Shown here piece after piece: positions 1 through 64,000 of a stretch of DNA of 64,000 nt (position 1 is the first letter of the stretch; each line of letters opens with the position of its first letter). This DNA comes from an uncultured delta proteobacterium (GTDB lineage: Bacteria > Desulfobacterota > Binatia > UBA9968). The translations under genes were made by a program, and so were the position numbers. The stretch covers positions 64,001-128,000 of the forward strand of contig CAWJZV010000009.1 of the NCBI GenBank assembly GCA_963847445.1, written 5' to 3'. Under the pieces are notes generated by a model, which worked only from the letters and a program-made list of their open reading frames with translations, made no database searches and was not told the origin of the DNA.

Positions 1-2414
1 CGCGGATCTTCGGGCGCGCCGATCTTGAGGCTCTGCACCGCGTCGACCAGCCGCGCCAAAAAGCGCTCGTGTATTTCTTCTAGTAGAATCAGCCGCGACG
101 CGGCGGAGCATTTTTGCCCCTGATAACCGAAGGCGGAATCGATAACATGCCCCACCGCTTCGTCGAGGTCGGCGTCACTATCGACAATGACGGCGTTCTT
201 GCCGCCCATCTCGCAGACGACGCGCTTCACATGGGCTTGCCCCGGCCGCTGCGTGTAAGCGTCGCGAAGAATTTCCAAACCGACTTCGCGCGAGCCGGTA
301 AAGGCGATTAGATGAATCCTCGCCGAGTGCACTAAATGCGCGCCGATCTCGCCGCCGCCCTGGAGCAACTGGCAAGCGCCATCGGGCACGCCGGCGTTGA
401 ACAGAATATCGGACAACTGCACCGCCATCAGCGGCGACTGTTCGGCGGGCTTCATCAGCACGCAGTTTCCGCTGACCAGTGCCGCCGCCGTCATACCGGC
501 GAGAATCGCCAGAGGAAAATTCCACGGCGCGATCACCGCGGCGATGCCGCGTGGCTCGTAAAAATAAGTATTGGTTTCGCTGGGCAGCTGCTGGGTCTCG
601 CGCGGTTGGGCGAGACGCAACATCTCGCAAGCATAATAATCGAGATAATCGATCGCTTCGCAGACATCGGCGTCGGCCTCCCGCCAGCCCTTGCCGACTT
701 CGATAATCTCCCTTGCGGCGAGCTCCCAACGCTGCTCGCGCATGAGCTCCGCCGCGCGGAAAAGCATCTCGGCGCGCTTGCGCGCCGGCGTGTCGCGCCA
801 CTCGGGGAAAAAGCGCTCGGCTTTATCGATCGCCTTGTCCGCTTCCGCGATTGTGGTTTTGCGCACCCAGCGAATGATTTCGTCGGCATTGGCGGGATTC
901 ACCGACTTGAGCCAGATCTCCTCGTCGCGCTCGCGCTGTTTTCTCATTTCGCCGCGCACTTCGCCGAGCGCGGCGGCAAAGCGCTCTTGATTCTCCTCGG
1001 AGGAAAAATCGATTGGCGCTTGGTTACGAAATTCCCTTCGTGCCGCGGCATAGTCCAATAGATGCGTCACCGGCGTTGCCGGTACGGGTGCTTTGATCAA
1101 ACTTTCAACCGCTTTTTTCTCGGCGTAGGTTTGACGCAAAAAAGAAGTGTTCGAGGTGTTCTCCATCAAGCGCCGAATCAGATAAGAAATGCCCGGCAGC
1201 AACTCGCCCACCGGCAGATAGACGCGCACGCGCTGGCCATTCTGCACGATCGCCTGGCGCACCGGCTCGGCCATGCCGTAGAGCATCTGCACCTCGTAAC
1301 CGTTGGCCGGCACGCCGATCTCTTGCGCCGCGACGATGGCGTGGGCCAGGCTGCGCAGATTGTGACTGCCGAAGGCGGCGTCGATCACGTCATGGCCTTC
1401 GAGCAGCAAACGGCTCAGCCGTTCGTAGTTGGCGTCAGTTGCAGCCTTGTCCAAAAAAACTGGAATCGGCCAATTCTTTTGCTTCGCCCAAGCGATCTCA
1501 CTGTCCCAATAGGCGCCTTTGACGAGGCGCACTCCGACGCGGCGCTCTTGGCCACGTGCCCAGCGAATCAAGTCGCTGACATCCTTTTCGGCATCTTTAA
1601 GATACGCTTGGAGCGCGATCGCCGCATAGGGCTGCTCATGAAACTCGTCCTCTTCGAGCACGGCGCAAAAAATCGCCAGGGTTAGTTCGCGAAAAGCATA
1701 TTGCTCCATGTCGACCGTCACTGCGGCGTCCAAGCGAGCCGCTTCGCGAAACAGCTCGCGCAAGCGCGCGCTGACGATGGCGTCGGTATTCGGATCGAGC
1801 GGGTCGAAGCGCGCGCATAAGGATGACAGCTTTACCGAAAGATTGACCTGGGGGATTTTGCCGTTCGGCGATTGATCGATCTGCGCGCACTCGGACCACT
1901 TGGCTCTCGCCGTCACAAGCCGGCGCATGAGCTCGAGATAGCGCTGTTGCATCGCCGCCGCTTCGCCGTCGCTTACCGTCGCCTCGCCGACGACATCGAT
2001 GGTAAACGCGGCGGGCTCCTTGCGCAGACTCGACAGCACCGAGGTCAAATGATTGCCGCTTTCCTCGGCGATGAAGCGGCGCGCGAGCTGGATGACGTTG
2101 CGCCGGACGATGGGCGCAACGAGAGTACCGGCGTGCAGCGCCTGGGCGAGAATCGCCAAGCCGCTCAGCGCATGATCGACCCGGGAAAAGTATTCTTCGA
2201 GATGGCGGCCGATCTCGGAAGATGATTCCAGACTCGGCAGCACGTCGACGAAGCGAAACAGCGCCACCCGCAAAGACTCATCGTCCAACGACCAGTCGAT
2301 CATCCGGCCGAGCAAATCCTGGGCGTCAAACAGCGCTGGCTTCTGCCGCGCCGCTTTCTGGTATAGCTCCCGCGCCAGCCGTTGGACTTCTTGCTCGGAG
2401 GTTACGTTCGCCAT
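1..2414 (-). CDS. putA: Bifunctional proline dehydrogenase / P5C dehydrogenase (runs off the left edge; frameshift near 2300)
   Basis: Manual minus-strand translation gives IDWSLDDESLRVALFRFVDVLPSL, VDMEQY, IALQAYL, VRLVKGAYWD (PRODH), and EMGGKNAVIVD, SAFGYQGQKCSAASR (ALDH catalytic Cys). ATG at 2414. Confidence 0.93.
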   Translation of the reverse strand, partial: MANVTSEQEVQRLARELYQKAARQKPALFDAQDLLGRMIDWSLDDESLRVALFRFVDVLPSLESSSEIGRHLEEYFSRVDHALSGLAILAQALHAGTLVAPIVRRNVIQLARRFIAEESGNHLTSVLSSLRKEPAAFTIDVVGEATVSDGEAAAMQQRYLELMRRLVTARAKWSECAQIDQSPNGKIPQVNLSVKLSSLCARFDPLDPNTDAIVSARLRELFREAARLDAAVTVDMEQYAFRELTLAIFCAVLEEDEFHEQPYAAIALQAYLKDAEKDVSDLIRWARGQERRVGVRLVKGAYWDSEIAWAKQKNWPIPVFLDKAATDANYERLSRLLLEGHDVIDAAFGSHNLRSLAHAIVAAQEIGVPANGYEVQMLYGMAEPVRQAIVQNGQRVRVYLPVGELLPGISYLIRRLMENTSNTSFLRQTYAEKKAVESLIKAPVPATPVTHLLDYAAARREFRNQAPIDFSSEENQERFAAALGEVRGEMRKQRERDEEIWLKSVNPANADEIIRWVRKTTIAEADKAIDKAERFFPEWRDTPARKRAEMLFRAAELMREQRWELAAREIIEVGKGWREADADVCEAIDYLDYYACEMLRLAQPRETQQLPSETNTYFYEPRGIAAVIAPWNFPLAILAGMTAAALVSGNCVLMKPAEQSPLMAVQLSDILFNAGVPDGACQLLQGGGEIGAHLVHSARIHLIAFTGSREVGLEILRDAYTQRPGQAHVKRVVCEMGGKNAVIVDSDADLDEAVGHVIDSAFGYQGQKCSAASRLILLEEIHERFLARLVDAVQSLKIGAPEDP

Positions 2415-2565
2415 GGTCTCGTCCGGAACTCTATCATAAACCTGCCGCGCTGCGGCGGAAAACCGATTGTGACCGGCGCGCGAGCCTGTTACCTTTGGCG
2501 TTAGCTAGGATTTTGGGGTTCAGACTTTTGTCTGGAGCATGTGTCGCGTTCAGTTTGTTTTGTTT

Positions 2566-2716
2566 ACCACGAAGGACACGAAGATCACGAAGTTCGGAGT
2601 TCAAATGTCCGAAACCTTCGTGTCCTCCGAACTATTATGCCTCGAAATTTACACGGCTTGCGCATTTTTCCGGTAACGGAATACTAACATGGGTGACTCT
2701 CGCACTTCGTGGTGAA
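2566..2716. repeat. Intergenic inverted-repeat element with 9-nt CACGAAG units (MITE/REP-like)
   Basis: ACCACGAAGGACACGAAGATCACGAAG...TCGGA...TCCGA...CTTCGTG...CTTCGTGGTGAA. The same termini occur at 50566 and 60455. Confidence 0.7.
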
Positions 2717-2754
2717 AACATCTTCACAGTAAACCCGGAAGAAGCGGATTTTCC

Positions 2755-4447
2755 ATGGATCCAACTACCGACACAATCACCGGCGCTGAAGCCGCGGTGG
2801 AAATGCTCAGGCTGCACGGCGTCGAATTTATTTTCGGCCTGTGCGGCGACACCAGTTTGCCGTTCTACGACGCCTTGGCGCGCCTGCCCCACGGCATGCG
2901 CCATATTCTCGCCCGCGACGAGCGCTCCGCCGCTTACATGGCCGACGGCTACGCGCGCGTGTCGGGCAAAGTCGGCGTGTGCGAAGGACCGAGCGGCGGC
3001 GGCGTCACTTATATCTTGCCCGGCTTGGCGGAAGCCAACGAATCTTCCGTGCCGCTCTTGGGCATCAATAGCGACATCTCGGTCGGCGCGCGCGGTCACT
3101 ACACGCTGACCGAACTGGATCAGGGCGCGCTCATGCGGCCGGTGACCAAATGGAACACCGTGGTCGATGGCGCCGAAGATCTGCCCCAAGCATTTCGCCA
3201 AGCATTCAAGCAAATCACTATCGGCGCGGCCCGGCGCGGCCCATATCGCTCTGCCCTTCGACGTGCAGAATGGCTTAGTCGCTCGTTCGGAAGTTTACGG
3301 CGATGCGAGTTTCGGCAGTTGTCCGGCGGAACGGATCGCGCCCGCGGCAAACTCGGTGGAAGCCGCCGCGCGGTTGCTAACTCAAGCGCGCAATCCGGTG
3401 TTTATCTGCGGCGGCGGAGTCGTGATCTCGCAAGCCGAGCCCGAGCTTGTCGAACTCGCCGAGCGGCTCTCGGCGCCGGTGGCGACGACCATCAGCGGCA
3501 AATGCTCGATTGACGAACAGCATGGGCTCGCCGTCGGCGTGGTCGGATCCAACGGCGGCACGCCTGAGACACGCGCGATCGTCGATCAAGCCGATCTGAT
3601 CATTTTCGTGGGCTGCCGCGCCGGCTCGGTGACCACTGAACGTTGGCGCCATCCAGCCAAGGGAAGCACCAAAGTCATTCATCTCGATGTCGATGTCGCG
3701 GTTCCCGGCACCAATTATCCGACAGACGCGGCGTTGGTCGGCGATGCCAAGCTTGGGCTAAAAATGTTGAATGAAGCGCTGGCGGCCACCCGCCGGCCGC
3801 TCGATGCCGCGCGAGTGGAAGCAGCGAAAGAACAGAAGTTCGCAAAGTTCCAAGCGCTCGCTGAGTCGAACGAAACACCGATCAAGCCCGAACGCGTGGT
3901 CGCCGAACTGACGCGCGCGCTCGAACCCGACGCCATCGTCGTCGCCGATGCCGGCACCCCATGTCCGTATTTCTCCGCCTACTATCCGGTGCGAGGCAAC
4001 GGGCGGAAATTTTTTTCCAACCGCGCCCACGGCGCCCTCGGTTACTCGATGGCGGCCGCCATGGGCGCGCACTTCGCGCAGCCGAAAGTGAAATGCGTTG
4101 CGGTCATGGGTGACGGCAGTTTCGGCTTTACCTGCGGCGAGCTGGAGACCGCCGCGCGCTACCGGCTGCCGGTGACATTTATCGTGATTGCCAATGCAAG
4201 CTACGGCTGGATCAAGGCGGGACAACGCTCGGGTTACGGCCAACGTTACTTCGCGGTCGACTTCGCCGTCACCGATCACGCCGCCGTCGCCGCCGCCTTC
4301 GGCGTCAAAAGCTGGCGCGTCACCGAACCGAGTGAATTGGCGAAGACACTGAAAGAAGCGTTAGCACATGACGGACCGAGTCTTGTAGATATCGTCTGTC
4401 AGCCGCTGCACGAAGCCAAGGCGCCGGTGTCGGAATGGATCGCGTGA
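2755..4447 (+). CDS. Thiamine pyrophosphate-dependent enzyme (acetolactate synthase large-subunit-like), frameshift near 3225
   Basis: The N-terminal ORF has RDERSAAYMADGYARVSGK. The C-terminal ORF has the TPP motif GDGSFG...N. The two overlapping ORFs join into one protein. Confidence 0.88.
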
Positions 4448-4454
4448 AGAGATG

Positions 4455-4606
4455 GCGCAAAGAACGCAAAGTACGCAAAAAACTGGAGTAGCTTCGTAGG
4501 GGCAACCCGATGTGGTTGCCTTTCCGAGCGCAGCCCTTTGGCGGCAACGTTCCAAGGATTCGGAAGTTTCTGTTTCCTTACTTGTGACCTTTGCGTTCTT
4601 TCGGCT
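4455..4606. repeat. Inverted 9-mer repeat element (CGCAAAG.. / ..CTTTGCG) containing a GTAG-type REP
   Basis: GCGCAAAGAACGCAAAGTACGCAAA ... GTAGGGGCAACC-N-GGTTGCC ... CTTTGCGTTCTTTCG between convergent genes. Confidence 0.6.
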
Positions 4607-4614
4607 CAAACTTC

Positions 4615-5082
4615 CTAATTCTTCAGCCGCACTCTCGTTCCCAGATTCGCGCAGTCCTCATCGGTCATCAGGCCGGCAGCGCGAATGCCATGGGCGGCGA
4701 GTTCTTCGTCGCGCTCCTGGGTGTCGCCGGTGACGCCGACGGCACCGATGACATCTCCCGCTTGATCTCGGATCAACATGCCGCCGCCCTCGGCAAAAAT
4801 CTGATCGTCCGAGGCGCGCATGAGATACTGCATGAACAGCGGACGCTCTTCGGTGCGCATGCGCACCAGCGATGACGAGCGCCCAAGCGCCAGCGCCGCG
4901 TACGCTTTGCCGTAGGCCATCTCGAAACGCATCATCGCCGAGTCGTCTTCTTTCTGAAATGCTTTGACCTTGGCGCCGGGCTCGACGACGATCACACTCA
5001 TCGGCCGGCAAGCCAGCTCACGGCCGCGCGCGAAGATCGCTTCGATGATGCGATTGGCTTGCGCCAACGTGATCATGCTCAT
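4615..5082 (-). CDS. GlcG/HbpS family heme-binding protein
   Basis: ITLAQANRII...MAYGKAYAALAL...GGMLIRDQAGDVIGAVGVTG...DEELA pattern. RBS GAGGAGG. Confidence 0.85.
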   Translation of the reverse strand: MSMITLAQANRIIEAIFARGRELACRPMSVIVVEPGAKVKAFQKEDDSAMMRFEMAYGKAYAALALGRSSSLVRMRTEERPLFMQYLMRASDDQIFAEGGGMLIRDQAGDVIGAVGVTGDTQERDEELAAHGIRAAGLMTDEDCANLGTRVRLKN

Positions 5083-5126
5083 AGGACCTCCTCTGCGATC
5101 TTGGTGCAGTTGTCAACGAAATCGTC

Positions 5127-5147
5127 AGGGCGACCGGCGGTCGCCCT
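5127..5147. repeat. REP-like palindrome (GGGCGACC-GGC-GGTCGCCC)
   Basis: Perfect 9-bp stem. Near-identical copy at 38931-38955. Confidence 0.65.
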
Positions 5148-5176
5148 TCCCAGGTTAAGCGGCAAGAATTAACCAC

Positions 5177-6031
5177 TCAGCGAAACAGCACCGCCGCCAG
5201 CTCCGAACGATACCGGTCGGTCAATGGATCGTCCGAGCCCAGCACTTCGAAGATTTGGATCATCGCCTTGCGCGCGCCGTCGTCTTTGAACTTGCGGTCG
5301 GCCTTGACGACTTGGAGAAACTCGCTGAGCGCTTCGTCGTACTTCTCGACGCCGGCCAGCGTCTGTGCGAGATCGAAACGCGCCTCGATATTGTTCGGGT
5401 CCGCGGCGATTTTTTCCCTAAGAGCAGCCTCATTTTGCGCGCCGCCGGCCTGAAGATTGAGGCGAGCGATCATGCGCTCGGCTTCTTTGCGCTCGTCTGC
5501 GACGATCGAAATTCTGTCGAGAAATTCCAGCGCCGCGGCGTTATCGCCGCCGTTCATGGCCATGCGAGCCATGCCCAACAGCGCCTGGCCATGATTGGCA
5601 TCGGCGGCCAAGATCGCTTCATAGGCGGCTTTGGCTTCAGCAAGCTTGCCTTCGGCTTCCAGCGCCACGGCGGCCTGCGCTTCCTTGTCGTTCGCCGTGG
5701 GTAAATACTTGGTGAGAAACTCGCGCAGCATCGGCTCGGGCAAGGCACCGGTGAACTCCGAGGCCAGCTCGCCGTCGCGAAATAGTTTCACCGCGGGAAT
5801 TCCCTGGATGCCGAACATGCCCGCCAGGTTGGGGTTTTCGTCGACATTGAGTTTAGCCAGAACAAAGCCGCCGGCGTATTCGTCGGCCAACTTTTCTAGT
5901 ACCGGCCCCAGGGCTTTGCACGGGCCGCACCACTCGGCCCAGAAGTCGACCAACACCGGCACTTCGCTCGAGCGCTCCAGCACCGCCGCCTCAAAAGTTT
6001 CCTCGTTAACGTCGATGGTCCATTGACTCAT
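5177..6031 (-). CDS. ybbN: Thioredoxin-TPR chaperedoxin (YbbN/CnoX family)
   Basis: N-terminal DFWAEWCGPCK followed by TPR helices. C-terminal DDGARKAMIQIFEVLG...YRSELAAVLF. Confidence 0.88.
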   Translation of the reverse strand: MSQWTIDVNEETFEAAVLERSSEVPVLVDFWAEWCGPCKALGPVLEKLADEYAGGFVLAKLNVDENPNLAGMFGIQGIPAVKLFRDGELASEFTGALPEPMLREFLTKYLPTANDKEAQAAVALEAEGKLAEAKAAYEAILAADANHGQALLGMARMAMNGGDNAAALEFLDRISIVADERKEAERMIARLNLQAGGAQNEAALREKIAADPNNIEARFDLAQTLAGVEKYDEALSEFLQVVKADRKFKDDGARKAMIQIFEVLGSDDPLTDRYRSELAAVLFR

Positions 6032-6047
6032 AATTTTGTCGCTTCAC

Positions 6048-6094
6048 TCGAACGTTTGAACTATTTGAACGGTTGAACAGTTTGGAACCCGAAC
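6048..6094. repeat. Degenerate ~9-nt tandem repeat (TTGAACnnn)
   Basis: CTCGAACGTTTGAACTATTTGAACGGTTGAACAGTTTGGAAC. Same family at 38030-38070. Confidence 0.6.
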
Positions 6095-6339
6095 TATTTG
6101 GCGATGATCGCCTTGGCGAAGTTGCGCACCTTGGCCGCCGCTGGGCGCATCGCGTAAACCACCGCTTCGGTGATCTCGTCCTCCGACGCGCCGCACTCGC
6201 GAGCTCTTTTCAAATGCAGCGTGGCGCCCTCTTCGTGGCCGATCGAGATACAGACCGCGAAGAAAATCAGCTGCGCGGTTTTCGCATCGAGCGAACCTTC
6301 TTTGTACTTCACGTTGAAAAATTCTTTATCGATGGTCAT
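6094..6339 (-). CDS. Carboxymuconolactone decarboxylase / AhpD-like small protein
   Basis: LDAKTAQLIFFAV...HLKRARECGASEDEITEAV. RBS AAGGAG. Canonical CxxC absent. Confidence 0.8.
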   Translation of the reverse strand: MTIDKEFFNVKYKEGSLDAKTAQLIFFAVCISIGHEEGATLHLKRARECGASEDEITEAVVYAMRPAAAKVRNFAKAIIAK

Positions 6340-6514
6340 GTTTTCTCCTTATATTTTCCAGCCAATCAGTTTAAACGAAACCAAGGGAGGTCGGGTTTCA
6401 AACCCAACCCTATGAACGCCCATTCTCTTTTGAGTGTTTTGCGCGACGCAGTTCCTTCGCATGCGCTCAGGACAGGCTTTGCGGCAAATTTCTTATGTTA
6501 ATTTCCGCACGCCC

Positions 6515-7006
6515 CTACTTCTTGAACGCCGTCGGATCGAACGCCGCACCGTTGAGCGTGTATTCGCTTTTGACTGCGGTCGGCTTGCGGATCGTCTGGA
6601 TCACATAGCAGCCTGACTCGGCGTTGCGAAGGACCTTGGCGATTTTTTCCGCCGGCTCCGTGGACGTGATCTCGCAGCGCGTCTGGACTCCCAAACCCTC
6701 CGCTTGCACGGTCTCGCGCAGTACCGAGCCTTCGTTCTTGAATCGTGCCGTGACAAACACTTTAGCCTTATCGATGTGAGTCTTGAGCATTTCCCCGTAC
6801 CGGGAAATTTGCGTCAGCAGTCAAAACCCGACCGAAAGTCCGAAGTAGGCGAGCGGCGGTGGCGCAGTATTGTCGCCGCCGATCCGCTCTCCTTCATCGC
6901 AGAAAACCGTAAAGCCGCGCGCGTGTCCCTCCTTGCGCATGCGCTCCAAGGTCTCGGCGTCGGCTTCCAGCACGATCTCACGCTTGATTTGTAGATCTTC
7001 AGCCAT
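6515..7006 (-). CDS. OsmC/Ohr family protein, probable selenoprotein (UGA at 6821-6823 = Sec62)
   Basis: ORFs 6821-7006 and 6515-6790 are in the same frame, separated only by one TGA. Read-through gives DEGERIGGDNTAPPPLAYFGLSVGF-U-LLTQISRYG...AESGCYVIQTIR (163 aa). Confidence 0.85.
6787..6812 (-). promoter_or_regulatory. Putative bacterial SECIS hairpin
   Basis: GCAAATTTCCC-GGTAC-GGGGAAATGC. The G-initiated apical loop starts about 20 nt after the UGA. Confidence 0.7.
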
Positions 7007-7077
7007 GATTCCCTCGATGTTTCAATATTTCAGTCGGGATTTAATATATGCGCAATCCGGCCAGGTTGCCAACTTAT

Positions 7078-8152
7078 CTACGGCTCTTTTTGCTCGGCGC
7101 TGGCGTACTCTTCGAAATAGAGATCGAGCAGCGCGCGCAGCAGCGCGAAGATCGCCGGTCCGAGCACGATGCCGACTGGGCCGAACAACGCAATGCCGCC
7201 CAGGATGCCGAAGAAAAGAAACAGCACGGGCAGACCCAAGCGATTGCCGATCAGTAAAGGTTTAAGGACGTTGTCAATGGTTCCGACCACGCCCAAGCAC
7301 CAGGCGAGCAAAATGATGCCGCGAATGGTTTCACCCTGAAGAAACAGGTAAATCGAAACCGGGATGGAAACGAGCGTCGAGCCGCCCACGGGCAAGAGCG
7401 CGACAAACGCCGTGACCACGCCCCATACCGCCGCAAACGGCACGCCCAAGATCCAGAAGGCGAGTCCGGCGAGCAGGCCTTGTACCATGGCCACGACCAA
7501 CGAGCCGTGGATGACGGCGAGCACGGCATCGACGATGTTTTTGAGCAACCTTGTTGATGCTCCTGGTCCATCGGCAGCAGCCGCCGGATCTTGTGCAAGA
7601 ACTGCGGGCCGTCGCGCAGCAGAAAAAAGAGCGTGAACAGCGCGATGACAAAGTTCACGGTGAACAACAGCACGTTCTGCGCCACGCCCGTGACCTTTGA
7701 AACCAGAAAGGCCGACGATGCCTGCGCGCCCTGAACCAATCCCTCTTTCCAATTGATCTTGAAATCAATCAAGCTAAACGAGACCATATTCCACCAACCC
7801 ACGAGCTGTTGTACCCAGGGTTTGGCGCAGCCACTCTTGTTTGCCCGTCGTCGCTCAGGAGCGTGCGCACGGACTGAACCAGCGAGGCAGCTTCGTCGGA
7901 AAGAAACCAGGCGAGTTCGAATCCCGGTACGATCACCAGCAAGGTAATAAAAATCATGACGACGATCGCGGCCAGCGTCGCCCGCCCGCGCAGGAGTTGC
8001 AGCAGCCAAGCGTAGAGCGGATAGACCAGGATCGCCAAGATCACCGCCCAGGTGATCGCCGTGATAAACGGACTGATGATCAGATACGCGCCATAGAGAA
8101 TCAGCAGCAGCAAGGCAAAGAAAAAAGCGGTCACGAGCCAGGTTCGGTTCAC
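7078..8152 (-). CDS. AI-2E family transporter (split by at least 2 frameshifts)
   Basis: PFITAITWAVILAILVYPLY; LFFLLRDG; QGLLAGLAF; IDNVLKPLLIG; GGIALFGPVGIVLGP. Confidence 0.88.
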
Positions 8153-8265
8153 CGGTGCGCCTCCATTTCAACCCATCAACTGTACGTAGGAGAGGCCGGA
8201 GCTGCAAGGTTGCCGGCCGCCGGCAACAGGTTTGATCTTTTATTTTTCCGGCAAATCTGCTTTAC

Positions 8266-9191
8266 ATGGCGGCGATGGCACCAGGACGAAACGATTTTCG
8301 CGTGCGCTTTTGGGGTGTGCGCGGCAGCTATCCGACCACCGGTCCGGGCACGCGAGACATCGGCGGCGACACAGCTTGTGTCGAAGTCAACGTCGGCGGC
8401 CAGCGACTGATCTTTGACGCCGGCACGGGGATCATTCCGCTCGGCAAAGAAATCTGCCGGCGCGCCGCGACCGCGCCCCTTGCCTATGTGTTCTTGAGCC
8501 ATACCCATATCGATCACTTGCTAGGGCTGTATTTTTTTGCCCCGCTGTTGACCGCCGGGGCGCGCTCGTTCATTTACGGGCCGGGCCGGTCGAACGGTGC
8601 GTTGTGGCGCACGCTGCAACAGCTAACCCACAGCAATCTGTTTCCGGTTACTTTCGACGAGCTCAAGGGCAAAACCGAAGTCCACTCGCTGGCCGGCGGA
8701 GAAGTCATGCGCTTCAGCGCGCCCGGTGCGCGGCTGACGCTGCGAAAGCCGCCACCACGCGGCGCAATGACGATGGGCAACAACTATCGATCACGACGCA
8801 TAAGAGCTCGGCGCATCCGCGCGACGGCGTCTTGCTCTACCGCGTCGAGTACCATGGTAAAGCGCTCGTCTACGCCACCGATGTCGAAGAGCAGCCGGGC
8901 GGCTACGCCGATGTCATCGAGTTTGCCCGCGGCGCCGACTTGCTGATTCATGACGCGCAGTATTTGCACGGCGAATACCATTCTAAATCGAAGTCGAAAA
9001 AGGGCTGGGGCCACAGCACCGTGGAGATGGCGGCGGCAGTCGCCGCCAAAGCGCAGGTAAAAAAACTCGTGCTGTTTCATCATGAACCGCAGCATGACGA
9101 CCGGGCCATGCGGCGCATCGAACGGCTTGGCAAAAAATTGTTCGCGGAATCTATAGTGGCTTACCAAGGATTGGAGTTGACGCTGCCGTGA
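8266..9191 (+). CDS. MBL-fold metallo-hydrolase, cyclic-nucleotide phosphodiesterase-like (frameshift near 8750)
   Basis: FWGVRGSYP, DAGTG, SHTHIDH, YATDVE, LIHDAQY, WGHS, LFHHEP motifs. Confidence 0.85.
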
Positions 9192-10183
9192 AACGCCCGA
9201 CGAAATCACGCTGGCCAAGAACAGGGCAGCTCTTTGCGCTGCTTTTTCTCCTGAGCGCTGCCGCACAGGCCCAATCCCAGAGCAAAAACCGCATCGGTGT
9301 CTTGCTGCCGGAGCTCGGCCGGGCCCAGTCCCAGTCCGTCAAAGGCTTGCACGAGGAGCTCACACGCTTAGGGTATATCGAACACAAGAACCTCACCGTC
9401 GAAACCCGCAATGCCAAAGGCGACCGCGGCGCGCTGCGTCCCGCCGCCGACGACTTGGTGGCGCGCAAAGTCGCGGTGATTTTCACCACCGGCACCCGCG
9501 CGACCATGGCGGCGGCTGGCGCCAGCGCCGAGATTCCCGTCGTCTTCGTCCATCCCGGCGATCCGGTGGCGGCGACAATGGTAAAAAACCTGAACGAGCC
9601 GGCGCAGAATCTCACCGGCATCGCCGGCTTCGCCGTGGAAAAAACCGAGAAACGCTTGGAGTTATTGAAAGAACTGATCCCCGAGCTCCGCGAAGTGCAT
9701 ATTTTTTTCGACAGCAACAATAATTTTTCCCGCGACAACTTCGCCTTGGCCCAGGCCGCGGCGAAAAAGCTCGGTCTGCCGGTGGTCGCACATGGCGTCA
9801 AAGCCGCCGACGAGTTGAAGACTACTCTGAGCAGCATGCGCATCGCGCCGGGCGCCGCGCTGTTTCACGTGCCCGACGATTTGGTCGAGGGCGAGGCGGA
9901 ATTCATCTTCACCACCGCGCGGCAGAAAAAGTTGCCGAGCATGTTCAACGAAGAATCCTGGGCGATCCAGGGCGCCACCGCGGCCTACGGCCCAAGTTAT
10001 CTTGACATGGGGCGGCGCGCCGGCGCTCTCATCGGGCGCATCTTGAAGAACCCGAAAACCGCGCTGCCGGCTGTCCAACGCGCCGACAAATTCGATTTCA
10101 TCGTCAACTACCGGACCGCAAACTTTATGGGCTTGAAGATAGCGCCGGCGGTACTGAAGAAAGCCGACAAGGTCATCCGCTAA
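9188..10183 (+). CDS. ABC_sub_bind-type substrate-binding protein (no cognate permease nearby)
   Basis: Signal peptide, RIGVLL, NLTGI, KRLELLKELIP, C-terminal LKKADKVIR. Confidence 0.85.
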   Translation: MKRPTKSRWPRTGQLFALLFLLSAAAQAQSQSKNRIGVLLPELGRAQSQSVKGLHEELTRLGYIEHKNLTVETRNAKGDRGALRPAADDLVARKVAVIFTTGTRATMAAAGASAEIPVVFVHPGDPVAATMVKNLNEPAQNLTGIAGFAVEKTEKRLELLKELIPELREVHIFFDSNNNFSRDNFALAQAAAKKLGLPVVAHGVKAADELKTTLSSMRIAPGAALFHVPDDLVEGEAEFIFTTARQKKLPSMFNEESWAIQGATAAYGPSYLDMGRRAGALIGRILKNPKTALPAVQRADKFDFIVNYRTANFMGLKIAPAVLKKADKVIR

Positions 10184-10191
10184 CCCAGACC

Positions 10192-12825
10192 ATGGAACCC
10201 CTCGCCGATACCATACTTGGCGTAACGATCTTCTCCGGCCTCTCGCGCGAGGATGTCGCCAAGATCCTCGGCAAACTGGAGGAGTGCAGTTTTACCGCGG
10301 GCGAGACGATAATTCGCCAGGGCGATCAAGGCGATGCGTTTTATTTGATTCAGACCGGCGCGGTGCAGGTGGTGGTCGACAGCGGCGCCGGCAATTCCGA
10401 GATCATCGCGATTTTAGGGCCCCGGGACTGGGTCGGCGAGATGGCCTTGTTCTCGGGCGAGCCGCGCTCGGCGACCATTGTCGCGGTCAAAGACTCCACC
10501 CTATGGCGCCTGAGCCGGCAAGAGTGGGATGACTTGATTGAGAAACATCCGACCTTGCTGTTGCAATGCTGCGCCACCCTGAGCAAGCGCTTGTCCTTTG
10601 CCGACCGGCAGTACTCCAGCGGGCGCGAAGCGTTTAATTCCTTAGCCGAAGAGTTCTACGCCGGCAGATCGCCGCGCCAGCAACAGTTCCTCCGTCACGC
10701 TGCGCTGTTGAGCGCCATAGAGGGTGCCACCATCGAGCAGCTCTTTCAATCGAAAGCGGCAAGCCGCGTGCATGCCGACTTGAGCAAGAGCCAGTCGCCG
10801 CTGGTGCGCCATCACGGCGACGACCGGGTCACATTTCACAGTTTCTTCAAAGACTTCTTGCACGACAAGCTGCTCGCCATCGACGGCAGTGAAATTAAGC
10901 AGCAACTGCACGGCAACTTCGCCAAACGCTACGCCGCCATCGGCGACTGGCAACAGGCGATTCATCATGCTACCGAGGTGCCGGACTGGCCCGAGGTGAT
11001 CAAGCTCGTCAAAGCCCAGAGTAAAGAAACCCTCACCGCGGCAGCGCAATTCGTTAAAAACACTTTTGAGCGCCTGCCGCGCGAGTATTTCATCGCCGAC
11101 ACCGCCCTGGTCAATTTGAAGAGCGATATCTTGGTCCAGCTGGGCGATTTGCCCGGCGCATTGCGCGCCTATCAGGAAGTCTTGGCGCAACGCGCCGCCG
11201 CCGGCGAGGCGGTCGCCAGCTACCGCCGCATGGCCGAAACCTTGGCGCGGCGCAAAGAGTATGGCCAGGCGATCGGCCAACTGCGCAGCGCTCTGAGCTT
11301 GATCGAGCGCGACATGACGCTACCGGAGCACTACAGCGACATGGCGCCCGAGCTGGTGTCGTTTAACGGCGAGCGCAGCGGCGAGGACACGCCGCGCCGC
11401 TGGCGCTTATCGGCCGCGGCATTAAAGTCGGCGCCCTTGAGCAAATGGTTCGGCGCCTTGTTGGGCCTCGCTGTCGGCGGCTATCTCTGGTTTGCCACAC
11501 CGGACATCGGCTTGGAGCCCTCCGGCACGAAGCTGTTGGGACTCATCTCGCTGACCCTGATCTTTTGGGTCTTTCGCACCTTGCCGGACTACGGCGTCGC
11601 GCTGGTCTTCGCCATGACCGTCATCCTGACCAAACTTGAGTCGGCACCGACGGTGATGGGCGGCTTCGCCAGCACGACTTGGTTCATGACCCTCGGCGTC
11701 TTGGGACTGGGCGCGGCGATCACCGGCTGCGGTCTATTTTACCGGCTATCGCTCCATCTGGTCCGGCTCTTCCCGCTGAGTTTTCACTGGCAGATCATCG
11801 CCACCGGCATCATGGGGGTGGTGGTCATGGCGCTGATCCCGCAGCAGACCGCGCGCACCGTGATCACCAGTCAAATGCTCATCAATCTGTCCGAAAGTCT
11901 CGGCTACAAAACGCCGTCGAAGGCATCCACCGGACTTTTCGTCGCGAGCTTTCTCGGCCTGGGCCAACTGGGATTTTTATTTTTGACCGGCTCCACCACC
12001 AGCTTGATTGCCTGGGGCTTGTTGCCGCCGGATGTGCGCGAGCAATTCACTTGGGGCTATTGGTTTTTGGCCGCGCTGCCGCCAACGTTGGTCGTAATCG
12101 TCATCATCTTGGCGGTGGCGGTTTTTCTTTATCGCCCGGAAACCCATTCGAATATTTCTTATAAGATGGTGCAGACCCAGCTCGATATCTTGGGCCGCAT
12201 GTCGCACAAGGAATGGATCAGTCTCGTCGTGCTGCTGCTCACCGTCGTCGGCTGGTTGACCGCGCCCTACCATGGCATCGACGGCGCTTGGATCGCCATC
12301 ATCGCCTTCTCGGTGCTGGTCAACACCGCGATCCTCGATTGGGGCATGATGCGCAAAGGCATCGACTGGGAATTGCTAATCCACATGGGCGTAACCCTAA
12401 GTCTGCCGACGTTGATGAAACAGGCCAAGATCGACGTCTGGCTGGTCGACGTGATCTCGCCGCTAATTCTGCCGTTCATGGACAGTCCGGTATGGTTTTT
12501 CGTCGTCATCGCGCTGCTGACCTATGTCTTGAAACTGGTCTTTACCAGCTTCTTGGCCGTGGTCACGCTCTGTGTCGCGCTCCTGCCGCTGTCCATCGAT
12601 GTCGGCATGAACCCATGGATCATCGCCATGATGATTCTGATCGCTTCGGAAGTATGGTTTTTCCCCTATCAAGTCGACTGGCATATGCTCGCCCATTCCA
12701 CCACCGACGGCAAAGGTTTTTCCTATCCGCTCATGTGCCGGATCAATCCGGTTTACGCTATCGCCTACATCATCGCGCTGCTGGTGGCGATCCCCTACTG
12801 GCGTTTCTTGGGCTTGATGAATTAA
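10192..12825 (+). CDS. Fusion: cNMP-binding domain + MalT-like winged-helix/TPR region + DASS (SLC13) permease
   Basis: IIRQGDQGDAFYLI...GEMALFSGEPRSATIVA (cNMP); TFHSFFKDFL...LHGNFAKRY...DWQQAIHHA (MalT-like); multi-TM C-terminus with GFASTTW, IPQQTART, FLTGS, IDWELLI, FFPYQ. Confidence 0.82.
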   Translation: MEPLADTILGVTIFSGLSREDVAKILGKLEECSFTAGETIIRQGDQGDAFYLIQTGAVQVVVDSGAGNSEIIAILGPRDWVGEMALFSGEPRSATIVAVKDSTLWRLSRQEWDDLIEKHPTLLLQCCATLSKRLSFADRQYSSGREAFNSLAEEFYAGRSPRQQQFLRHAALLSAIEGATIEQLFQSKAASRVHADLSKSQSPLVRHHGDDRVTFHSFFKDFLHDKLLAIDGSEIKQQLHGNFAKRYAAIGDWQQAIHHATEVPDWPEVIKLVKAQSKETLTAAAQFVKNTFERLPREYFIADTALVNLKSDILVQLGDLPGALRAYQEVLAQRAAAGEAVASYRRMAETLARRKEYGQAIGQLRSALSLIERDMTLPEHYSDMAPELVSFNGERSGEDTPRRWRLSAAALKSAPLSKWFGALLGLAVGGYLWFATPDIGLEPSGTKLLGLISLTLIFWVFRTLPDYGVALVFAMTVILTKLESAPTVMGGFASTTWFMTLGVLGLGAAITGCGLFYRLSLHLVRLFPLSFHWQIIATGIMGVVVMALIPQQTARTVITSQMLINLSESLGYKTPSKASTGLFVASFLGLGQLGFLFLTGSTTSLIAWGLLPPDVREQFTWGYWFLAALPPTLVVIVIILAVAVFLYRPETHSNISYKMVQTQLDILGRMSHKEWISLVVLLLTVVGWLTAPYHGIDGAWIAIIAFSVLVNTAILDWGMMRKGIDWELLIHMGVTLSLPTLMKQAKIDVWLVDVISPLILPFMDSPVWFFVVIALLTYVLKLVFTSFLAVVTLCVALLPLSIDVGMNPWIIAMMILIASEVWFFPYQVDWHMLAHSTTDGKGFSYPLMCRINPVYAIAYIIALLVAIPYWRFLGLMN

Positions 12826-12834
12826 CAAGAAGCC

Positions 12835-14179
12835 GTGGCTGGTAAAATTCTCATCGTCGACGACGAACCGTTCAATCTCGACCTGCTCGAACAGGAATTG
12901 GCCGAGTTGGGCTATGCGACGGAACGGGCGAGCAACGGCGCTCAAGCCTTGCAAAAAATCGCTCGGGCCAATCCCGCTCTCGTCCTGCTCGATTATCAGA
13001 TGCCCGACATGAACGGCATCGAAGTGCTGCGCAACGTGCGTCAGACCGACCTGGATCTGCCGATCGTTTTGATCACCGCCCATGGCAGCATCGAGCGCGC
13101 CGTCGAAGCGGTCAAAGCCGGCGCCGACGATTTCATCACCAAGCCGTTTGACCCGGAGCATCTCGCCGTGGTCGTCAAGAAAGCCCTCGAGCGCGCCCAG
13201 CTCAAACAAGATGTTGAGTTCTTCGCCCAGGAGCTCGGCGGCCGCAATCACCTGGTGGCGGGCAACAGCGAGGCCATGCGCGGCATCATCGACGAGGCTA
13301 AGAAAGCCGCGGCGAGTAAATCGACGATACTGCTGCTCGGCGAGAGCGGCACGGGCAAGGAACTGTTCGCCCGCTCGATGCACGACTGGAGCGAGCGCCG
13401 GTTGAAACCGTTTGTCGCCATCAACTGCGCCGGGCTGGCTAAAGAACTCCTCGAAAGCGAACTGTTCGGCCATGAAAAAGGCGCCTTCACCGGCGCCCAT
13501 CAGTTGAAGAAAGGCAAACTGGAGCTCGCCCATGGCGGCACGGTGTTTCTCGACGAGATCGGCGATCTGGCCTTGGAACTGCAAACCAAACTGCTGCGCG
13601 TCTTGCAGGAACGCGAGTTCGAGCGCGTCGGCGGCACGAGCAAGATTACCGCCGACCTGCGCATCATCGCCGCCACCAATCGCGACCTCGAAGCCGCGGT
13701 GGTGTGCCGGCGCTTTTCGCGCCGATCTTTATCATCGGTTGAACGTCATCGCCGTGACGCTGCCGCCGCTGCGCGAGCGCAAAGAAGACATCCCAGCGCT
13801 GGCGAATTATTTCTTGCAACGTTGCGCCGCCGATACCAAGAAGAAATTTTCCACCATCGCCGCTGACGCCACGGATAAACTCCTGGCTTATAGCTGGCCA
13901 GGCAATGTCCGCGAGCTCGCCAACGTCATCGAACGCGCCGTCGTCTTAGGCGACGGACCGCAATTAACATTGCACCACCTCCCCGCCCGCGTCATCGGCG
14001 CGCAACCGCCCGGCGGTGCGAAAGAGGTGTCATTCCACGACGCCATCAACAGCTACCGCCGCGAGCTCATCGTCCGCGCCCTCGCCGCCGCCCAAGGCAA
14101 CCGCGCCAACGCCGCCAAAGCTCTGGGCATGCACCGCACCCATTTGATGAAGCTGTTGAAGGCGCTGCAAATCACTTGA
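12835..14179 (+). CDS. Sigma-54-dependent response regulator (NtrC family; frameshift near 13705)
   Basis: REC domain, [47 protein letters not shown], Fis-type HTH. Confidence 0.93.
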
Positions 14180-14183
14180 AAAC

Positions 14184-14268
14184 AGTCAGGAGTAAATAGT
14201 TAGTAGTAAGGAGATTCGGATTCCGGACTCCTCACTACTTACGCCTTACTTCCCTTTACTCCTTACTG
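14184..14268. repeat. Heptamer-repeat hairpin element (AGTAAGG / CCTTACT), cargo-less copy
   Basis: AGTCAGG AGTAAAT AGTTAGT AGTAAGG ... CTACTTA CGCCTTA ... CTCCTTA CTG. Confidence 0.75.
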
Positions 14269-14281
14269 CCGTCCGCGGCCA

Positions 14282-14434
14282 GGTGTCGCATTTTTGCTAC
14301 ACCGAGTAGCAAAACGACTACTCGGCAACGGCTCGCAGAGCTTTCCCAACGCTCGACTCAATTGCAAAATCTCCCAACTCTTTCAATAAGTTAGATAGAC
14401 TCTACCGATGCCTCAACCCTGGTACACCGCTTGC
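14282..14434 (+). promoter_or_regulatory. Sigma-54 promoter with tandem enhancer palindromes and IHF-like site
   Basis: TGGTAC-ACCGC-TTGC (14420-14434, GG-N10-GC); palindromes at 14282-14303 and 14302-14325; TTTCAATAAGTTA at 14381-14393. Confidence 0.8.
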
Positions 14435-14550
14435 GCTAGAGAAGCTCGGAAGTTCTCTGTGCTGTTTGTGTCCGCTGTTCGCCATCGTTCGCCAATATTT
14501 TGGTTGCTCGCCGCGCCGATGCAGCCCTGCCGGAAGGTTGCCGAAAATTT

Positions 14551-15525
14551 ATGATTGCAAAATTGACCGTTGTCATTGCCATTTGGATGGTCCTGCTTGT
14601 TTCGCCCGCCGCCGCTCAGCAGTCCAACAAACATGCACGGATTGGATTCCTGACCGCCGGTGGGTCCACAATCCCGCCGGCGTTCGTGCAAAAGCTCCGC
14701 GATCTTGGTTATGTCGAAGGCAACAACATCGCCTTTGAAATCCAGATGAGGCGCAGCCCGAACAGCGACTGGTCCGAACCCGTAGCTCAACTCATCAAAC
14801 TGAAAGTCGACATCATCGTCGCCGATGGTTCCGGCCCGGCGACCGCCGCCATGAAAGCGACGAAAACGATTCCCATCGTCATGACCAGCAGTACCGACCC
14901 GGTCGGCATCGGCCTGGTCGCCAGCTTGGCTCAGCCCGGCGGCAACGTCACCGGCCTGTCGAGCGTCAGCGGCGAGTTGGGCGGCAAGCTTTTGGATATC
15001 TTGAAAGAAATCATGCCGCGTCTCAGCCGCGTCGTGATCCCCGGACCAGCGCCGGGGAGCCCGACTCAGGATTTGTTCATGAAGGAAACCATGGCGCCAG
15101 CCCGGGCGTTGAAGGTGGAACTCATTCGAGTCGCCGTGCGCGGACCGGAAGATTACGATCAAGTCTTTCAAACCGCGGCCAAAAGAAAAGCCCAGGCGCT
15201 GGTGGTGCGCATCCCGCCGACTATTGCGCCGGCGCAGCGCCAACAGTTCGTCGAACTGGCGATAAAGCATCGCTTGCCCGCGATCTATCAGGCAACCAAC
15301 TGGGTCGATGCCGGCGGCCTGCTCTCCTACGGCGCCGACCGTAACTACCAGTTCCAACGCACGGCCATCTATGTCGATAAAATTTTGAAAGGCGCCAAGC
15401 CGGCGGAGTTGCCGGTCGAGCAACCCATGAAGTTCGAATTTGTGATAAATCTGAAAGCCGCCAAGCAGATCGGCCTGACGATCCCGCCGAATGTGCTGGT
15501 GCGGGCGGATCGGGTGATTCGATAG
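14551..15525 (+). CDS. ABC_sub_bind-type substrate-binding protein (orphan)
   Basis: AQQSNKHARIGFL, DPVGIGLVASLAQPGGNVTG, ILKGAKPAELPVEQPMKFEFVINLKAAKQIGLTIPPNVLVRADRVIR. Confidence 0.88.
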   Translation: MIAKLTVVIAIWMVLLVSPAAAQQSNKHARIGFLTAGGSTIPPAFVQKLRDLGYVEGNNIAFEIQMRRSPNSDWSEPVAQLIKLKVDIIVADGSGPATAAMKATKTIPIVMTSSTDPVGIGLVASLAQPGGNVTGLSSVSGELGGKLLDILKEIMPRLSRVVIPGPAPGSPTQDLFMKETMAPARALKVELIRVAVRGPEDYDQVFQTAAKRKAQALVVRIPPTIAPAQRQQFVELAIKHRLPAIYQATNWVDAGGLLSYGADRNYQFQRTAIYVDKILKGAKPAELPVEQPMKFEFVINLKAAKQIGLTIPPNVLVRADRVIR

Positions 15526-15570
15526 ACGTAACCAATGAGTCTGGGCCAGGCGATCAGGACTCGTAGATTA

Positions 15571-15957
15571 TCAGAGCGGGTAAATCGGAAACCGCAGCGC
15601 GCGGGCGGCGGCGATCATGCGGTCGTCGTAGCTTGCCAGGGCAACGTTTTGTCCTTGTTTGTGCAGAAAATCGAGCGCCGCCAAGTGGAGAACGTCGAGA
15701 GTTCTGACCGAAATCGGAAACGGCTCCAGGGCGCGGGTCAATACGGGCGGGGCGAGTTCGACCAAGGCGACGCGCCCCAGCAACGAGCGCACTTCGTCAG
15801 CGTGAGATCGCCCGAGTCTACGCGAATTGATACGCGTCCAGATTTCGTATTCAAGGAGCCGACTGGAGATCAAGTGCTCGTTCCAAAGACTTTCCGGCGG
15901 CGAGCGATCTTCGGCGAGGAGATGCGCCAACGCTACCGAGGTATCTAGATAAATCAC
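15571..15957 (-). CDS. vapC: PIN-domain (VapC-like) toxin
   Basis: MIYLDTS, RTLDVLHLAA, ASYDDRM acidic motifs. Overlaps the antitoxin by 4 nt. Confidence 0.88.
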   Translation of the reverse strand: MIYLDTSVALAHLLAEDRSPPESLWNEHLISSRLLEYEIWTRINSRRLGRSHADEVRSLLGRVALVELAPPVLTRALEPFPISVRTLDVLHLAALDFLHKQGQNVALASYDDRMIAAARALRFPIYPL

Positions 15958-16244
15958 CGCTCGCTCCGGTCGTCGTCCAGTTCACCTTTGAGCTCGCTGA
16001 AGGGCATCACCGGATTGCGCGGCGGCACACCCTTCGACGACAACGCCGGCGGCATAATCCAACCCTGGCGCACAGCCTCGGCCAACATCGCGTCGGCAAG
16101 CACCGGGCTCCGGCTCGGCTCCGGCGGCACGATCTCGGCAACCACCCGATCGCGATCCGTCACCAGAATCGTTTCGCCGCGCTCGGCCAAGCGCACGTAC
16201 TCGCTGAGCTTGTTCTTCAGAACTTTTAAACCCACAGATCTCAT
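15954..16244 (-). CDS. Phd/YefM family antitoxin
   Basis: VGLKVLKNKLSEYVRLAERGETILVTDRDRVVAEIVP. Confidence 0.88.
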   Translation of the reverse strand: MRSVGLKVLKNKLSEYVRLAERGETILVTDRDRVVAEIVPPEPSRSPVLADAMLAEAVRQGWIMPPALSSKGVPPRNPVMPFSELKGELDDDRSER

Positions 16245-16251
16245 GCGAAAT

Positions 16252-16281
16252 AGTGTAGCTTCTGGTAGCTACCTACGTCAA
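16252..16281 (-). promoter_or_regulatory. Sigma-70 promoter and operator of the TA operon
   Basis: TTGACG-18-TACACT, 7 nt before the ATG. Perfect palindrome GGTAGCTACC (16264-16273) in the spacer. Confidence 0.65.
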
Positions 16282-16309
16282 GACGAGGGATAGAGCCGGA
16301 CCAGATGAG

Positions 16310-16492
16310 AAATGGCGAGGTTGGATGGCAACGGCGCCGGTATCGAGCAAAAGCTCATCTTCCACGGGTATCGAGATACTGTTCCAACGCTGCGCGCACG
16401 ACTTCCGAGTGCTGGCGCGTCAAACGCCGCGCCGAACGCTCGAGCCGGGTAGCCAATTCAACCGGCAATCGCAGGGTGAGTTGACGTTCCAT
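16310..16492 (-). pseudogene. Degenerate second TA module: RHH/CopG antitoxin (16355-16492, 45 aa) plus PIN N-terminal remnant
   Basis: MERQLTLRLPVELATRLERSARRLTRQHSEVVRAALEQYL; overlapping GTG frame VEDELLLDTGAV. Not in the ORF track. Confidence 0.65.
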
Positions 16493-16770
16493 ATGATTTC
16501 GTCTCAGTTTGCATAGCCGTGTAGTGCAATTGACCCATTACAGTCCAGTTTCGGTCGCGCCGGTGGATCCGGTCGCAAGCAAAGGTGTTTTAGCTTGCCC
16601 AGGATGCTGCGTAGCAGATCATCGCTTGGGCCGAATTCGAGTCACCAATGGGTTTTCTTCGCGGCCAAGGTCAGGTACTTATGAGACACTTCAAATCCTC
16701 GGGGTGAGCCTTGCTGCACAACCGCCGATCCCATGAACCAAGCCGCTAACTCCGAAAGCGTGAGCCCACG

Positions 16771-19182
16771 ATGAGCTTTAGAGACTTGCCAATCATTCGC
16801 TACTTCGCCGGGCGCGGCCGCGGCCGGCTGATGCGCGATTACTTTTTGATCTCCGTCCTGCTGGTCGGCAGCGGGCTGATCACCAGCGGCGCCATCGAGA
16901 TCTACTATCGCTATCTCGAAAGCCAAGAGACCTTGGCGCTGTTGCAGCGCGAGGTCGCCGCCGGCGCGGCGTTCAAGATCGAGAACTTCGTCCAGGATAT
17001 TCACAGCACGCTGCGCGGCGCGACGCGCAGCCGGGAGATCGCGCCCAAGGGGCTGACCAACGATTTTCGTTTCGAGCTGGAAAAACTGTTGTTGATCGCG
17101 CCGTCGATCACCGAGGCGATCGCGCTCAATCAAGAAGGCGGCATCCAAGTCCAAGCGTCGCGCCTGCGCACGGTGCTGCCCGACGTCAAGCGCGACTTCG
17201 CCACCGGGGCGCCGTTTCTCCACGCCAAGAAGGGGCAATCTTACTTCGGCCCGGCCTACTTCGTGCGCGGCTCCGAACCCTACATGACCATCGCCGTGCC
17301 GATCGAGCGCTTCGCCGGCGACGTCATCGGCGTGCTCCAGGCCGAGGTCAATCTCAAATACATCGGCGACGTGGTGACGAATCTAAAAATCGGCAAGGCC
17401 GGCTACTCCTACGTCATCAGCCGCGGCGGCGAGCTCATCGCCCATCCCGATATCAGTTTGGTCCTGCAGCGGCGCAACGTGTTGAAATTGGAATCGACCA
17501 AAGCCGCCTTCATGCCGGCCGCCGAACGGCCCAAGCGCCAAGCGCTGGTCACCCCCAACGTCCAAGGTAAAAATGTCTTGACCGCATCGGCGCAGGTCAC
17601 CGGGCTCGAATGGGCGGTCATCGTCGACCGCCCGGTGGAAGAAGCCTACGAACCGCTCTACGCGTCGGTCATGCGTACCTCCACGGTGCTGCTGTTCGGA
17701 CTCGGTCTGGCGCTCATGGCGAGTCTATTCATCGGCCGCCGGGTGGTCCGGCCGGTGGGCATCCTGCGCGAGGGCGTCGAGCGCATCGGCGCCGGCGATT
17801 TGGGTCATCGATTAACGCTCAAAACCGGCGACGAGATCGAAGTCCTGGCCGACGAGTTCAATAAAATGACCGCGCAGCTCCAGGAGTCGTACACCAACTT
17901 GGAGCAAAAGGTCGAAGACCGCACCAAGGAATTGACCGAATCGCTGGCGCAGCAAACCGCGACCAGCGAGATCTTGGGCGTCATCGCCAGCTCGCCGAGC
18001 GATTTGCAGCCGGTCTACCAAACCATTCTCGGTAATATCAATCGCTTGTGCGAAGCCAACATCGCGGCGTTGTTTCTCTACGATGGCGAAACTCTCGCCC
18101 TCGCCAACAGCCAGGGCACCACCAGCGAGTTCGCCGACCACCTGCACAGCAGCCGGCCGCGCCCGAGCCACGCCACGACCACGCGACTGGCCGCGCTGGA
18201 GCATCGCGTGGTGCACGTCACCGATCTGCTCAACGATCCCGCCTTCGCGCCCAGCCCCCGCGAAGTTTACGAAAGAGAAAATATCCGCACCGTCATCTCC
18301 ATGCCGCTGATGCGTGAAAACACCCTGGTCGGCGTGATCACGACCTGGCGGCGCGAGGCCCGGCCGTTTACCGACAAGCAGATCGCTCTGCTCAAAACCT
18401 TCGCCGACCAGGCCGTGATCGCGATTGAGAATGTCCGCCTATTCCGCGAGCTGGGCGAGAAGAACGCCCTGCTCGAAGCCGCCAGTAAACATAAATCGCA
18501 GTTCCTCGCCAACGTCAGCCACGAGCTGCGCACGCCTTTGAATTCGATCATTGGTTTCACCCGTATTGTGCTGCGCCGCACCGAGGGCAAGATCGACCAA
18601 TTGCAAAAAGAAAACTTGCAGAAAGTGTTGGTCAGCTCCGAGCATCTGCTTAGTCTGATCAACGAGCTGCTCGATCTCGCCAAGATCGAAGCCGGGCGCA
18701 TGGATGTGTACTCGGAGCCCTTCAAGCTCGAAGAAGTGCTGCGCATCGCCACCGCCACCGTCGAGCCCATGCTCAAAAACGGCAACGTCAAGCTGGTCAC
18801 CGAAATGCCGCCCGACCTGCCGCCGCTCAAATCCGACCGCGACAAGCTGAAGCAGATCGTTTTGAATCTGCTCAGCAACTCGGCCAAGTTCACGGACAAG
18901 GGCGAGATCAAAGTCGCCGCCGTGCGCGACGACGGCATGCTCCGGCTGACGGTCTCCGACACCGGCATCGGCATGAACCCGGAAGCCTTGAAATATATCT
19001 TCGAGGAGTTTCGCCAAGTCGACATGTCGACGACGAGAAAATACGGCGGCACCGGCTTGGGCCTGGCCATCGTCAGACGTCTCGCCCAGCTCCTCGGCGG
19101 CGACATCACCGTCGCCAGCGAAGAAGGCAAAGGCTCGCAGTTCACCGTGACGATCCCGATGGAGCTAAAAATACAATCGTGA
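16771..19182 (+). CDS. Membrane sensor histidine kinase (Cache-like periplasmic, HAMP, GAF, HisKA, HATPase)
   Basis: Two TM segments, GDEIEVLADEFNKM (HAMP), LLKTFADQAVIAIENVRLF (GAF), SHELRTPLN, NLLSNSAKFT, DTGIG, GGTGLGL. Confidence 0.93.
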   Translation: MSFRDLPIIRYFAGRGRGRLMRDYFLISVLLVGSGLITSGAIEIYYRYLESQETLALLQREVAAGAAFKIENFVQDIHSTLRGATRSREIAPKGLTNDFRFELEKLLLIAPSITEAIALNQEGGIQVQASRLRTVLPDVKRDFATGAPFLHAKKGQSYFGPAYFVRGSEPYMTIAVPIERFAGDVIGVLQAEVNLKYIGDVVTNLKIGKAGYSYVISRGGELIAHPDISLVLQRRNVLKLESTKAAFMPAAERPKRQALVTPNVQGKNVLTASAQVTGLEWAVIVDRPVEEAYEPLYASVMRTSTVLLFGLGLALMASLFIGRRVVRPVGILREGVERIGAGDLGHRLTLKTGDEIEVLADEFNKMTAQLQESYTNLEQKVEDRTKELTESLAQQTATSEILGVIASSPSDLQPVYQTILGNINRLCEANIAALFLYDGETLALANSQGTTSEFADHLHSSRPRPSHATTTRLAALEHRVVHVTDLLNDPAFAPSPREVYERENIRTVISMPLMRENTLVGVITTWRREARPFTDKQIALLKTFADQAVIAIENVRLFRELGEKNALLEAASKHKSQFLANVSHELRTPLNSIIGFTRIVLRRTEGKIDQLQKENLQKVLVSSEHLLSLINELLDLAKIEAGRMDVYSEPFKLEEVLRIATATVEPMLKNGNVKLVTEMPPDLPPLKSDRDKLKQIVLNLLSNSAKFTDKGEIKVAAVRDDGMLRLTVSDTGIGMNPEALKYIFEEFRQVDMSTTRKYGGTGLGLAIVRRLAQLLGGDITVASEEGKGSQFTVTIPMELKIQS

Positions 19183-19814
19183 GGGGTTAGGAGTAAATAG
19201 TAAGGCGTGAAGAGGCAGGAGAACGAGACCAGGAGAAACATCGGAACGAGCTGCGGAGGCAAACATGGACAGGCCGGCACAAAGACTTGACATTGCTAGT
19301 GACGAAATATTCGTTGGACGTTAGTCGAATTTCGATTTTGATGTCGATTGAGGGAAACCGAGAAGATGGAGCCAAGGATGAACGAGCAGGAGTTCAAGAA
19401 ACGAACTAAGCAACTCGCGCTTCGCGTCATAGAATTGGTCGACGAGCTACCGACGCGCAGAACCGCTGACGTGCTCGGCAGGCAATTAGTTCGCTCCGGA
19501 GACTTCGGTTGGCGCGAATTATCGCTCAGCGTGCCGCGGCAAATCGCCGCGGACGTACTCGCCAAGCTGGCCATCGTCGAGGAAGAGGCCGACGAGACGA
19601 TCTACTGGCTAGAGTTGCTCGATCGAACGCGAAGATAGTTGCGAAACTCGAGTTACGGCGATTATGAAAGAATCCAACGAGATTGTCGCAATGACGGTAG
19701 CATCGATCAAAACACTGCGAGGACGAAAATGAACATCAGACTTGCGAGAAAATGCCAAGTAGCTTGCATCCGAACAGTCCGACAATCCAAAATCCAAAAT
19801 CTTACTCCTTACTG
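19179..19814. mobile_element. Putative cassette: heptamer-repeat arms enclosing a four-helix-bundle gene
   Basis: Left arm AGGAGTAAATAGT and right arm TTACTCCTTACTG are identical 13-mers to the ends of the 14184-14268 element. Confidence 0.55.
19378..19732 (+). CDS. Four helix bundle protein (23S rRNA IVP / Avd-like fold), frameshifted
   Basis: FKKRTKQLALRVI; QLVRSG-TSVGANYRSACR; LAKLAIVEEEADETIYWLELL; ESNEIVAMTVASIKTLR. Confidence 0.85.
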
Positions 19815-19853
19815 TTGATGGCTGCTTACGACGCAAATGAAAGGAATAGTCAT

Positions 19854-20219
19854 ATGGCAACGAAAAAGATACTGATCGTCGACGACACCGAATTTAACCG
19901 CGACTTGGTCATTCAGCTACTCGACGAAGACTACGACATGGTGATCGCGGAGAACGGTGCAGAAGCGTTGACCGTGACCGAGTCCGAGCGGCCGGATCTG
20001 ATTTTGATGGATCTTGGCATGCCGGTCATGGACGGCTGGGAAGCGACGCGAAAGTTGAAAGCCAACGACGCGCTGAAGCATATCCCTATCATCGCCGTCA
20101 CCTCCCACGCCATGGTCGGCGACGAGATCGACGCGCGCAAAGCCGGCTGCGACGATTACCTGCCGAAGCCGATTGACGACGAGCTGCTGCTGCAGAAGAT
20201 TAAGAAATTCATCGGCTGA
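19854..20219 (+). CDS. Single-domain response regulator (DivK-like)
   Basis: ILIVDD, LILMDLGMPVMDGWEATRKLK, IIAVTSHAMVGD, YLPKP. Confidence 0.92.
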   Translation: MATKKILIVDDTEFNRDLVIQLLDEDYDMVIAENGAEALTVTESERPDLILMDLGMPVMDGWEATRKLKANDALKHIPIIAVTSHAMVGDEIDARKAGCDDYLPKPIDDELLLQKIKKFIG

Positions 20220-20252
20220 TGTGAATTTGGATTCTGGATTTTCGGTTCTGGA

Positions 20253-21377
20253 TTGGGGAGGCGAAAGGTGACGACAGCGACCCAGCCGGTGATTCTGCCA
20301 CGTGATTCAGGCAATCCACAGTCTCTCAATTCGAAAAAACCAAGTTACGCTCGGTTGTTTTCGGGTTCGGACAATCCAAAAGCGGCCCCGCGGACTAAAA
20401 TCGATATTCACAAATCGCTAGCGTTTCTCTCCGCCGTGCTCGCACTGCTGCTTTGCGCTTCCATTGTTCACGCGCAATCGAAGCTCCCCAAGATCGGCTG
20501 GCTCTCCGCCGTGTCCGGTCCCCCCCGCGGGCGCGAGGAAGTTATTCGACGGCTCCGTGAGCTCGGCCATGTCGACGGCAAGACCGTCGCTTACGAGTTT
20601 CGCTATGCTGATAATAAGTTCGAGCGGCTACCGGCACTTGCCGATGAGCTGGTTCGCCTCAAGGTCGATTTACTGATCACGCCGGGCACTGCCGGCGCCC
20701 TCGCCTTGAAGAAGGCGACCAAGACGATCCCAATAGTTTTCTTAGACGTCACCGATCCGGTCGCCGCCGGCCTCGTTGACAGCCTGGCTCATCCCGGCGG
20801 CAATGTCACGGGCTTCAGCAGCGTTGAGTCGCTGTTGGCCGGCAAACGGCTGGAGCTCCTGAAAGAGACCGTCACTAAACTTTCCTCCGCAGCCGCACTG
20901 TGGGATCCGCGCAATCCAAGCTCAAAGCTGGAATGGCAAGACAGTCAAGCCGCGGCGCGCGAGCTCGGCTTGAAACTTCATTCCCTGGAAGTCAGCAGCG
21001 CCGATAAATACGAGAGCGCCTGGCGCGACGCCAATAAAGCCGGTATCGGCGCGGTCACCGTGTTGTCGACGCCGCTAGCCGCTGCCCATCAAGAACAGAT
21101 TACGCGGTTAGCCGCGAAATACCGCCTGCCGGCGATTTATGTTCAAGAAAACTTTGTTACAGGCGGCGGGTTGATGTCCTACGGCCCCGATCAAAACGAA
21201 CGTTTCAAGCGCATCGCCGTTTTCGTCGACAAGATTTTGAAAGGCGCCAAGCCCGCCGAACTCCCCGTCGAACAGCCGATGAAATTTGATTTCATCGTCA
21301 ATCTCAAGGCAGCGAAGCAGATCGGCCTGACGATCCCGCCCAACGTGTTGGTCAGAGCGGACAGAGTAATCCGGTAA
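20253..21377 (+). CDS. ABC_sub_bind-type substrate-binding protein (orphan; start uncertain)
   Basis: AQSKLPKIGWL, DPVAAGLVDSLAHPGGNVTG. C-terminus near-identical to 14551-15525. Confidence 0.85.
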   Translation: MGRRKVTTATQPVILPRDSGNPQSLNSKKPSYARLFSGSDNPKAAPRTKIDIHKSLAFLSAVLALLLCASIVHAQSKLPKIGWLSAVSGPPRGREEVIRRLRELGHVDGKTVAYEFRYADNKFERLPALADELVRLKVDLLITPGTAGALALKKATKTIPIVFLDVTDPVAAGLVDSLAHPGGNVTGFSSVESLLAGKRLELLKETVTKLSSAAALWDPRNPSSKLEWQDSQAAARELGLKLHSLEVSSADKYESAWRDANKAGIGAVTVLSTPLAAAHQEQITRLAAKYRLPAIYVQENFVTGGGLMSYGPDQNERFKRIAVFVDKILKGAKPAELPVEQPMKFDFIVNLKAAKQIGLTIPPNVLVRADRVIR

Positions 21378-21434
21378 CAGCTGTTCATCAGCCGTCAGAT
21401 GTCAGTTGTCAGCGCAGACATCGGAGAAAAATTC

Positions 21435-21530
21435 ATGATGAGGGTAATTATCTGTTTGCTAATGGCGAGTGTCATTCTGACTGCCGCCCCTGCCCCCCAG
21501 GCGCAGCTACCGGCGAAAAAGATTTGCTGA
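21435..21530 (+). pseudogene. Signal-peptide-only remnant of another SBP gene
   Basis: RBS GGAG then MMRVIICLLMASVILTAAPAPQAQLPAKKIC*, resembling the N-termini of neighbouring SBPs. Confidence 0.5.
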
Positions 21531-21664
21531 GGTTTCATAGCGGTAAACAATGAAGTTCACACTTCCAACGTGGTTTTCGGATAGCCGATCCGACAAGCCA
21601 TATGCGGCCCCGCGGACGGCAATCCAAAAGCAGCCCAGCAGACTAAAAGGGTAAAGGATGACGT

Positions 21665-22750
21665 ATGCCAAACAAAATCTTAATCGTCGACGATGAACCG
21701 TTCAATCTCGATCTGCTCGAACAAGAGCTGATGGAGTACGAATATGTCCTCGAGCGCGCCACCGACGGCATCGACGCGCTGGCGAAAGCTGATAGTTTCA
21801 GTCCGGACATCATCCTGCTCGACTACATGATGCCGAGGATGAACGGCCTCGAAGTCGTCAGGGCGCTACGGCAGAGCGAGCGCCACAAGAGCGTGCCGGT
21901 GATCCTCTTAACCGCCAAAGCGACTCAGGAAGACAAGATCGCCGGCCTCGACGCCGGCGCCGACGATTATGTCACCAAGCCGTTCGATTCTTTCGAGTTA
22001 TTAGCGCGGGTGCGCGCCATGCTGCGCATCAAAGAGCTGCACGACCAACTGGGCGACTGGAATCGCACGCTGGCGGAGAAAGTTCAGCAACAAGTCGGCG
22101 AGCTCAAGCGCATGGAGCGTTTGAAACGCTACCTCTCGCCGCAAATCGCCGAGACCATCCTGGAGAAAGAAGAAAACCTGTTCAAAACCCATCGCCGCGA
22201 GATCACCGTGGTGTTCCTCGACCTGCGTGGCTTCACGGCGTTCTCGGACAATGCGGAGCCCGAGGAGGTCATGGACCTTCTGCGCGATTATCACGCCGAG
22301 ATGGGCAAGTTGATTTTCCAATTTGAAGGCACACTGGAACGTTTCGTCGGCGACGGCATCGTGGTGATCTTCAACGATCCGCTGCCCTGTGAAGACCATG
22401 GCCGCAAAGCCGTCAGCATGGCGATCGAGATGCGCGACCGGGTGAAAGAACTGCGTATCGCGTGGACGAAGAAGGGCTACGATCTCGACCTCGGTGTCGG
22501 CTTAGCCACCGGCTACGCGACCTTGGGCACCATCGGTTTCGAGGGACGCATGGACTATAGCTCGGTCGGTAATTTGCCAAATCTCGCGGCGCGCATGTGC
22601 GCCGAGGCCAAGGGCGGACAGATCCTCACCGACCAAAAAACCATGAGCCGGTTGGAAGAGTTCTTCGATAGCGAAGCCTTCGAGGAATTCCAATTGAAAG
22701 GACTAAGCCGTCCGGTGCGAGTGTTTAATATCGTCGCAACGAAGGCGTAG
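21665..22750 (+). CDS. Response regulator-class III adenylate/guanylate cyclase
   Basis: REC domain then [38 protein letters not shown]. Confidence 0.92.
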
Positions 22751-23114
22751 CGGCAATCCCTCCGTGTCACGCTGTCTGCGTCAGAGGTTTTTTTTCCTTG
22801 TCTGCGCCTACTTCAAATTTCGCAACGCGAACCAATTTCCTGCCAGCTTCCGAGTGACAGCGATCGCGTTTCCCATCTGAGTTAGCTTCTATCAGCGCGA
22901 TTCTACGCGACGCGAATGATGATTTTTCAAAAATTGGCCGGGCAATCTTTCTCCAGCGTCATTACAACGCGGCATGGGATCAAGTTTCACGAATAAAACA
23001 ACGCGTCGTTAAATTGTAACGCGTCGTTGCAAGCAAACTCTATCAAGACATCGTAGTTCGGCGCATGCGAATAGAAAATTTTCGGAAAAAAAATTGTAGA
23101 ATAGTATTTTTTTC

Positions 23115-23144
23115 TTGACATACTATTAATTGTGTCATTATACT
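23115..23144 (+). promoter_or_regulatory. Near-consensus sigma-70 promoter with overlapping inverted repeat
   Basis: TTGACA-18-TATACT, AT-rich upstream tract, TGACA-N12-TGTCA palindrome. Confidence 0.8.
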
Positions 23145-23258
23145 CTGCGCAGGTACAAAATATGGGAGGGTTGCTGATAGTAAACTGTCTTCGCCTGAGT
23201 CAAGCTGTTCTTCCTATCAAGAAAATACCCGCCCGTTTAATCTTACAAGGAGGTGCTT

Positions 23259-23306
23259 ATGGCAGCTAAGAAAAAGGCCAAAAAGAAAGCCAAAAAGAAA
23301 AAGTAG
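23259..23306 (+). CDS. 15-aa Lys/Ala-rich micropeptide MAAKKKAKKKAKKKK
   Basis: Extended SD AAGGAGGT immediately upstream of the ATG, own promoter and terminator. Below the ORF-track length cutoff. Confidence 0.72.
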   Translation: MAAKKKAKKKAKKKK

Positions 23307-23391
23307 TCAATTAGTTGTGGGGTTGTGGTGGTGGTAGTATAAACCCTCCTTACTCTCAGGCGACCAGATAACCGTTCTGGTTATCTATCAC

Positions 23392-23431
23392 AGAAGCCCT
23401 CCGGAGATGATTCGGGGGGCTTTCTGCTTTT
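23392..23431 (+). terminator. Rho-independent terminator
   Basis: AGAAGCCCTCCGGA-GATGA-TTCGGGGGGCTTTCT followed by GCTTTT. Confidence 0.8.
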
Positions 23432-23591
23432 AGAAACTACGTTTCCATAATTCTTGAGCGTCTCAGACCGGCATATCGCCAACATAGCAACGAGTTTTAC
23501 CTGGCCTGCTCATGGGAACCAATTTACCGCGGTGCCGGTTGCATCAGTGTCCTTATTGCGCCGCTTTGAACAGTTGGTTAGAGTGTCGCGA

Positions 23592-24167
23592 ATGTCTAAG
23601 ATCAAGCCTCCGCATATTTACTTGGCTCTCTGTCTGGTTCAGCTGATTTTTCTCGGCTGGACAGCTCGCGCCGGCGACGCCGCCGAGTCCTCAAGCAAAG
23701 CCGACTACAAAGCGGTGCCGATTCTCCAGCCGATGAAAGAGGTCGCGCCGACGCCGGAAATCAATCTCACCACACCCGACGGCAAAAAGATTTCTTTGCG
23801 CGACTTTCGCGGCAAGATCGTTATGTTGAATTTTTGGGCCAGCTGGTGCGTCCCTTGCCGCGAAGAGATGCCGGCGATGGAAAAGCTCTATCAAGAATTT
23901 AAGGACAAAAACTTTGTCATCCTCGCGGTGGCGGTCAAAGATCGCAAACAAGACGCCGTCGATTTCGTCAAGGAACTCAAGCTCACCTATCCAGTCGCCC
24001 TCGATCCAGAGGGGAAAGTCGGCCAGGAATATGGCGCTTGGGGATTGCCCGCGACCTATCTCATCGGTCCCAAAGGCGAGGGTTTGGCGCGCGGTTGGGG
24101 ACCGGCGGAGTGGCATGGCGCGGGCGCGCGTAAACTGATCAAAGACTTGGTCGACGGCAAGCGATGA
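23592..24167 (+). CDS. TlpA/ResA family thiol-disulfide reductase
   Basis: NFWASWCVPCREEMPAM, N-terminal TM/signal, GLPATYLI. Confidence 0.9.
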   Translation: MSKIKPPHIYLALCLVQLIFLGWTARAGDAAESSSKADYKAVPILQPMKEVAPTPEINLTTPDGKKISLRDFRGKIVMLNFWASWCVPCREEMPAMEKLYQEFKDKNFVILAVAVKDRKQDAVDFVKELKLTYPVALDPEGKVGQEYGAWGLPATYLIGPKGEGLARGWGPAEWHGAGARKLIKDLVDGKR

Positions 24168-24901
24168 CCGACGTCAACGCCTTTGTCGCTTTCGCCGCCG
24201 GGATTTTTTCTTTTCTCTCTCCCTGCGTATTGCCGCTGATCCCATCGTATCTTTCTTTCGTTTCGGGGGTTTCCCTTGACGAAATGCGCAGTAAGCAGGC
24301 GCGCTCGCAGGTACGCTGGCGCGTCCTGCTCAACTCGCTGGCGTTTATTTTGGGCTTCTCCTTGGTCTTCGTCTCCCTGGGCGCGTCGGCAAGTTTTCTC
24401 GGCGGCCTGTTTATGGGCTATCGCGACGCCATTCGCATCACCGGTGGGATATTTATCTTGCTCGTCGGACTCTATCTGGTCGGTGCTTTCAAGATCACCG
24501 CTCTCGACCGCTATTTACAGTTCAATTTGAAAGACAAGCCGGCCGGTTACTTAGGTTCGGTCCTGGTCGGCATCACCTTCGCGGTCGCTTGGACGCCTTG
24601 CGTCGGTCCGATCCTCGGCGCCACGCTGGCATTGGCCAGCACCTCCGGCGAAATCGGCCGCGGCACGTTCTTGCTCATGAGCTATGCCGCTGGTCTGGGG
24701 CTGCCATTTTTCTTGAGCGCGCTGGCGATCGACTCATTTTTTCAGTTCTCGCAGAAACTGCGCCACTATATTCAAGCGATTCATGTGGTCGGCGGCATTC
24801 TCTTGATCGTCGTCGGCATCCTGTTGATCACCGACTACATGACCATTTTGAATGCCTACGCGCTTCGTTTTACGCCCCACTGGCTGCTGCAGCGGCTCTA
24901 G
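24164..24901 (+). CDS. ccdA: Cytochrome c biogenesis protein CcdA
   Basis: SFLSPCVLPLIPSY and WTPCVGPILG motifs. Confidence 0.92.
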   Translation: MTDVNAFVAFAAGIFSFLSPCVLPLIPSYLSFVSGVSLDEMRSKQARSQVRWRVLLNSLAFILGFSLVFVSLGASASFLGGLFMGYRDAIRITGGIFILLVGLYLVGAFKITALDRYLQFNLKDKPAGYLGSVLVGITFAVAWTPCVGPILGATLALASTSGEIGRGTFLLMSYAAGLGLPFFLSALAIDSFFQFSQKLRHYIQAIHVVGGILLIVVGILLITDYMTILNAYALRFTPHWLLQRL

Positions 24902-24991
24902 CAGCTAGTTTGTTTGACCCGTCACAGGCTAAATGTTAGCTTTTTGAAACTTAACTCTAGGTCAATGAGTCCCGCCAACAGCGGAGCAATC

Positions 24992-25541
24992 ATGGAAGAA
25001 CAGATTCGGCAAATTCTCAAAGCCATCGGCGAAGATCCCGAGCGTGAAGGACTGCTTAAAACGCCGCAGCGCGTCGCTGAAGCACTGGCCTTTTTGACCC
25101 GCGGTTATGACATGGACCCTGAGAAGGTGATCAACGATGCGCTGTTTACCGAAGATTACTCGGAAATGATCGTCCAGCGCGACATCGATTTTTACTCGTT
25201 GTGCGAACACCACATGTTACCGTTCATCGGCAAAGCTCATGTCGCCTACATTCCGCATCATAAAATTGTCGGTATCTCCAAACTCGCCCGGCTGGTCGAC
25301 ATTTATGCGGCCCGCTTGCAAGTCCAAGAGCGCATGACCAACCAGATCGCCACGACGATCATGGAAAAACTCGACGCCCTAGGTGTCGCCGTGGTGCTCG
25401 AAGCCGAACATCTGTGCATGCGCATGCGCGGCGTGGAAAAACAGAACTCCTACGTCATCACCAGCAGCTTTGCTCGGCGCCTTTCGGACCCGCCAGGAAA
25501 CCCGCGCCGAGTTCATGAATTTGATCCGGCGCAAGGATTGA
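24992..25541 (+). CDS. folE: GTP cyclohydrolase I (frameshift near 25468)
   Basis: [41 protein letters not shown]. The shifted frame gives [23 protein letters not shown]. Confidence 0.92.
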
Positions 25542-25552
25542 GCGAGAGCGCC

Positions 25553-27031
25553 ATGATGGAAATCCGTTTTCGCGATAGCACCGCTGACCGCATAAAATCC
25601 GACTTGGTCGTTATCCCCGTGCGCGATAAGCAGCTCGACAACCCGGCGCTGCGCGCCCTCGACCGCCATCTCAAAGGCCAGCTGCGCGCGCGCATGAGCA
25701 AAAGTAATTTCACCGGCGCCGAAGGCAGCGTTTTGCTGCATCCGACCGCGGGCATGCTGCCGGCAGCGTATCTGTTGCTCGTCGGTATCGGCGCTGGCGA
25801 AACCAGTGGCGACACATGGCGCAAGGCCGGCGCCAAGGCGCGCAAAGAAGCCGGCGCCATCGGTGCCGGCGAATTCGCCATGCTCTTGACTGCGGAAAAC
25901 AATCTCGAGAGCGCCGCCGGCGCCATCGTCGAAGGCGCCGCACTGGCCGGCTATCAGTTCAACAAATATCGATCGAACGGCAAGCCCGCTACGGCACTGA
26001 ATCGTTTGACCCTGTTTCGTTCCGGTTTAAAGAAAACCAGCGGGTTGCAGAAATCGGTAGATATCGCGCAAGCCACCGCGCCCGGAGTTTTCCTGGCGCG
26101 CGATTTGGTTAACGAACCGCCGTCGGTGGCGACGGCAAAATTTCTCGGCGCCCAAGCCCAGCGCGCCTGCCAAGGCCGCGGTCTATCGGTGGAAGTGTGG
26201 AACAAGAAAAAAATCGAGGCGATGAAGTTAGCCGGCCTGCTGGCGGTCAATCGCGGCAGCTTGGAAGAGCCGCGCTTCATTCGTATCCGCTACCGGCCCG
26301 CCGGCAAAGCGCGCAAGCGCGTCGCGCTGATCGGCAAAGGCATCACCTTCGACTCCGGCGGCCTGTCGCTCAAGCCGTCGAAATCGATGGAGACCATGAA
26401 GCTCGACATGGCCGGCGGCGCCGCGGTCATCGCCACCATGAGTTGCCTGCCCAAGTTGGGCCTCGATATCGAGGTCACCGGCTACGTGCCGACCACCGAC
26501 AATTTGCCGGGCCATAATGCGCAGAAGCCCGGCGATGTCATTCGTTATATGAACGGCAAGACCATCGAAGTGTTAAACACCGACGCCGAGGGCCGCTTGA
26601 TTCTCGCCGACGCGCTCGCTCTAGCGGCGCAACAAAAACCCGACTACATGATCAATCTGGCCACGCTGACCGGCGCCTGCATGACCGCTCTCGGCACGCA
26701 GGTTGGCGGCATCTTCAGCAACCACCAGCCGTTGGCGGACAGTCTGCTGCGGAGCGGCCAGGAAGCCGGTGAAAAACTCTGGCAACTGCCGCTGGTGAAG
26801 GAATATAAAGAGCTGATCAAGAGCGCTGTCGCCGACATGAAAAACATCGGCGGCGCCCATGGCGGCGCCATCACCGCGGCGCTGATCCTGCAGGAGTTCG
26901 TCGGCGACACCGCCTGGGCCCATCTCGACATCGCCGGCCCCGCCTTTGCCGAAAGCGACAATCTGCTCGGTCCCAAAGGCGGCACCGGCTTCGGCGTGCG
27001 CACGTTAATAAAATTTTTGCTGAGTCTTTAA
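25553..27031 (+). CDS. pepA: Leucyl aminopeptidase (M17)
   Basis: [33 protein letters not shown]. Confidence 0.94.
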
Positions 27032-27041
27032 GGAGGCGATC

Positions 27042-27368
27042 GTGGGAAAAATTACCGAAGTGGGCGATCACAATTTCGAAACTGAAGTGCTCAAATCCGC
27101 CGTGCCGGTGCTGGTCGACTTCTGGGCGCCTTGGTGCGGCCCGTGCAAAGCGATCGCGCCGATGGTCGAAGAAATCGCCGGCGAATACGACGGCAAGTTG
27201 AAAGTCGCCAAACTCAACGTCGACGACCATCCCGCCACCGCCGCGAAATACGGCATCCGCGGCATTCCGAATTTGATTATCTTAAAAGGCGGCGCGGTCA
27301 AAGAACAGATCGTCGGCGCGGTGCCGAAGGCAAAATTGGTCGCCGCCATCGATAAAGCGTTACAGTAA
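27042..27368 (+). CDS. trxA: Thioredoxin
   Basis: DFWAPWCGPCK. RBS AAGGAGG. Confidence 0.95.
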   Translation: MGKITEVGDHNFETEVLKSAVPVLVDFWAPWCGPCKAIAPMVEEIAGEYDGKLKVAKLNVDDHPATAAKYGIRGIPNLIILKGGAVKEQIVGAVPKAKLVAAIDKALQ

Positions 27369-27391
27369 GCGCCTCAGTTGAATTGCCAACG

Positions 27392-27451
27392 GCTGGAGTG
27401 GTGGTCGGATTCTGCCCATCGCTCCAGCACTCCGTGACTCCCCCACTCCAT
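27392..27451. repeat. 8-mer repeat hairpin (TGGAGT.. / ..ACTCCA) between convergent genes
   Basis: CTGGAGTGGTGG...CCATCGCTCCAGCACTCCGTGACTCCCCCACTCCA. Related copy at 62099-62206. Confidence 0.55.
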
Positions 27452-27454
27452 TGT

Positions 27455-28558
27455 TCAGAACACGTAGCGCCGCATACTGACGTTGATGATCACGCCGATG
27501 GCGAACATCATCGACGCTAAGGCGGAGCCGCCATAGCTCACCATCGGCAACGGCACGCCGACCACCGGCATGAGCCCGGTGACCATCGAAATGTTGATCG
27601 CCACATGCCAGAAAATGATTGACAGCATGCCGAACACCAAAAGCGCGCCGAATCGGTCCTTGGCCCGCTGCACAATGCCGAGACAGTAAGCGACTATGAT
27701 CACGAACAGTAGCAATAGCGCGGCGCAACCGACAAAGCCCCACTCTTCGGAAAACACCGCGAAGATGAAATCGGTGTGCTGCTCGGGTAGGAAGTTCAAC
27801 CGGTTCTGCGTGCCGTGGAGCCAGCCCTTGCCAAACAATTTGCCCGAGCCGACGGCGATCTGCGACTGAATGACATGGTAACCGGCGCCGAGCGGATCGC
27901 GGTCGGGGTCGAGAAAGGTAAGAATGCGATTGCGTTGATATGGCTTCAAAAACTGCCAAGCGACAGGCAGCAACGCAATTCCGGCGCCAACCAGGTATGA
28001 AAACGATCGCAACCGCAAACCGCCCATCAACACCATGCTCATGAACACGATGCCGAGAATGATCGCCGTGCCTAAGTCAGGTTGGATCAAGGTCAAAAAT
28101 ATCAACGGCGCCACCATGGCAAAGGGCACCAAGAGATTGCGCAGATAATAACCATCGGCCGGCTCGTCGGCCTGAAAATATTTCGCCATGAGCAGCACGA
28201 TGGCGAGTTTGGCGGGCTCCGACGGTTGCAAGCGAAAGAAACCGAGATTGATCCAGCGCTGCGAACCGCCGCCGGAATGGCCGACGATGACGACGAGAAT
28301 CAGCAGCAGCAGCATCAAGCCGTAGAACGGATAGGCCAGCCGGTCGATATAGTGATAGTCAAAACTGATCGCCACGAACATCGCCACCAAGCCGAGACCC
28401 AGCCAAGTCAGCTGGCGCATCGGCAAAGCGCCGGCGTGGCCGGTGGCGAGATTGTAGTTGGCACTGTAGATGGTTGTGATACCGATGGCGACCAAGGTCA
28501 ACACCAGCAAAAAGAGCGTCCAGTCGAAGTGCGAGATCAAGCGCCGGTCAATCTGCAC
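27455..28558 (-). CDS. rodA: Rod shape-determining protein RodA
   Basis: QPSEPAK, QPDLGTA, LPEQHTDFIF, SYGGS. GTG start overlapping the mrdA stop. Confidence 0.95.
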   Translation of the reverse strand: MQIDRRLISHFDWTLFLLVLTLVAIGITTIYSANYNLATGHAGALPMRQLTWLGLGLVAMFVAISFDYHYIDRLAYPFYGLMLLLLILVVIVGHSGGGSQRWINLGFFRLQPSEPAKLAIVLLMAKYFQADEPADGYYLRNLLVPFAMVAPLIFLTLIQPDLGTAIILGIVFMSMVLMGGLRLRSFSYLVGAGIALLPVAWQFLKPYQRNRILTFLDPDRDPLGAGYHVIQSQIAVGSGKLFGKGWLHGTQNRLNFLPEQHTDFIFAVFSEEWGFVGCAALLLLFVIIVAYCLGIVQRAKDRFGALLVFGMLSIIFWHVAINISMVTGLMPVVGVPLPMVSYGGSALASMMFAIGVIINVSMRRYVF

Positions 28559-30419
28559 GGTTTGCTCCCGGCGCCTGCACATGCTGTTTTTCGGCGGCCT
28601 GTTTTTGCAGTTCGATGAACTTCTCGAAGACCTGCTTGGCCATCGGCGCCGCCGCTTCACCGCCGTGACCGCCATGCTCGACCAGCACGGCGATGGCGAC
28701 CTGCGGCGACTGCACCGGCGCGTAGGAAACAAACCAGGCATGGTCGCGGGTGAAGCGGCTCAACTGTTCGCTCTTCACATAGCCACCTTTCATTTCGACC
28801 ACCTGGGCGGTGCCGGTCTTGCCGGCCACGTCGATCAGCGGCGAACGCGCCATGCCGCCGGTGCCGCCTTTGACGACATCGGCGAGCGCGTTATGCACGC
28901 GGTTCAGCGTATCCGGTTTCATTTCGATGGTGCGAATCAGCTCGGGGGCGAATTCACGCACGTTGGATCCATCGAGGGATTCGACCTTGCTGACCAAGCG
29001 CGGCCGATAGAGCTTGCCGCCGTTGGCCACCGCGGCCATCATGTTGGCGAGTTGCAACGGCGTCACCGTGACATAACCCTGGCCGATGGCGACCGACAGG
29101 GTTTCGCCGGGAAACCAGGGTTGCCGGTAGCGTTTCATCTTCCACGCAGTGTCGGGAATCATGCCGCCCCGCTCGTCGTCCAAGGCGATGCCAGTCTTCT
29201 CGCCAAGGCCGAAGGCGCGCGCCCATTTGGCGATCTTGTCGACGCCCAGCTTGTTGCCCAACTGGTAATAGTAAGTGTCGCAGGAGATCACCAAGGAATG
29301 ATGTAAATTTACCAAGCCATGACCGCCCTGTTTCCAGTCGCGAAAATTGCGGTTGCCGAAGTGAAAGAAGCCGGGATCGGAAATCTGTGCGTTGGGATCG
29401 ACGACGCCCTCTTCGAGGCCGGCGATGAACATGACGACTTTAAATGTCGATCCCGGTGGAAACTGCCCTTGGGTGGCCCGGTTACTTAACGGCCGCAGCC
29501 GGTCGGTAATCAGAGCATTCCATTCGTTGCCCTTGATGCCGCGGGCGAAAACGTTGGGATCGAAGGCCGGCGTGCTGGCGAGCGCCAAGATCGCCCCCGA
29601 GTTGACATCGATGGCGACGATGGTGCCTTCCTTGCCTTTAAGCGCTTCGAAGGCGGTCTGCTGCATCTGCCGGTCCAAGGTTAAATGCACCGTATAGCCG
29701 GGCACGTCGCTGACTTGGTGCAGCACGCGCACGCGCCGGCCGAGGGCATCGACTTCGACTTGCTGGCCGCCATGTTGACCGCGCAAGACTTCTTCCCAGC
29801 GCCGCTCTAGTCCGGACTGGCCAATCTCATCGCCGATAAGATATCCTTGCTCTTTGTAATTCTTTAATTGACGCTCGTTGATCTCACCCATGTAGCCCAG
29901 GATATGCGCCGTGGTCTCGCCATCGACGTAGTTGCGGCGCGGACGAATACGCAAACTCACGCCGGGCAAATCGAGCTGGTGAGTCTCCACGGCAACCACT
30001 GCGGCCCATTCGATATCCCGGCCCAAGACAATCTCATCGAAGGCCGAGCGGCTCTTGCTGTCTGCGTAAGTCTGCAGCAGTTCGTCAGCGTCCCGCGTGA
30101 GACGACTGGCGAGCACGCGCAATGTCTGCTCGGGCTCCTTGGAGTCTTCCGGAACGAAAATCAGGTCAAATGACGGCCGGCTATCGACCAACAGCTCGCC
30201 ATGGCGATCGTAAATCATGCCGCGGGTGCCGGGAACGCGCTTGAGCCGCACCCGGTTATTCTCGGAGAGGAATGTGTAGCGTTCACCTTGGACCAACTGC
30301 AAGTGGACCAGGCGAGCGATCAAGCCGATGAACACGATAGCGAGCAGCATATAAAGCAAGCTCGCGCGCCGGCGAATCTCCGGAGCGCCATCTTGTTTAT
30401 TGATTTGCAGTGCCGCCAT
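28548..30419 (-). CDS. mrdA: Penicillin-binding protein 2
   Basis: PPGSTFK (SxxK), SCD, KTGTAQ. Confidence 0.95.
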   Translation of the reverse strand: MAALQINKQDGAPEIRRRASLLYMLLAIVFIGLIARLVHLQLVQGERYTFLSENNRVRLKRVPGTRGMIYDRHGELLVDSRPSFDLIFVPEDSKEPEQTLRVLASRLTRDADELLQTYADSKSRSAFDEIVLGRDIEWAAVVAVETHQLDLPGVSLRIRPRRNYVDGETTAHILGYMGEINERQLKNYKEQGYLIGDEIGQSGLERRWEEVLRGQHGGQQVEVDALGRRVRVLHQVSDVPGYTVHLTLDRQMQQTAFEALKGKEGTIVAIDVNSGAILALASTPAFDPNVFARGIKGNEWNALITDRLRPLSNRATQGQFPPGSTFKVVMFIAGLEEGVVDPNAQISDPGFFHFGNRNFRDWKQGGHGLVNLHHSLVISCDTYYYQLGNKLGVDKIAKWARAFGLGEKTGIALDDERGGMIPDTAWKMKRYRQPWFPGETLSVAIGQGYVTVTPLQLANMMAAVANGGKLYRPRLVSKVESLDGSNVREFAPELIRTIEMKPDTLNRVHNALADVVKGGTGGMARSPLIDVAGKTGTAQVVEMKGGYVKSEQLSRFTRDHAWFVSYAPVQSPQVAIAVLVEHGGHGGEAAAPMAKQVFEKFIELQKQAAEKQHVQAPGANRAD

Positions 30420-30424
30420 CTTTT

Positions 30425-30937
30425 TTATGAAGCCGTGGGATTAAATTGCTCGACGAAACTCTGGCCGCGGCGCAACAGTGCGAAAACCAATGGCGCGAGC
30501 AGCGCAGCCAGCAAGGCTTCCCACAGCACGTAGCGAGCCGCGCCGGCCCAGAATCCGTCGACGCTGAGAAAGATCGCCCAGATCACCACCATCGCCGCGC
30601 CTTTGACCAGAGCGGCGAGCAAGACCACCACAGAACTGACGATCGGATGATGCAACCAGATCGAGCGCGCGCACAGATAGACTGCTAAATAGACCAACGA
30701 CATGGCAAAGGCATTAAAACCCAAGATCGGGCTTGACACGGTATCGATGGAATAGCCCAAGAGAAACGATCCGAGCGCCGCCCCAACCGACGGATGATAG
30801 AGTCCCAAATAAACGCATAGGACGAGAATCAAGTCGGGCACCACCGGACCGATCGGCAACAGTTGGAAAAATGTCGTCTGTAAAACCACCAGAAAAATCC
30901 CGGCAAAGAAGAACAACAAGAACAGTTTCATGGGCAC
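30425..30937 (-). CDS. mreD: Rod shape-determining protein MreD
   Basis: Hydrophobic, VPDLILVL. Lies between mreC and mrdA. Confidence 0.88.
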   Translation of the reverse strand: MPMKLFLLFFFAGIFLVVLQTTFFQLLPIGPVVPDLILVLCVYLGLYHPSVGAALGSFLLGYSIDTVSSPILGFNAFAMSLVYLAVYLCARSIWLHHPIVSSVVVLLAALVKGAAMVVIWAIFLSVDGFWAGAARYVLWEALLAALLAPLVFALLRRGQSFVEQFNPTAS

Positions 30938-30963
30938 ATCGTTTAGAGTAGCGAATCGGCCGG

Positions 30964-31797
30964 CTACTTTTTCGCCGCTTCGGTTTCGCCACTGACAACC
31001 AAGACTTCTTCGACAAGCGAAGCCTGTACCGCGGGCAAAACCTCAACGGATTGAAACAGCCCCCGGCTTTGTTTGCGCACCTTGATCACGGTACCGGCTA
31101 ACATGCCTTTCGGGAAAACGTTATCCAAACCTGAGGTCACCAAGCGGTCGCCTTCTTGCACGTCTTCGCTGCGTTTGACGTATTTTAGCACGGTACCGCT
31201 CTCGAGCGAACCGGAAACGATGCCGCGGCTGCGCGTGCGCTGAACCAATACGTCGATACCGCTGTTCGGGTCGGTGAGCAAGAGCACTTTCGCCGTCCGT
31301 CCCGTGACGGAAACAACCTTGCCGATAACTCCCAAAGGCGTCACCACCGCCATCCCCTTACGCACCCCGTCGGCGCTACCCTTATTGAGAACGCAACTTT
31401 GGAACCAACTGGTGGCGCTGGCGGCGATAATCGATGCGGTAATCGCGCCGGCCGGCAACTCGCTGCGAAAATCGAGGAGCTGTTGCAAACGGCGGTTGGT
31501 CGCTTCGGCTTCTAACAGTCGCTGGCGTTCGATTTCGAGAGTTTGGAGCCGCTTTCTCAGCCGCTCGTTTTCGCTGCGAAACCCGGCGAGGGTATCGTAA
31601 TTATCGCGAAATCCCTTGATCCAATTGGCGGTGCCTTGCCCGGCGATCTGCAACGGCCGGAGAATCCACATCAACAGCGCGCCAATCGGTTCGTTCTTGA
31701 TCTGGCCGCGCGCCGACGCGGTTAAGATATAAAGCGAAAGTAGCAGACAGAAACAGGAGCTGAAGAATATTTGGTTCCTACGTAGGAAAGCAAGCAT
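30964..31797 (-). CDS. mreC: Rod shape-determining protein MreC
   Basis: TM, coiled coil, NKGSADGV, VTSGLDNVFPKG. Confidence 0.93.
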   Translation of the reverse strand: MLAFLRRNQIFFSSCFCLLLSLYILTASARGQIKNEPIGALLMWILRPLQIAGQGTANWIKGFRDNYDTLAGFRSENERLRKRLQTLEIERQRLLEAEATNRRLQQLLDFRSELPAGAITASIIAASATSWFQSCVLNKGSADGVRKGMAVVTPLGVIGKVVSVTGRTAKVLLLTDPNSGIDVLVQRTRSRGIVSGSLESGTVLKYVKRSEDVQEGDRLVTSGLDNVFPKGMLAGTVIKVRKQSRGLFQSVEVLPAVQASLVEEVLVVSGETEAAKK

Positions 31798-31843
31798 GGC
31801 AGGCTCGATCATACCCGAAACACGGAATCCATCCGAGCCCGGT

Positions 31844-32929
<1,086 letters not shown>

Positions 32930-33074
32930 TCAGATTTTGACGGAGCTGGCAAGGTAATGATAAATCTATGGAAAAATCGTTTTAATCGAACTCTTACAGG
33001 TTGCATATCCGCAGGCCATTTTTTATCATGCCAAGATTACTTTAAGGTTGTTTTGACGAAAGGATCGACCACCG

Positions 33075-34985
33075 ATGCTCGATTTTCTACGCAAGAGAAA
33101 AAGGAACTGGGCGATCCTCTTCCTGCTCGCGCTCATCATCATCGTTTTCGTAGCTTTTTATGGCGGCAACCAGATGGGCGACCGCACCACCTCGGAAGTG
33201 GCGATGATCAACGGCGAACCGATCAGCCAGCGTGAGTTTGCCGCCGAGTATCAGCGCACGGTCGAGCGTTACCGCGAGATGCTCAAGGGCCAGCTCACCG
33301 AAGAGATGATCAAAGGGCTCAATCTCAAAGGCAACATCGTCGAAACCTTGGTGCAAAAAAAGCTCGTCTTGCAGGAAGCGCAAAGTCTTGGCTTGATGGC
33401 AACCGACGACGACATCGCCCATCAGCTGGCCAAGGTGCCGGAATTCCAAGTCGCCGGCCGCTTCAACAAAGAACGCTACTTGCAGCTGTTGCAAGCCAAC
33501 CGTTTGCAACCGGCCCAGTTCGAAGAAGACCAGCGCGACCAGATCACCTTGCAGCGGCTCTACAGCATCATTCTCGACTCGGTTCAGGTTAGCGACGCCG
33601 AGGTGCGTGAGCGCTACCGGATCGACCAAGAAAAAATCAACCTGCAATTCGTCAAACTATCGGCCCATGACTTCGCATCCCAGGTCAAACTCACCGACGA
33701 AGACAGCCAAAAATTCTACGACCGCAACAAAGAAACTTTTAAAGAACCGCTCAAGATCCAAGTCGAGTATCTGACCTACCCCTTTGAGCAGTTCGCCGCC
33801 GACACCCAAGTCAACGCCAAAGAGATCGAAGAGTATTACCAGAACAATCAGAAAAGCAAATTTCACCGGCCGCGGGAGGCCAAGATCCGTTATCTCGCCC
33901 TCGCCATCGCGCCCACCGCCAGTGCCGAAGAAAAGAAGGCGGTGTTGGCGAAAGCCGAAGCCATCATCAAAGAGGCACGCCGCGGCAAAGACTTCGCTCA
34001 GTTGGCAAAAAAGGATTCCGCCGATCCCACCGCGGCCAAAGGCGGCGATGTCGGCTGGGTCGTCCAAGGCCAGATGCCACCGGCGGTCGATAAATTAATC
34101 TTTGGTATCGGTAAGGGCGATGTTAGCGATCCGGTGGAGACCCCTGGAGGTGTGCAGATTTTCAAGATCGATGACGTGCGCGCGGAAAAAAATCTAACAT
34201 TGAAAGAAGCCACGGCGGAGATCACGCAGATCCTCAAGACCGAACAGGCCAAGAAAGCGGCCGGCAAGGTAGCTGATGATGACCGCGTCAAAGCCCAGGC
34301 GGGCACGGAATTTGCCAAACTCGCGCAAGCCAGCGGCATCGCGGCGAAAGAGACCAAATTATTCGCCGCCGGTGAAATCCTCCCCGAATTCGGCCAGAAC
34401 CAGGATATTTATAAAATCGCTTTCGGCCTCGGACAAAAGGACGTCAGCCAGATCGTCGAAGCCAACAGCGCCTATATTTTTCTCCGGCTCAAACAACGCA
34501 AGGAACCGGTGGTGCCGCCTCTGGAGAGTGTCAAAGAGCAAGTCGAAAAAGGCGCCAAGGAGGCCAAGGCTTACGAACTGACGTTGCAAAAGGGTAATAG
34601 CCTGCTCGATCAGCTGAAGAAGGAAAAAGATCTTGCCAAGCTCGCCGGCGCCAACGATTTGAAAGTCGAAGAGACCGGCTGGTTTCAGCGCAACGCGCCG
34701 CAGCTGCCGAAAATCGGCGATCTCGCCGAGCTGCGCGGCAACAGCCTATCGGTATCGGCGCAGAAGCCGGTGGCCGAGAGGCTTTACACGCAAAAGGATG
34801 CCGCCTACATTTTGGCCTTCAAAGAAAGCCAGCCAGCCGACATGGAACAATTCGAAAAGGAGAAAGTTCTCCTGAAGAAACAAGCCCTGGTGGAAAGCCG
34901 CCAGCGGGCATTAGCCAAGTATCTCGAAAGCCTCAAGGCCAAGGCGAAGATCAATTTTAACAACGATTTCTTGGAAGCGAGCTAA
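33075..34985 (+). CDS. PpiD/SurA-family periplasmic chaperone / peptidyl-prolyl isomerase
   Basis: N-terminal TM, SurA-N-like region (GRFNKERY), parvulin motif FAQLAKKDSAD...GGDVGW. Confidence 0.87.
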   Translation: MLDFLRKRKRNWAILFLLALIIIVFVAFYGGNQMGDRTTSEVAMINGEPISQREFAAEYQRTVERYREMLKGQLTEEMIKGLNLKGNIVETLVQKKLVLQEAQSLGLMATDDDIAHQLAKVPEFQVAGRFNKERYLQLLQANRLQPAQFEEDQRDQITLQRLYSIILDSVQVSDAEVRERYRIDQEKINLQFVKLSAHDFASQVKLTDEDSQKFYDRNKETFKEPLKIQVEYLTYPFEQFAADTQVNAKEIEEYYQNNQKSKFHRPREAKIRYLALAIAPTASAEEKKAVLAKAEAIIKEARRGKDFAQLAKKDSADPTAAKGGDVGWVVQGQMPPAVDKLIFGIGKGDVSDPVETPGGVQIFKIDDVRAEKNLTLKEATAEITQILKTEQAKKAAGKVADDDRVKAQAGTEFAKLAQASGIAAKETKLFAAGEILPEFGQNQDIYKIAFGLGQKDVSQIVEANSAYIFLRLKQRKEPVVPPLESVKEQVEKGAKEAKAYELTLQKGNSLLDQLKKEKDLAKLAGANDLKVEETGWFQRNAPQLPKIGDLAELRGNSLSVSAQKPVAERLYTQKDAAYILAFKESQPADMEQFEKEKVLLKKQALVESRQRALAKYLESLKAKAKINFNNDFLEAS

Positions 34986-35003
34986 GCGCCGCGGTATCCC
35001 AAC

Positions 35004-35637
35004 GTGCAAATCGTCCTCGTGCGCCACGGCGCTACCGATTGGAATCTGCAACATCGCTGCCAAGGTTCGAGCGATCGCGACCTGAGCGACGTTGGGCTTG
35101 CGCCAAGCCGAAGAGATCGCCGCGCAACTGCGCCAGGAAACCATTCACGGTATCTATTCCAGCGACCTGAAACGGGCGCGACGCACCGCTGAAGTCATCA
35201 GTGCGCATCACAGCCTGCCCGTGATAATCGAGGAAAGCATTCGTGAACTCGATCATGGCCACTTGGAAGGACTGACGTTCAACGAGATCAAACAGAACCA
35301 CGGCGAGTTTCTGGCGCGCTGGCGCAGCGAGCCGGCGGAGCTGCAAGTGCCCGGCGGCGAGCGCTTGGCCGATGTCGCCGAGCGCGCCTGGCTGGGGCTC
35401 CATCAGATCGTCACGCGCCATGAGCCGTCAGACACCATCGTCGTCGTCAGCCACAACTTTCCCATCGTCGGCATCGTCTGCCGAATCACGGGAACCCACC
35501 TGAACGAATACCGCAATTTTCATTTAGACCCCTGCGGCATGAGCCGGATTAACCGCAACGGCGATGGCTCCTGGCAGGTGACCCATATCAACGGCGATGA
35601 GTACGCAAAACATCGCGGCCGAGCGATCCCAAACTGA
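35004..35637 (+). CDS. Histidine phosphatase (phosphoglycerate mutase/CobC-like), frameshift near 35102
   Basis: LVRHGATDWN, SSDLKRA, PGGE, VVSH. Confidence 0.87.
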
Positions 35638-35679
35638 CAGAGTACCCACGCCGCGCACCGACGCGCGCGGTTCTGCCTC

Positions 35680-37218
35680 TCATTCACGCTTGGCAATCCA
35701 ACCGATAACAAAGAAAATTACCGCCATCGCGAGGTAGGCGATAAAAAATTCCGGCGCCGCCATCAGTCCAAACCGGCTGGTAATCCCTCCAGCGGTAAGG
35801 TCGTAGGCATGGATGATGCCGAGGGCGGATAACAACGCTGCCGCGACCGACCACACCCCGGCGCGGGCAAACTTTCTCTCGATCAATGCGACGCCGATGG
35901 CGGCAAGAATCATTGAAGTAAAAATGAAGCCGCGCTCCAACGAGATCATGCCGTGGATCGCCACGCTCTCATGGCTGAATTTCGCCAGGCCGACCTGATG
36001 GAGGGATTTCCCCGCGGCGCGTAGTCCGGTCTCAACCATCATCAAACCCCAGCCCGCCAATGCCGGAACCAGTCCCAGCGCCACCGCCGGCGCATGCTCC
36101 TTCGGGGTTTCTTGAAACGATTGGGCGACGATGATGATGCCGATATAGAGCAGGATGCCGATACCCGCCTCTAATGGAATGAGACCGAGCACGGCTTGAA
36201 TCGTCCCGGTGAGACAAAGAAACGCGATAAAAATTCCATTGAGCGAAGAATATCCCGAGCGGGCTCCGAGTCGTTTCCAACCGGGGTGGCCAATGTAGAT
36301 GGTCGTCGGAAACACACTGCCGAACAACGCCGCCACCACCGAACCGATACCGTTGGCCAGCAGCGATGGAAACGTCTGGTAGCGGTCGCCGGCCGCTTCG
36401 GCGCTCTCGATATTCTGGAGCGAGCCAACCACGTTGAAAATTCCCATCGGAAGAATCACCGAGAAGTAATTCAGAAACGCCGGATGGGTGAGCGCTTCCC
36501 ACAGCGAATCGCCGGTAAACGCCGGCAGCGACAACGACCAGTTGACCGTTAACGCCTCACCCTTCATGTTACCCAGCGACCAGCCGAGAATCGTACCGAC
36601 AGCTATCGCGACCATGCCGCCGGGCAGGCCGAGGGGTAATTTCTGGTGCGAAAAGTAAGCGACAAAAATCAACGCCATCGGCACCAGCGCCACCAACGGC
36701 TGGGCAAAAATTTTGAATGTGAAATCCATCGCGATAAAAGTAATCGCTATACCGGACAACGCCGACAGCAACGCCGCCCGCGGCGTCACCCGGCGCACCG
36801 CTTCGGCGACAAACGCGCCGAGGATCTCGATCACGCCGTTGAGAAAGCAAGCGACCAGGCCCACCTTCCACGCCCACACCGGATCTTTGGTCTCTTGCAC
36901 GATCGGCAGCATGATGAAAAAAACGAAGGCAAACAGACTCACGGTATTGATGCCATACGGCAACGCCGTAACGTCTTCCCGACCGCTCTCACGCGCCAGC
37001 CGGCGCGCCTGCCAAGCGTAGAAAAAATTGCCGACGAGAATCGAGATCGCCGCGCCGGGAAGAATCTTGCCAAAAATGTAACTGTCCGGCAGCCGAATCA
37101 GCTCACGGCACAAGCCGACGATGAGAATCAGCTGAATCAAATTGTCGATCATCAGACCAAAGAAACCGTCGAGATCTTTGCGGACAAACCAGGGTGGATT
37201 GGAAAGAGGATGCGCCAT
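35680..37218 (-). CDS. NCS2/AzgA-like permease
   Basis: DLDGFFGL, TALPYG, ESAEAAGD, TTIYIGHPGWK; many TMs. Confidence 0.8.
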   Translation of the reverse strand: MAHPLSNPPWFVRKDLDGFFGLMIDNLIQLILIVGLCRELIRLPDSYIFGKILPGAAISILVGNFFYAWQARRLARESGREDVTALPYGINTVSLFAFVFFIMLPIVQETKDPVWAWKVGLVACFLNGVIEILGAFVAEAVRRVTPRAALLSALSGIAITFIAMDFTFKIFAQPLVALVPMALIFVAYFSHQKLPLGLPGGMVAIAVGTILGWSLGNMKGEALTVNWSLSLPAFTGDSLWEALTHPAFLNYFSVILPMGIFNVVGSLQNIESAEAAGDRYQTFPSLLANGIGSVVAALFGSVFPTTIYIGHPGWKRLGARSGYSSLNGIFIAFLCLTGTIQAVLGLIPLEAGIGILLYIGIIIVAQSFQETPKEHAPAVALGLVPALAGWGLMMVETGLRAAGKSLHQVGLAKFSHESVAIHGMISLERGFIFTSMILAAIGVALIERKFARAGVWSVAAALLSALGIIHAYDLTAGGITSRFGLMAAPEFFIAYLAMAVIFFVIGWIAKRE

Positions 37219-37290
37219 GAGCGAGAAATTCTCCGCTGCAGTTTCGCCGACTGTAGCCGTCGATGCTCGGTGCTGTCAAATCGTATCTAT

Positions 37291-37340
37291 GCAACTGACC
37301 TGGCAACTGACCTGGCAACTCAACTTGGCAACTCAACTTG
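37291..37340. repeat. Tandem repeat 2x GCAACTGACCTG + 2x GCAACTCAACTTG
   Basis: Read directly in the divergent intergenic region. Confidence 0.85.
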
Positions 37341-37376
37341 AATCCCCGAATGATGGACGATAATAGTGGGAAACAG

Positions 37377-38069
37377 ATGTCGACTTTGTTGGTGAAAAAT
37401 ACCGGAAGGTTGGAATACCTCGCCGCCGTTCAATTGCAGGAGCGGCTGGTCTCATTCAAGCAGCAAGCATCCCTTACGGACATACTCCTGCTGGTTGAAC
37501 ATCCCCATGTATACACCCTGGGTCGGGGCGGCAACGCTGCAAACCTGTTGGCGCCGCGGGAGATCCCCGTGCACCGCACCAGCCGCGGCGGCGATGTGAC
37601 CTACCATGGCCCCGGTCAGGTAGTCGTTTATCCGATCATCGATCTGCGCTCGAAGCTACGCAAGGACGTGCACCGTTATGTGCGGAACCTGGAACAAAGC
37701 GCGATCCTAACGCTCGCCGACTTTGGCATCACGACCACCCGGCGCCCGCCGTACACAGGAATCTGGATCGACGACAGAAAGATCGCCGCCATCGGCGTCG
37801 CCGTGCGCCGCGCGATTACCTACCACGGCTTGGCGCTGAATGTGAATACCGATCTAGGCTATTTTCAGCGAATCATTCCCTGCGGCCTGCCCTGGGCCGA
37901 AGTGACTTCGATGCACAAGGAACTCGGCGTCGAACCGAGCTTAGGCGAAGTTCGCGAGCGCTTTCTCCATCATTTCGCCGAAATATTTGGTTATCAAGAT
38001 ATTATCGAGGATACCGAGCAGTCCGGCGGTTTGAACGATTTGAACGGCTTGAACGATTTGAACCCGTGA
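37377..38069 (+). CDS. lipB: Lipoyl(octanoyl) transferase
   Basis: EHPHVYTLGR, RGGDVTYHGPGQ, KIAAIG, HGLALN, PCG. Confidence 0.95.
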   Translation: MSTLLVKNTGRLEYLAAVQLQERLVSFKQQASLTDILLLVEHPHVYTLGRGGNAANLLAPREIPVHRTSRGGDVTYHGPGQVVVYPIIDLRSKLRKDVHRYVRNLEQSAILTLADFGITTTRRPPYTGIWIDDRKIAAIGVAVRRAITYHGLALNVNTDLGYFQRIIPCGLPWAEVTSMHKELGVEPSLGEVRERFLHHFAEIFGYQDIIEDTEQSGGLNDLNGLNDLNP

Positions 38070-38074
38070 ACCCT

Positions 38075-38923
38075 ATGGGTCGAAGACATCCCGACTGGAT
38101 CAAAGTCAAAGCGCCGGGTAATCCCACCTACCTGCGGCTAAAAAAATTAATGCGTGAGAAGAACTTGCACACTGTGTGTGAGGAAGCGCGCTGTCCGAAC
38201 ATCGGCGAATGCTGGGGCAACAAAACCGCGACCTTTTTGATTCTTGGCGACACCTGCACGCGCGGCTGCCGCTTCTGCGCGATAGACAAAGGCAAACCGC
38301 TGGCGCTCGACCCCGAAGAGCCGCGCAACGTCGGTCTCACCGTTAAAGAACTCGGCTTGGACCACATCGTGGTCACATCGGTCAATCGCGACGATCTCAC
38401 CGACGGCGGCGCCGATCATTTCGCCAAGACGGTTTTCTGGATAAAGAATTTGAATCCGGGGATACGCGTGGAATTATTGATTCCCGACTTCGAAGGCAAT
38501 CTCGATGCGCTCAAAACCGTGGTCATTTCCGGTATTCAAATTTTGAATCACAACATCGAAACCGTGCCGCGACTGTACGGCAAGGTCCGGCCGGGACACA
38601 CCTATGAATGTTCGGTAAATATCTTGAAGACCGCCAAAGCAATGCGGCCGGAAGTGTTAACCAAAACGGGCATGATGCTTGGCGTCGGCGAAACTCGCGA
38701 CGAAGTCATGGCGACGCTGCATGAGTTGCGGGAGAATCACGTAGACATCGTCACGCTGGGCCAGTATCTCCAACCCTCGCCCAAACTCTTGAAGGTCGAA
38801 CGTTACTTACATCCAGACGAGTTCATGGAATTCAAAACGGCAGCGGACAAACTTGGCTTCCGCCACGTCGAGTCCGGCCCTCTGGTGCGAAGTTCTTATC
38901 ACGCGTGGAGCCATGTCAATTAG
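38075..38923 (+). CDS. lipA: Lipoyl synthase
   Basis: CEEARCPNIGEC, CTRGCRFC, RSSY. Confidence 0.96.
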   Translation: MGRRHPDWIKVKAPGNPTYLRLKKLMREKNLHTVCEEARCPNIGECWGNKTATFLILGDTCTRGCRFCAIDKGKPLALDPEEPRNVGLTVKELGLDHIVVTSVNRDDLTDGGADHFAKTVFWIKNLNPGIRVELLIPDFEGNLDALKTVVISGIQILNHNIETVPRLYGKVRPGHTYECSVNILKTAKAMRPEVLTKTGMMLGVGETRDEVMATLHELRENHVDIVTLGQYLQPSPKLLKVERYLHPDEFMEFKTAADKLGFRHVESGPLVRSSYHAWSHVN

Positions 38924-38975
38924 GATAACGGTAGGGGCGACCGGCGGTCACCCTTGGTCAAATAAGGAGGTTGCA

Positions 38976-39341
38976 ATGAAAGTATTGCGAATGCGCTCGT
39001 GGAATTTTCACGCGGAGAACTTGGACCAAATGGCCGAGTTCTACCAGCAAGCACTGGGCGCGGAAATAACCGCGCAACAAACCATCGCCGGCGTCAAAGT
39101 TTGCCGTCTGCGTGCTGGTGAAACTGGACTGGGTCTGTTCGATGCCACGGAAAAGCGCGCGCCCGGCGTGCCGCATCACACCTTCGATATTGAAGGACCG
39201 AGCGATGCGCAGGAGCTGATCAAAGAGCTGGAAAGCAAGGCGATCAAAACCGATGGCATGCGCATGCATGGCCAAGGTCCGGGTTACTCGGTTTACGTCA
39301 TTGATCCCGGCGGCAACCGAATCGAGCTTTCCAAAGATTAA
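38976..39341 (+). CDS. VOC/glyoxalase family protein
   Basis: FYQQALG, HHTF, YVIDPGGNRIEL. RBS AAGGAGG. Confidence 0.83.
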   Translation: MKVLRMRSWNFHAENLDQMAEFYQQALGAEITAQQTIAGVKVCRLRAGETGLGLFDATEKRAPGVPHHTFDIEGPSDAQELIKELESKAIKTDGMRMHGQGPGYSVYVIDPGGNRIELSKD

Positions 39342-39443
39342 AACGCGACGTTGCAATTACCAGCTGACGTTGCCGTTCGCCGATTGAATTCAAAGAATAT
39401 CGACTTGACATCGTGGGCGGGATTAGCTAGCGTCGCGCATCCT

Positions 39444-40627
39444 ATGTCTGGCAGAGCTTTTCTGCAAATTCCCGGACCGAGCCTCGTGCCCGAGCGCGTG
39501 GTGCGGGCCATGTCCCAGCCCTTGATCGATCACCGGGGGCCGCAATTCGCGTCTCTTCAGCGCGAAGTCACGGGGGGGCTGAGAGAGATCTTCAAAACGG
39601 TCGAAGGGCGTATTCTTCTCTTTCCCGGCTCAGGCACGGGAGCCTGGGAATGTTGCATTGTCAACACGCTTTCGCCCGGTGAAAAGGTCCTTGGCTGTGT
39701 CAACGGCCATTTCAGCGACCTGTATTGCAAAATCGCGACCGCCCACGGCATCGACGTCGAGCGCTTGGAAGTCGAGTACGGCGTCGGCGTGCCGGCGCAG
39801 CGAATCGAGGAACGGTTGCGCCGCGATCAGCACCGGCAAATCAAAGCGGTGCTGGTGGTTCAAACGGAAACCTCGACCGGGGTCACCAGCAATCTCGCAG
39901 GTATTCGCAAAGCGATCGACGCCGCGGCCCATCCGGCGCTACTCCTGGCCGACGTCGTGAGTTCCCTCGGCTGCAGCGACATGCGTTTCGACGAGTGGAA
40001 GCTGGATGTCGCCCTGACCGCGCCGCAGAAAGGACTCATGCTGCCGCCGGGCATGGCGCTTCTCGCCGTAAGCGACAAAGCGCTTGAAGCGAACCGCTCG
40101 GCCAAATGCGCGCGCTCGTTTTGGGATTGGCGGCCGGTTTTGGAAAGCAACGCCGCCGGCCATTTCCCTTACACTCCGGCAACCGCACTGTTATTCGGTT
40201 TGAGCGAGAGCTTGAAAATACTCTCAGAAGAAGGTCTCCAGAACGTATTTCACCGTCATGCGCGGCTGGCCGAAGCTTGTCGCCGCGCCGTTGAAGCGAT
40301 GCAGCTAAAACTTTTTGCGCGCAATCCCGCAGAGTATTCCAATACGCTGACCGCCGTCACCATGCCCGATGGACTGGACTCCGACACATTCATCGATCAC
40401 ACGCTCAAGCTGGTAAATCTTCCGCTCGGCAAGGGTCTCGGCAAGGTCAAAGGAAAACTTTTTCGCATCGGACACCTCGGCAGTCTCAATGAGCTGGAAC
40501 TCTTAGGCGTTCTCGCCGGAATCGAGATGGCGTTAAAAAGTTTCGGCGTGAAAATCCCCTTGGCGCCGGACTCGCGGCGGCAGAAACTTATCTTCTGGAA
40601 ACCGCAGAAACACGATCGCCGTTATAA
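39444..40627 (+). CDS. Serine/alanine-glyoxylate aminotransferase (class V), frameshift near 40560
   Basis: FLQIPGP, DHRGP, ETSTGV, APQKGL, FRIGHLG. The shifted frame ends GAGLAAAETYLLETAETRSPL*. Confidence 0.9.
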
Positions 40628-40802
40628 AAATCGATCCCGACAAATGCGTTGGTTGCGGCAATTGCCTGCTGGTCTGTCCGATGGGCGCGATCTACATCGA
40701 TCCGGCGCATAACCGCGCGCGCATCAACGCGGACGAATGCGTGAAATGCTCACCTACGTCCCGTGGATCAGCCTGGCACTGGTCAATCTGGTAAACTGGT
40801 AA
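40624..40802 (+). pseudogene. 4Fe-4S ferredoxin-domain remnant joined to a TRAP DctM-like C-terminal remnant
   Basis: IKIDPDKCVGCGNCLLVCPMGAI...DECVKC breaks off, followed in another frame by LTYVPWISLALVNLVNW*. Confidence 0.65.
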
Positions 40803-40887
40803 CGGCATTGACTGGATCGGGTGGGCCGGATCGACGTCGAGATGTGAAATTTGCCATCTGACATCCATTCCAGCGTGATAGCGAGGA

Positions 40888-42227
40888 TCAAGCCTCGCGG
40901 CCTTCGTCGACAGCCACCTCGCCGTGCGCAGAAGCCGCGCATCACCGCCGCGCGGCCCGACCAGTTGCACGCCGATGGGCAGGCCGTCGGCGCTCTGCAA
41001 TAAAGGTAACGTGATACAGGGCATGCCGCACAGCGTCCACAAGGTGCAAAACGATGGATCGCCGGTGGACGCAAGCCCCCTCGGCGCGGCGCTCGGCGCC
41101 GCCGGCGTCAGGATCGCGTCGTAGCGTTGCTCGAAAAGCTCGACGAAACTGTCGTGCATCGGCGCGATCTGTTTGAGCGCCCGTTGGTAATCCACCGCGC
41201 GCACTTCACGGCCGCGCTCGATCTGCGCGCGCAGTTGCTCGGATAGCAGCGCCCGGCTGTTTTGCCATTCTCGTTCGAAGTTATGGGCAACCTCGGCGCC
41301 CATGATCGTCTGGTGCCATTGCCATCCCTCATGGGCCGACGGGAACAGTTCTACTTCTTCCGCTTGCGCGCCCAACTGCTCGACGATCTCGGCGAACCCT
41401 TCTTTGGTTTCATCATCGCTCCGTTGCCACATCGGCGTCTTGATAAAAGCGAACATCGGCGCCAGCGGCGGCTCTTCGGCGGAAATAGTGGTGAACGAAA
41501 TCCGCGCCCGCGGCTGGGTGTCGGGATCGTTTTCATCGTAGGCGACCAACTGCTCGGCGAGGAGCGCGATGTCATCGATGGTCCGAGCGAACAAGCCGAC
41601 ATGGTCGAGAGTGCGCGAAAGCGGCGAAGCACGATGGCGCGAAATCAAACCATGAGTTGGCTTGAAACCGACGACGCCGCAGTAAGCCGCAGGCCGAATC
41701 GTCGACCCGGCGGTCTGACTGCCGATGGCGAGCGGCACCATGTGCGCCGCCACCGCCGCCGCCGAACCGCTCGACGAGCCGCCAGGCGTATGCTCTCGGT
41801 TATGCGGGTTGCGGGTTTTCCCAGGATTTAGAAAGGCAAACTCGGTCGTCACCGCTTTGCCGATGATCACCGCCCCAGCGCCACGCAGCAAAGCCACCGC
41901 GGTGGCATCGCGCGACGGCGTGCGCCCGGCGTGAATCGGCGAACCGTACTCCGTCGGCATGTCGGCCGTGTCGAAAATATCCTTGATGGCGATCGGAACG
42001 CCATGCAATGGCCCGGTCGGCTTGCCTGCAAGACGATATTGATCGAGAGCGCGCGCTTGCGTCAGCGCATACTCCGGATCGAGAAATGCCCACGCTTGAA
42101 TGTTGTCATCGACGGCATGTATATGCGTCAAACAGGCTTCGACCAGTTGCTCCGAACTGATCACGCCGTCGCGCATCAGCCGCGCCACGTCGCACGCCGA
42201 AAGCTGGTGTAAATCTGTTAGGTCCAT
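40888..42227 (-). CDS. Amidase signature family enzyme (true stop probably near 40888)
   Basis: GPLHGVPIAIKD, PGGSSSGSAAAVA, GSQTAGSTIRPAAYCG. Confidence 0.9.
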
Positions 42228-42250
42228 CGTAGTGGTCCTAATTGCCGTTC

Positions 42251-42278
42251 GTAGGGGCGATTGATGAATCGCCCCTAC
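42251..42278. repeat. GTAG-type REP palindrome
   Basis: GTAGGGGCGATT-GATG-AATCGCCCCTAC, perfect 12-bp stem. Confidence 0.75.
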
Positions 42279-42290
42279 CTTGTAATGCGA

Positions 42291-44373
42291 TTAATTCCCA
42301 TACAGAAACTCCGGCAGCCACAAGGTCATGCCCGGCCAGGCGTACATGCAAATGAGACAGAGAACGACGATCAGCATATACGGCATCATGCCGGCGAAGA
42401 TTTGGTTGAGCGTGACATGCTTGGGCGCGACGCCCTTGAGATAAAACGCCGACATCGCCACTGGCGGCGATAGGAACGCCGCCTGCAGATTGACCGCGAC
42501 CATGGTGCCGAACAAAATCGGATCGACGTTGAAATGGCCGAGCAGCGGAACAAAGATCGGACAAAAAATCACGATGATCTCGGTCCACTCCAGCGGCCAG
42601 CCAAGCAGAAAAATAATCATCTGCGAAACAAACAGAAACCCGAGCGGCGATAGATTCATGCCGAGAACCCAGCGCTCGATCAAACCTTGGCCGCCGTGCA
42701 GCGCGAACACGGCGGAGAAAAGCGCCGAGCCGATGAACAGCCAGCACACCATCGCCGTAGTCTTGGCGGTGAGAAAAGTCGCTTCTTGAAGATTCCGCCT
42801 GAGCTCCGGCGATTTCGGCACCGTTTGAAGCAAAGGTATCGCCGTGCCCAAAAACGTCGCGCCGAGCGATCCCGAAACGATCAAGGTAGCGATGTCGCCG
42901 CGTTGGAGGCCGAGCGCGACACCGGCAATACGCTCCAGCAAGACTCCACCAACCACAGATTCTGGGAAATTTCACCATGACCGCTAGATAGAGCGCGCCG
43001 AGCGCGCCGATCGCCGCGGACTCGGTCGCGGTGCAAATACCCAAGAGAATCACCGCCAGCACGACGGTCGTAAGCACGCCGAGCGGCACGACGGAGATCG
43101 TCAGTTCCTTTAAAATCTCGAACTGCTCGCCATCCATGCGCCGATAGTAATAGATCAGCAGGAGCGTCGAGAACGCTGCCAGACCCCAGAACCAAGTGTA
43201 AAACTGTGCCGGAACTTTCTTCGCCGAGGCGGCGGTTGGCTCAGTGAGCGAAGTTAATTCGCGCGGTGGCGCGTCCACTGGCTGCGTCGGTTCCGAAGAC
43301 TCGACCGCAGTTTCCGCCGAGCCCAGCTCCTTGGGCTTTGCCTCGAAGCTGCCACGGTCTGAGGTTTGCTCCGCCGCGGCGCTAAGCTCGACCGGTTGGT
43401 CTGGCTGCGCCGGTGCCGTCTCGGAGTCGGCGGGTGTGGCCGGCAGAGTCGCGGCCGTCGTTGCCGCCGCTGGAGCATTGTGAATCACCACGTACCACCA
43501 GGCGCCGGCGTAGGTTCCAACGGTTAGGGCCAACGGCACCATCAGCACGAGAAAATTGTTGACGATAAAACCATAGCCCAAGCGTTTCCCATCGGGAACC
43601 GTTGCGCCTTGGAGTTTTCCAGGCTGAAACAGGAATCCAATCAGACCGCCGAACACTCGCCTCCCTGAACCATGTTCGATCCGTTGAAGCCAGTCGGAAA
43701 GCTTAACCCGGTACTGATCCGGCGGCAGTTTGGGCGCGATCTTCGGATTGATCATCGCCCAACCGAGAATGTAAATAAGATAGAGAAAGGTCAGAAAGAA
43801 ACCCGGTAACATTGCGGCAGCGTAAAGCTTAACGATCGATTGGCCTGCGACGGCGGCATAGACGATCAGCATGACCGACGGCGGAATGAGAATGCCGAGC
43901 GTGCCACCCGCGGTGATCGCGCCAGCAGCCAGCCGCACGTCGTAGCCGGCGTTGAGCATGGGGCGTAGCGCGATGACGCCCATCAAGACGACGACCGCGC
44001 CGACGATGCCGGAGGCGATGCCCCAGAAGGCGCAGACGAGCAGCGTCGTAACGGCGAGCGATGCCGGCACGCGGCGAAACGCCAGTTGCACGCTGTGAAA
44101 CATCCGGTCGACCAGCGCCGCGCGCTCCATGATGTAGCCCATGAAAACGAACAACGGCACCGACAAGAGCGTGTCATTAGTCATGACACCGTAGGTACGT
44201 TGGACCATCAGGTCAAATATTCGGTTCTGCCACCAGTGTTGGCTCGGGTCCCAGAAGGCCAGGGCGCCAAAAATCATCCCAAGGCCCATGAGTGTGAACG
44301 CGGTAGGGAAGCCCATCATGATCGCGACGACGATGAGGCCGAGCATGGTCAAGCCGAGGATCGGATCGCTCAT
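42291..44373 (-). CDS. dctM: TRAP transporter large permease DctM with a long insertion (frameshift near 42950)
   Basis: VPLFVFMG, GGTLGILIPPS, TATESAAIGA, FLSPP, WLP. Confidence 0.9.
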
Positions 44374-45050
44374 GGCTTTTTCTCGTCCTCTTCCATGTCC
44401 ATGGAGCTGCGATGACGCGCCGCGTCGTCGATGGCATGAGCCGACTTCATGGTCGCCAGACGTGACTCTTCGTCGATGAATTCGCTATGCGAAAGTTGGC
44501 TCTCGATAACGTCGATCTCTTCCACATCGTCCAAACGCGCTGGCCAAGCGCCCGTGCGAATGCAAAGGATGCAGCGGATGATTTCACCGAGGCCCTGAAG
44601 CATGACAAATGTGCCCGCGATCGGAATGACTGTTTTGAAGTAGTAGATCGGCGGACCCTCCGCCGTCACATTCGAGTGCTCTGCTATGCGCCAGGAGTCG
44701 GCGGCGTAACCGTAGCCCGCGTAGACGAGCCCGAGGATGCCCGGCATAAAAAATAGAAAATACAACGCGAGGTCGAGCGACGCCTGGGTGCGCGGTTTGA
44801 GGTAGAGGTAGACAAAGTCAGCGCGCACATGGCCGGCGAGCGCCAAGGTGTAAGCGCCACACATCATGAAAAGCGTGCCGTAGAGCATGTTGTTCAGATC
44901 GAAGATCCACGCCGTCGGCGCGTTCAAGATGTAGCGCTTGAACACCTCGATGGACACCACCAGCGTCAACCCCAGGATCAGCCAGGCGAATGCTTTGCCG
45001 GTCCAGTAACTGATCTGGTCGATGATGCGGAGCAGCGGCCGAGCGTCCAT
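44370..45050 (-). CDS. dctQ: TRAP transporter small permease DctQ
   Basis: EVFKRYILNAPTAW, GAYTL..GHVRAD, LQGLGE. Confidence 0.9.
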   Translation of the reverse strand: MDARPLLRIIDQISYWTGKAFAWLILGLTLVVSIEVFKRYILNAPTAWIFDLNNMLYGTLFMMCGAYTLALAGHVRADFVYLYLKPRTQASLDLALYFLFFMPGILGLVYAGYGYAADSWRIAEHSNVTAEGPPIYYFKTVIPIAGTFVMLQGLGEIIRCILCIRTGAWPARLDDVEEIDVIESQLSHSEFIDEESRLATMKSAHAIDDAARHRSSMDMEEDEKKP

Positions 45051-45060
45051 GATTTTTCTC

Positions 45061-45100
45061 GAAAAAAAGCCAGTCATCCGGTCACTGCCGAATGACTGGC
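45061..45100 (-). terminator. Hairpin + U-tract between dctP and dctQ (terminator or mRNA stabiliser)
   Basis: GCCAGTCATTCGG-loop-CCGGATGACTGGC-TTTTTTT on the minus strand. Confidence 0.75.
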
Positions 45101-45125
45101 GTGTTGCGCCAATCGCTTCAGGGAC

Positions 45126-46289
45126 TTAGCCCTTCTTAACCACTGGTTTAGCGGCAGGCTTGGCAAAATAGTGGTTGTAGGCCATGCGGCGGGCTACGTT
45201 CGTGTCGAGGTCCCACTTTACCGCTCGTGCGGCAAAGGCGCGCTGCGATTCAGCGACTTCTTTGAACGTGGGGTTCTCGGCCGATTTTTTTGCCTCCACC
45301 TGGTCGAAGACCTCGAGCTGTTTCTGCAGGATGGAGTCTGGGGTCCTATAAAATCTAACCTTGTCTTTAGTTTGCAGCTCGACGTAGTCTTTCGAGTACC
45401 GGTCGATTGCCTTCCATGACATGTCGGCAGACGCCGCATCCGAGGCGTATGCGATGATCGCCTTCATCTTGTCCGGCAGCCCGTCGAACTTGGTCTTATT
45501 GAACAGAACCTCGAACTGCTCTGCGTTCTGGTGGTAACTCTGCAGCATGCAGACCTTCGAGACATCTTGGAAGCCGAGGGCGCGGTCGGAGGACGCGTTG
45601 TTGAACTCCGCGGCCTCGATCAGGCCACGGTCCAACGCCGGCACGATCTCGCCGCCGGGTAGCGCGTTCACCGATGCACCCATGCCTTGGAACAGATCAA
45701 TTGAGATACCCACAGTGCGGAACTTCATACCCTTGAAGTCGTCGGGCTTGGTAACCACTTTTTTGTACCAGCCGAGCGGCTGCGTCGGCATCGGGCCGTA
45801 CGGGAAGGAAACAACATTGGCGCCGAGCGCGTTGTAAATCTTGACGAGCAGCTCCTTGCCGCCGCCGTACTTGTGCCAGGAGAGGATCATGTTGGCATCC
45901 ATGCCATAAGCCGGACTCGACCCCCACAGCGCAAGTGCTGTCTGTTTGCCGTAGTGGTAGCTGAGAACCCCGTGGCCGCCGTCTAGCGTGCCCTTCGACA
46001 CGGCATCGAGCAGTTGAAAAGCCGGCACCACCGCGCCGGCGGGTAGTACTTCGATCTTGAGATCGCCGCCGGTCATGTCGACGACCTTCTTGGCGAAGTC
46101 GAGCGCGAACTCGTGGAAGATGTCTTTAGATGGCCAAGTGCTCTGAAAGCGCATCGAGGTAACACCCTGCGATTTGACGATGTTGGGAAACCCCAACACC
46201 GCGGCGCCACCGGCGGCGATTGCGGCCTTCATAACATTGCGCCGCGACACCTTCGTGGATTCCGGCTTCTCAGCGTTCTCTTGAGTCAT
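45126..46289 (-). CDS. dctP: TRAP substrate-binding protein DctP (TakP-like), Tat signal
   Basis: SRRNVMK twin-arginine, QSTWP, LPAGAVV, GMKFR, LPGGEI, AAEF. Confidence 0.9.
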   Translation of the reverse strand: MTQENAEKPESTKVSRRNVMKAAIAAGGAAVLGFPNIVKSQGVTSMRFQSTWPSKDIFHEFALDFAKKVVDMTGGDLKIEVLPAGAVVPAFQLLDAVSKGTLDGGHGVLSYHYGKQTALALWGSSPAYGMDANMILSWHKYGGGKELLVKIYNALGANVVSFPYGPMPTQPLGWYKKVVTKPDDFKGMKFRTVGISIDLFQGMGASVNALPGGEIVPALDRGLIEAAEFNNASSDRALGFQDVSKVCMLQSYHQNAEQFEVLFNKTKFDGLPDKMKAIIAYASDAASADMSWKAIDRYSKDYVELQTKDKVRFYRTPDSILQKQLEVFDQVEAKKSAENPTFKEVAESQRAFAARAVKWDLDTNVARRMAYNHYFAKPAAKPVVKKG

Positions 46290-46423
46290 GTGATTCCCTC
46301 CCTCGGGATTTGTGACGGATTAGCTTTCCGCTTATATACACTTCATCAATTGGCGTCAATGTCACTACCGTTCTTCGCCCGGCAGGTTGACACATACTTC
46401 TCCACTCCGCTACGCTCCTGGCC

Positions 46424-47860
46424 GTGACCCATGAGCATCTAATCGGCGAACTGCGCGCCATCGTCGGCCCACCCTACGTCTTAATCGACAGAGAAGACGT
46501 GATCGTCTACGAACAGGACGGGTCGATCTTCCAGGTCATGCCGGAGATCGTCGTCCTACCGGCCAACGTCGAAGAAGTTTCAGCGGTGGTTAAAGCGGCG
46601 CAGCGCGCCAATGTGCCGATCGTGCCGCGCGGCTCGGGCACTGGACTAGCCGGCGGCGCGGTGCCGGCCGAGGGCGGCATCATCCTATCGCTCACGCGTT
46701 TCGATCGTATCCTGAAGATCGATCTGGAGAATCGTCTCGCCTTGGTCGAACCCGGCGTCATCAACCTCGATGTCACCAAAGCGGTCGCCAAGGACGGGTT
46801 TTTCTACGCCCCCGACCCAAGCAGCCAGGCCGCTTGTTCCATCGGCGGCAACGTGGCGAACAACTCCGGCGGGCCGCACACACTGGCCTACGGCGTCACC
46901 ACCAATCATGTGCTGGGCGTCGAAGTCGTCCTCGACAATGGTGAAATCGTCTGGCTGGGCGGCGAAGTTGCCGACACGCCGGGCTACGACCTCTGCGGTG
47001 TTTTCGTCGGCTCCGAAGGCACCATGGGCATTGTCACGAAAATCGCCGTCAAGCTCATGCCGGGTCGCGAGTCTGTGCGCACCTTGCTCGCGATCTTCGA
47101 CGACATGGACCACGCCACCAAAACCGTCGTCGATATTACCTCCGAAGGAATTATTCCGGCGGCGCTGGAAATCATGGACCACACCGCCATCGAAGCGGTC
47201 GAGCGCGGCGCGCCGGTGGGTTTTCCGCGCGACGCCGCGGCGGTGTTGATCGTCGAAGTCGAAGGACTGAGCGAACATACCGAACTGTCGATACATCTCG
47301 CCAGCGAGGTTTGCCAACACAATGGCGCCCGCGAGGTGCGCGTTGCCAAGGATGAAGCTCAACGGCAGCTGTTATGGAAAGGCCGCAAAGGCGCCTTCGG
47401 CGCCATGGGCACATTGGCGCCCAATTATTACGTCCAAGACGGCGTCGTGCCGCGCAGCCAGTTACCCGAGATGATGCGCCGCGTCGCCGCCATCGGCAAA
47501 GAATTTAACTTAACCATCGCCAACGTGTTTCACGCCGGCGACGGCAATCTGCACCCGAATATTTTGTTCGACATGCGCAAACCCGGCGAGTTGGAGCGCG
47601 TCATCGAAGCCGGCGCCGCGACCCTGCGCGCCTGCGTCGAGCTGGGCGGCAGCATCACCGGCGAACATGGCGTCGGCATGGAAAAAAAGGCCTACATCGG
47701 CCTGCTGTTCAACGACGCCGATCTCGCCGCCATGACCTGCGTGCGTCACGCTTTCGACCCCGACGGCCGTTTCAATCCGGCGAAATTGTTTCCGACCCCG
47801 GCCGGTTGCGGCGAAGTGCGATTAGAACCGGCAAAGATTCCGGCGGGGTTGTGGATATGA
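46424..47860 (+). CDS. glcD: Glycolate oxidase subunit GlcD
   Basis: PRGSGTGLAGG, APDPSSQ, GSEGTMG, HAGDGNLHP, GEHGVG. Confidence 0.9.
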   Translation: MTHEHLIGELRAIVGPPYVLIDREDVIVYEQDGSIFQVMPEIVVLPANVEEVSAVVKAAQRANVPIVPRGSGTGLAGGAVPAEGGIILSLTRFDRILKIDLENRLALVEPGVINLDVTKAVAKDGFFYAPDPSSQAACSIGGNVANNSGGPHTLAYGVTTNHVLGVEVVLDNGEIVWLGGEVADTPGYDLCGVFVGSEGTMGIVTKIAVKLMPGRESVRTLLAIFDDMDHATKTVVDITSEGIIPAALEIMDHTAIEAVERGAPVGFPRDAAAVLIVEVEGLSEHTELSIHLASEVCQHNGAREVRVAKDEAQRQLLWKGRKGAFGAMGTLAPNYYVQDGVVPRSQLPEMMRRVAAIGKEFNLTIANVFHAGDGNLHPNILFDMRKPGELERVIEAGAATLRACVELGGSITGEHGVGMEKKAYIGLLFNDADLAAMTCVRHAFDPDGRFNPAKLFPTPAGCGEVRLEPAKIPAGLWI

Positions 47861-47868
47861 CTGAATAC

Positions 47869-47946
47869 GTTTCGGGTTTTGGGTTAGCTGTTTCGGGTTA
47901 ACTCAGAACTCTACCTCTCCGACACGAAACTCGAAACGCGAAACTA
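47869..47946. repeat. Heptamer-repeat hairpin (TTTCGGG / CGAAACT)
   Basis: GTTTCGGGTTTTGGGTT...TCCGACACGAAACTCGAAACGCGAAACT. Confidence 0.6.
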
Positions 47947-47959
47947 TTAAAGGTCGCAC

Positions 47960-49264
47960 TTGGAACATACCCATCACACCCCTGATACCGGGAATGAACC
48001 GCGAATCGCCACTCTCGACCTTGCCGAACTCTACCAATGCGTTCACTGCGGCCTGTGTTTGAACCAGTGTCCAACCTACCGCGTCACTCGTCTCGAGGCG
48101 GAATCGCCGCGCGGCAGAATCCATCTGGTCAAAGCTGCCGCCGACGGGCGCATCGAGTTGAACGATCGCTTCAAAGAGCATCTGCAACTTTGTTTGCTCT
48201 GCCGCGCCTGCGAGTCCGCTTGTCCCTCCGGCGTGCAATATGGCCGCATCGCCGAAACCGCCCGCGAACATATCGGCCCGCCGGGGTCGCCGGCGGCCAA
48301 AGCGCTATTGAACTTCGTTTTTACGCAGATACTGCCCCACGCCGCAAGGTTAAGACTGGCTTTCACGCTTTTGCGCCTGTACCAGCGCACCGGCCTGCAG
48401 AAATTGCTACGGCTGTTCATGCCGGCAAAGCTGCGCGCTATGGATGCCATGCTGCCGGCGATCCCGTCCAAGTTTTTTCAGCCGGCGGCAAACATTCTGT
48501 CCGCCATCGGTCCGCGCCGCGCCCGCGTCGCCATGCTCAACGGCTGCGTCATGCCGCTGCTATTCGGCGACGTTAACGACGCCACTGTGCGGGTGCTGCG
48601 GCGCAGCGGCTGCGATGTAATATTTCCCGATCAACAAGTCTGCTGCGGCGCCTTGAACATTCACAACGGCGAACAAGCGGCGGCTAGGCAGATGGCTCGG
48701 CGTAATATCGACGCGTTTCTCGACGCCGGTGTCGATGCCATTGTCGTCAACGCCGCGGGCTGCGGCGCGGCGATGAAGGAGTATGACTTTCTGTTGCGTG
48801 ACGATCCTGACTATGCGGAAAAGGCCAAGCGCTTCACCGCCCTGGTCAAAGACGCCGGCGAGTTTCTCGCCGGGCTCGGGCTGGTCGGCGCATTGCAGCC
48901 GATAAACCTGACCGTCACCTACCAAGACCCTTGCCACCTCGCCCATGGCCAAAAGATTCGCCGCCAACCGCGAGAGTTACTGCAAGCGATCCCCGGACTG
49001 AAATTAGTTGAAATGGACGGCAGCGACCGCTGCTGTGGCAGTGCCGGCATTTATAACCTCACCCACGCCAGCATGTCGCAACAGCTTCTCAAGGAAAAAA
49101 TGCAGGCCGTCGGCGCGGCCAATGCCGACGCGGTAGTCGCGCCCAATCCCGGCTGCATGCTCCAACTGCGCTACGGCGGGCAAAACTACGGACCGAATCT
49201 ACCGGTGTATCATTTGATGGATCTGCTCGACCGCGCCTACGGCGAGGCGCCGGTAAAGCCATGA
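47960..49264 (+). CDS. glcF: Glycolate oxidase iron-sulfur subunit GlcF
   Basis: CVHCGLCLNQCP, CLLCRACESACP, two CCG domains. Confidence 0.9.
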   Translation: MEHTHHTPDTGNEPRIATLDLAELYQCVHCGLCLNQCPTYRVTRLEAESPRGRIHLVKAAADGRIELNDRFKEHLQLCLLCRACESACPSGVQYGRIAETAREHIGPPGSPAAKALLNFVFTQILPHAARLRLAFTLLRLYQRTGLQKLLRLFMPAKLRAMDAMLPAIPSKFFQPAANILSAIGPRRARVAMLNGCVMPLLFGDVNDATVRVLRRSGCDVIFPDQQVCCGALNIHNGEQAAARQMARRNIDAFLDAGVDAIVVNAAGCGAAMKEYDFLLRDDPDYAEKAKRFTALVKDAGEFLAGLGLVGALQPINLTVTYQDPCHLAHGQKIRRQPRELLQAIPGLKLVEMDGSDRCCGSAGIYNLTHASMSQQLLKEKMQAVGAANADAVVAPNPGCMLQLRYGGQNYGPNLPVYHLMDLLDRAYGEAPVKP

Positions 49265-50547
49265 AGATTTCCGTGGACCAGCTTGCCCAACGGCTGTCGG
49301 CGAGCCTCGGTGGCGACTCGATCACTGGCGGGAACACTCTGCTCGCAGAACACGAGGTCGACGGCTTCACACCGAAGTTGATCTGCGCGCCTGCCACCGC
49401 GGAACAGTTAGCCGCTGCTGTGAGGATTTTTTCAGAGGCCCAGGTGACCATCGCGCCCTGGGGTGGTGGCACGGCGATGAGTTTGGGCAATCCGCCGCGA
49501 TCCCTTGATGTGGTCACAAAAATCACTCGGCTCAATCAAGTCATCGAACATGATCCCGCCAATCTCACGGTAACTGTGCAAAGCGGCATTACGCTCAACG
49601 CGCTGCAAAACGTCATCGCTGCGACACAGCAGTTCGTCCCCTTCGATGCACCGTTACCAGAGCGCTCGACCATCGGCGGCATCGTCGCGGCAAATCTGAA
49701 CGGGCCGCGGCGCGCAAGTTACGGCAGCGTGCGCGACCTGGTCATCGGCATGAAAGTGGTCCTTGCGTCAGGCGAGATCGTCAAGGCCGGCGGCAAAGTC
49801 GTCAAAAACGTCGCCGGCTATGACATGTGCAAACTCTTCACCGGTTCCCTCGGCACTTTGGCAATCATCGCCGAAGTGACCTTGCGAGTGGCGCCGATCC
49901 CAGCGAATAGCGCGACCGTCATCGCCATCGGCTCACGAGCACAAGCAGCGGATCTAGCCGGTCAATTGGCCGGCACGAAATTGCTCCCGACCTCGACCTT
50001 TATATTCAACGCTGGTAAAACGGCGCATTGGCAACTGGCGGTTAGTTTCGCCGGCTTTGCCGAGACGGTTACGCGCCAAGTCAACGATCTGGGCGAGCTG
50101 GCGCAGCGACTTGGCATGACTCAAGAAATCGTCGACGGCGAAAGAACACGGCAATACTGGCAAGCGATTGCCGACCTACCAGTCAGCCAAGATCGCCTGG
50201 TCTATCGCATCACGGTCCCGCGCGGCGCGGTCATGCGAACGATCTCGACAATTGCCGACTGGATAAAAGGAGAACCGGCACAGACGTTCTGCGCCGATAT
50301 GGCAATGGGAACGGTCTGGATGGTTTTGCCGGCGAATCGATTGGCGCTTGATTTATTTCCGCGCCTGATCACGTTAACCCAACAGCAGCGTGGTCACGCC
50401 GTAATATTCACCGCGCCGGCAAAGTTGAAGCAAGCCACCGATGTCTGGGGTCCGGCAACACCCGCCCATGCGCTCATGGGGAAAATCAAGCATGAATTCG
50501 ATCCGGCGGGCCTGCTCAATCCCGGCCGCTTCGTCGGTAATCTGTGA
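49261..50547 (+). CDS. glcE: Glycolate oxidase FAD-binding subunit GlcE
   Basis: GGKVVKNVAGYDMCKLFTGSLGTL, FDPAGLLNPGR. Confidence 0.88.
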   Translation: MKISVDQLAQRLSASLGGDSITGGNTLLAEHEVDGFTPKLICAPATAEQLAAAVRIFSEAQVTIAPWGGGTAMSLGNPPRSLDVVTKITRLNQVIEHDPANLTVTVQSGITLNALQNVIAATQQFVPFDAPLPERSTIGGIVAANLNGPRRASYGSVRDLVIGMKVVLASGEIVKAGGKVVKNVAGYDMCKLFTGSLGTLAIIAEVTLRVAPIPANSATVIAIGSRAQAADLAGQLAGTKLLPTSTFIFNAGKTAHWQLAVSFAGFAETVTRQVNDLGELAQRLGMTQEIVDGERTRQYWQAIADLPVSQDRLVYRITVPRGAVMRTISTIADWIKGEPAQTFCADMAMGTVWMVLPANRLALDLFPRLITLTQQQRGHAVIFTAPAKLKQATDVWGPATPAHALMGKIKHEFDPAGLLNPGRFVGNL

Positions 50548-50565
50548 TAACGGAACTGTTCAATC

Positions 50566-50847
50566 TCACCACGAAGTGTCCATGAGCTTGCGCTCGCCTA
50601 CAGAGCATGAAAATGGTGGGCATTCCCAGAACATGCTCCCGTGCTCGATTCGTCATTCCCGCGCACGCGGGAATCCAGGTTTGTTCTGCGCCGAATTAGC
50701 CTGGATGCCCGCTTTCGCGGGTATGACGGAGCCCCGGAGGCTCTTCGTAGTGCATATCATCCCCTCACATGTATTTTCGAAGGAGATCACGAAGGTGTCG
50801 GATAATTATTACTCCGACCTTCCTGTCCTTCGTGTCCTTCGTGGTGA
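50566..50847. mobile_element. Nested non-autonomous repeat element (TCACCACGAAG...CTTCGTGGTGA) containing a GTCATTCCCGC REP pair
   Basis: Perfect 11-bp terminal inverted repeat. Inner CGTCATTCCCGCGCACGCGGGAATCCAG...CTGGATGCCCGCTTTCGCGGGTATGACG at 50651-50728. Confidence 0.7.
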
Positions 50848-50895
50848 ACAACATCTTTGCATCTACTTCAGAATTCCCGTTCCAACGCTCGCAAC

Positions 50896-51399
50896 TTAGA
50901 AAAACCGCACCACCCAAGCGCTTAACCAGTTGTCGACACCATAAGCTGCGCTGCCTTTGATGGCGAAGTAGACCGCCGCGATCAGAAACACCAAGTTGTC
51001 GCGCAGGCCGACTTCGTGGGCATGATAAGATTGTCGGTCGAAGGAACGAAAGTAGCCTTGGGCTTTTTCATCTTTGATCGCCGCCTGGACCACCGGCACC
51101 ATGGTCGGCAGGACTTTCAACCAATGCCAGTGAAGCCCGAAAGTCGGGATGAGGAATACGATAATCATCGCCGCGCAGATCGGGGTCTGAATTCCCGCCG
51201 CCAGTCCGAACCCGCCGACGACCATTAAAAAGGTCGCCATGAATCCGAAAAAAACCGCTCCGTTGGGAAAGAGAATGCTGGCCGTGGTCACCGGATTGGG
51301 CCAGCGAATCACATTGCTGATGCCGCTGATCAACATGCGCCAGCCCAAAATCGCCCGCAGCAGCGCCTCCGCGAGTAGAACCAGTGTTGGGTTTTCCAA
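50896..51399 (-). CDS. DoxX family membrane protein
   Basis: LLRAILG, FLIPTFGLHW, DNL, G.AAYGVD pattern. Promoter TTGACG-17-TATAGT upstream. Confidence 0.72.
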   Translation of the reverse strand: MENPTLVLLAEALLRAILGWRMLISGISNVIRWPNPVTTASILFPNGAVFFGFMATFLMVVGGFGLAAGIQTPICAAMIIVFLIPTFGLHWHWLKVLPTMVPVVQAAIKDEKAQGYFRSFDRQSYHAHEVGLRDNLVFLIAAVYFAIKGSAAYGVDNWLSAWVVRFF

Positions 51400-51638
51400 A
51401 GTGCACCGCCTCGTGAAACCAGGATAAGAAATTTCGCCGCACTATAGTCACCTTGGGCATTACCGTCAAATAGCGGGCACTAAAGGACCATAAACGGCCA
51501 GCCGTGCTCGCCGCCGGTCGATTATCCGAACGGCGCCACCAGTCACAAAGTTGTAGAACTGTTTGTCAAATGACTCAAAACGGTTTACTTCTACCAAGAA
51601 AGTTCTTTAATATGCGACCTGTCAAACGGTTGGCATGG

Positions 51639-51653
51639 TGGCATGTCGGTTGC
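51639..51653 (+). promoter_or_regulatory. Sigma-54 -24/-12 promoter
   Basis: TGGCAT-GTCGG-TTGC (GG-N10-GC), ending about 40 nt upstream of the ATG. Confidence 0.72.
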
Positions 51654-51690
51654 TCATATACAGGCTGGCGCTAACAAAAAGGAGGTGACG

Positions 51691-52959
51691 ATGAAACAAT
51701 TGTCACTTTGGCTACTGACCCTTTTCCTATCTCACCTGGCGTTCCTGCCAGCTCAGGCAATGGCCCAGGCGAGTCTATCCACGGCCAGTCCTTTCCCGGT
51801 GCCGGCAGGTCTGGAACCGGCGATCGAGTTTTGGAAAAAAATCTTCACTCAATACGGCTTGAATCAGTTGGTCTACTTCGATCCGCTCGACATGAGCAAG
51901 ATCTACGAAGTCGTCGAGGTTGGCGAAGATAGCCGCTCCAATCAGTATATCGACGACGAAAGGTCGCGCATCGCCGCCGCCAACGACGTCGATATGGATC
52001 GGGTCAGAGCCCAACGCGGCGTGCGCGAACGCACCGCGGACGGCTTGAAACGCGCGGGCCGCTATCTCGCGCAAATGCAGCAAGTATTCATCGACCGCGG
52101 CTTACCGCCCGAACTGACGTTTCTTGCCGGTGGTCGAATCCTCCTACGACATGAGCGCCCGTTCCTCCGTCGGCGCCCTCGGTATGTGGCAATTCATGCC
52201 GGCCACCGGGCAAAAGCTACATGCGCGTCGACCGACTGATCGACGAACGCAGAGATCCCATGGAATCTACTCGCGGCGCGGCAGCTTATTTGGATCAGGC
52301 CTATGGATATCTGGGCAGCTGGCCCTTAGCGATTACTTCATACAACTACGGCCAAGCCGGCATGGCGCGAGCCGTGGCGGAAGTCGGTTCGAGCAATTTG
52401 GTCGACTTGATCGAGCGCTACAATCATCCCTACTGGGGCTTTCCCCCGAAACAGTTTTATGCCGAATTTCTCGCCGCCGTGGAAATCGGCAAGAACTTCC
52501 AGCAATACTTTCCCGGGATCGAACAGGACGCGCCGCGAAAAATTCAGGAAGTAGCCCTGGCAAAAAATACATCGCTGGGCACGGCGATTAGGTCTACCGG
52601 CCTCAGCCAGGAAGAATTCATGCAGTGGAACCCCGCCCTATCGGCCAACATTCGCGTTCTGCCAGCCGGTTATCGCGTAAAGGTACCAGCAGACCGATCT
52701 GTTGAGCCCATCGTAGAAGTCGCCCAAGTGAACTATCAAGCGCCGGCCGCCGCACCGCGCCGGATGGCGTCGACGCGGCCTCAGCAACAACAAACAGCCG
52801 AAGGCTCAGGTCATCCATCACCGCGTGCTGCGCGGCGAGACGCTGATCCAGATCGCCCAGCGATATGGGGCTTCGGTTCAGCGAATTCTGCAGGCGAACG
52901 GAATTCGCAAGGCGCACCTGGTAAGAGCTGGGACCACCTTGCGCATTCCAACTATCTAG
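51691..52959 (+). CDS. MltD-like lytic transglycosylase with C-terminal LysM (about 3 frameshifts)
   Basis: Signal peptide, LPVVESSY, GALGMWQFMPATG, DERRDP, AITSYNYG, HHRVLRGETLIQIAQRYG. Confidence 0.87.
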
Positions 52960-52990
52960 ATCTAATCCGTCATCATTGGGTATCTCTCGT

Positions 52991-53026
52991 GACCAGGCCG
53001 AGCCAAAAAACTGGCTCGGCCTGGTC
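52991..53026. terminator. Perfect 15-bp hairpin downstream of the transglycosylase
   Basis: GACCAGGCCGAGCCA-AAAAAC-TGGCTCGGCCTGGTC. No U-tract. Confidence 0.55.
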
Positions 53027-53116
53027 GCATCAAGCCATTGCGTATTGGTACCTCCATACCCTGTCTTCGCGGCGACACGTTGACAAGCTTTTGCATCGCC
53101 GATTATAGTCGCCTCC

Positions 53117-54078
53117 GTGAAACCATCGTCACGGAACTCAATCCTTTACGCGCTGTTGGTTCTAATATTCGGGGCTTCCGTCCATGCCCAAGAGCAGCGC
53201 AAAGTGCGCCTGGCCTATTCGGCCTTTAGCGTTTCATTTCTTAAATTTATTCGTCGCCCGCGACGCCGGTTTGTTCAAAAAATATGGACTTAGAACCGGA
53301 ACTGATCCAGATGGCCGGACCGTTGCCGGTGGCCGCCCTCGCCTCCGGTGAGATCGATTTCCTCACCGGCTATACCACCGGCATCATCGCCACGGGCCAA
53401 GGCGCGCCGCTCAAGGGCATCCTGATCGCCCTGCGCAAACCGCCTTTTTACGTCGTCGCCGAGCCCGGCATCCAACGCATCAACGATCTCGCCGGAAAAC
53501 GCATCGGCGTCGATCGCATCGGCAGTTTGCAGCACCTGGTCGTCCGTCTGCTCATGCGCAGCAAAGGCGCCGATCCCGAGAAGGCGATCTTTACCCAGAC
53601 CGGTTCGGTGTCGAATACTGTGAGCAGCTTGGGCCAGGGCGCGGTGTCAGCGGCAGTGTTGTCGGGACCGCACAACGTCATCATGGGACAAAAAGGCTTT
53701 CGCCAAGTCGGCGCCGCGGACGAGTTGCCGATGCAGTTTCCCACCAGCGGCTTGGTCGTAAATGAAAGCAAATTGAAGAGCGACGCCGCGCGCATCAAGA
53801 ATGTCATCCGGGTCATGCTCGATGCCTCGGCGTTCTGCCGCAAAGAGCGAACCTGGATGGTCAATTACATCCGCGACAAGTGGAAGGTCGAGCAAAAAAC
53901 CGCCGAGACCGTCTACGACCAGTGGCTGGGAATCCTCACGCCGGATGGTAAGATCGGTATCAAAGACATGCAGGAGTATTTCGACCTGGCGTATAACCAG
54001 AAACAGATTCCCGCGCCGGTCAACGTCGCCGCGGTCACCGACTACACCTTGATCGATCAAGTGTTGGCGGGAAAATAA
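53117..54078 (+). CDS. NMT1/TauA/SsuA-type substrate-binding protein (frameshifts near the N-terminus)
   Basis: Signal peptide, KVRLAYS, ALASGEIDF, DLAGKRIGV. Confidence 0.82.
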
Positions 54079-54154
54079 GTTTCAGTTAGTCAGTTCCGGG
54101 TTCAGTCGAACTCGAAACTCTAGACACCAGTACTGACTCACAGAGGAGCATTTA

Positions 54155-54826
54155 ATGGTAGACGGCAAAGCACTCGTCGATTCGGTTCGCAAAGAAATCA
54201 TCGAACCCGGCATCCAGAGTTTGATGAACACCCAGTATTTCACCGAGCTGCGCCAGGGCAAGTTATCGGTCAGGCGAATGCAAGGCTGGGCGATCCAGCA
54301 TTATCTGCACAACAAGGCGATTCTGAAATCCTTTGCCCTCGGCATGGTCAAGAATGCCCACGAACCGATCATGTTCGACTACTTCACCGAACAGTTCACC
54401 GAAGAGCAGACGCACCCCGACTTGGCCAAGCGCTTTGGCCTCGCCCTCGGTTTGAAAGAAGAAGACTTCACCGAGGCGACGCAGATGTTCGAGTGCCAGA
54501 TTCACTCGGCGCGCACGGTCTACAACACGCTGATGGGCTACGCGCCGCAAAACCGCGCCTCGGCGCTGACCAGCGAGAGCATGGTCTGCCGCTACTCGGA
54601 GGAGTTTTTGAACGCCGGGCGCAAGCACTACGGCCTGTCGGATCGCGATCTGACCTTCTTCAGCGTCCACATGGTCGCCGACCAGGATCACACCGCGCGC
54701 TCGGCGGAATTGATTGCCCGCATGGTCAAGACACCGCGCGAAGAGCGTCTGGTGCGCGAAAGCGCCCAGTACATGGTGCGCATCAAGCTCGGCAAATTCG
54801 ACGGCCTTTATCGCGAGTACGCGTAG
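54155..54826 (+). CDS. Heme-oxygenase-like diiron enzyme (TenA/PqqC/CADD family)
   Basis: ELRQGKLS...WAIQHY, EEQTH, FFSVHMVADQDH. RBS GAGGAG. Confidence 0.8.
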   Translation: MVDGKALVDSVRKEIIEPGIQSLMNTQYFTELRQGKLSVRRMQGWAIQHYLHNKAILKSFALGMVKNAHEPIMFDYFTEQFTEEQTHPDLAKRFGLALGLKEEDFTEATQMFECQIHSARTVYNTLMGYAPQNRASALTSESMVCRYSEEFLNAGRKHYGLSDRDLTFFSVHMVADQDHTARSAELIARMVKTPREERLVRESAQYMVRIKLGKFDGLYREYA

Positions 54827-55024
54827 GGAGTTGCAATTGAGTCATTCGCCATTCCGGGCAGAGCTGGCGATAGCTGGCACGACCACGGAATCGCAGGCGT
54901 GAGACGGGGGGGATTGATCTTCAGAATTGTCCGTTCATGCCGGCTTGATGAAGCATTCCGAGAAGTTTTTCAGCAGAATCGCAGACTTGGTTTGCGAGTA
55001 CTTGCCGGCAATTGACGGCGGCCT

Positions 55025-55713
55025 AACTGCTAGCGCTGTCGCCTCGATCTCCACCAAATATTTTTCACCGGCAAAGCCGTCGACGAAACGTAAACTCGAT
55101 CTCCGGCACGCTCAGCCGGTTGGCGGCCGCAAGCGACCTGCCTCGCCTCGTCGACAATCGGAACCGCGTTGCAGCAGCAGCGATAGTTTTTTCACTTTCG
55201 ACCAGTCGGTTTTCGCCCGTGCGAAGGCGTTATCCAAAGTGCCAAGCACATCCTTGACTCTGCTGCGCCAAGGGTCGCCGCCTCGGAAGTGAAGCCGGAG
55301 AAAAATAGCAGCGCATCGTATTCAAGATAGCAGAGATAATTGCGCGCCGGCTCGAAGTCGACGGGCTTGCGTTGCGCCGCCGCATTCAAAGGCCGCAGCG
55401 CCAGCAGTTCCAATCCAGCCGGAGCCGGCGTGAATCGAACCATACCTGCGAGATGAAACTCGAACTGGCGGCACGGCCGCTGCCGCTGAGAATTTTTGAC
55501 CGGGCCAGCGTCGCGTCCGTGCGCGCCTGGCGATCCCGGCCGAAGACGCGAATGCGCGCTGTGTTCTCGAGCGACAAGTCATTGGTTTTGAGCGCCGCTT
55601 CGAATCTTTCGAACAAGTTCCGCCGTCGTGCTTTCCACCGATGCGCCGGCTTGCGCCTCACCGGAGATTTCGACAAACTCGCGCCCTAACCAAGAAAAGA
55701 TCTTTGTTTCCAT
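55025..55713 (-). CDS. Rid (YjgF)-like tandem-domain protein, multiply frameshifted, end approximate
   Basis: METKIFSWLGREF; LSLENTARIRVFGRD; LLFFSGFT; C-terminal YLVEIEATA. Confidence 0.55.
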
Positions 55714-55775
55714 AGTGGCCGTAACATACTGCAACGCGGCGGCCGAGACAAAGCCATTTTTTTCTTTCCACGAAG

Positions 55776-55910
55776 CGGTCAGGGATGGGTTGAGCCCTAC
55801 GGCGGGGCTCAGGACAGACTCCGCGATGCCCATCATTTCCAGTGGTGGGTATCGCGCGGCGCCTCCACCCACCCTACGACCTGTCATTTCGAGCGGAGCG
55901 AGAAATCTTT
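55776..55910. repeat. Cluster of REP-like palindromes
   Basis: AGGGATGGG...CGCGATGCCCATCA/TGGTGGGTATCGCG...CCCACCCTAC, then TGTCATTTCGAGCGGAGCGAGAAATCT. Confidence 0.6.
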
Positions 55911-56018
55911 TCCACTCCAGGCACCGAAACCAAAATCAAGCGCCGCTCTACCCGCCCGCCTTGCGTTTGCCCGTCTGTTTGGCATATCTGGCTTAAACCG
56001 TCTCGAAGGGAAGATTCG

Positions 56019-56978
56019 ATGCCAGCGCCACAACCTCACTGCCGTAGCATTCGCACTTCTTGTTTCATTGTTAGTGAAAACATCCGTCGTCGCCCAGCCC
56101 ACCAAGATCCGCGTCGCCTCCACCGCCGCCACCAGCACGGAGAAAGTCGCCTTCGCCTTGGCCAAGGAAGCCGGCATTCTCAAAAAACACAACTTGGAAT
56201 CTGGAAGTCATTCTGATCACCGGCGGCCCGGTGGCGATGCAGGCCTTGCTGGCGAAAAGCCTCGACATCATTACTACCAGCGCCACGGTGTTTCTCCACG
56301 GCTTCGTCGAAGGCGCCGACGTGAAGATCGTCGGCGGCGTCAACAACCGCTTTCCTTACACTTTCTTTACGCGACCTAACATTACGACTCCGGCACAGCT
56401 CAAAGGCAAAGTCATCGGCATCACGCGTTACGGCAGCACCGATGAGCTGGCGACCAGGATGGCGCTGGAACAGTTCGGCTTGAATGCAAAGAACGACGTC
56501 AAATTCATCCAAGGCGGCGGCTCGGCGGGACGAATCAACGCGCTCCAGGCCGGCAGTATCGACGGGACATCGTTGATCTCCGGGGTCAGCCATGTGGCGA
56601 GGAAGGCCGGCATGAATCCCATGCTCGACTTCGCCGAGAAAGAGATCGACTATCAAATGACCGGCGTCGTCGCCCGCGGCGATTACTTGAAGAGTAATCC
56701 CGATGCGCTTCGGCGCTTCCTGCGCGCCTACGTCGAATCGATCCGCTACTATAAGAACAATCGCACCGACGCGATCAAGGAAACCATGAAAGCGATCCGC
56801 ACCGACGACCGCCAACTCGCCGAGGCGGACTACAACTTCCGCGCCCGCGCCTTCCCCGACGACGGCAAACCGACGTCTGAAGGGAATCCAGCTGGCAATC
56901 GACGAACTGGCCAAAGAAAATCCCAAAGCCAAGAACGTCACGCCGCAACAGGTGATCGATCTGAGTTTCTTGCCGTAA
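56019..56978 (+). CDS. NMT1/TauA/SsuA-type substrate-binding protein (about 3 frameshifts)
   Basis: KIRVAS, AKEAGILKKHNL, LKGKVIGITRYGS, RFLRAYVE, C-terminal IDLSFLP*. Confidence 0.82.
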
Positions 56979-57093
56979 GTTCGCATGAACCGATTAGTTG
57001 TGATGCACTCAGTGGTTGCACCGTTCGTCCTGAGCTTGTCGAAGGACTCCGATACAGTTTTCATCGAGACGCGAATTTGAAAAGGATAAAATC

Positions 57094-57995
57094 ATGAGCA
57101 ATCCAACCATCGGTTTCATCGGTCTCGGCATCATGGGCAAACCCATGGCGCGCCATCTGTTCAAAGCGGGTTATCCGCTGGTGATTCACAACCGCAGCCG
57201 CGCGGCGGTGGATGAACTGAGCCAAAGAAGGCGCACAACCAGCGGCGAATTCGCAAGAAGTCGCCCAGCACAGCGAGGTCATCATCACCATGCTGCCCGA
57301 CTCGCCGGATGTCGAACTGGTCTACGCCGGCGAGCGCGGCATCTTCGCCGGTGTGAAATCCGGCACGCTGTTAATCGACATGTCGAGCATTTCGCCGGTC
57401 GTCGCCCGCAAGCTCGCAGCTGAAGCGGAAAAACGCGGCTGCGACATGCTCGACGCACCGGTGAGCGGCGGCGAAGCCGGCGCGATCAACGCAGCGTTAT
57501 CGATCATGATCGGCGGCAAGAACAGTGCCGTCGAGCGCGCCATGCCGATCTTCGAAAAGCTCGGCAAGAACATCGTCCACGTCGGCGATGCCGGCGCTGG
57601 GCAGGTAACCAAAGCGGCGAACCAAATGGTCGTTGGCACGACCATCGCCATCGTCAGCGAAGCGCTCGTGCTTGCGGCGAAGGCCGGCGTCGATCCGGCG
57701 AAAGTAAGACAAGCGCTGCTCGGCGGCTTCGCCCAATCGAAAGTCCTCGAAGCCCATGGGCAGAAAATGCTGGATCGCAACTTCAAACCCGGCTTCCGCA
57801 TCCGCCTGCACGAGAAAGACATGAAGATCGCCCTGGCGACCGGCTCAGAATACGGCGTACCGCTCATGGTCACCGGCGTCGTCGGCCAAATGATGACCGC
57901 CATGAAAGGCATGGGCAACGGTGACTTGGATCACGCCGGCGCTGGTAAAGTTCGTCGAGGAGTTAGCAAAGATCGAGTTAGTTCAGAAACCCTGA
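57094..57995 (+). CDS. garR: 2-hydroxy-3-oxopropionate (tartronate semialdehyde) reductase, frameshifted
   Basis: IGFIGLGIMGKPMA, MLPDSPDV, LDAPVSGG, GAGQVTKAANQ, FKPGFRIRLHEKD. Confidence 0.87.
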
Positions 57996-58021
57996 CCTCT
58001 CAGTGATTCCGCTGAGCGAAC

Positions 58022-58321
58022 TGGGTGCCTTATCTGCTGCATTCGTTCAAACGACAATTCCGCGAACAGTGGAAGTTCTCTTCGACCGAAGACCTGTTCC
58101 GCGAATTTCGCATTTTTATCGCCTGCGAAGCTGGCGAGAACCTACCGGTCATCGTCGACTGCATCGGTGAAGACAATCTGGTGATCGGCTCGGACTACGG
58201 CCACAACGATCCCTTTGAACAGCGCAACCTGTTACCGACGCTAAAATCGCTCACCAGTATACCAAGCCGCGTCGTCGACAAAATGGTGCGCGATAATCCC
58301 TGCGAGCTCTATAGTCTGTGA
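58022..58321 (+). pseudogene. C-terminal fragment of an amidohydrolase
   Basis: WVPYLLH...FREFRIFIACEA...VIGSDYGHND...DNPCELY aligns with the C-terminal third of 60939-62033. Confidence 0.75.
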
Positions 58322-58817
58322 GCTGATTGGGGGGGCGCTGACCATGGCGGCAAATTGGCCGATCGCCAACTAACGCAATTGGCTTGGCGTCCATAGGTTG
58401 AACTTACCGTCCCTACTCAACGATCTCGTTTCTGTGCGAATTCAAACTCTACTCCGTTATCCGTCCTCCGACAATTTGCCCGCCTGTTCGCCCTTCTTCG
58501 TTAGTCTTGCGCGGTCGGCGGCTCATGACCTGGCCGGCGCAGCCTGAGATTTTCACTTGTGAAATTTACTGCGAATCGCAGAGATAAAGCGGAACGCTTT
58601 TCGGCCAGCGTGCGCAATATTGTTCGCTGAAAGCGGCAAACAAGTCCTTACAAGTCCGGCTGGGGGATTGAAAATTACCGGACTTCATTTCGCAACTAGT
58701 GATAATTGAAGCTGAATTGGTTCACTTTGCCGGCCTTGTCAGTGGCGGAGAAAAGACTTCACTTGTGGCCGCAGCCTTGCGTTAAGAATTGCCAGCATTT
58801 TAGCATGGAGGGAACTC

Positions 58818-59315
58818 ATGAAAAAAATCATTGTCCTGCTTATCATGTTGCTCTGCGCCACGGTCATGCCAACAGCGCCGTCACATGGCAACGAATTCAA
58901 AGAACGGGAGGTCAAAATCGCCCAGTACAAGAAATGGCTCGATACGCTCGGCCCTCGAGGTTCACAGTATTGGCTGCGGCTCGATTCCACACGCCGTCCC
59001 CATCGTTTGTACTTGGGCGAGGCTTTTCGCCGTGCCGATGCGCAAAGCCAAGAGCAATTCATCGACAAGTACTCCAATTACCTCGCCGGCCATCCAGAAA
59101 AATTCATGCTGATCGATCTCTTCGACGCCGACACCAGTAAACTCGTCGGCGAATACGGCTTTGGCGGTTTCAAGATGTATATCCAGGCATCGCCTGACTC
59201 TGACAGTGTAAAAATAGACGCCACCGATACGCCAATGAAGGCGGGCGGTGGCAACGGTATGGTTGTAACTCGGCATCAAGATGCCGCTGGGCATGTCGCG
59301 AGTTCGAATAAGTGA
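58818..59315 (+). CDS. Hypothetical exported protein
   Basis: RBS GGAGG, MKKIIVLLIMLLC signal peptide. No family recognised. Confidence 0.7.
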   Translation: MKKIIVLLIMLLCATVMPTAPSHGNEFKEREVKIAQYKKWLDTLGPRGSQYWLRLDSTRRPHRLYLGEAFRRADAQSQEQFIDKYSNYLAGHPEKFMLIDLFDADTSKLVGEYGFGGFKMYIQASPDSDSVKIDATDTPMKAGGGNGMVVTRHQDAAGHVASSNK

Positions 59316-59404
59316 TTGCAGATCTTAAAAGTTCATGTTGGCCAGGGATGATAGAAAACGCCAGCGCGATTGTTCATCCGCAGTCTTCCGCCTTAACTTA
59401 GTTA

Positions 59405-60388
59405 TTACGGTTTCCAGCCGATCTTGTTGAGTTGCGCATCGGCCTCCGACGCGAAGCTGAAGTCGTAACCCTTGGCGTTCGGTAAGGTTTCGTTGCCGTT
59501 GATCACCTGGCGGATGATGGCGAGATCGTTGCGCTGGGTCTCGTCGTCGACCATGCCGCTGCGCGTGAAGGTCGGTATGATGTCATCGTAGACGCGGTTG
59601 GCCTGCTGGCGCGAGACGTTGGCGAATTTCACCATTGCCGAGATCGTGCCTTCTTTGTCCTGGCGGATATAGCGCAACGCCTTGATCGTCGCGCGCATAA
59701 AGCCGCCGACCATTTTGGGATTCTCCTTGATCAGCTTGTCGGTGGTCGCCAGCGTGCCCCAGGAGTTTTTCACCTCGTTGCCCATGAAAAACATTTCGCG
59801 CATGCCTTTATCCAGCGCGACGTAGCGTTGTTCAACGCTGAGAATCGCGGCGTCGAAGCCGCCGCCCAACAGCGCCGCGAGCTGATTGCCCTGTCCGACA
59901 TCCAAGTAAGTCACATCTTTATTGCCGTCGAGGCCATGCTTGGTGAGCACTTGGCGCGCCATAAAAGTTGCGATGGCGGCGACCCCGGTGGTGGCGATTC
60001 GTTTACCTTTTAGATCTTTCGGGCTGGTAATTTCCGGCTTGGTGACGAACCACTGGAGTACTCTATCGTTGGTTGCGAGCACGACTTTCAGCGGCGTATT
60101 GCCGCGCGCGACGCTGACCAATGCGCTGCTGCCGGCGCCGGTGAAATGAATATCGCCGCCGAGCATCGCCTGGATGCTCGTGGTCGGCGCGACAAAGATG
60201 ACCCTCTGATCGATCCCTTCCTCTTTCATGTAGCCCTTCTGTTGGGCGATCGGATAGATGACCATCTGAAAGCTGCGCGCGGGAATCGCCATGTTGACGA
60301 TCTGGAGTGGCTGCGCGCTGGCAACCTTGGTTGCGAACAGAATAGTGCCAAGCGCGACAAATAAAAAAGTTAGAGAAGTACGCGTCAT
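59405..60388 (-). CDS. NMT1/TauA/SsuA-type substrate-binding protein
   Basis: Signal peptide, AQQKGYMKEEGID, DLKGKRIA. Confidence 0.87.
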   Translation of the reverse strand: MTRTSLTFLFVALGTILFATKVASAQPLQIVNMAIPARSFQMVIYPIAQQKGYMKEEGIDQRVIFVAPTTSIQAMLGGDIHFTGAGSSALVSVARGNTPLKVVLATNDRVLQWFVTKPEITSPKDLKGKRIATTGVAAIATFMARQVLTKHGLDGNKDVTYLDVGQGNQLAALLGGGFDAAILSVEQRYVALDKGMREMFFMGNEVKNSWGTLATTDKLIKENPKMVGGFMRATIKALRYIRQDKEGTISAMVKFANVSRQQANRVYDDIIPTFTRSGMVDDETQRNDLAIIRQVINGNETLPNAKGYDFSFASEADAQLNKIGWKP

Positions 60389-60454
60389 GAGTTAGTTCCT
60401 CTCTATTATGCTGTTATAGTTGAAAGTTTTCGCATTACATTTGAGAAATCGCTC

Positions 60455-60764
60455 TCACCACGAAGGTCACGAAGGGTTCGGATCTTAAAATTCCGACCTT
60501 CGTGCTCTGCGTATTGCTATCCAAAAACTAACACCAACATGTTTGTCATAGCGTGCGGCTTTAAATTTTCGGGAGTCGAAGATTCTCGGATTCGGAAATT
60601 CCTCTCGCCAAGGCGCAAAGACGCCAAGTTCGGAAAGGAAAAAATAGGACTCTTACGATCGGTCTGCACCATTTTATTTTCCGACCTTTGCGAGCTTAGC
60701 GCCTTTGCGAGAGATATTCCGAGTTTCGGTTGCGGCTGTGCCGCATTCTGTCCTTCGTCGTGAG
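60455..60764. mobile_element. Nested repeat element (TCACCACGAAG...CTTCGTCGTGA) enclosing a CGCCAAG/CTTTGCG element
   Basis: Outer termini as at 50566. Inner CTCTCGCCAAGGCGCAAAGACGCCAAG-TTCGGA...TCCGA-CCTTTGCGAGCTTAGCGCCTTTGCGAGAG. Confidence 0.68.
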
Positions 60765-60938
60765 TACGATCCTTGCATCTTCAGTTGCGGCGCCACAAGA
60801 AATATTGAGAAAACCGAGAATGCCAATCTTGCCAGCATAGACCTAACTTGGACCACAGCCAGAGGGGCACTTGCCCTCATCCCACCCGTTTGTGGGCAGG
60901 ATGAGGACTCGGTTTGCCTAAACAGATTTTATGGCGCG

Positions 60939-62033
60939 TTAATTCAGCGGGTAGAGTAGTTTGGGATTGTCGAAAAACATCTTGTTGGCGATCGACTGCG
61001 GCACATCATCGCGCGCGCGGATGGCCGCGACCAACTGGCGCTCTTCGGATGGATCTTGATGGCCATAGTCGGAACCGATGATCAGATGATCCTCGCCGGT
61101 AAATTCAGAAATGTATTTGATGTCTTCGTCCGCTTCGGCGGCGACGAAGATGCGGTATTCGCGGAACATGTCTTTGTCGGAGGCGAACTGCCATTTTTCC
61201 TTGAACAGTCTTTTCAGGATATGCATCATAAACGGCACCCAGCCGGCTGAGGCTTCGATGAAACCGAACTTCAGTTTGGGATACTGCTCGGGAATCTTGT
61301 TGGCGATCAGATCGCGGAACGCGAGGATCGGCTGAATCCGGCTATGGCCGAAGGTGTGATTGCGTTCGACATCGAATAATTTGATGAACAACGGGCAACC
61401 CGCGCCGGTGTGAATCAGAATCGGCAACTCGGTATCGTTGGCCGCCTGATAGATCGGATGGAAATAGGGATTATCCAAGGTGCGCTCGCCTTCGATGCCG
61501 CGGAAGAACACGCCCACCGCGCCGTTGTCTTTTGCCCATTTTATTTCTTTGACCGACTCTTCGGTGGAATGGAGCGGCGGCACGACGACCCAGCGCATGC
61601 GCCCGCCGGATTTGGCGCAGGCTTGCGCGATGAAGCGGTTGTAAGCGCGCGCCATGGCGACATCGAGGGCGGCATCGTCGGTGATGTAAATGAGAAACAG
61701 CGTCGGAAACACCACCTGCGTGTCGACGCCCAACTTATCCATGTCGCGCAGCCGGCCAGGAATGTCGGTCATCTCGCGGTAGGGCAGATGAATATCGCCG
61801 CGGGCCAATTCGAATTTCGATGCCGATGGCGTGATCAGGCGAAAGCTGCCCTTGCCGTTGGGTTTGGGAAAAATGTTGCCGTCGATCAGCCAGAACGCAT
61901 TGCGCGCGCCGTAGAGCGTATCTTCCGGACCCTTGAGCATGACGGGACGGCGCGCGTACATGTCTTTGTCGAACATCGCCCACATCGCCTCGCCTTCGGA
62001 AATATGGGTATCCGAATCGATTATGCCTGCCAT
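60939..62033 (-). CDS. Amidohydrolase_2 family protein (LigW/ACMSD-like fold)
   Basis: IIDSDTHI, RLRDMDKLGVD, ILIHTG, FIEASAGW, IGSDYGH. Confidence 0.88.
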   Translation of the reverse strand: MAGIIDSDTHISEGEAMWAMFDKDMYARRPVMLKGPEDTLYGARNAFWLIDGNIFPKPNGKGSFRLITPSASKFELARGDIHLPYREMTDIPGRLRDMDKLGVDTQVVFPTLFLIYITDDAALDVAMARAYNRFIAQACAKSGGRMRWVVVPPLHSTEESVKEIKWAKDNGAVGVFFRGIEGERTLDNPYFHPIYQAANDTELPILIHTGAGCPLFIKLFDVERNHTFGHSRIQPILAFRDLIANKIPEQYPKLKFGFIEASAGWVPFMMHILKRLFKEKWQFASDKDMFREYRIFVAAEADEDIKYISEFTGEDHLIIGSDYGHQDPSEERQLVAAIRARDDVPQSIANKMFFDNPKLLYPLN

Positions 62034-62098
62034 AAAAATCCTCCTTATAGTTTGACGCGTTCGAAATGAAATTTAACCCCTCTGCACGACCAAAAAAC

Positions 62099-62206
62099 TG
62101 GAGTGTTGGGGCCGATCCCGGCGTTCGCGCTGATTGACGATCACGAGGCACGAGCACAATGATGGAATCACCACACCCAGTACTCCAATACTCCATTACT
62201 CCAATC
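62099..62206. repeat. 8-mer repeat hairpin (ACTCCAAT family)
   Basis: TGGAGTGTTGGG...CCCAGTACTCCAATACTCCATTACTCCAAT. Confidence 0.6.
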
Positions 62207-62211
62207 TTTGT

Positions 62212-63225
62212 CTACGGTTTCCACCCCGCTTTGGTCAACTGCCGGTCGGCGTCCAGGGCGAAGCTGAAATCGAACGCCCGCGCCGGCGCCAGGGATTCTT
62301 TGGAATCGAGCACCTGGCGAATCACCGCGAGATCGTTCTTCTGCGTCTCTTCATCGACGGCGCCGTTGGCGGTAAAGGTGCCGATCAGGTCGTCATACAG
62401 CCGCGTCACAGTCGCTTGGGGCAAGCCGGAAAACTTGGTAAACGCGGCGATGGTGCCGTCGCGATCCCGTTTGATCAGCCGCAAGGCTTTCAACGTCGCG
62501 CGCGTGAACCCGGCCATGACCTTGGGCTGCTCCTTCATGAATTTCTCCGAAGCCGCGGTGGTACCCCAGGAATTTTTCACCTCGTTGCCGAGGTACATGA
62601 GTTCCTTCATGCCGTTATCGACCCCCGCATAGCGCTGCTCGACACTGACGATCGCCGCATCCACAGCGCCCGACATCAGCGCCACCGCTTGATTACCCAC
62701 GCCCGGATCGACAAAGAACACATCCTTGCTGCCGTCGAGGCCATACTTGGGCAGGAGATTTTTAAACATGAAGGTCGAGATCGAAGCGACGCCCGTGGTG
62801 GCGATCTTCTTGCCTTTGAGCTCCTTGATGCTGGTAATGTTGGGCCGGCTGAGTATCCATTGATGCACGCGGTCGTTGACCGCGAGCACTACTTTAACGG
62901 GAATGTTGCCGCGCGCGATGGCGACCAACGCGCTGCCGCCGGCACCCGTCAGCTGAATACTATCGGCGACCAGAGCCTGAATGCTCGGCGTCGGTTCCAT
63001 GAAGGTGATCTTCAAGTCGATCCCTTCTTCCTTCATGTAGCCGCGCTCCTGCGCCAACGGGAAAATAATCTGTTGAAAACTCTTGGCCGGCAGCGCGATG
63101 GTGACTTCCGCGGCGCTAACCGAGTGCACCATTGGCGTCATCGAGCTACAAAGCATGCTAACCCACACGGTTACCCACGCGACCGTCGGTGAAACACGTA
63201 AGCGTGTCTTTTCGCTAACGAACAT
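62212..63225 (-). CDS. NMT1/TauA/SsuA-type substrate-binding protein, close paralog of 59405-60388
   Basis: Shared GYMKEEGID, IATTGVA, VEQRY, GNEVKNSWGT, VD.ETQ.NDLA, GWKP*. Confidence 0.87.
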   Translation of the reverse strand: MFVSEKTRLRVSPTVAWVTVWVSMLCSSMTPMVHSVSAAEVTIALPAKSFQQIIFPLAQERGYMKEEGIDLKITFMEPTPSIQALVADSIQLTGAGGSALVAIARGNIPVKVVLAVNDRVHQWILSRPNITSIKELKGKKIATTGVASISTFMFKNLLPKYGLDGSKDVFFVDPGVGNQAVALMSGAVDAAIVSVEQRYAGVDNGMKELMYLGNEVKNSWGTTAASEKFMKEQPKVMAGFTRATLKALRLIKRDRDGTIAAFTKFSGLPQATVTRLYDDLIGTFTANGAVDEETQKNDLAVIRQVLDSKESLAPARAFDFSFALDADRQLTKAGWKP

Positions 63226-63352
63226 GAGAATAAGCTCCTTCCCCAACTGTTCCATGGCAATCGCAAAAACAACACTTCGAGGGCAAAATTACTCCGGTGA
63301 CGGATCTTCGACGGTTCAGACAACCTTGAACCTTGAACTCCCTAGTCCCAGG

Positions 63353-64000
63353 CTATACTTTCACCGCCCCAGGTATCGCCCACTCCGACGCGATCTGCCG
63401 CGCGTTGGCCGCCTGGTCCGTCGACACTTGGGCGACCAGCTTGCCCATGTGCAGCATATCGATCTGCAGCGACTCGTTCATGTAGCCGAGATAATCGTCA
63501 AACGTCCGCTCGGCGAGGGAACGGTAGTGAGCGAATTTGTCGATCAATAGCTGCACGACTTTCTCGCGATTGGCCTTGGCGTGAAGAATCCCTTCGCGGT
63601 GCGCCGTTAAAAATAGTCTGAAATCCTTCTCCCGCTCGCCGAGCAGCTTCTGCGTCGTCTCAATGGTGATCGGCAATGGATCGTCGACCAGATCGTTCCA
63701 GTCGAGCATGCGGTGAAAACCTTTGTCTTCGGCGACGAAACCATAGGGCCGCGGCACGATCGCCGCCGCGGCTTTTTTGTCGAGCAAGCTGTGAAACGCT
63801 TCTTGGTCGCTGCCGACCAGCTTGATTTGGAAATCATGACTCGCATCGATGCCGCCGAGCTGCTGGAACTGCCAGCCCAGCGGCACGCCGCGCGCCGGTC
63901 CGTCGCGGCAGACGACGGTTTGGCCTTTGAGATCTTTAATCTCTTTGATCGCCCCGTCGGCAACCAACAGATACGGGCAGCTGTTCATGGCGCAGCCGAT
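63353..64000 (-). CDS. Substrate-binding protein (NMT1-like), 5' end outside the window
   Basis: IKEIKDLKGQ, AAAIVPRPY..AEDKGF, FLTAHREGI. Confidence 0.72.
   Translation of the reverse strand: MGCAMNSCPYLLVADGAIKEIKDLKGQTVVCRDGPARGVPLGWQFQQLGGIDASHDFQIKLVGSDQEAFHSLLDKKAAAAIVPRPYGFVAEDKGFHRMLDWNDLVDDPLPITIETTQKLLGEREKDFRLFLTAHREGILHAKANREKVVQLLIDKFAHYRSLAERTFDDYLGYMNESLQIDMLHMGKLVAQVSTDQAANARQIASEWAIPGAVKV

Follow-up and report, generated by a model that had tools for sequence, protein, structure and literature searches.

DASS carriers with a predicted cyclic-nucleotide sensor and a MalT-like helical module form a widely conserved family

The nearest characterised regulated carrier of the DASS fold is Pho90, the low-affinity phosphate transporter of yeast, a solved structure with an N-terminal cytoplasmic extension of about 430 residues which we take to be an SPX regulatory domain sensing inositol pyrophosphates. 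DiT1 and DiT2 are exchangers of the same fold. The hairpin tips of DASS-C carriers such as VcINDY and NaCT bear two Ser-Asn-Thr motifs through which substrate and Na+ are bound, and in LaINDY Arg159 has been proposed as a permanent surrogate of Na1 (PMC7553777). The membrane components of TRAP transporters share the DASS fold, and TAXI-GltS provides a precedent for new pairs of binding protein and elevator-type carrier (both from the available part of PMC12344293). Cyclic nucleotides control membrane transport proteins such as SthK and MloK1, and there is little documentation of second messengers acting on bacterial secondary carriers at the post-translational level. In the part of the Kannan 2007 classification available to us (PMC2246266), the cNMP fusions are of channel, histidine-kinase and ABC type and there is no DASS or symporter entry, and the accessible text of a 2023 review (PMC10710835) states that fusions of cNMP domains to MFS carriers exist and gives no tested case. 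Our literature search found no description of a cNMP-DASS fusion, and the family presented here is without a characterised member.

The DNA analysed here is a window of 64 kb, in which one gene had been described by a sequence-only reading as a single intact ORF of 877 aa joining a cNMP domain, a MalT-like helical region without a P-loop and a DASS permease, perhaps a cNMP-gated carrier or a transceptor. ORF listing gave exactly 10192..12825 (+), with an ATG start, and all the motifs that had been quoted were found in the protein (GEMAL at residue 82, PRSAT at 91, FHSFFKDFL at 215, WQQAIHHA at 253 and FFPYQ at 823). The three-module architecture was right throughout, with a cNMP domain bearing an intact cassette, a winged helix of MalT/STAND type with TPR repeats, and a full DASS fold; the full-length AF2 model had a pTM of 0.60. 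The same reading had held that characterised DASS carriers have no cytoplasmic module of this kind, which is correct for VcINDY, NaCT and CitT and does not hold in general given the large N-terminal extension of Pho90. Like Pho90, the protein has the DASS fold (Foldseek TM-score 0.79; the profile match to Pho90 covers residues 435-794 of its 881-aa chain), but it uses a cNMP domain, a winged helix and TPR repeats, and Pho90 is eukaryotic and has no binding protein.

The fusion is not rare and, as the earlier reading would require, is present in many other assemblies, in a large family carried under the public labels 'SLC13 family permease' or 'anion transporter'. The best 120 homologues listed are 859-890 aa long, 69-98% identical and cover 97-100% of the query, and full-length matches in a single stretch persist among representatives of 50%-identity clusters to 27-30% identity. 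Among the best 150 such representatives, 89 have one cNMP domain and a full DASS domain; the library from which they come holds 606 clusters with E <1e-30, a count in which plain DASS and multi-cNMP proteins are included. Single-ORF fusions were also seen at 65 genomic loci in a large number of independent assemblies, a census that was seeded with 14 closer sequences and hence covers relatives of at least 53% identity. In the window, each of three genes adjoining the carrier is broken into two frames, the same genes being intact in relatives, and therefore the window sequence carries indels. This, together with N-terminal-only proteins of 375-430 aa on some long contigs, would fit an artefact in which two or three adjoining genes were joined by an assembly or frameshift error. 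However, the carrier ORF itself (10192-12825) is free of those indels, and single-ORF fusions in the 120 listed homologues, which come from several sources, in the divergent clusters down to 27% identity and in the 65 loci refute such an artefact, to which we attach next to no probability. Looking for N-terminal modules that stand alone gave 521 shorter proteins, of which many are labelled partial or sit on short contigs and some sit on long ones, and among which true split genes were not separable from contig ends or frameshifts; at locus L005 the carrier orthologue is itself broken into three frames, so short N-terminal forms can be products of error. We conclude that the gene encodes a real and widely conserved membrane carrier with a putative cyclic-nucleotide sensor and a MalT-like helical module on the inner face of the membrane.

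The cyclic-nucleotide-binding domain occupies residues 1-119 (10192..10548, +), which form a beta-roll in the AF2 model. PF00027 (cNMP_binding) matched residues 33-119 with 93.9 bits against a Pfam cutoff of 27.5, the best PDB match was the PKA regulatory subunit 3of1 (E 2.9e-29), and the best sequence matches were the cAMP- or cGMP-binding domains of PKA, PKG and SthK (about 2e-12 for SthK). The phosphate-binding cassette, GEMALFSGEPRSATI, lies at residues 82-96 (10435..10479, +). Across 33 sequences reaching down to 23% identity, its G82 and E83 are invariant, and its R92 and A94 show conservation of at least 90%; a cassette pattern was matched by 120 of the 120 close homologues listed. Membership of PF00027 is thus indicated by the profile match and by the Gly-Glu and Arg of the cassette, which, judged from the alignments, is a ligand site under selection. 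A domain that binds another ligand, or that only dimerises, would leave the carrier without second-messenger control; NtcA, FixK and FNR, in the subfamily table of PMC2246266, have the CNB fold with other ligands, and a loose cassette pattern was found in only 56 of the 89 distant cNMP+DASS representatives. We consider this improbable, since the canonical Gly-Glu and Arg-[ST]-Ala are retained, the closest sequences are the PKA, PKG and SthK domains, and a cyclase gene is linked to the locus.

A long C-helix follows at residues 120-157 (10549..10662, +; a helix over the same residues in AF2), with a mean identity of 0.84 among close homologues that is exceeded only by the DASS domain. This succession of cNMP domain, long C-helix and winged helix resembles CRP, and Foldseek aligned 230-244 columns with CRP-family proteins, but at an rmsd of 10-12. 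The NCBIfam CRP model covered residues 20-141 only, and Pfam gave no HTH_Crp match in the carrier protein, which accordingly lacks the DNA-binding domain that defines CRP/FNR proteins. The winged helix at residues 158-216 (10663..10839, +), three helices and a beta-hairpin in the AF2 models, is of the MalT/STAND type by NCBIfam, Foldseek and Atlas, and a CRP-like DNA-binding reading of it was dropped on the same three sources. The NCBIfam model MalT PRK04841 aligned residues 150-311 with residues 254-416 of the 903 in MalT (E 1.3e-8), and the Foldseek matches of the module, with weak E-values, were led by MalT 8bob_C (E 2e-3, rmsd 3.2, 164 columns) and included the STAND-TPR protein 6mfv_A (E 4e-3) as well as TPR proteins. 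PF25873 (WHD_MalT) was not recovered in the carrier by a Pfam scan with E up to 10; it comes from precomputed labels on homologues and from the nearest Atlas clusters (scores 0.96-0.97).

Arm/TPR-like helical repeats extend over residues 217-375 (10840..11316, +), as indicated by AF2, Foldseek and weak Pfam matches to TPR_2, TPR_12 and TPR_16, with the TPR region at 305-371; a model of the module by itself reached a pLDDT of 93.6. The winged helix followed by an arm/TPR unit is as in MalT and other STAND proteins, unlike which the carrier has no P-loop NTPase (NOD), helical domains or LuxR DNA-binding domain, the cNMP domain standing in the position of the NTPase. The claim that there is no P-loop was upheld, the Walker A pattern GxxxxGK[ST] being absent from the whole 877-aa protein. 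Residues 376-413 (11317..11430, +) form a disordered tether (pLDDT <50 at 375-413) whose mean identity is 0.32 in close homologues and 0.03 in distant ones, and rigid allosteric coupling along the chain is therefore unlikely.

The DASS (SLC13-type) permease at residues 414-877 (11431..12822, +) was delimited by PF00939, a PDB profile search and Foldseek. PF00939 (Na_sulph_symp) scored 130.4 bits against a cutoff of 27, with residues 417-875 aligned to positions 2-471 of the 472 in the profile, and CitMHS scored 42.9 bits (Pfam). TIGR00785 ('dass', NCBIfam) gave 129.6 bits, below its cutoff of 198.6, which makes the permease a divergent DASS subfamily. The DASS fold that had been proposed for the C-terminus was borne out in comparison with the PDB, where Foldseek gave TM-scores of 0.85 (target-normalised) for AtDiT2.1, 0.80-0.84 for VcINDY and 0.78-0.82 for NaCT. 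In the PDB profile search the E-values were 8.9e-54 for DiT1, 1e-51 for DiT2.1, 2e-39 for LaINDY and 4.2e-20 for VcINDY. These profiles place the permease alongside DiT1/DiT2.1 and LaINDY in the exchanger branch of DASS. Placement in the Na+-coupled VcINDY/SLC13 branch was rejected, as the preference of the profile for DiT and LaINDY exceeds 20 orders of magnitude and there are no SNT motifs.

The permease resembles these exchangers in its fold, has its best profile matches among them and carries a basic residue where LaINDY has Arg159, but DiT and LaINDY have no N-terminal cytoplasmic module, and the carrier has Gln for the Ser of PSxxAR and F-P-Y-Q for T-H-Y. The first hairpin-tip motif, IPQQTAR at residues 549-555 (11836..11856, +), aligns to PSxxAR of DiT and LaINDY. 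P550 is invariant in the 33 sequences, all of which have R or K, a basic residue, at position 555; in the 14 closer sequences R555 is invariant and aligns to PSNSAR of LaINDY. The second motif, FFPYQ at residues 823-827 (12658..12672, +), aligns to T-H-Y, and Q827 is invariant in the 33 sequences. The positions aligned to the SNT motifs read Q-Q-T-A-R and F-P-Y-Q, so the DASS-C pattern is lacking, and the DASS-E features are divided, the Na1-surrogate Arg being kept and the Na2-surrogate His (LaINDY His392) lost, its column being Pro in the family profile. Transport competence is consequently not assured, because both substrate-loop motifs depart from the SNT and the exchanger motifs and the His is lost.

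Directly upstream, at 9188..10183 (+), lies a gene for a periplasmic binding protein of the PF04392 (ABC_sub_bind) family, SBP1 (163.5 bits in Pfam), whose stop is 8 nt before the carrier start. Of 53 evaluable loci, 41 have a same-strand orthologue directly upstream, mostly with gaps of 5-20 nt, and this adjacency persists as identity falls to 44% in the binding protein and to 55% in the carrier. An elevator-type membrane part with a binding-protein gene in the same operon recalls TRAP, TTT and TAXI-GltS transporters. The carrier is nevertheless not a member of these families, because it combines PF04392, not DctP, TAXI or TctC, with PF00939, not DctQM, TctAB or GltS, and has no Q subunit. 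We know of no cNMP sensor in TRAP, TTT or TAXI-GltS systems.

SBP1 might alternatively be a mere neighbour that serves a histidine kinase, a chemoreceptor or an ABC importer whose genes lie elsewhere, in which case the carrier alone would be a cNMP-regulated exchanger. PF04392 proteins are annotated as ABC components and the nearest NCBIfam model to SBP1 is TrpX; two paralogues in the window (14500..15525, + and 20253..21377, +, the latter between a receiver gene and the receiver-cyclase gene; both from Pfam) adjoin signalling genes; and no binding-protein gene adjoins the carrier in 12 of the 53 evaluable loci, including those of a second carrier paralogue in the same genomes. According to the available text of PMC10443332, binding proteins also stimulate signal-transduction receptors. 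Complex prediction of SBP1 with the DASS domain gave weak support, with a score of 0.35 and a best of 0.00 among three controls, at least 95% of contacts agreeing between runs and a partner pLDDT of at least 82. Of 157 solved complexes, 116 passed the mark applied, as did 2 of 215 mismatched pairs, but scores of 0.60 or less comprise only 18 of those solved complexes and both mismatches. By the account of the prediction tool, a weak pass is wrong more often than right where the guess was not likely beforehand. Against a mere neighbour stand the tight same-strand spacing retained through this divergence, the lack of any ABC permease or ATPase among the 60 ORFs of at least 100 aa scanned in the 64-kb window, and two relatives with a fused binding domain. 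One of these, P0169, has a Peripla_BP_6 domain after its last DASS helix, although this relative is alone in its cluster and comes from a contig of 5.7 kb, and the domain fused to it is from a binding-protein family other than PF04392; the other, P0272, joins a cNMP domain, one membrane helix and a periplasmic binding domain in one ORF that has lost the DASS body and shares its N- and C-terminal parts with P0169. On balance we regard independence of SBP1 from the carrier as somewhat unlikely, while giving it appreciable weight.

A receiver protein with a class III nucleotidyl cyclase domain, probably an adenylate cyclase, is encoded at 21665..22750 (+; Pfam Response_reg and Guanylate_cyc), its nearest solved relative being the adenylate cyclase CyaB (3r5g, E 5.3e-38). 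Of the purine-specifying pair, the Asp is present and Arg stands in place of the Lys, and for this reason the nucleotide made by the cyclase is not settled. In 19 of 65 loci, an orthologue with 67-80% identity in the catalytic part lies upstream of the binding-protein and carrier genes on their strand, and 9 further loci have more distant cyclase homologues. A dCache-HAMP-GAF histidine kinase gene (16771..19182, +) has orthologues upstream in several loci, and a sigma-54-dependent response regulator (NtrC/AtoC-like) at 12835..14179 (+), split by a frameshift in the window and an intact 447 aa in the related locus L003, is directly downstream of the carrier in only 5 of 52 loci. The neighbourhood as a whole contains a histidine kinase, three receiver proteins, the cyclase and three orphan binding proteins. 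The PF04392 gene upstream, the recurrent receiver-cyclase nearby and a relative with a C-terminal periplasmic binding domain are new here; the first two, together with the kinship of the permease to the exchangers, are the most telling context and had gone unnoticed in the sequence-only reading.

With so many signalling genes around it, the protein might instead be a transceptor, whose DASS part and binding protein would mainly sense a periplasmic ligand, with transport minor or absent, and whose winged-helix/TPR module would signal to soluble partners, perhaps the sigma-54 regulator or the cyclase pathway, the cyclic nucleotide being a second input. Both substrate-loop motifs are divergent, the TPR module sits on a flexible tether, and TPR modules are typical protein-protein interfaces; the loss of the DASS body in P0272, with the cNMP and periplasmic binding domains retained, fits signalling and not transport in that lineage. 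However, the DASS domain is the best-conserved part of the protein (0.86 identity among close homologues), the invariant Pro, basic residue and Gln are kept at the hairpin tips as one would expect in a working carrier, the sigma-54 regulator seldom adjoins, and no partner was identified. We judge a transceptor in this sense to be quite unlikely.

A cNMP-gated carrier or transceptor, as the sequence-only reading had it, is still the best reading of the protein. Direct observation covers the order and folds of the domains, the intact cassette, the linkage of the genes and the wide retention of the fusion, and from there the scheme is conditional. We put at about even chances that the protein is an inner-membrane DASS carrier of the exchanger-like branch whose activity is set by a cyclic nucleotide, likeliest cAMP, and which may depend on the binding protein. 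The co-encoded two-component pathway, from dCache histidine kinase to receiver-cyclase, would make cAMP; its binding to the N-terminal domain would re-set the long C-helix and the next winged helix, as in CRP. The winged-helix/TPR module, on its tether of about 40 residues, may then dock on or leave the cytoplasmic face of a dimeric carrier, and in so doing permit or block the elevator movement. Perhaps the PF04392 protein hands over the substrate, as in binding-protein-dependent secondary carriers like TRAP and TAXI-GltS. Aromatic amino acids are the ligands of solved PF04392 proteins, and the two loop motifs of the carrier are unlike those of dicarboxylate carriers. In concept the arrangement would be like that of SthK and MloK1, except that the effector would be an elevator-type carrier and not a pore, and the sensor is N-terminal and tethered and not C-terminal to a gate.

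The carrier probably couples nutrient uptake to cAMP signalling, a link we propose because the sensor is fused, the binding-protein gene adjoins and the cyclase gene is near. A more specific idea, which we hold to be unlikely and offer as tentative, is that of a new class of transporter in which a PF04392 protein feeds an exchanger-type DASS carrier switched by cyclase-made cAMP, with the cyclase under two-component control and the winged-helix/TPR unit as transducer, a STAND module whose NTPase would have been swapped for a cNMP domain. The family would offer a tractable model for the gating of an elevator-type carrier by a cyclic nucleotide, for a STAND-type winged-helix/TPR unit working without its NTPase, and for the question whether a periplasmic binding protein can serve DASS carriers as it does the related TRAP transporters. 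A cAMP circuit in the Binatia, a group seen here only as metagenome-assembled genomes, is suggested as well. Human SLC13 carriers of the DASS fold have been solved with bound inhibitors (Foldseek PDB matches), and because they share the fold, a natural allosteric switch on it is of wider interest.

An MBL-fold (RNase Z/ElaC-like) gene of phosphodiesterase type at 8266..9191 (+) is present in the window as two ORFs in different frames, is an intact 320 aa in L003 and lies upstream in 22 of 51 loci. It could not be established as a clear cNMP phosphodiesterase, as its NCBIfam matches were below cutoff (RNase Z 2.4e-22, cyclic-nucleotide-degrading phosphodiesterase 4.4e-12) and its PDB matches were weak ones to RNase Z/ElaC.

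The group of carrier paralogues without a binding-protein gene comprises six loci, among which no common operon partner was found. At three of these six loci, a phosphonate-type binding protein and an ABC ATPase are encoded convergently.

The carrier was found to be a single ORF with an ATG start (10192..12825, + strand, 877 aa), and a motif search placed GEMAL at residue 82, PRSAT at 91, FHSFFKDFL at 215, WQQAIHHA at 253 and FFPYQ at 823. The ORF listing and the motif search thus confirmed the intact 877-aa frame and the motifs described in the sequence-only reading. Pfam profiles matched the two ends of the protein, cNMP_binding at residues 33-119 (93.9 bits, cutoff 27.5) and Na_sulph_symp at residues 417-875 (130.4 bits, cutoff 27); CitMHS also matched, and the match to the NCBIfam 'dass' model fell under its curated cutoff (129.6 versus 198.6 bits). 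Across an alignment of 33 sequences, the most distant at 23% identity, residues G82 and E83 never vary, and conservation of R92 and A94 is 90% or higher. The invariant residues and the Pfam score back the earlier claim of a cNMP domain with a full phosphate-binding cassette. A cassette pattern was present in all 120 close homologues and a looser one in 56 of 89 distant representatives, and the closest PDB sequences to the domain are the cAMP- or cGMP-binding domains of PKA, PKG, CRP-family proteins and the channel SthK. A CRP-type regulator was considered for the whole protein and rejected, its defining feature having been tested for and not found.

An AlphaFold2 model was built from the 33-sequence alignment (mean pLDDT 82, pTM 0.60). 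It consists of a beta-roll cNMP domain (residues 1-118), one long helix corresponding to the C-helix (120-157), three helices with a beta-hairpin (161-215), helical repeats (217-375), a tether with pLDDT below 50 (375-413) and the permease from residue 414. For the part between the cNMP domain and the tether, the NCBIfam MalT model aligned with residues 150-311 (positions 254-416 of its 903; E 1.3e-8), and Pfam gave weak TPR matches at residues 305-371. Residues 145-378 modelled separately reached pLDDT 93.6, and a Foldseek search of the PDB with this model returned MalT first (8bob_C, E 2e-3, 164 columns, rmsd 3.2), followed by the STAND-TPR protein 6mfv_A (E 4e-3) and ordinary TPR proteins. 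In the ESM Atlas the same segment neighbours clusters carrying PF25873 (WHD_MalT) with scores of 0.96-0.97, and PF25873 is precomputed on most close homologues, although our own Pfam search did not report it on the carrier. The Foldseek E-values alone are weak; however, these four partly independent lines (NCBIfam, Foldseek, ESM Atlas and the precomputed PF25873) together support a MalT/STAND-type winged helix with TPR repeats, as had been proposed. The proposed lack of a P-loop also held, since a pattern search over the whole protein found no Walker A motif, and for this reason the carrier was rejected as a STAND NTPase. Among 11 close homologues, mean identity per domain is highest in the DASS part (0.86) and the C-helix (0.84), followed by the cNMP domain (0.77), the TPR region (0.65), the winged helix (0.48) and the tether (0.32).

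The expectation of a full DASS permease was borne out by the Na_sulph_symp match and by the fold, the full carrier model giving a TM-score (normalised to the target) of 0.85 with AtDiT2.1 and about 0.8 with VcINDY and NaCT. A permease profile made from the carrier query and 15 stand-alone relatives found DiT1 (8.9e-54), DiT2.1 (1e-51) and LaINDY (2e-39) in the PDB, with VcINDY (4.2e-20) and the human SLC13 carriers far weaker. LaINDY was placed in the exchanger clade DASS-E by Sauer et al. (PMC7553777), who describe its Arg159 and His392 as permanent surrogates for two Na+ ions. In the carrier the first hairpin site reads IPQQTAR, with the Pro invariant and the last position Arg or Lys in 33/33 sequences, and at the second site the T-H-Y of the exchangers is replaced by F-P-Y-Q, with Gln827 invariant. 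The profile preference and the residues of the two sites place the permease in the exchanger branch of DASS, with a binding site of its own. Assignment to the DASS cotransporters was rejected after a test of their defining feature, which was not found, and the same applies to TRAP, TTT and TAXI systems.

A homologue search with the carrier gave 669 matches, and the 120 listed of these are 859-890 aa long, with 97-100% query coverage and 69-98% identity; where names are given they read 'SLC13 family permease' (Candidatus Binatia) or 'anion transporter'. The fusion occurs in these homologues and in 65 related genomic loci, so it is not confined to a single assembly, a point on which the earlier proposal could have failed. 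An exhaustive search of 50%-identity representatives gave 606 proteins at E < 1e-30, and the best 150 of them, in which single-stretch full-length matches reach down to 27-30% identity, were re-scored with three parts of the carrier query. Of these 150, 89 combine one cNMP domain with a full DASS domain and 30 have DASS but no detectable cNMP domain. Another 14 lack DASS and carry several cNMP domains, and the remaining 17 are fragments or have other layouts. In the 89 fusions the spacer from cNMP to DASS is shorter than 110 residues in 31, 110-260 in 30 and longer than 260 in 28. The cNMP-DASS fusion is therefore a large family, and the long MalT-like spacer is one variant within it. One representative, P0187 (1380 aa), has an N-terminal CstA (carbon starvation transporter) region followed by cNMP (607-691) and DASS (950-1342), and reflects either another fusion or an error of gene calling.

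Four genes follow one another closely on the + strand of the window, either overlapping or spaced no more than 9 nt apart: one for an MBL-fold hydrolase (8266-9191), one for the PF04392 binding protein (9188-10183), the carrier gene and one for a sigma-54 response regulator (12835-14179). The MBL-fold and sigma-54 genes each appear as two ORFs that overlap but are in different frames, and so does an AI-2E family transporter gene (7078-8207, -); a gene for an AI-2E transporter is also close to the carrier in the related loci L002 and L015. Since locus L003 has intact MBL (320 aa) and sigma-54 (447 aa) genes, and the carrier orthologue of locus L005 is itself broken into three frames, the split genes point to indel errors in assemblies rather than to pseudogenes. 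Further downstream are a second PF04392 gene (14500-15525, +), a PIN-domain toxin with a Phd/YefM antitoxin (15571-16244, -), a dCache-HAMP-GAF histidine kinase, a single receiver domain, a third PF04392 gene (20253-21377, +) and a receiver-cyclase (21665-22750, +). Three PF04392 paralogues thus lie within 12 kb, and two of them have two-component genes around them, suggesting that the family acts in sensing in the window.

The 65 related loci are all from metagenome-assembled genomes, most of which carry the label Candidatus Binatia or 'delta proteobacterium'. A locus was considered evaluable when it contained the 5' end of the carrier gene and at least 1000 nt upstream. In 41 of the 53 evaluable loci an orthologue of the binding protein (44-93% identity) ends at most 400 nt upstream (mostly 5-20 nt) on the same strand, and the gene is also present in two further loci with less upstream sequence. 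The MBL gene is upstream of the carrier in 22/51 loci and the sigma-54 regulator directly downstream in 5/52. The 12 evaluable loci without the binding-protein gene belong mostly to a second paralogue group (53-58% identity). This group includes L045 and L052, on the same contigs as L002 and L005 and about 40 kb off, each of which has a second cNMP-WHD-TPR-DASS paralogue (about 57% identity) and no upstream binding-protein gene; the window has one copy only. In L039 (8751-10450), L051 (8734-10427) and L054 (6130-7823), also of the paralogue group without the gene, a phosphonate-type binding protein and an ABC ATPase (all -) are convergent and directly downstream of the carrier gene. L039 also has a small 178-aa cNMP-binding protein (4941-5477, -), which with an AI-2E transporter is divergent upstream of the carrier paralogue.

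Three lines favour a partnership of the binding protein with the carrier, namely adjacency, complex prediction and a fused relative. We counted the tight, conserved adjacency together with the window's content, as no ABC permease or ATPase was found among 60 scanned ORFs of at least 100 aa. The predicted complex scored 0.35 against 0.00 for the best of three controls, with at least 95% of contacts shared between runs and a partner pLDDT of 82 or more; this is a weak pass, because the mark was reached by 116/157 solved complexes and 2/215 mismatched pairs, but scores of 0.60 or less include only 18 of those solved complexes and both mismatches. The fused relative, P0169 (1005 aa), has cNMP (37-122), DASS (about 195-651) and Peripla_BP_6 (675-1000) domains, and is a singleton cluster on a 5.7-kb contig. 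P0272, a single 560-aa ORF on a 328-kb Bacillota contig, has no DASS body and aligns to P0169 residues 1-220 (65% identity) and 660-1005 (59% identity); having both ends in one ORF indicates that the N- and C-terminal parts of P0169 do belong to one polypeptide lineage. P0271 and P0272 (560-565 aa, Bacillota MAG) combine one membrane helix with a cNMP domain, their sole cytoplasmic part, and a Peripla_BP_6 domain in the periplasm, and look like P0169 minus its carrier body. Against the partnership, Peripla_BP_6 is a binding-protein family other than PF04392, the gene is missing from 12 evaluable loci, and the predicted complex has a weak score. A comparable new pairing of a binding protein with an elevator carrier, TAXI-GltS, was recently proposed on the basis of linked genes and modelling (PMC12344293). 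The ligands of the three solved PF04392 proteins are L-Trp, L-Tyr and L-Phe (PMC10443332, Table 1). The PDB entries nearest to the window's binding protein are 3lkv, 6hni and 3lft.

An orthologue of the receiver-cyclase (67-80% identity in the catalytic part) is on the same strand upstream of the cassette in 19/65 loci, and more distant cyclase homologues are nearby in 9 further loci. The best match of the window's enzyme among solved structures is the adenylate cyclase CyaB (3r5g, E 5.3e-38), and the enzyme has Arg where CyaB has Lys and 2w01 has Glu, with the Asp kept, at what we take to be the purine-specificity positions. The mechanism we propose starts from the observed folds, intact cassette, conserved fusion and gene linkage. 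In it, cAMP from the linked cyclase would bind the N-terminal cNMP domain, upon which the conserved C-helix and the winged helix would change orientation in the manner of CRP. The winged-helix/TPR unit on its tether would then dock on the cytoplasmic face of the dimeric carrier, or leave it, thereby permitting or blocking the elevator movement, with substrate possibly delivered by the PF04392 protein. The disordered tether argues for docking and not for rigid coupling through the chain.

Among characterised proteins the nearest analogue is yeast Pho90, a DASS-fold carrier whose cytoplasmic N-terminus carries a regulatory SPX domain. The earlier claim, that such a module is missing from characterised DASS carriers, therefore goes too far as a generalisation. 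We found no description of a cNMP-DASS fusion in the literature searched, nor in the part of the CNB-domain classification consulted (PMC2246266). The carrier family is real and conserved, and is predicted to be a variant of ligand-regulated secondary carriers; the bolder reading, a new binding-protein-dependent, cAMP-switched DASS system, seems to us rather doubtful.

Elsewhere in the window, a 705-aa ORF (24914-27031, +) contains GTP cyclohydrolase I (27-189) and M17 leucyl aminopeptidase (233-699), and is either an unusual fusion or two genes merged by an indel. A TRAP transporter cluster (42238-46289, -) encodes DctP, DctQ and DctM. The DctM ORF is 711 aa long and its profile covers, in the best stretch, residues 11-207 only, so this may be an enlarged or fused membrane component.

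What the first reader, a model, noticed from the sequence alone, without database searches (positions are those of the whole stretch)
23115..23431. Stand-alone transcription unit for a 15-aa poly-Lys micropeptide (MAAKKKAKKKAKKKK)
Seen: an AT-rich island with a near-consensus promoter (TTGACA-18-TATACT), a ~110-nt leader, an extended SD (AAGGAGGT), a 48-nt ORF with 10 Lys among 15 residues in AKKK repeats, and an intrinsic terminator. This is the strongest set of expression signals in the window, and it serves an ORF too short for gene callers. Established: AKK-rich basic repeats characterise histone H1-like nucleoid proteins (Hc1/Hc2, AlgP, mycobacterial HupB tail). Inference: the product may be a minimal protamine- or polyamine-like nucleic-acid or polyphosphate binder, a ribosome-associated peptide, or a lysyl-tRNA-sensing ORF within a regulatory RNA.
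Basis: partly seen in the sequence, partly recalled or inferred. Interest (0 to 1): 0.85.

Follow-up and report, generated by a model that had tools for sequence, protein, structure and literature searches.

The report
Conserved stand-alone oligolysine micro-gene
A tiny gene with its own strong promoter and terminator encodes a 15-residue peptide made almost only of lysine; it is conserved, appears in environmental RNA libraries, is missed by gene callers, and has look-alikes in several bacterial phyla, but its function is unknown.

Summary
Window 23115-23431 holds a near-consensus promoter, a 9-nt Shine-Dalgarno, the ORF 23259-23306 (MAAKKKAKKKAKKKK) and an intrinsic terminator.

It is not chance:
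- The block 23089-23428 is conserved in 81 of 123 genomes of the same order; conservation falls off at both ends.
- All 78 fetched loci keep SD, ATG, frame and stop, with a coding pattern of change.
- Metatranscriptome contigs from three runs cover just this unit.

The mRNA also carries conserved non-coding structure: a long-range clamp, a covarying hairpin with a fixed loop, and a terminator.

Stand-alone units for 11-30-residue oligolysine peptides also occur in records labelled Acidobacteriota, Verrucomicrobiota, Patescibacteria and others.

No Rfam, Pfam, NCBIfam or PDB match was found, and seven paper searches found no description.

The function is inferred, not shown. My best reading is an abundant polycationic peptide that binds RNA, most likely the ribosome. 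Rivals are a lysine-codon-sensing leader, a regulatory RNA, and a DNA or polyphosphate binder.

The parts
23089..23114 (+). Conserved A/T-rich block upstream of the -35 box (UP-element-like; the run ATTTTTTTC is almost invariant)
   Evidence: Alignments. Mean identity to the window is 0.70 over 23089-23108 and 0.90 over 23109-23128 among 67 distinct relatives, against 0.25-0.44 further upstream. A role as an UP element is inferred.
23115..23144 (+). Sigma-70-type promoter, TTGACA-18 nt-TATACT
   Evidence: 11 of 12 consensus positions; one of 24 sites this good genome-wide. The -35 box with its flank, CTTGACATAC, is invariant across the aligned loci.
23151..23172 (+). Predicted transcript 5' end and conserved 5' block ...ACAAAATATGGGAGGGTT. 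Element 'a', GGGAGGGTT, lies at 23164-23172.
   Evidence: Nearly invariant in alignment A1. It is complementary to element a' and 94.5% of cells are paired, but most pairs never vary or change on one side only. The start site is not mapped.
23192..23199 (+). Element b (CGCCTGAG), the 5' strand of the long-range clamp helix
   Evidence: RNAalifold pairs columns 56-63 with 279-286. 99.1% of cells are paired. Two pairs show changes on both sides: C-G to U-A in 3 sequences and A-U to G-C in 1.
23228..23234 (+). Element c (CCCGCCC; CCCRCCC in relatives), a C-rich block 13 nt upstream of the SD
   Evidence: Conserved. RNAalifold pairs it with GG.GG of the SD; only one-sided C-to-U changes are seen. 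Pairing with the GU-rich block or with 'a' has no covariation support.
23247..23255 (+). Extended Shine-Dalgarno, AAGGAGGTG
   Evidence: AAGGAGG is invariant in 67 of 67 rows of A1. The GGAGG-5 nt-ATG spacing holds in 76 of 78 loci. It is complementary to the own 16S 3' end.
23259..23306 (+). Micro-ORF MAAKKKAKKKAKKKK plus TAG stop
   Evidence: It is retained in 78 of 78 loci as 12-19-residue Lys/Ala peptides. There are 51 distinct nucleotide versions and 22 peptides. In the 16-residue class (n=14), variable columns at codon positions 1/2/3 are 1/1/13. Length differences among the 51 versions are whole codons, and stops are TAA or TAG.
23315..23336 (+). Conserved G/U-rich block (GTTGTGGGGTTGTGGTGGTGGT)
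   Evidence: Conserved in A1. It is not open or in a constant frame in any of the three reading frames across relatives. Its function is unexplained.
23342..23352 (+). Element a' (AACCCTCCTTA), an anti-SD-like block that can pair with 'a' or with the SD
   Evidence: Nearly invariant. a:a' has 94.5% of cells paired and SD:a' has 93.2%. At column 271, a' changes keep pairing with 'a' more often than with the SD: 6 against 11 unpaired of 67. This is not decisive.
23355..23362 (+). Element b' (CTCAGGCG), the 3' strand of the clamp helix
   Evidence: as for element b.
23366..23386 (+). Hairpin H3 (AGATAACC / GGTTATCT) with conserved loop GTTCT at 23374-23378
   Evidence: 7 of its 8 pairs show changes on both sides, in up to 23 of 67 sequences. 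97% of cells are paired.
23393..23431 (+). Intrinsic terminator: 13-pair stem, 5-nt loop, T-tail
   Evidence: 6 of its 10 counted pairs covary. Conservation ends at about 23428. The RNA contig from run X15 ends at 23425.

Best explanation
This is a real, separately transcribed and terminated micro-gene. Its selected product is a very basic Lys/Ala peptide: 15 residues here, 12-19 in relatives.

Proposed mechanism:
1. A near-consensus promoter with an A/T-rich upstream block drives a transcript of about 280 nt.
2. The transcript ends are held together by base pairing: the b:b' clamp and possibly a:a'. A covarying hairpin and a terminator close the 3' end. The result is a compact, long-lived mRNA.
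3. A maximal SD placed 5 nt before the ATG loads ribosomes onto a 15-codon ORF.
4. The mature peptide is probably AAKKKAKKKAKKKK after Met removal, with net charge about +10. It accumulates as a small polycation that binds RNA.
5. The most likely target is the ribosome, in the manner of the tiny polybasic ribosomal proteins eL41, bS22, bL37 and THX.
6. The conserved C-rich blocks (c, a') that can pair with the SD may give feedback on translation.

Shown: the signals, the conservation, the coding pattern of substitution, the RNA structure elements b:b', H3 and terminator, and presence in RNA libraries.
Inferred: translation itself, peptide abundance, the binding target, and any feedback.

My odds: a real expressed coding micro-gene, about 0.9. 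An RNA/ribosome-binding polycation as its function, about 0.35-0.4.
For: Conservation:
- The DNA of the unit is found in 81 of 123 genomes of the order: family f1 75/89, f2 5/5, f3 0/28.
- Mean identity to the window is 0.52-0.90 across 23089-23428 and 0.21-0.44 outside, so the conserved block runs from promoter to terminator.

Coding signal:
- 78 of 78 loci keep SD plus a K-rich ORF.
- 11 different nucleotide sequences encode the same 16-residue peptide.
- Variable columns at codon positions 1/2/3 are 1/1/13 in that length class.
- Length differences are whole codons. Stops alternate between TAA (43) and TAG (8) among 51 distinct ORFs.
- The peptide type recurs in other phyla while the flanking RNA sequence differs.

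Expression:
- Contigs with no differences from the window in runs X15 (23183-23425), X16 (23194-23402) and X17 (23171-23373) cover the unit.
- These three runs come from two studies.
- X15 and X16 have nothing on the 1.8-kb flanks.
- In X17 the unit's contig depth is 221, against 2.4 on flanking contigs.
- No listed contig bridges the terminator into tlpA.

Strength of signals: the promoter is among the 24 best consensus matches in the genome. The SD is a 9-nt complement of the own 16S tail.

Stable-RNA build: b:b', H3 and the terminator are supported by covariation.

Autonomy: neighbouring genes differ between phyla. Look-alike units elsewhere have their own promoter-like site (70 of 85, against 21 of 420 random sites) and terminator-like site (63 of 85, against 78 of 420).

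Precedent: tiny polybasic ribosomal proteins found only by structure work (bS22, bL37, bL38). I saw these papers as search listings only. eL41 and THX are recalled.
Against: - No ribosome footprint, mass-spectrometry or structural evidence exists for the peptide. Contigs cannot show translation, transcript ends or true expression level (caveats printed).
- The gene is not beside ribosomal protein genes in any phylum looked at.
- Distribution is patchy: 2 of 401 genomes in a phylum sample, 6 of 101 in a class sample around an Acidobacteriota-labelled genome, and 0 of 28 in sister family f3. It cannot be a core ribosomal part.
- bS21 is present, so the peptide does not replace it.
- A 12-residue peptide is shorter than any known ribosomal protein (recalled).
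- SD sequestration has no statistical support. Predicted P(unpaired) of GGAGG is 0.22, against 0.28 with shuffled flanks. The c:SD and a':SD pairings show no two-sided changes.
- The ORF is an (A-A-R)n tract, so part of its triplet regularity would also suit an RNA motif.
Confidence: 0.45

Rival explanations
1. Lysine-codon or tRNA-Lys-sensing leader ORF (attenuator). Ribosome speed over ten AAA/AAG codons would decide between the terminator at 23393-23431 and an alternative fold. This would tune read-through into tlpA-ccdA-folE; the peptide itself would be a by-product.
For: - The ORF is 67% one amino acid and is followed within 86 nt by an intrinsic terminator.
- G-rich and C-rich blocks (a, SD, c, a', terminator arms) could form alternative pairings.
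- The unit lies upstream of tlpA in 21 of 27 loci and of ccdA in 25 of 27 loci tested, including family f2.
- An abundant short leader RNA with few read-through transcripts is what attenuators produce.
- Precedents: an AAG-containing 7-residue abrB leader peptide that senses MnmE-dependent decoding in B. subtilis (PMC13733827, passages read), and polycysteine short ORFs as cysteine-responsive attenuators in mycobacteria (10.1101/834739, search listing only).
Against: - The downstream genes (thiol-disulfide oxidoreductase, CcdA, GTP cyclohydrolase I/aminopeptidase) have no known tie to lysine.
- In f2 the only downstream gene examined (locus L055) is an alpha/beta hydrolase, and the tlpA query found no match in the five f2 loci.
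- In other phyla the neighbours differ: a MerR regulator in 20 Acidobacteriota-type loci, and sulfatase, PlsY, RmuC or ThrRS elsewhere.
- About 160 nt separate the terminator from the likely tlpA start at 23592.
- No conserved antiterminator was found. Changes in the terminator's 5' arm are compensated within the terminator, not with element 'a'.
- Exact peptide conservation in the other clade (MATKKKAKKKKH in 36 loci) points to selection on the product.
Confidence: 0.15
2. The RNA is the main effector: a stable structured regulatory RNA (base-pairing sRNA, protein sponge or ribosome decoy). The conserved single-stranded blocks (5' ACAAAAUAUGGGAGGGUU, the GU-rich tract, the H3 loop GUUCU, the anti-SD-like a') would act in trans. 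Translation of the ORF would be secondary, or a switch for that activity (a dual-function RNA).
For: - Blocks outside the ORF are as conserved as the ORF: 0.65-0.80 against 0.77-0.89 mean identity.
- H3 keeps an invariant-type loop on a freely covarying stem, which is typical of a recognition site.
- The 5' and 3' parts pair, as in stable RNAs.
- The RNA is assembled even from very small metatranscriptomes of 32-35 million letters.
- The a' block resembles the 16S anti-SD tail.
Against: - No Rfam family matches.
- The substitution pattern in the ORF is that of a coding sequence, including free third positions of GCN codons and whole-codon length differences.
- Across phyla the peptide type and the SD-ATG layout recur, while the flanking RNA sequence does not.
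- No Hfq gene was found in the own genome, which is 91.8% complete, so this is not proof of absence.
- No target was identified.
Confidence: 0.15
3. The peptide is made, but its target is not RNA or the ribosome. It would be a protamine-like DNA condenser, a polyphosphate counter-ion, or a protein-made polyamine substitute that buffers cellular polyanions.
For: - The peptide has extreme charge density and no hydrophobic or signal segment.
- Composition, rather than exact sequence, is conserved within the order: 22 peptide variants, 510 K and 189 A among 720 non-Met residues.
- AKK-type repeats occur in nucleoid proteins. The pattern scan also hit long K/A-rich proteins of 90-380 residues.
Against: - Spermidine-synthase-like genes are present both in families with the unit and in the family without it (f1 53/54, f2 4/4, f3 27/27). 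There is no sign of substitution for polyamines.
- The promoter resembles a vegetative sigma-70 site rather than a stationary-phase one (the inference is from recalled knowledge).
- No neighbouring polyphosphate or nucleoid genes were seen.
- Nothing here separates DNA, polyphosphate and RNA as targets, so this rival is downweighted only by priors.
Confidence: 0.15
4. A chance ORF in a conserved intergenic promoter/terminator region, with no function as an ORF.
For: The ORF is very short and of low complexity. A-rich tracts are common in AT-rich intergenic DNA.
Against: - 78 of 78 loci keep it with SD, start and stop.
- The substitution pattern is codon-wise.
- It is a unique outlier among 2487 short SD-preceded ORFs in the genome.
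I estimated a chance expectation below one while designing the pattern; this estimate was not computed by a tool.
Confidence: 0.02

Closest known systems
Tiny polybasic ribosomal proteins: eL41 (eukaryotes/archaea), bS22 and bL37 (mycobacteria, Bacteroidia), THX (Thermus), bL38 (Bacteroidia)
   Same: They are very short, very basic, lineage-restricted and routinely missed by gene callers. They were found by structure work, not by annotation. bS22, bL37 and bL38 papers were seen as search listings only; lengths and compositions are recalled. A strong promoter and a structured mRNA would also suit a ribosomal component.
   Different: The peptide here is shorter (12-19 residues) and nearly homopolymeric in Lys, where those proteins are mixed Arg/Lys with specific motifs. 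No sequence family matches. It is not in a ribosomal operon. Presence in a ribosome is untested.
Amino-acid-rich leader peptides and short sensor ORFs: classical his/trp/leu attenuators, mycobacterial polycysteine ORFs, the B. subtilis abrB AAG leader peptide
   Same: A short ORF dominated by codons of one amino acid, followed by an intrinsic terminator and upstream of an operon on the same strand. Lys-codon sensing has a precedent (PMC13733827, passages read).
   Different: Downstream genes are unrelated to lysine and are not conserved across clades. No antiterminator alternative is supported. The peptide sequence is itself conserved, exactly so in the Acidobacteriota-type units.
Histone-H1-like K/A-repeat nucleoid proteins (Hc1/Hc2, AlgP, HupB tail) and protamines
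   Same: AKKK-type composition and charge density. Long K/A-rich proteins share the same first residues in the pattern scan.
   Different: Those are proteins of about 50-380 residues or tails of folded domains; this is a complete 15-residue product with its own promoter and terminator. No homology can be tested at this length and complexity.
Dual-function RNAs that also encode a small peptide (SgrS/SgrT, SR1/SR1P, RNAIII/hld; recalled)
   Same: A short, stable, terminator-ended transcript with conserved structure outside a small ORF.
   Different: No base-pairing target or seed is known. The ORF here takes a central, SD-optimised position, and the peptide type is what recurs across phyla.

Membership tests
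Tiny polybasic ribosomal proteins (eL41/bS22/bL37/THX-like) | Physical presence in purified ribosomes or in a ribosome structure | not testable with these tools
   No structure or proteome of a carrier organism is on hand. A PDB sequence search with a 27-residue variant gave 0 hits at E<=10.
Tiny polybasic ribosomal proteins (eL41/bS22/bL37/THX-like) | Sequence match to a curated family model | tested here: not met
   Nine variants of 20-30 residues gave 0 families in NCBIfam and Pfam at E<=10. The 15-residue peptide itself is below the tools' 20-residue minimum.
Tiny polybasic ribosomal proteins (eL41/bS22/bL37/THX-like) | Gene located in or next to ribosomal protein operons (true of some members, e.g. 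bL38) | tested here: not met
   The neighbours are response regulators, TlpA/CcdA, MerR, sulfatase, PlsY and others.
Leader-peptide transcription attenuator | Short ORF enriched in codons of the sensed amino acid | tested here: met
   10 of 15 codons are Lys. K is 510 of 720 non-Met residues across the 51 distinct ORFs.
Leader-peptide transcription attenuator | Terminator with a mutually exclusive, conserved antiterminator fold linked to ribosome position | tested here: inconclusive
   The terminator is present and covaries. Candidate alternative pairings (a:a', SD:a', c:SD) rest on conserved complementarity without two-sided changes. c:GU-rich and a:c are no better than shuffles.
Leader-peptide transcription attenuator | Downstream operon functionally tied to the sensed amino acid and linked to the leader wherever it occurs | tested here: not met
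   Downstream are TlpA, CcdA and a FolE-PepA fusion. The linkage holds within the order but not in look-alike units elsewhere.
Known RNA families (Rfam 15) | Covariance-model match | tested here: not met
   The best E-value over 22700-23800 is 0.44, to an unrelated snoRNA model. There are no gathering-level hits in the whole window. In 18 loci of other phyla, none of the 8 hits (6 tRNA, 2 Acido-Lenti-1) lies at the micro-ORF position.
Histone-H1-like K/A-repeat nucleoid proteins | Long repeat array or a basic tail on a folded DNA-binding domain | tested here: not met
   The ORF ends after 15 codons here and after 12-19 in 78 of 78 relatives.

The most novel reading that the evidence does not exclude
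Stand-alone oligolysine micro-genes may be a previously unrecognised class of bacterial genes, among the shortest conserved protein-coding genes known (11-19 codons). They would be carried by clades in several phyla, each on its own strongly expressed, structured, terminator-ended mRNA. The product would be a gene-encoded polycation that works either as a new tiny ribosomal or RNA-bound component or as a 'protein polyamine', with its level set by cation-sensitive SD-masking folds in its own mRNA.
Probability: 0.35. Interest if true: 0.9.

Novelty: new variant of a known kind. Interest (0 to 1): 0.75.

Why it matters
If the peptide is made, it is one of the smallest conserved bacterial gene products, and it is invisible to all standard annotation. 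Ten variants of 20-30 residues are absent from a collection of 15 billion predicted proteins.

The RNA holding it appears to be one of the more abundant transcripts of uncultured soil and sediment bacteria (with the tool's caveats on depth). Units of the same kind recur in Acidobacteriota-, Verrucomicrobiota-, Patescibacteria- and Spirochaete-labelled genomes.

This gives a concrete, testable case for three open questions:
- How much functional coding lies below the 30-codon cut-off?
- Do bacteria use gene-encoded oligocations alongside polyamines and Mg2+?
- Do further lineage-specific micro-proteins sit on ribosomes?

The unit is also a compact natural expression cassette: promoter, maximal SD, stabilising 5'/3' clamp and terminator.

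Tried and rejected
**Database and literature checks**
- Rfam: nothing for the unit or at the micro-ORFs of 18 loci from other phyla.
- Pfam and NCBIfam on nine 20-30-residue variants: nothing.
- PDB sequence search with a 27-residue variant: nothing.
- Exact look-up of ten 20-30-residue variants among 15 billion proteins: none on record.
- Paper searches gave no description of such a gene. This includes the peptide strings MAAKKK, MATKKK, KKKAKKK and AKKKAKKK, whose only hit was unrelated.
- The library holds open-access papers and bioRxiv only, and supplements were closed. Small-ORF catalogues such as PMC11188072 (seen in a listing only) could list such ORFs in files I could not see.

**Ideas tested and dropped**
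- GU-rich block 23315-23336 as coding (read-through extension or second ORF): no frame is open or constant across relatives.
- An ORF from the ATG at 23162 in the 5' block: dropped from my reading of the alignment, because the register differs between families and the following hairpin has indels that are not multiples of three.
- Hairpin H3 as a mimic of 16S helix 45: the shared ACAAGGTARCCGT is in only 10 of 67 transcripts, and not in the window's own.
- c:GU-rich and a:c pairings: covariation no better than shuffles.
- SD masking by thermodynamic prediction: P(unpaired) is 0.22 native against 0.28 with shuffled flanks, so there is no signal.
- Polyamine-substitute idea: spermidine-synthase-like genes are found in all three families.
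- Replacement of bS21: bS21 is present.
- Hfq sponge: no Hfq found in the own genome, which is 91.8% complete, so this is weak.
- Family f3: no DNA match in 0 of 28 genomes. No KKKAKKK-coding pattern in 5 near-complete (97-99%) genomes. A laxer pattern hit only an ATG-GCG-CTC-AAG-AAG-AAG start in 2 of 5, whose ORF length I did not check.
- Other paralogues in the own genome: none.

**RNA runs**
- X19 gave contigs of relatives, one of which starts upstream of the promoter at 23081. Parts of the stretch without cover are not evidence.
- No structure prediction, complex prediction or protein-atlas search was tried, because the peptide is below their size limits.

**Unpublished genomes**
- Tallies include G005, and those of 28 and 66 also G079 and G093; G076 is only.
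- Locus L011 (G005) was in the alignment and the tblastn and was left out from then on.
Full report
**What is there.**
- Promoter: TTGACA at 23115-23120, an 18-nt spacer, TATACT at 23139-23144.
- SD: AAGGAGGTG at 23247-23255, then a 5-nt spacer.
- ORF: 23259-23306, ATG GCA GCT AAG AAA AAG GCC AAA AAG AAA GCC AAA AAG AAA AAG TAG = MAAKKKAKKKAKKKK*.
- Terminator: a G+C-rich hairpin at 23393-23423 followed by a T-tail to 23431.

The consensus scan scores the promoter 11 of 12 and the terminator at 13 pairs. In my own scan, promoter-like sites this good number 2 in the window (the other at 53080) and 24 in the whole 7.19-Mb genome on both strands. GC drops to 0.38-0.43 over the unit, against 0.53-0.61 around it. 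The own 16S rRNA ends ...GGATCACCTCCTTTCT, so the SD is a 9-nt complement. Among 2487 SD-preceded ORFs of 7-41 residues in the genome, this is the only one above 40% lysine. The unit is single-copy.

**It is conserved as a unit.**
- A DNA search with 23100-23440 found it in 27 of 41 relatives.
- It was found in 81 of 123 genomes of the order: anonymised family f1 75/89, f2 5/5, f3 0/28. Among genomes at least 90% complete and at most 5% contaminated the count is 33/58.
- Identity falls to 68-72% in f2. That is high for intergenic DNA.
- In a wider alignment of 67 distinct relatives, mean identity to the window is 0.25-0.44 upstream of 23089. It is 0.52-0.90 from 23089 to 23428, and 0.21-0.38 downstream.
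- The conserved block is therefore exactly promoter-to-terminator.
- Named public records that hold the same unit are mostly labelled Candidatus Binatia. A few are labelled 'delta proteobacterium', Syntrophobacter or Chloroflexota by their depositors.

**It evolves as a coding sequence.**
- All 78 loci examined keep an SD and a K-rich ORF of 12-19 residues. These were L001-L027 without L011, plus L148-L187, plus 12 from the pattern scan.
- They give 51 distinct nucleotide ORFs but only 22 peptides. Eleven different nucleotide sequences encode MAAKKKAKKKAKKKKK.
- In that length class (n=14), variable columns at codon positions 1, 2 and 3 are 1, 1 and 13.
- Length differences between ORFs are whole codons. 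Stops are TAA (43) or TAG (8). The GGAGG-5 nt-ATG spacing holds in 76 of 78 loci.
- Residues other than the initiator Met are K 510, A 189, R 9, T 9, V 2, P 1.
- The G/U-rich block after the stop is not coding: no frame is open or constant across relatives.

**It is present in RNA libraries.** One run search found the stretch in 20 runs of 15 studies (soil, sediment, biofilter), six of them metatranscriptomes. I laid four RNA runs on 22600-24400.
- X15 and X16 (one study) each gave a single contig identical to the window, at 23183-23425 and 23194-23402, and nothing on the flanks.
- X17 (a second study) gave an identical contig at 23171-23373 at depth 221, while contigs on the flanking genes had depth 2.4.
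- X19 gave contigs of relatives.
- No listed contig runs from the unit into tlpA.

The tool warns that contigs cannot prove transcript ends, strand or level. I take this as good evidence that the unit is transcribed much more than its neighbours, and as a weak hint that transcripts end at the terminator.

**The mRNA is structured.** Alignment A1 (67 distinct transcripts) shows near-invariant blocks outside the ORF:
- the 5' block ...ACAAAATATGGGAGGGTT, with element a at 23164-23172
- b, CGCCTGAG, 23192-23199
- c, CCCRCCC, 23228-23234
- a G/U-rich tract, 23315-23336
- a', AACCCTCCTTA, 23342-23352
- b', CTCAGGCG, 23355-23362
- hairpin H3, 23366-23386, with loop GTTCT
- the terminator

RNAalifold predicts b:b', a c:SD pairing, H3 and the terminator. 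Pair counts are as follows.

| Helix | Pairs with changes on both sides | Cells paired |
|---|---|---|
| H3 | 7 of 8 | 97% |
| Terminator | 6 of 10 | 94.2% |
| b:b' | 2 of 8, few events | 99.1% |

- For the whole structure, 0-3 of 500 shuffles reach the observed values across the five measures. Sliding the 3' partners drops pairing from 96% to 38-60%.
- a:a' (94.5% paired) and SD:a' (93.2%) both rest on conserved complementarity with mainly one-sided changes.
- a:a' crosses b:b', so together they would form a pseudoknot or be alternatives.
- c:GU-rich and a:c are not supported.
- Predicted SD accessibility is no different from flank-shuffled controls.

What is solid is a compact RNA whose 5' and 3' parts are clamped around the SD-ORF, a recognition-type hairpin, and a terminator. 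SD masking by c or a' is possible but unproven.

**Context.**
- Upstream genes vary. Downstream, tblastn with the window's proteins finds tlpA in 21 of 27 loci and ccdA in 25 of 27, the latter including four of the five f2 loci tested (these counts include L011 from an unpublished genome).
- In the one f2 locus examined (L055) the gene immediately downstream is an alpha/beta hydrolase.
- The window's neighbours are two response regulators (one with a cyclase domain), an ABC substrate-binding protein, TlpA-like thioredoxin, CcdA and a GTP-cyclohydrolase-I/M17-aminopeptidase fusion. None is ribosomal or tied to lysine.

- 85 of the ORFs found are at most 30 residues long.
- 12 are of the Binatia type. 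46 are MATKKKAK...H peptides in Acidobacteriota-labelled records, with MATKKKAKKKKH in 36 loci.
- 27 others carry labels that include Verrucomicrobiota, Terriglobia, Brevinema, Patescibacteria, Planctomycetia, Bacteriovoracaceae, Anaeromyxobacter and Auribacterota.
- Terminator-like sites follow 63 of 85, against 78 of 420 random control sites.
- Promoter-like sites scoring at least 9 of 12 precede 70 of 85, against 21 of 420.
- The Acidobacteriota-type units have their own conserved leader of about 125 nt. Their SD is predicted to pair with a CCUC about 20 nt after the stop, and their terminator covaries.
- Their neighbours differ from those in Binatia: a MerR regulator downstream in 20 loci.
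- The spread is patchy: 2 of 401 genomes in a sample of the window's phylum and 6 of 101 in a class sample around one Acidobacteriota-labelled genome.
- The pattern fixes the first eight codons, so these figures are lower bounds. The shared N-terminus is partly imposed by the search. Common descent, transfer and convergence cannot be told apart here.

**Comparison with what is known.** There is no Rfam match. The 20-30-residue variants have no Pfam or NCBIfam match and no PDB match. None of ten variants is on record among 15 billion predicted proteins. The tools cannot take a 15-residue query. Seven full-text searches found no description.

The nearest known things are of four kinds:
- tiny polybasic ribosomal proteins (listings; eL41 and THX recalled)
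- amino-acid-rich sensor ORFs: the abrB AAG leader peptide (PMC13733827, passages read) and mycobacterial polycysteine ORFs (listing only)
- K/A-repeat nucleoid proteins
- dual-function RNAs

**How it most likely works.**
- Shown: strong signals, unit-wise conservation, coding-type evolution, structured RNA, and presence in RNA libraries.
- Inferred: the ORF is translated efficiently from a stable mRNA, and the lysine-rich peptide is the selected product.
- My preferred function is a small polycation that binds RNA, most likely the ribosome, with possible feedback through SD-masking folds. I put this at 0.35-0.4, inside a 0.9 belief that this is a real expressed coding micro-gene.
- Against it: patchy distribution, no ribosomal gene neighbourhood, no support for SD masking, and no direct evidence for the peptide.
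- The attenuator rival is weakened by unrelated and non-conserved downstream genes and by the lack of a supported antiterminator.
- The RNA-effector rival is weakened by the coding signature and by the recurrence of the peptide, not the RNA, across phyla.
- The DNA/polyphosphate/polyamine-like rival cannot be separated from my preferred reading with these data. The one test I could make (presence of spermidine-synthase-like genes) showed no complementarity.

**Limits.**
- No translation or proteomic data were available, and transcript ends are not mapped.
- Relatives are not independent, so the counts overstate the number of evolutionary events.
- Some tallies include unpublished genomes (G005, G076, G079, G093); no claim depends on them.

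Noticed in passing
window 53080-54078: This is the only other promoter-like site scoring 11 of 12 in the window (TTGACA-18-TATAGT at 53080). It precedes an ORF with a signal-peptide-like start (53117-53293). That ORF overlaps, in another frame, a 264-residue ORF (53284-54078). Together they look like one gene split by a frameshift or an assembly error near 53230-53290.
   Followed up: partly
window 24914-27031: One 705-residue ORF joins a GTP cyclohydrolase I domain (residues 27-189) to a complete M17 leucyl aminopeptidase (N- and catalytic domains, residues 233-699). This is an unusual fusion.
   Followed up: no
window 23315-23336 and relatives (A1 columns 237-255): A conserved G/U-rich tract (UGUGGGGUUGUGGUGGUGG) lies just after the stop codon. 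It is non-coding, and neither its predicted pairing with the bases just after the SD nor a pairing with element c has covariation support. It has enough GG runs for a two-layer G-quadruplex. Unexplained.
   Followed up: partly
window 23374-23378 (H3 loop): The loop GTTCT (GTYCT in relatives) stays fixed while the stem beneath it covaries freely. This suggests a binding or kissing site. No partner was identified.
   Followed up: no
G003:C26:27868-28206 and G003:C25:188373-188711: One same-genus genome holds the unit twice, on two contigs, each 97% identical to the window. This could be a true duplication, strain mixing in the bin, or redundant contigs.
   Followed up: no
L028 (record labelled Candidatus Dormiibacterota), 5920-5955 minus strand: This record carries an Acidobacteriota-type unit (MATKKKAKKKKH with the same leader and terminator pattern). 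It is either a transfer or a binning error.
   Followed up: no
L119 (record labelled Planctomycetota), about 4061-5135: Three tandem paralogous ORFs of 54-57 residues all start MA(A/S)KKKAKKPL..., a basic N-terminus on a longer small protein.
   Followed up: no
L033 7271-7316 (+) and 7454-7501 (-): Two Acido-Lenti-1 RNA matches (47.5 and 50.3 bits; gathering score 37) lie about 2 kb from the micro-gene in an Acidobacteriaceae-labelled record.
   Followed up: no
window 23139-23151 and relatives: Between the -10 box and the predicted start, the window's closest relatives carry G+C-rich stretches (CTGCGC, CGGCGC, CGCGCC). These are reminiscent of the discriminators of stringently controlled rRNA and ribosomal-protein promoters (recalled knowledge). 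More distant relatives do not have them.
   Followed up: no

Follow-up and report, generated by a model that had tools for sequence, protein, structure and literature searches.

To our knowledge, functional pairing between the untranslated regions (UTRs) of the 5' and 3' ends is known in only a few bacterial mRNAs, e.g., icaR and hbs. The type I toxin mRNAs hok and aapA1 are inhibited by a 5'-3' fold-back. Braun, Durand and Condon reported that the hbs mRNA of B. subtilis, which encodes the histone-like protein HBsu, has a strong Shine-Dalgarno sequence (SD), and that a 14-bp interaction between its 5' and 3' UTRs modulates RNase Y cleavage (2017, PMC5737220). Ruiz de los Mozos et al. noted that the UCCCCUG tract in the 3'UTR of the S. 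aureus icaR mRNA pairs with the SD (2013, PMC3868564).

In this study, we analysed a window of 64,000 nucleotides from the genome of an uncultured member of the Binatia; unless stated otherwise, all features described below lie on its plus strand. Binatia are globally distributed, uncultured and methylotrophic bacteria. We consider it probable that the element found here is a stand-alone, UTR-closed mRNA of ~280 nt for a 15-codon polycation resembling a histone H1 tail, and that it belongs to a family present across most families of Binatia. As in hbs, a conserved long-range 5'UTR/3'UTR helix was found on an mRNA with a strong SD, and by this analogy the hbs mRNA can be taken as the closest working analogue.

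The micro-ORF (23259–23306) consists of ATG, 14 further codons and TAG. It encodes MAAKKKAKKKAKKKK, whose 15 residues (11 Lys, 3 Ala and the Met) include no hydrophobic stretch, in agreement with the preliminary description of this DNA, which had called the peptide not hydrophobic. The SD AAGGAGG (23247–23253) lies 5 nt upstream of the ATG and shows complementarity to the 16S rRNA 3' end of the same genome (...GGATCACCTCCTTTCT). The SD, the ATG and an in-frame stop are present in 70 of 70 homologues, whose peptides have 12–19 residues and whose ORFs differ in length by whole codons; in the alignment, the SD and ATG columns are invariant (SD in 69/69 sequences). After the initiator Met, all 70 peptides contain only K, A, T, V and R. 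The 705 lysine codons of these homologues comprise 391 AAG and 314 AAA, with AAC or AAT never found, and alanine codons vary among homologues at their third position. Since lysine codons end in nothing but A or G, the A-rich run is selected as coding sequence. These conservation patterns indicate that the micro-ORF is a real, translated gene.

The micro-gene is overlooked by gene callers. When a 40-aa relative was used as the query against 5.8 billion proteins (targets of 22–70 residues), the search gave three word-sharing candidates, none of which scored. One 88-aa homologue matched HC2 (PF07382) with E = 8e-5 at 23.2 bits, below the gathering cut-off of 40, four other longer relatives had no match in Pfam, and NCBIfam returned E values of only 0.19 and 0.46 for longer relatives. 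The resemblance to HC2 is compositional.

The element forms a transcription unit of its own of ~280 nt, with a promoter upstream and an intrinsic terminator at its end. The promoter (23107–23144) is a strong one of the sigma-70 type with a T-tract (23107–23113), a -35 box TTGACA (23115–23120), an 18-nt spacer and a -10 box TATACT (23139–23144), and it scored 11/12 in the consensus scan; transcription would start at about 23150–23152. The whole scan gave 2 promoter-like sites against 1.5 in shuffles, which is no excess, and the weight of the promoter call therefore rests on conservation: the block TTTTTTTCTTGACATAC and the -10 box are nearly invariant in 70 homologous loci. A direct repeat upstream of the promoter, AACGCGTCGTT, lacked conservation in relatives and was rejected as a part of the element, and the conserved upstream motif GAATAAAAC was ruled out as the end of a conserved ORF. 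The terminator, found by the consensus scan at 23393–23431, has a 13-bp stem (23393–23423) followed by a U-rich tail. The element is single-copy in this genome. Within the family, 76 of 90 genomes, from 22 of 23 genera, have full-length homologues, and the flanking genes vary from locus to locus, with the downstream gene on the opposite strand at some loci.

Metatranscriptome contigs covered the element in four libraries from three studies, all wholly within 23164–23425, and no RNA contig coverage was seen outside these limits in the 701 nt compared. The metatranscriptomes in which the RNA assembles are small, with 32–44 million letters. In one contig, with a depth of 221, adapter sequence abuts 23171, which hints at an abundant 5' end there, just behind element a (23164–23172, described below). 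The contigs carry no strand information, and their 3' ends vary by run (23373, 23390, 23402 and 23425), so that they leave the 3' end undefined and termination unproven. Rfam 15 gave no match at the gathering score in the whole window, and permissive thresholds over 23050–23500 gave only five matches with E of 1.1–5.4 and 9–14 bits against cut-offs of 50–233, which is chance level. A literature search at record level turned up no paper that treats this element or Binatia polylysine micro-genes. The RNA family is undescribed, as the preliminary description had supposed.

The same description had compared the RNA with type I toxin mRNAs of the hok or aapA kind, in which a 5'-3' fold-back would silence the small ORF. 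Here, too, a tiny ORF with a strong SD coexists with long-range 5'-3' pairing. On the other hand, the analogy fails on peptide chemistry, as 11 Lys, 3 Ala and Met leave no hydrophobic, membrane-active segment, and on copy number, which is one per genome. The element is, moreover, a core gene of the whole class, and the sole promoter-like site on the minus strand (23121–23093) faces away from the ORF, with none directed into it. We regard a type I toxin as extremely improbable.

Three nested helices had been proposed around the micro-ORF, and all three complementary pairs are present in the window, each perfectly complementary: TGATAG (23175–80)/CTATCA (23385–90), TCGCCTGAG (23191–99)/CTCAGGCGA (23355–63) and the SD with CCTCCTT (23345–51). 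Their conservation in homologues was unequal. The 9-bp middle helix, which closes the UTRs on each other, was canonical in 95.8% among the 69 aligned homologues. Its 5' arm is element b, (U)CGCCUGAG (23191–23199), which pairs with 23355–63, and its 3' arm is element b', CUCAGGCG(A) (23355–23363). The 8-bp core, CGCCUGAG (23192–99)/CUCAGGCG (23355–62), was paired in 98.9%; it is nearly invariant within the family, and its covariation consists of compensatory changes at two pairs, in 4 sequences. The b:b' duplex has an energy of -17.0 kcal/mol, b is in the minimum free energy (MFE) structure with a probability of being unpaired of 0.06, and the RNAalifold consensus retains b:b', the hairpin P3 and the terminator. 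The homologue alignment thus indicates that the long-range pairing around the ORF, itself kept in 70/70, is real and conserved. The outermost TGATAG/CTATCA helix, on the contrary, was canonical in only 35.5%, with just 3 of 69 homologues keeping it intact; it shares positions with the 3' arm of the covarying hairpin at 23366–86 and was assigned to chance, and in the SD helix only the core is constant.

When the single sequence 23150–23431 was folded, its MFE of -83.6 kcal/mol lay below that of the shuffles (-74.0 ± 4.7, z = -2.02), but only marginally, as 7 of 200 shuffles folded as well. The folding signal of the single sequence is weak, and helices of 8–10 bp between shuffled UTRs are common. 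The evidence beyond chance therefore comes from the 69 aligned homologues.

Covariation in that alignment was found not only in b:b' but also in the terminator stem (6/9 pairs) and in P3, where 7 of 8 pairs changed on both sides. P3 (23366–23386) consists of AGAUAACC, the loop GUUCU and GGUUAUCU; its stem, AGATAACC/GGTTATCT, was paired in 97.6% of cells, and the loop is conserved as GUYCU. The P3 consensus with its flank, ACAAGGTAGCCGT, is identical to 13 nt of the 16S rRNA of the same genome upstream of the anti-SD. Mimicry of the 16S rRNA 3' domain by P3 was rejected as probably coincidental, as the window copy ACCAGATAACCGT differs and the stem covaries freely. P3 had been listed among the competing local folds, of which it and GGAGGGTT/AACCCTCC (23165/23342; 95.1%, intact in 54/69) are conserved. 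The other two did not hold: GGGAGGGT/ACCCGCCC was intact in 0 of 69, its centre being interrupted by an A.G mismatch already in the window itself, and TGATAG/CTATCA at 23214 is not conserved (39.4%).

A second long-range contact is probable. Element a, GGGAGGGUU (23164–23172), is an SD-like G-tract near the 5' end, within the nearly invariant UACAAAAUAUGGGAGGGUU, and it is complementary to a' (23342–50) as well as to the 5' arm of the terminator, whose GCCCUCC repeats the a' motif. Element a', AACCCUCCUU (23342–23351), is an anti-SD-like tract with three possible partners, and its duplex with a has an energy of -16.1 kcal/mol, that with the SD -11.3 and that with the GU-rich tract described below -10.4. 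Over 9 bp, a:a' (GGGAGGGUU with AACCCUCCU, 23342–50) was paired in 95.8% in the 69 sequences, one of its pairs showing a two-sided change. Together with b:b' it would form a pseudoknot, which the folding programs used cannot score; taken separately, the folds with a:a' and with b:b' are nearly isoenergetic (-82.6 vs. -83.4).

The preliminary description held that the 3'UTR CCUCCUU (23345–51) masks the SD. As a switch, this tract would pair with the SD within the closing helix and silence the ORF, and a:a' or processing would free the SD. The complementarity over 7 nt is perfect in the window and nested within b:b'; in the homologues the helix is canonical in 93.2%, with the full 7 bp intact in 42/69 and the constant part, the GGAGG/CCUCC core, pairable in 69/69. 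The near-equal energies of the a:a' and b:b' folds are what a switch requires, the adapter at 23171 in the contig of depth 221 might mark an abundant 5' end, and the icaR mRNA offers a precedent of a 3'UTR pairing with the SD (PMC3868564). However, forcing SD:a' costs 8.1 kcal/mol (-75.5 vs. -83.6), and its ensemble probability exceeded 0.3 in only 1 of 69 homologues. No pair of SD:a' covaries in these homologues; three pairs depart by unpaired cells only, and changes at the 3' end of CCUCCUU abolish the two outer A-U pairs, in 19 and 11 of the 69 sequences. The same substitutions preserve the pairing with the 5' GGGAGGG of element a, where G.U becomes G-C or A-U. In the transcripts of other families that were read, the partner of the 3'UTR CU tract is a GAGGG tract beside the closing helix, not the SD. 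Masking of the SD by CCUCCUU is thus possible but not supported, and we consider such a switch unlikely.

The SD has a predicted local partner instead, the CU-rich tract CUUCCU (element c, 23210–23215), which pairs with 23248–53 at a probability of ~0.75 in the ensemble. In 46 of 69 homologues, the SD was paired to upstream 5'UTR sequence at a probability above 0.5; the column-wise conservation of element c is only 74%, and the alignment is loose there.

The 5' GGGAGGG tract could still be the basis of a switch. In its widest form, the RNA would be a multi-state riboregulator made from one repeated word, and together with its peptide a self-contained feedback unit. The 5' G-tract GGGAGGGUU would pair with either CCCUCC copy, in a' or in the terminator 5' arm, and the true SD would compete for the same copies. 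The fold might sense ribosome occupancy of the SD, or the polylysine product as it binds the closing helix or GU-rich tract, and the output could be termination versus read-through, or processing, e.g., at the 5' end hinted at 23171. If true, such a riboregulator would be conserved across an entire uncultured phylum, with high abundance in environmental RNA. We give this reading a small chance.

Pairing of element a with the terminator arm (GCCCUCC, 23397–23403) might also act as an antiterminator that alternates with a:a' and allows read-through into tlpA-ccdA, the choice being set by translation of the lysine-rich ORF or by SD occupancy. This duplex was the strongest of those tested (-18.5 kcal/mol), is nested with b:b' and has 7 bp intact in 53 of 69 homologues. 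CCCTCC occurred in the 5' arm of 0/86 strictly defined terminators of this genome, the consensus scan found no promoter-like site between the terminator and the start of tlpA, and lysine codons follow one another in the ORF, as in a leader peptide. The duplex was predicted at a probability above 0.5 in 50/69 homologues folded up to the terminator loop, but these folds were made without pseudoknots, which handicaps a:a'. In 9 of the 69 sequences, the change that puts a central A.C mismatch into the pairing with element a is compensated in the terminator stem, and it is therefore the terminator that is the selected structure. The downstream gene is also not constant; at the loci checked it was tlpA/ccdA-like, an alpha/beta-hydrolase or a gene on the other strand, and a lysine-biosynthesis gene was found in none of them. 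The stop codon lies 86 nt upstream of the terminator stem, and in other families the ORF reaches 106 codons with a variable spacing to the terminator. With no lysine-biosynthesis gene downstream at the loci checked and an ORF of 12 to 106 codons, the element is probably not a lysine attenuator, and transcription attenuation in general appears quite improbable to us.

The conservation of the UTRs exceeds by far what the helices need, in UACAAAAUAUGGGAGGGUU and in the GU-rich tract GUUGUGGGGUUGUGGUGGUGG (23315–23335), which is conserved in the family. This excess points to putative extra interactions. A near-identical copy of the GU-rich tract occurs in locus L197 of another family, just ahead of the closing helix in the 5'UTR, and several other families have similar tracts; no partner or function was found for it. 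A terminator hairpin with a U tail is typical of Hfq-type sRNAs. The element, which ends in this way, might thus be a dual-function RNA that encodes a peptide and also acts in trans through its conserved, single-stranded GU-rich, CU-rich and A-rich (AAR)n tracts, either as a base-pairing sRNA or by sponging up an RNA-binding protein. The excess of UTR conservation, the retention of the GU-rich tract across families despite its move from the 5'UTR to the 3'UTR and the assembly of the RNA from such small metatranscriptomes would be in line with this. On the other hand, neither a target nor a protein partner was identified, the A-rich run is under coding selection, and the GU-rich tract is missing from families f9 and f10 in the loci read. 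We find a dual function quite doubtful.

The reading of a UTR-closed mRNA for a small polycation extends to other Binatia families. Of 401 genomes, 160, representing 18 of 20 families, carry the pattern SD-ATG-(A/P)..KKK-A, while the reversed-pattern control gave one genome. The Lys/Ala-rich ORFs of the other families have 21–106 codons, and such small proteins, of 12 to 106 residues overall, occur in most families of the class. The transcripts read there have the ORF and a UTR-UTR helix between a promoter and a terminator, and the helix sequences differ from those of the window: GCCUGUGAGAGAGGGG/UCCCUCUUUCCAGGC, CUCGCCUGAGA/UCUCAGGCGAG, GUGCCUGUG/CACAGGCAC, CUUCCGCCUU/GAGGCGGAGG, CUAUCGUUUU/GAAACGAUAG and UUCAGCAGC/GCUGCUGAA. 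The scoring there covered the UTR-UTR helix, and the conserved long-range pairing in these transcripts is this helix, which does not involve the SD. The ungapped best-helix test against 50 shuffles is weak for most single loci: two or fewer shuffles were as good in only 6 of the 35 loci scored, and many helices do not stand out, e.g., that of L142, which 21 of 50 shuffles matched. Duplex folding of whole UTRs gave over-long gapped duplexes with uninformative z values of -2.1 to +1.1. In family f9, helix 1 was paired in 93.6% with compensatory changes at 4 of 10 pairs, all contributed by a single sub-clade with 3 members; in this family, whose terminator columns are misaligned, the whole structure did no better than its shuffle control. 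Class-level blastn gave 0/3 in family f3, yet an f3 genome has a full family-type element (locus L194), which indicates that this search missed true members.

We propose that the constant feature of these mRNAs is the pairing of a 5'UTR segment with a 3'UTR segment just upstream of the terminator, which would place the SD and the ORF in a closed loop, and the 5' GGGAGGGUU (23164–72) probably makes a second contact with AACCCUCCU (23342–50). By analogy with hbs, closure may set the lifetime or processing of a very short, heavily expressed mRNA, coupled to its translation. The 5' G-tract could hold the anti-SD-like CCUCC of the 3'UTR away from the true SD, which would be masked weakly at most, by the local CU-rich tract. 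The peptide may act on nucleic acids as a small polycation similar to a histone H1 tail.

If this reading holds, Binatia maintain a dedicated oligolysine mini-gene with strong expression signals that is invisible to gene callers. It would bear on the cellular role of the encoded oligolysine peptides, for which binding to the nucleoid or the ribosome and a polyamine-like counter-ion function are candidates. The hundreds of natural variants would make it a good system for asking about the role of UTR closure, and the element is short enough for direct synthesis and probing.

Compared with known systems, the element resembles hok and aapA1 in its tiny ORF within long-range 5'-3' pairing and in the alternative folds of SD-like and anti-SD-like tracts, whereas it differs in its hydrophilic polycationic peptide, with no antisense RNA evident, and as a single-copy core gene of the class. 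With icaR, it shares a C/U-rich, anti-SD-like 3'UTR tract complementary to the SD of the same mRNA, in a duplex that could be an RNase III substrate; unlike in icaR, this tract has a better partner in the 5' GGGAGGGUU, and its pairing with the SD is disfavoured energetically and shows no covariation. The Lys/Ala-rich low complexity and variable repeat number recall Hc1/Hc2 of Chlamydia and the Hc2-like proteins of Burkholderia (PF07382, NF038052, NF038053), but the form in the window has only 15 residues, and the sole, sub-threshold HC2 match came from the 88-aa relative. The ultra-short polybasic ribosomal proteins bTHX, bL37, bS22 and eL41 are similar in having 15 to 35 residues, almost all basic, and strong expression signals. 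There is no sequence or protein homology to hbs, and the product here is an unstructured polycation of 15 residues instead of an HU fold. Nevertheless, both are short, highly expressed mRNAs with a strong SD for a small basic protein of the nucleoid type, and in both the ORF is enclosed by a 5'UTR-3'UTR helix, of 14 bp in hbs and 8–16 bp here.

Reading of 22700-23900 revealed one compact unit around an oligolysine micro-ORF on the forward strand. A T-tract is followed by a promoter with the -35 box TTGACA (23115-23120), an 18-nt spacer and the -10 box TATACT (23139-23144), which scored 11/12 in the consensus scan. A leader of ~100 nt then precedes a perfect Shine-Dalgarno (SD) sequence, AAGGAGG (23247-23253), and the ORF begins with ATG at 23259, continues for 14 further codons to TAG at 23304-23306 and gives the product MAAKKKAKKKAKKKK. 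This ORF is below the 20-aa minimum of the ORF lister and was taken from the sequence and a script. A 3'UTR of ~85 nt leads to a terminator hairpin with a 13-bp stem (23393-23423) and a U-rich tail, also on the + strand. Since the scans found promoter and terminator sites no more often than in shuffled sequences, the weight of both signals rests on their conservation. Upstream of the promoter, GAATAAAAC lies at 22988-22996; the same word occurs in ~50 related loci, and most loci of the family keep such a word upstream of the promoter T-tract, at a constant distance of 116-119 nt. It was ruled out as the end of a conserved ORF and may be an upstream regulatory site. A direct repeat, AACGCGTCGTT, is also found upstream of the promoter (23000-23039), in two copies 7 nt apart, and was present in the own genome only, among 30 relatives checked.

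The element occurs once in its own genome, and full-length homologues were found in 76/90 genomes and 22/23 genera of the same family, with 29 of the 31 high-quality genomes of the family carrying one. An exact-pattern scan over one genome per prokaryotic species gave 60 loci, nearly all titled Candidatus Binatia or Deltaproteobacteria MAGs; the other labels were Syntrophobacter/Syntrophobacteraceae (six loci) and Chloroflexota, Verrucomicrobiia and Eisenbacteria (one each). The alignment comprised 70 loci, and tool-based counts refer to 69, without L006, a locus whose 5' end is cut by the contig end. In 70/70 loci the reading frame has an SD, starts with ATG and ends at a stop in frame, and the encoded peptides are 12-19 residues long, composed of K, A, T, V, R. 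Their length differs between loci by whole codons. AAG accounts for 391 of the 705 lysine codons and AAA for 314, with no AAC/AAT among them, and alanine codons are free to vary at their third base. Taken together, this marks the micro-ORF as a real gene, with selection acting on its peptide and not on an A-rich stretch of RNA.

The stretch or part of it is contained in 20 of 24 runs listed, six of the 20 being RNA libraries. Four RNA libraries from three studies, two of them of only 32-35 million letters, were compared with 22950-23650. Contigs of 209-243 nt corresponded to 23183-23425, 23194-23402, 23171-23373 (depth 221) and 23174-23390, together with contigs of relatives, and no contig in these four libraries covered the flanks of the unit within the compared region. 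Contigs prove neither ends nor strand, and RNA libraries can hold DNA; all four runs nevertheless show cover of the predicted unit alone, which is consistent with a discrete transcript of high abundance. In the depth-221 contig, from one metatranscriptome, sequencing-adapter letters abut 23171, which hints at a frequent RNA end there, within the 5' G-tract a (23164-23172) or immediately behind it.

The preliminary description had proposed that three nested 5'-3' pairs enclose the ORF, and all three are present and perfect in the window sequence. The minimum free energy was -83.6 kcal/mol vs -74.0 +/- 4.7 for 200 shuffles (z = -2.02, seven shuffles as good), and because this slight excess barely beats chance, the meaning of the pairs was judged from relatives. 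RNAalifold retained three helices in the 69 sequences: the closing helix b:b', which joins the 5'UTR (CGCCUGAG, 23191-23199) to the 3'UTR (CUCAGGCG, 23355-23363), the hairpin P3 (23366-23386) and the terminator. Covarying pairs numbered 7/8 in P3 and 6/9 in the terminator, and b:b' was 98.9% paired and nearly invariant, with compensatory changes at two pairs (U-A in place of C-G in three sequences, G-C in place of A-U in one). Conservation was also seen for a:a', listed earlier as a competing fold, in which G-tract a (GGAGGGTT) pairs with an anti-SD-like CU tract of the 3'UTR (a', AACCCTCC, 23342-23351): it reached 95.8% over 9 bp, with 8 bp intact in 54/69 and one compensatory pair. This pairing crosses b:b', and both together would form a long-range pseudoknot. 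The outermost proposed helix, TGATAG/CTATCA, did not survive the comparison; it was 35.5% canonical and intact in 3/69, its formation would destroy P3, and the complementarity is due to chance. The family consensus ACAAGGTAGCCGT, which covers P3 with its flank, is identical to 13 nt of the own-genome 16S rRNA (L155 3018-3031) that immediately precede helix 45 and the anti-SD; this identity is probably a coincidence, because the window's copy differs and the stem covaries.

The innermost pair had been thought to mask the SD with the CCUCCUU of the 3'UTR, and this idea is not supported: the pairing showed no covarying pair, lost its outer A-U pairs in 19 and 11 of 69 sequences and was energetically disfavoured. 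Forcing b:b' with SD:a' gave -75.5 kcal/mol vs -83.6 unconstrained, and the ensemble P(SD:a') exceeded 0.3 in 1/69 homologues. The SD was paired with a CU-rich tract upstream in its own leader (P > 0.5) in 46/69 and was mostly free (P > 0.5) in 4/69, with a mean P(unpaired) of 0.23. Taken as short duplexes, b:b' had -17.0, a:a' -16.1, SD:a' -11.3 and the SD with its local CU tract -9.9 kcal/mol. Where substitutions in the 3' tract break the SD pairing, the first G of a still finds a partner, G.U becoming G-C or A-U. The calculations leave pseudoknots and ribosomes out, and nothing in them favours the 3' tract as SD partner.

Class-level blastn confined full-length matches to the own family and found elsewhere the SD-plus-ORF part only. 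The loci read in other Binatia families have a TTGACA/TATAAT-type promoter, leader, strong SD, ORF, 3'UTR and terminator, and their ORFs begin MAAKKKA, MPAKKKA or MAVRKKKA and have 21 to 106 Lys/Ala-rich codons. The SD plus ORF-start pattern was found in 160/401 genomes and 18/20 families (reversed control, one genome), and these matches include other lysine-rich N-termini, such as a SWIB-like gene in the window's own genome. This second gene of the genome (L192 738-1040, minus strand; G000 contig C46) starts MAAAKKKAPAKKKAAAKKK and leads into a SWIB/MDM2 domain, of which 29 positions from the start are matched (E = 0.0013, below cut-off); it looks frameshifted thereafter. At eight loci of other families (L142-L146, L148, L149, L151), a TGAACGNCATTYTAGG-type word lies ~200 nt upstream of the ORF, before the promoter of the lysine-rich gene.

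All families read share a complementarity between a segment of the 5'UTR and one of the 3'UTR that immediately precedes the terminator: GCCUGUGAGAGAGGGG/UCCCUCUUUCCAGGC, CUCGCCUGAGA/UCUCAGGCGAG, GUGCCUGUG..GAGAGGG/CCCUCUC..CACAGGCAC, UCUGAGAGAGAGGGA/UCCCUCCUCUCAGA, CUUCCGCCUU/GAGGCGGAGG with its variants CCUCCGCCUCACAGU/AUUGUGAGGCGGAGG, CUAUCGUUUU/GAAACGAUAG and GUCGCUUU/GAAGCGAC, and UUCAGCAGC/GCUGCUGAA with UCCAGCAGCAG/CUGCUGCUGGA. This recurrence with different sequences is the main argument for UTR closure around the ORF as the selected feature; the per-locus statistics are weak, the best ungapped helix being equalled by <=2/50 shuffles in 6/35 loci scored and by many in others. In the family f9, four compensatory pairs all came from one three-sequence sub-clade. 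In several families the b-type arm is immediately followed on its 3' side by a GAGGG tract, with which a 3'UTR CCCUC tract pairs to give one continuous helix, and in the window's family the corresponding G-tract lies 5' of b instead. The comparison favours a:a', rather than SD:a', as the equivalent of this contact. A GU-rich tract, GUUGUGGGGUUGUGGUGGUGG (23315-23335), belongs to the 3'UTR in the window's family, and a near-identical one stands in the 5'UTR of L197, from another family, directly before the closing helix; its GG runs could form a two-tier G-quadruplex.

G-tract a may also pair with the 5' arm of the terminator, as in an attenuator, which we regard as a minor rival. This duplex has -18.5 kcal/mol, 7 bp of it are intact in 53/69 sequences, it reached P > 0.5 in 50/69 homologues when the RNA was folded only up to the terminator loop, and CCCTCC was found in the 5' arm of 0/86 strictly defined terminators elsewhere in the genome. 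However, nine sequences have a central A.C mismatch with a, for which the terminator's own 3' arm compensates, and the downstream gene varies between loci. In the window, a TlpA-like redoxin and a CcdA/DsbD-type membrane protein are encoded downstream and a response-regulator cyclase upstream. Over 90 loci, from two overlapping sets with some genomes counted twice, the nearest downstream ORF was of the TlpA-like cluster in 41, alpha/beta-hydrolase-like in 17 and CcdA in 12, and in several it lay on the opposite strand; in other families the neighbouring genes encode enolase, DivIC, ExbBD or hydrolases. No lysine-related gene was found among the neighbours of the loci examined. Further along the window, 24914-27031 (+) is a single 705-aa ORF whose translation, inspected by eye, looks as if a GTP cyclohydrolase I-like part had a leucyl-aminopeptidase-like part behind it. 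The a:terminator-arm pairing also belongs to our boldest reading, a multi-state riboregulator, which we consider improbable.

We place the element among the UTR-closed bacterial mRNAs, in this case one that encodes a micro-polycation. The earlier view that the RNA is undescribed agreed with the Rfam check, in which no family matched; no record of the peptide was found in the protein database search, and no paper on the element in the accessible part of the literature searched. The comparison with type I toxins breaks down on peptide, copy number and distribution alike. By composition, histone-H1-like proteins are nearest to the oligolysine peptide, and the lone profile match was HC2 in one 88-aa relative, sub-threshold at 23.2 bits vs a cut-off of 40. 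In icaR mRNA the 3'UTR is able to pair with the SD (PMC3868564), whereas such a contact is disfavoured here. The closest published mechanism (PMC5737220) is that of hbs mRNA in B. subtilis, which combines a strong SD with a 5'/3'-UTR interaction of 14 bp; this interaction modulates cleavage by RNase Y and so ties stability to translation initiation.
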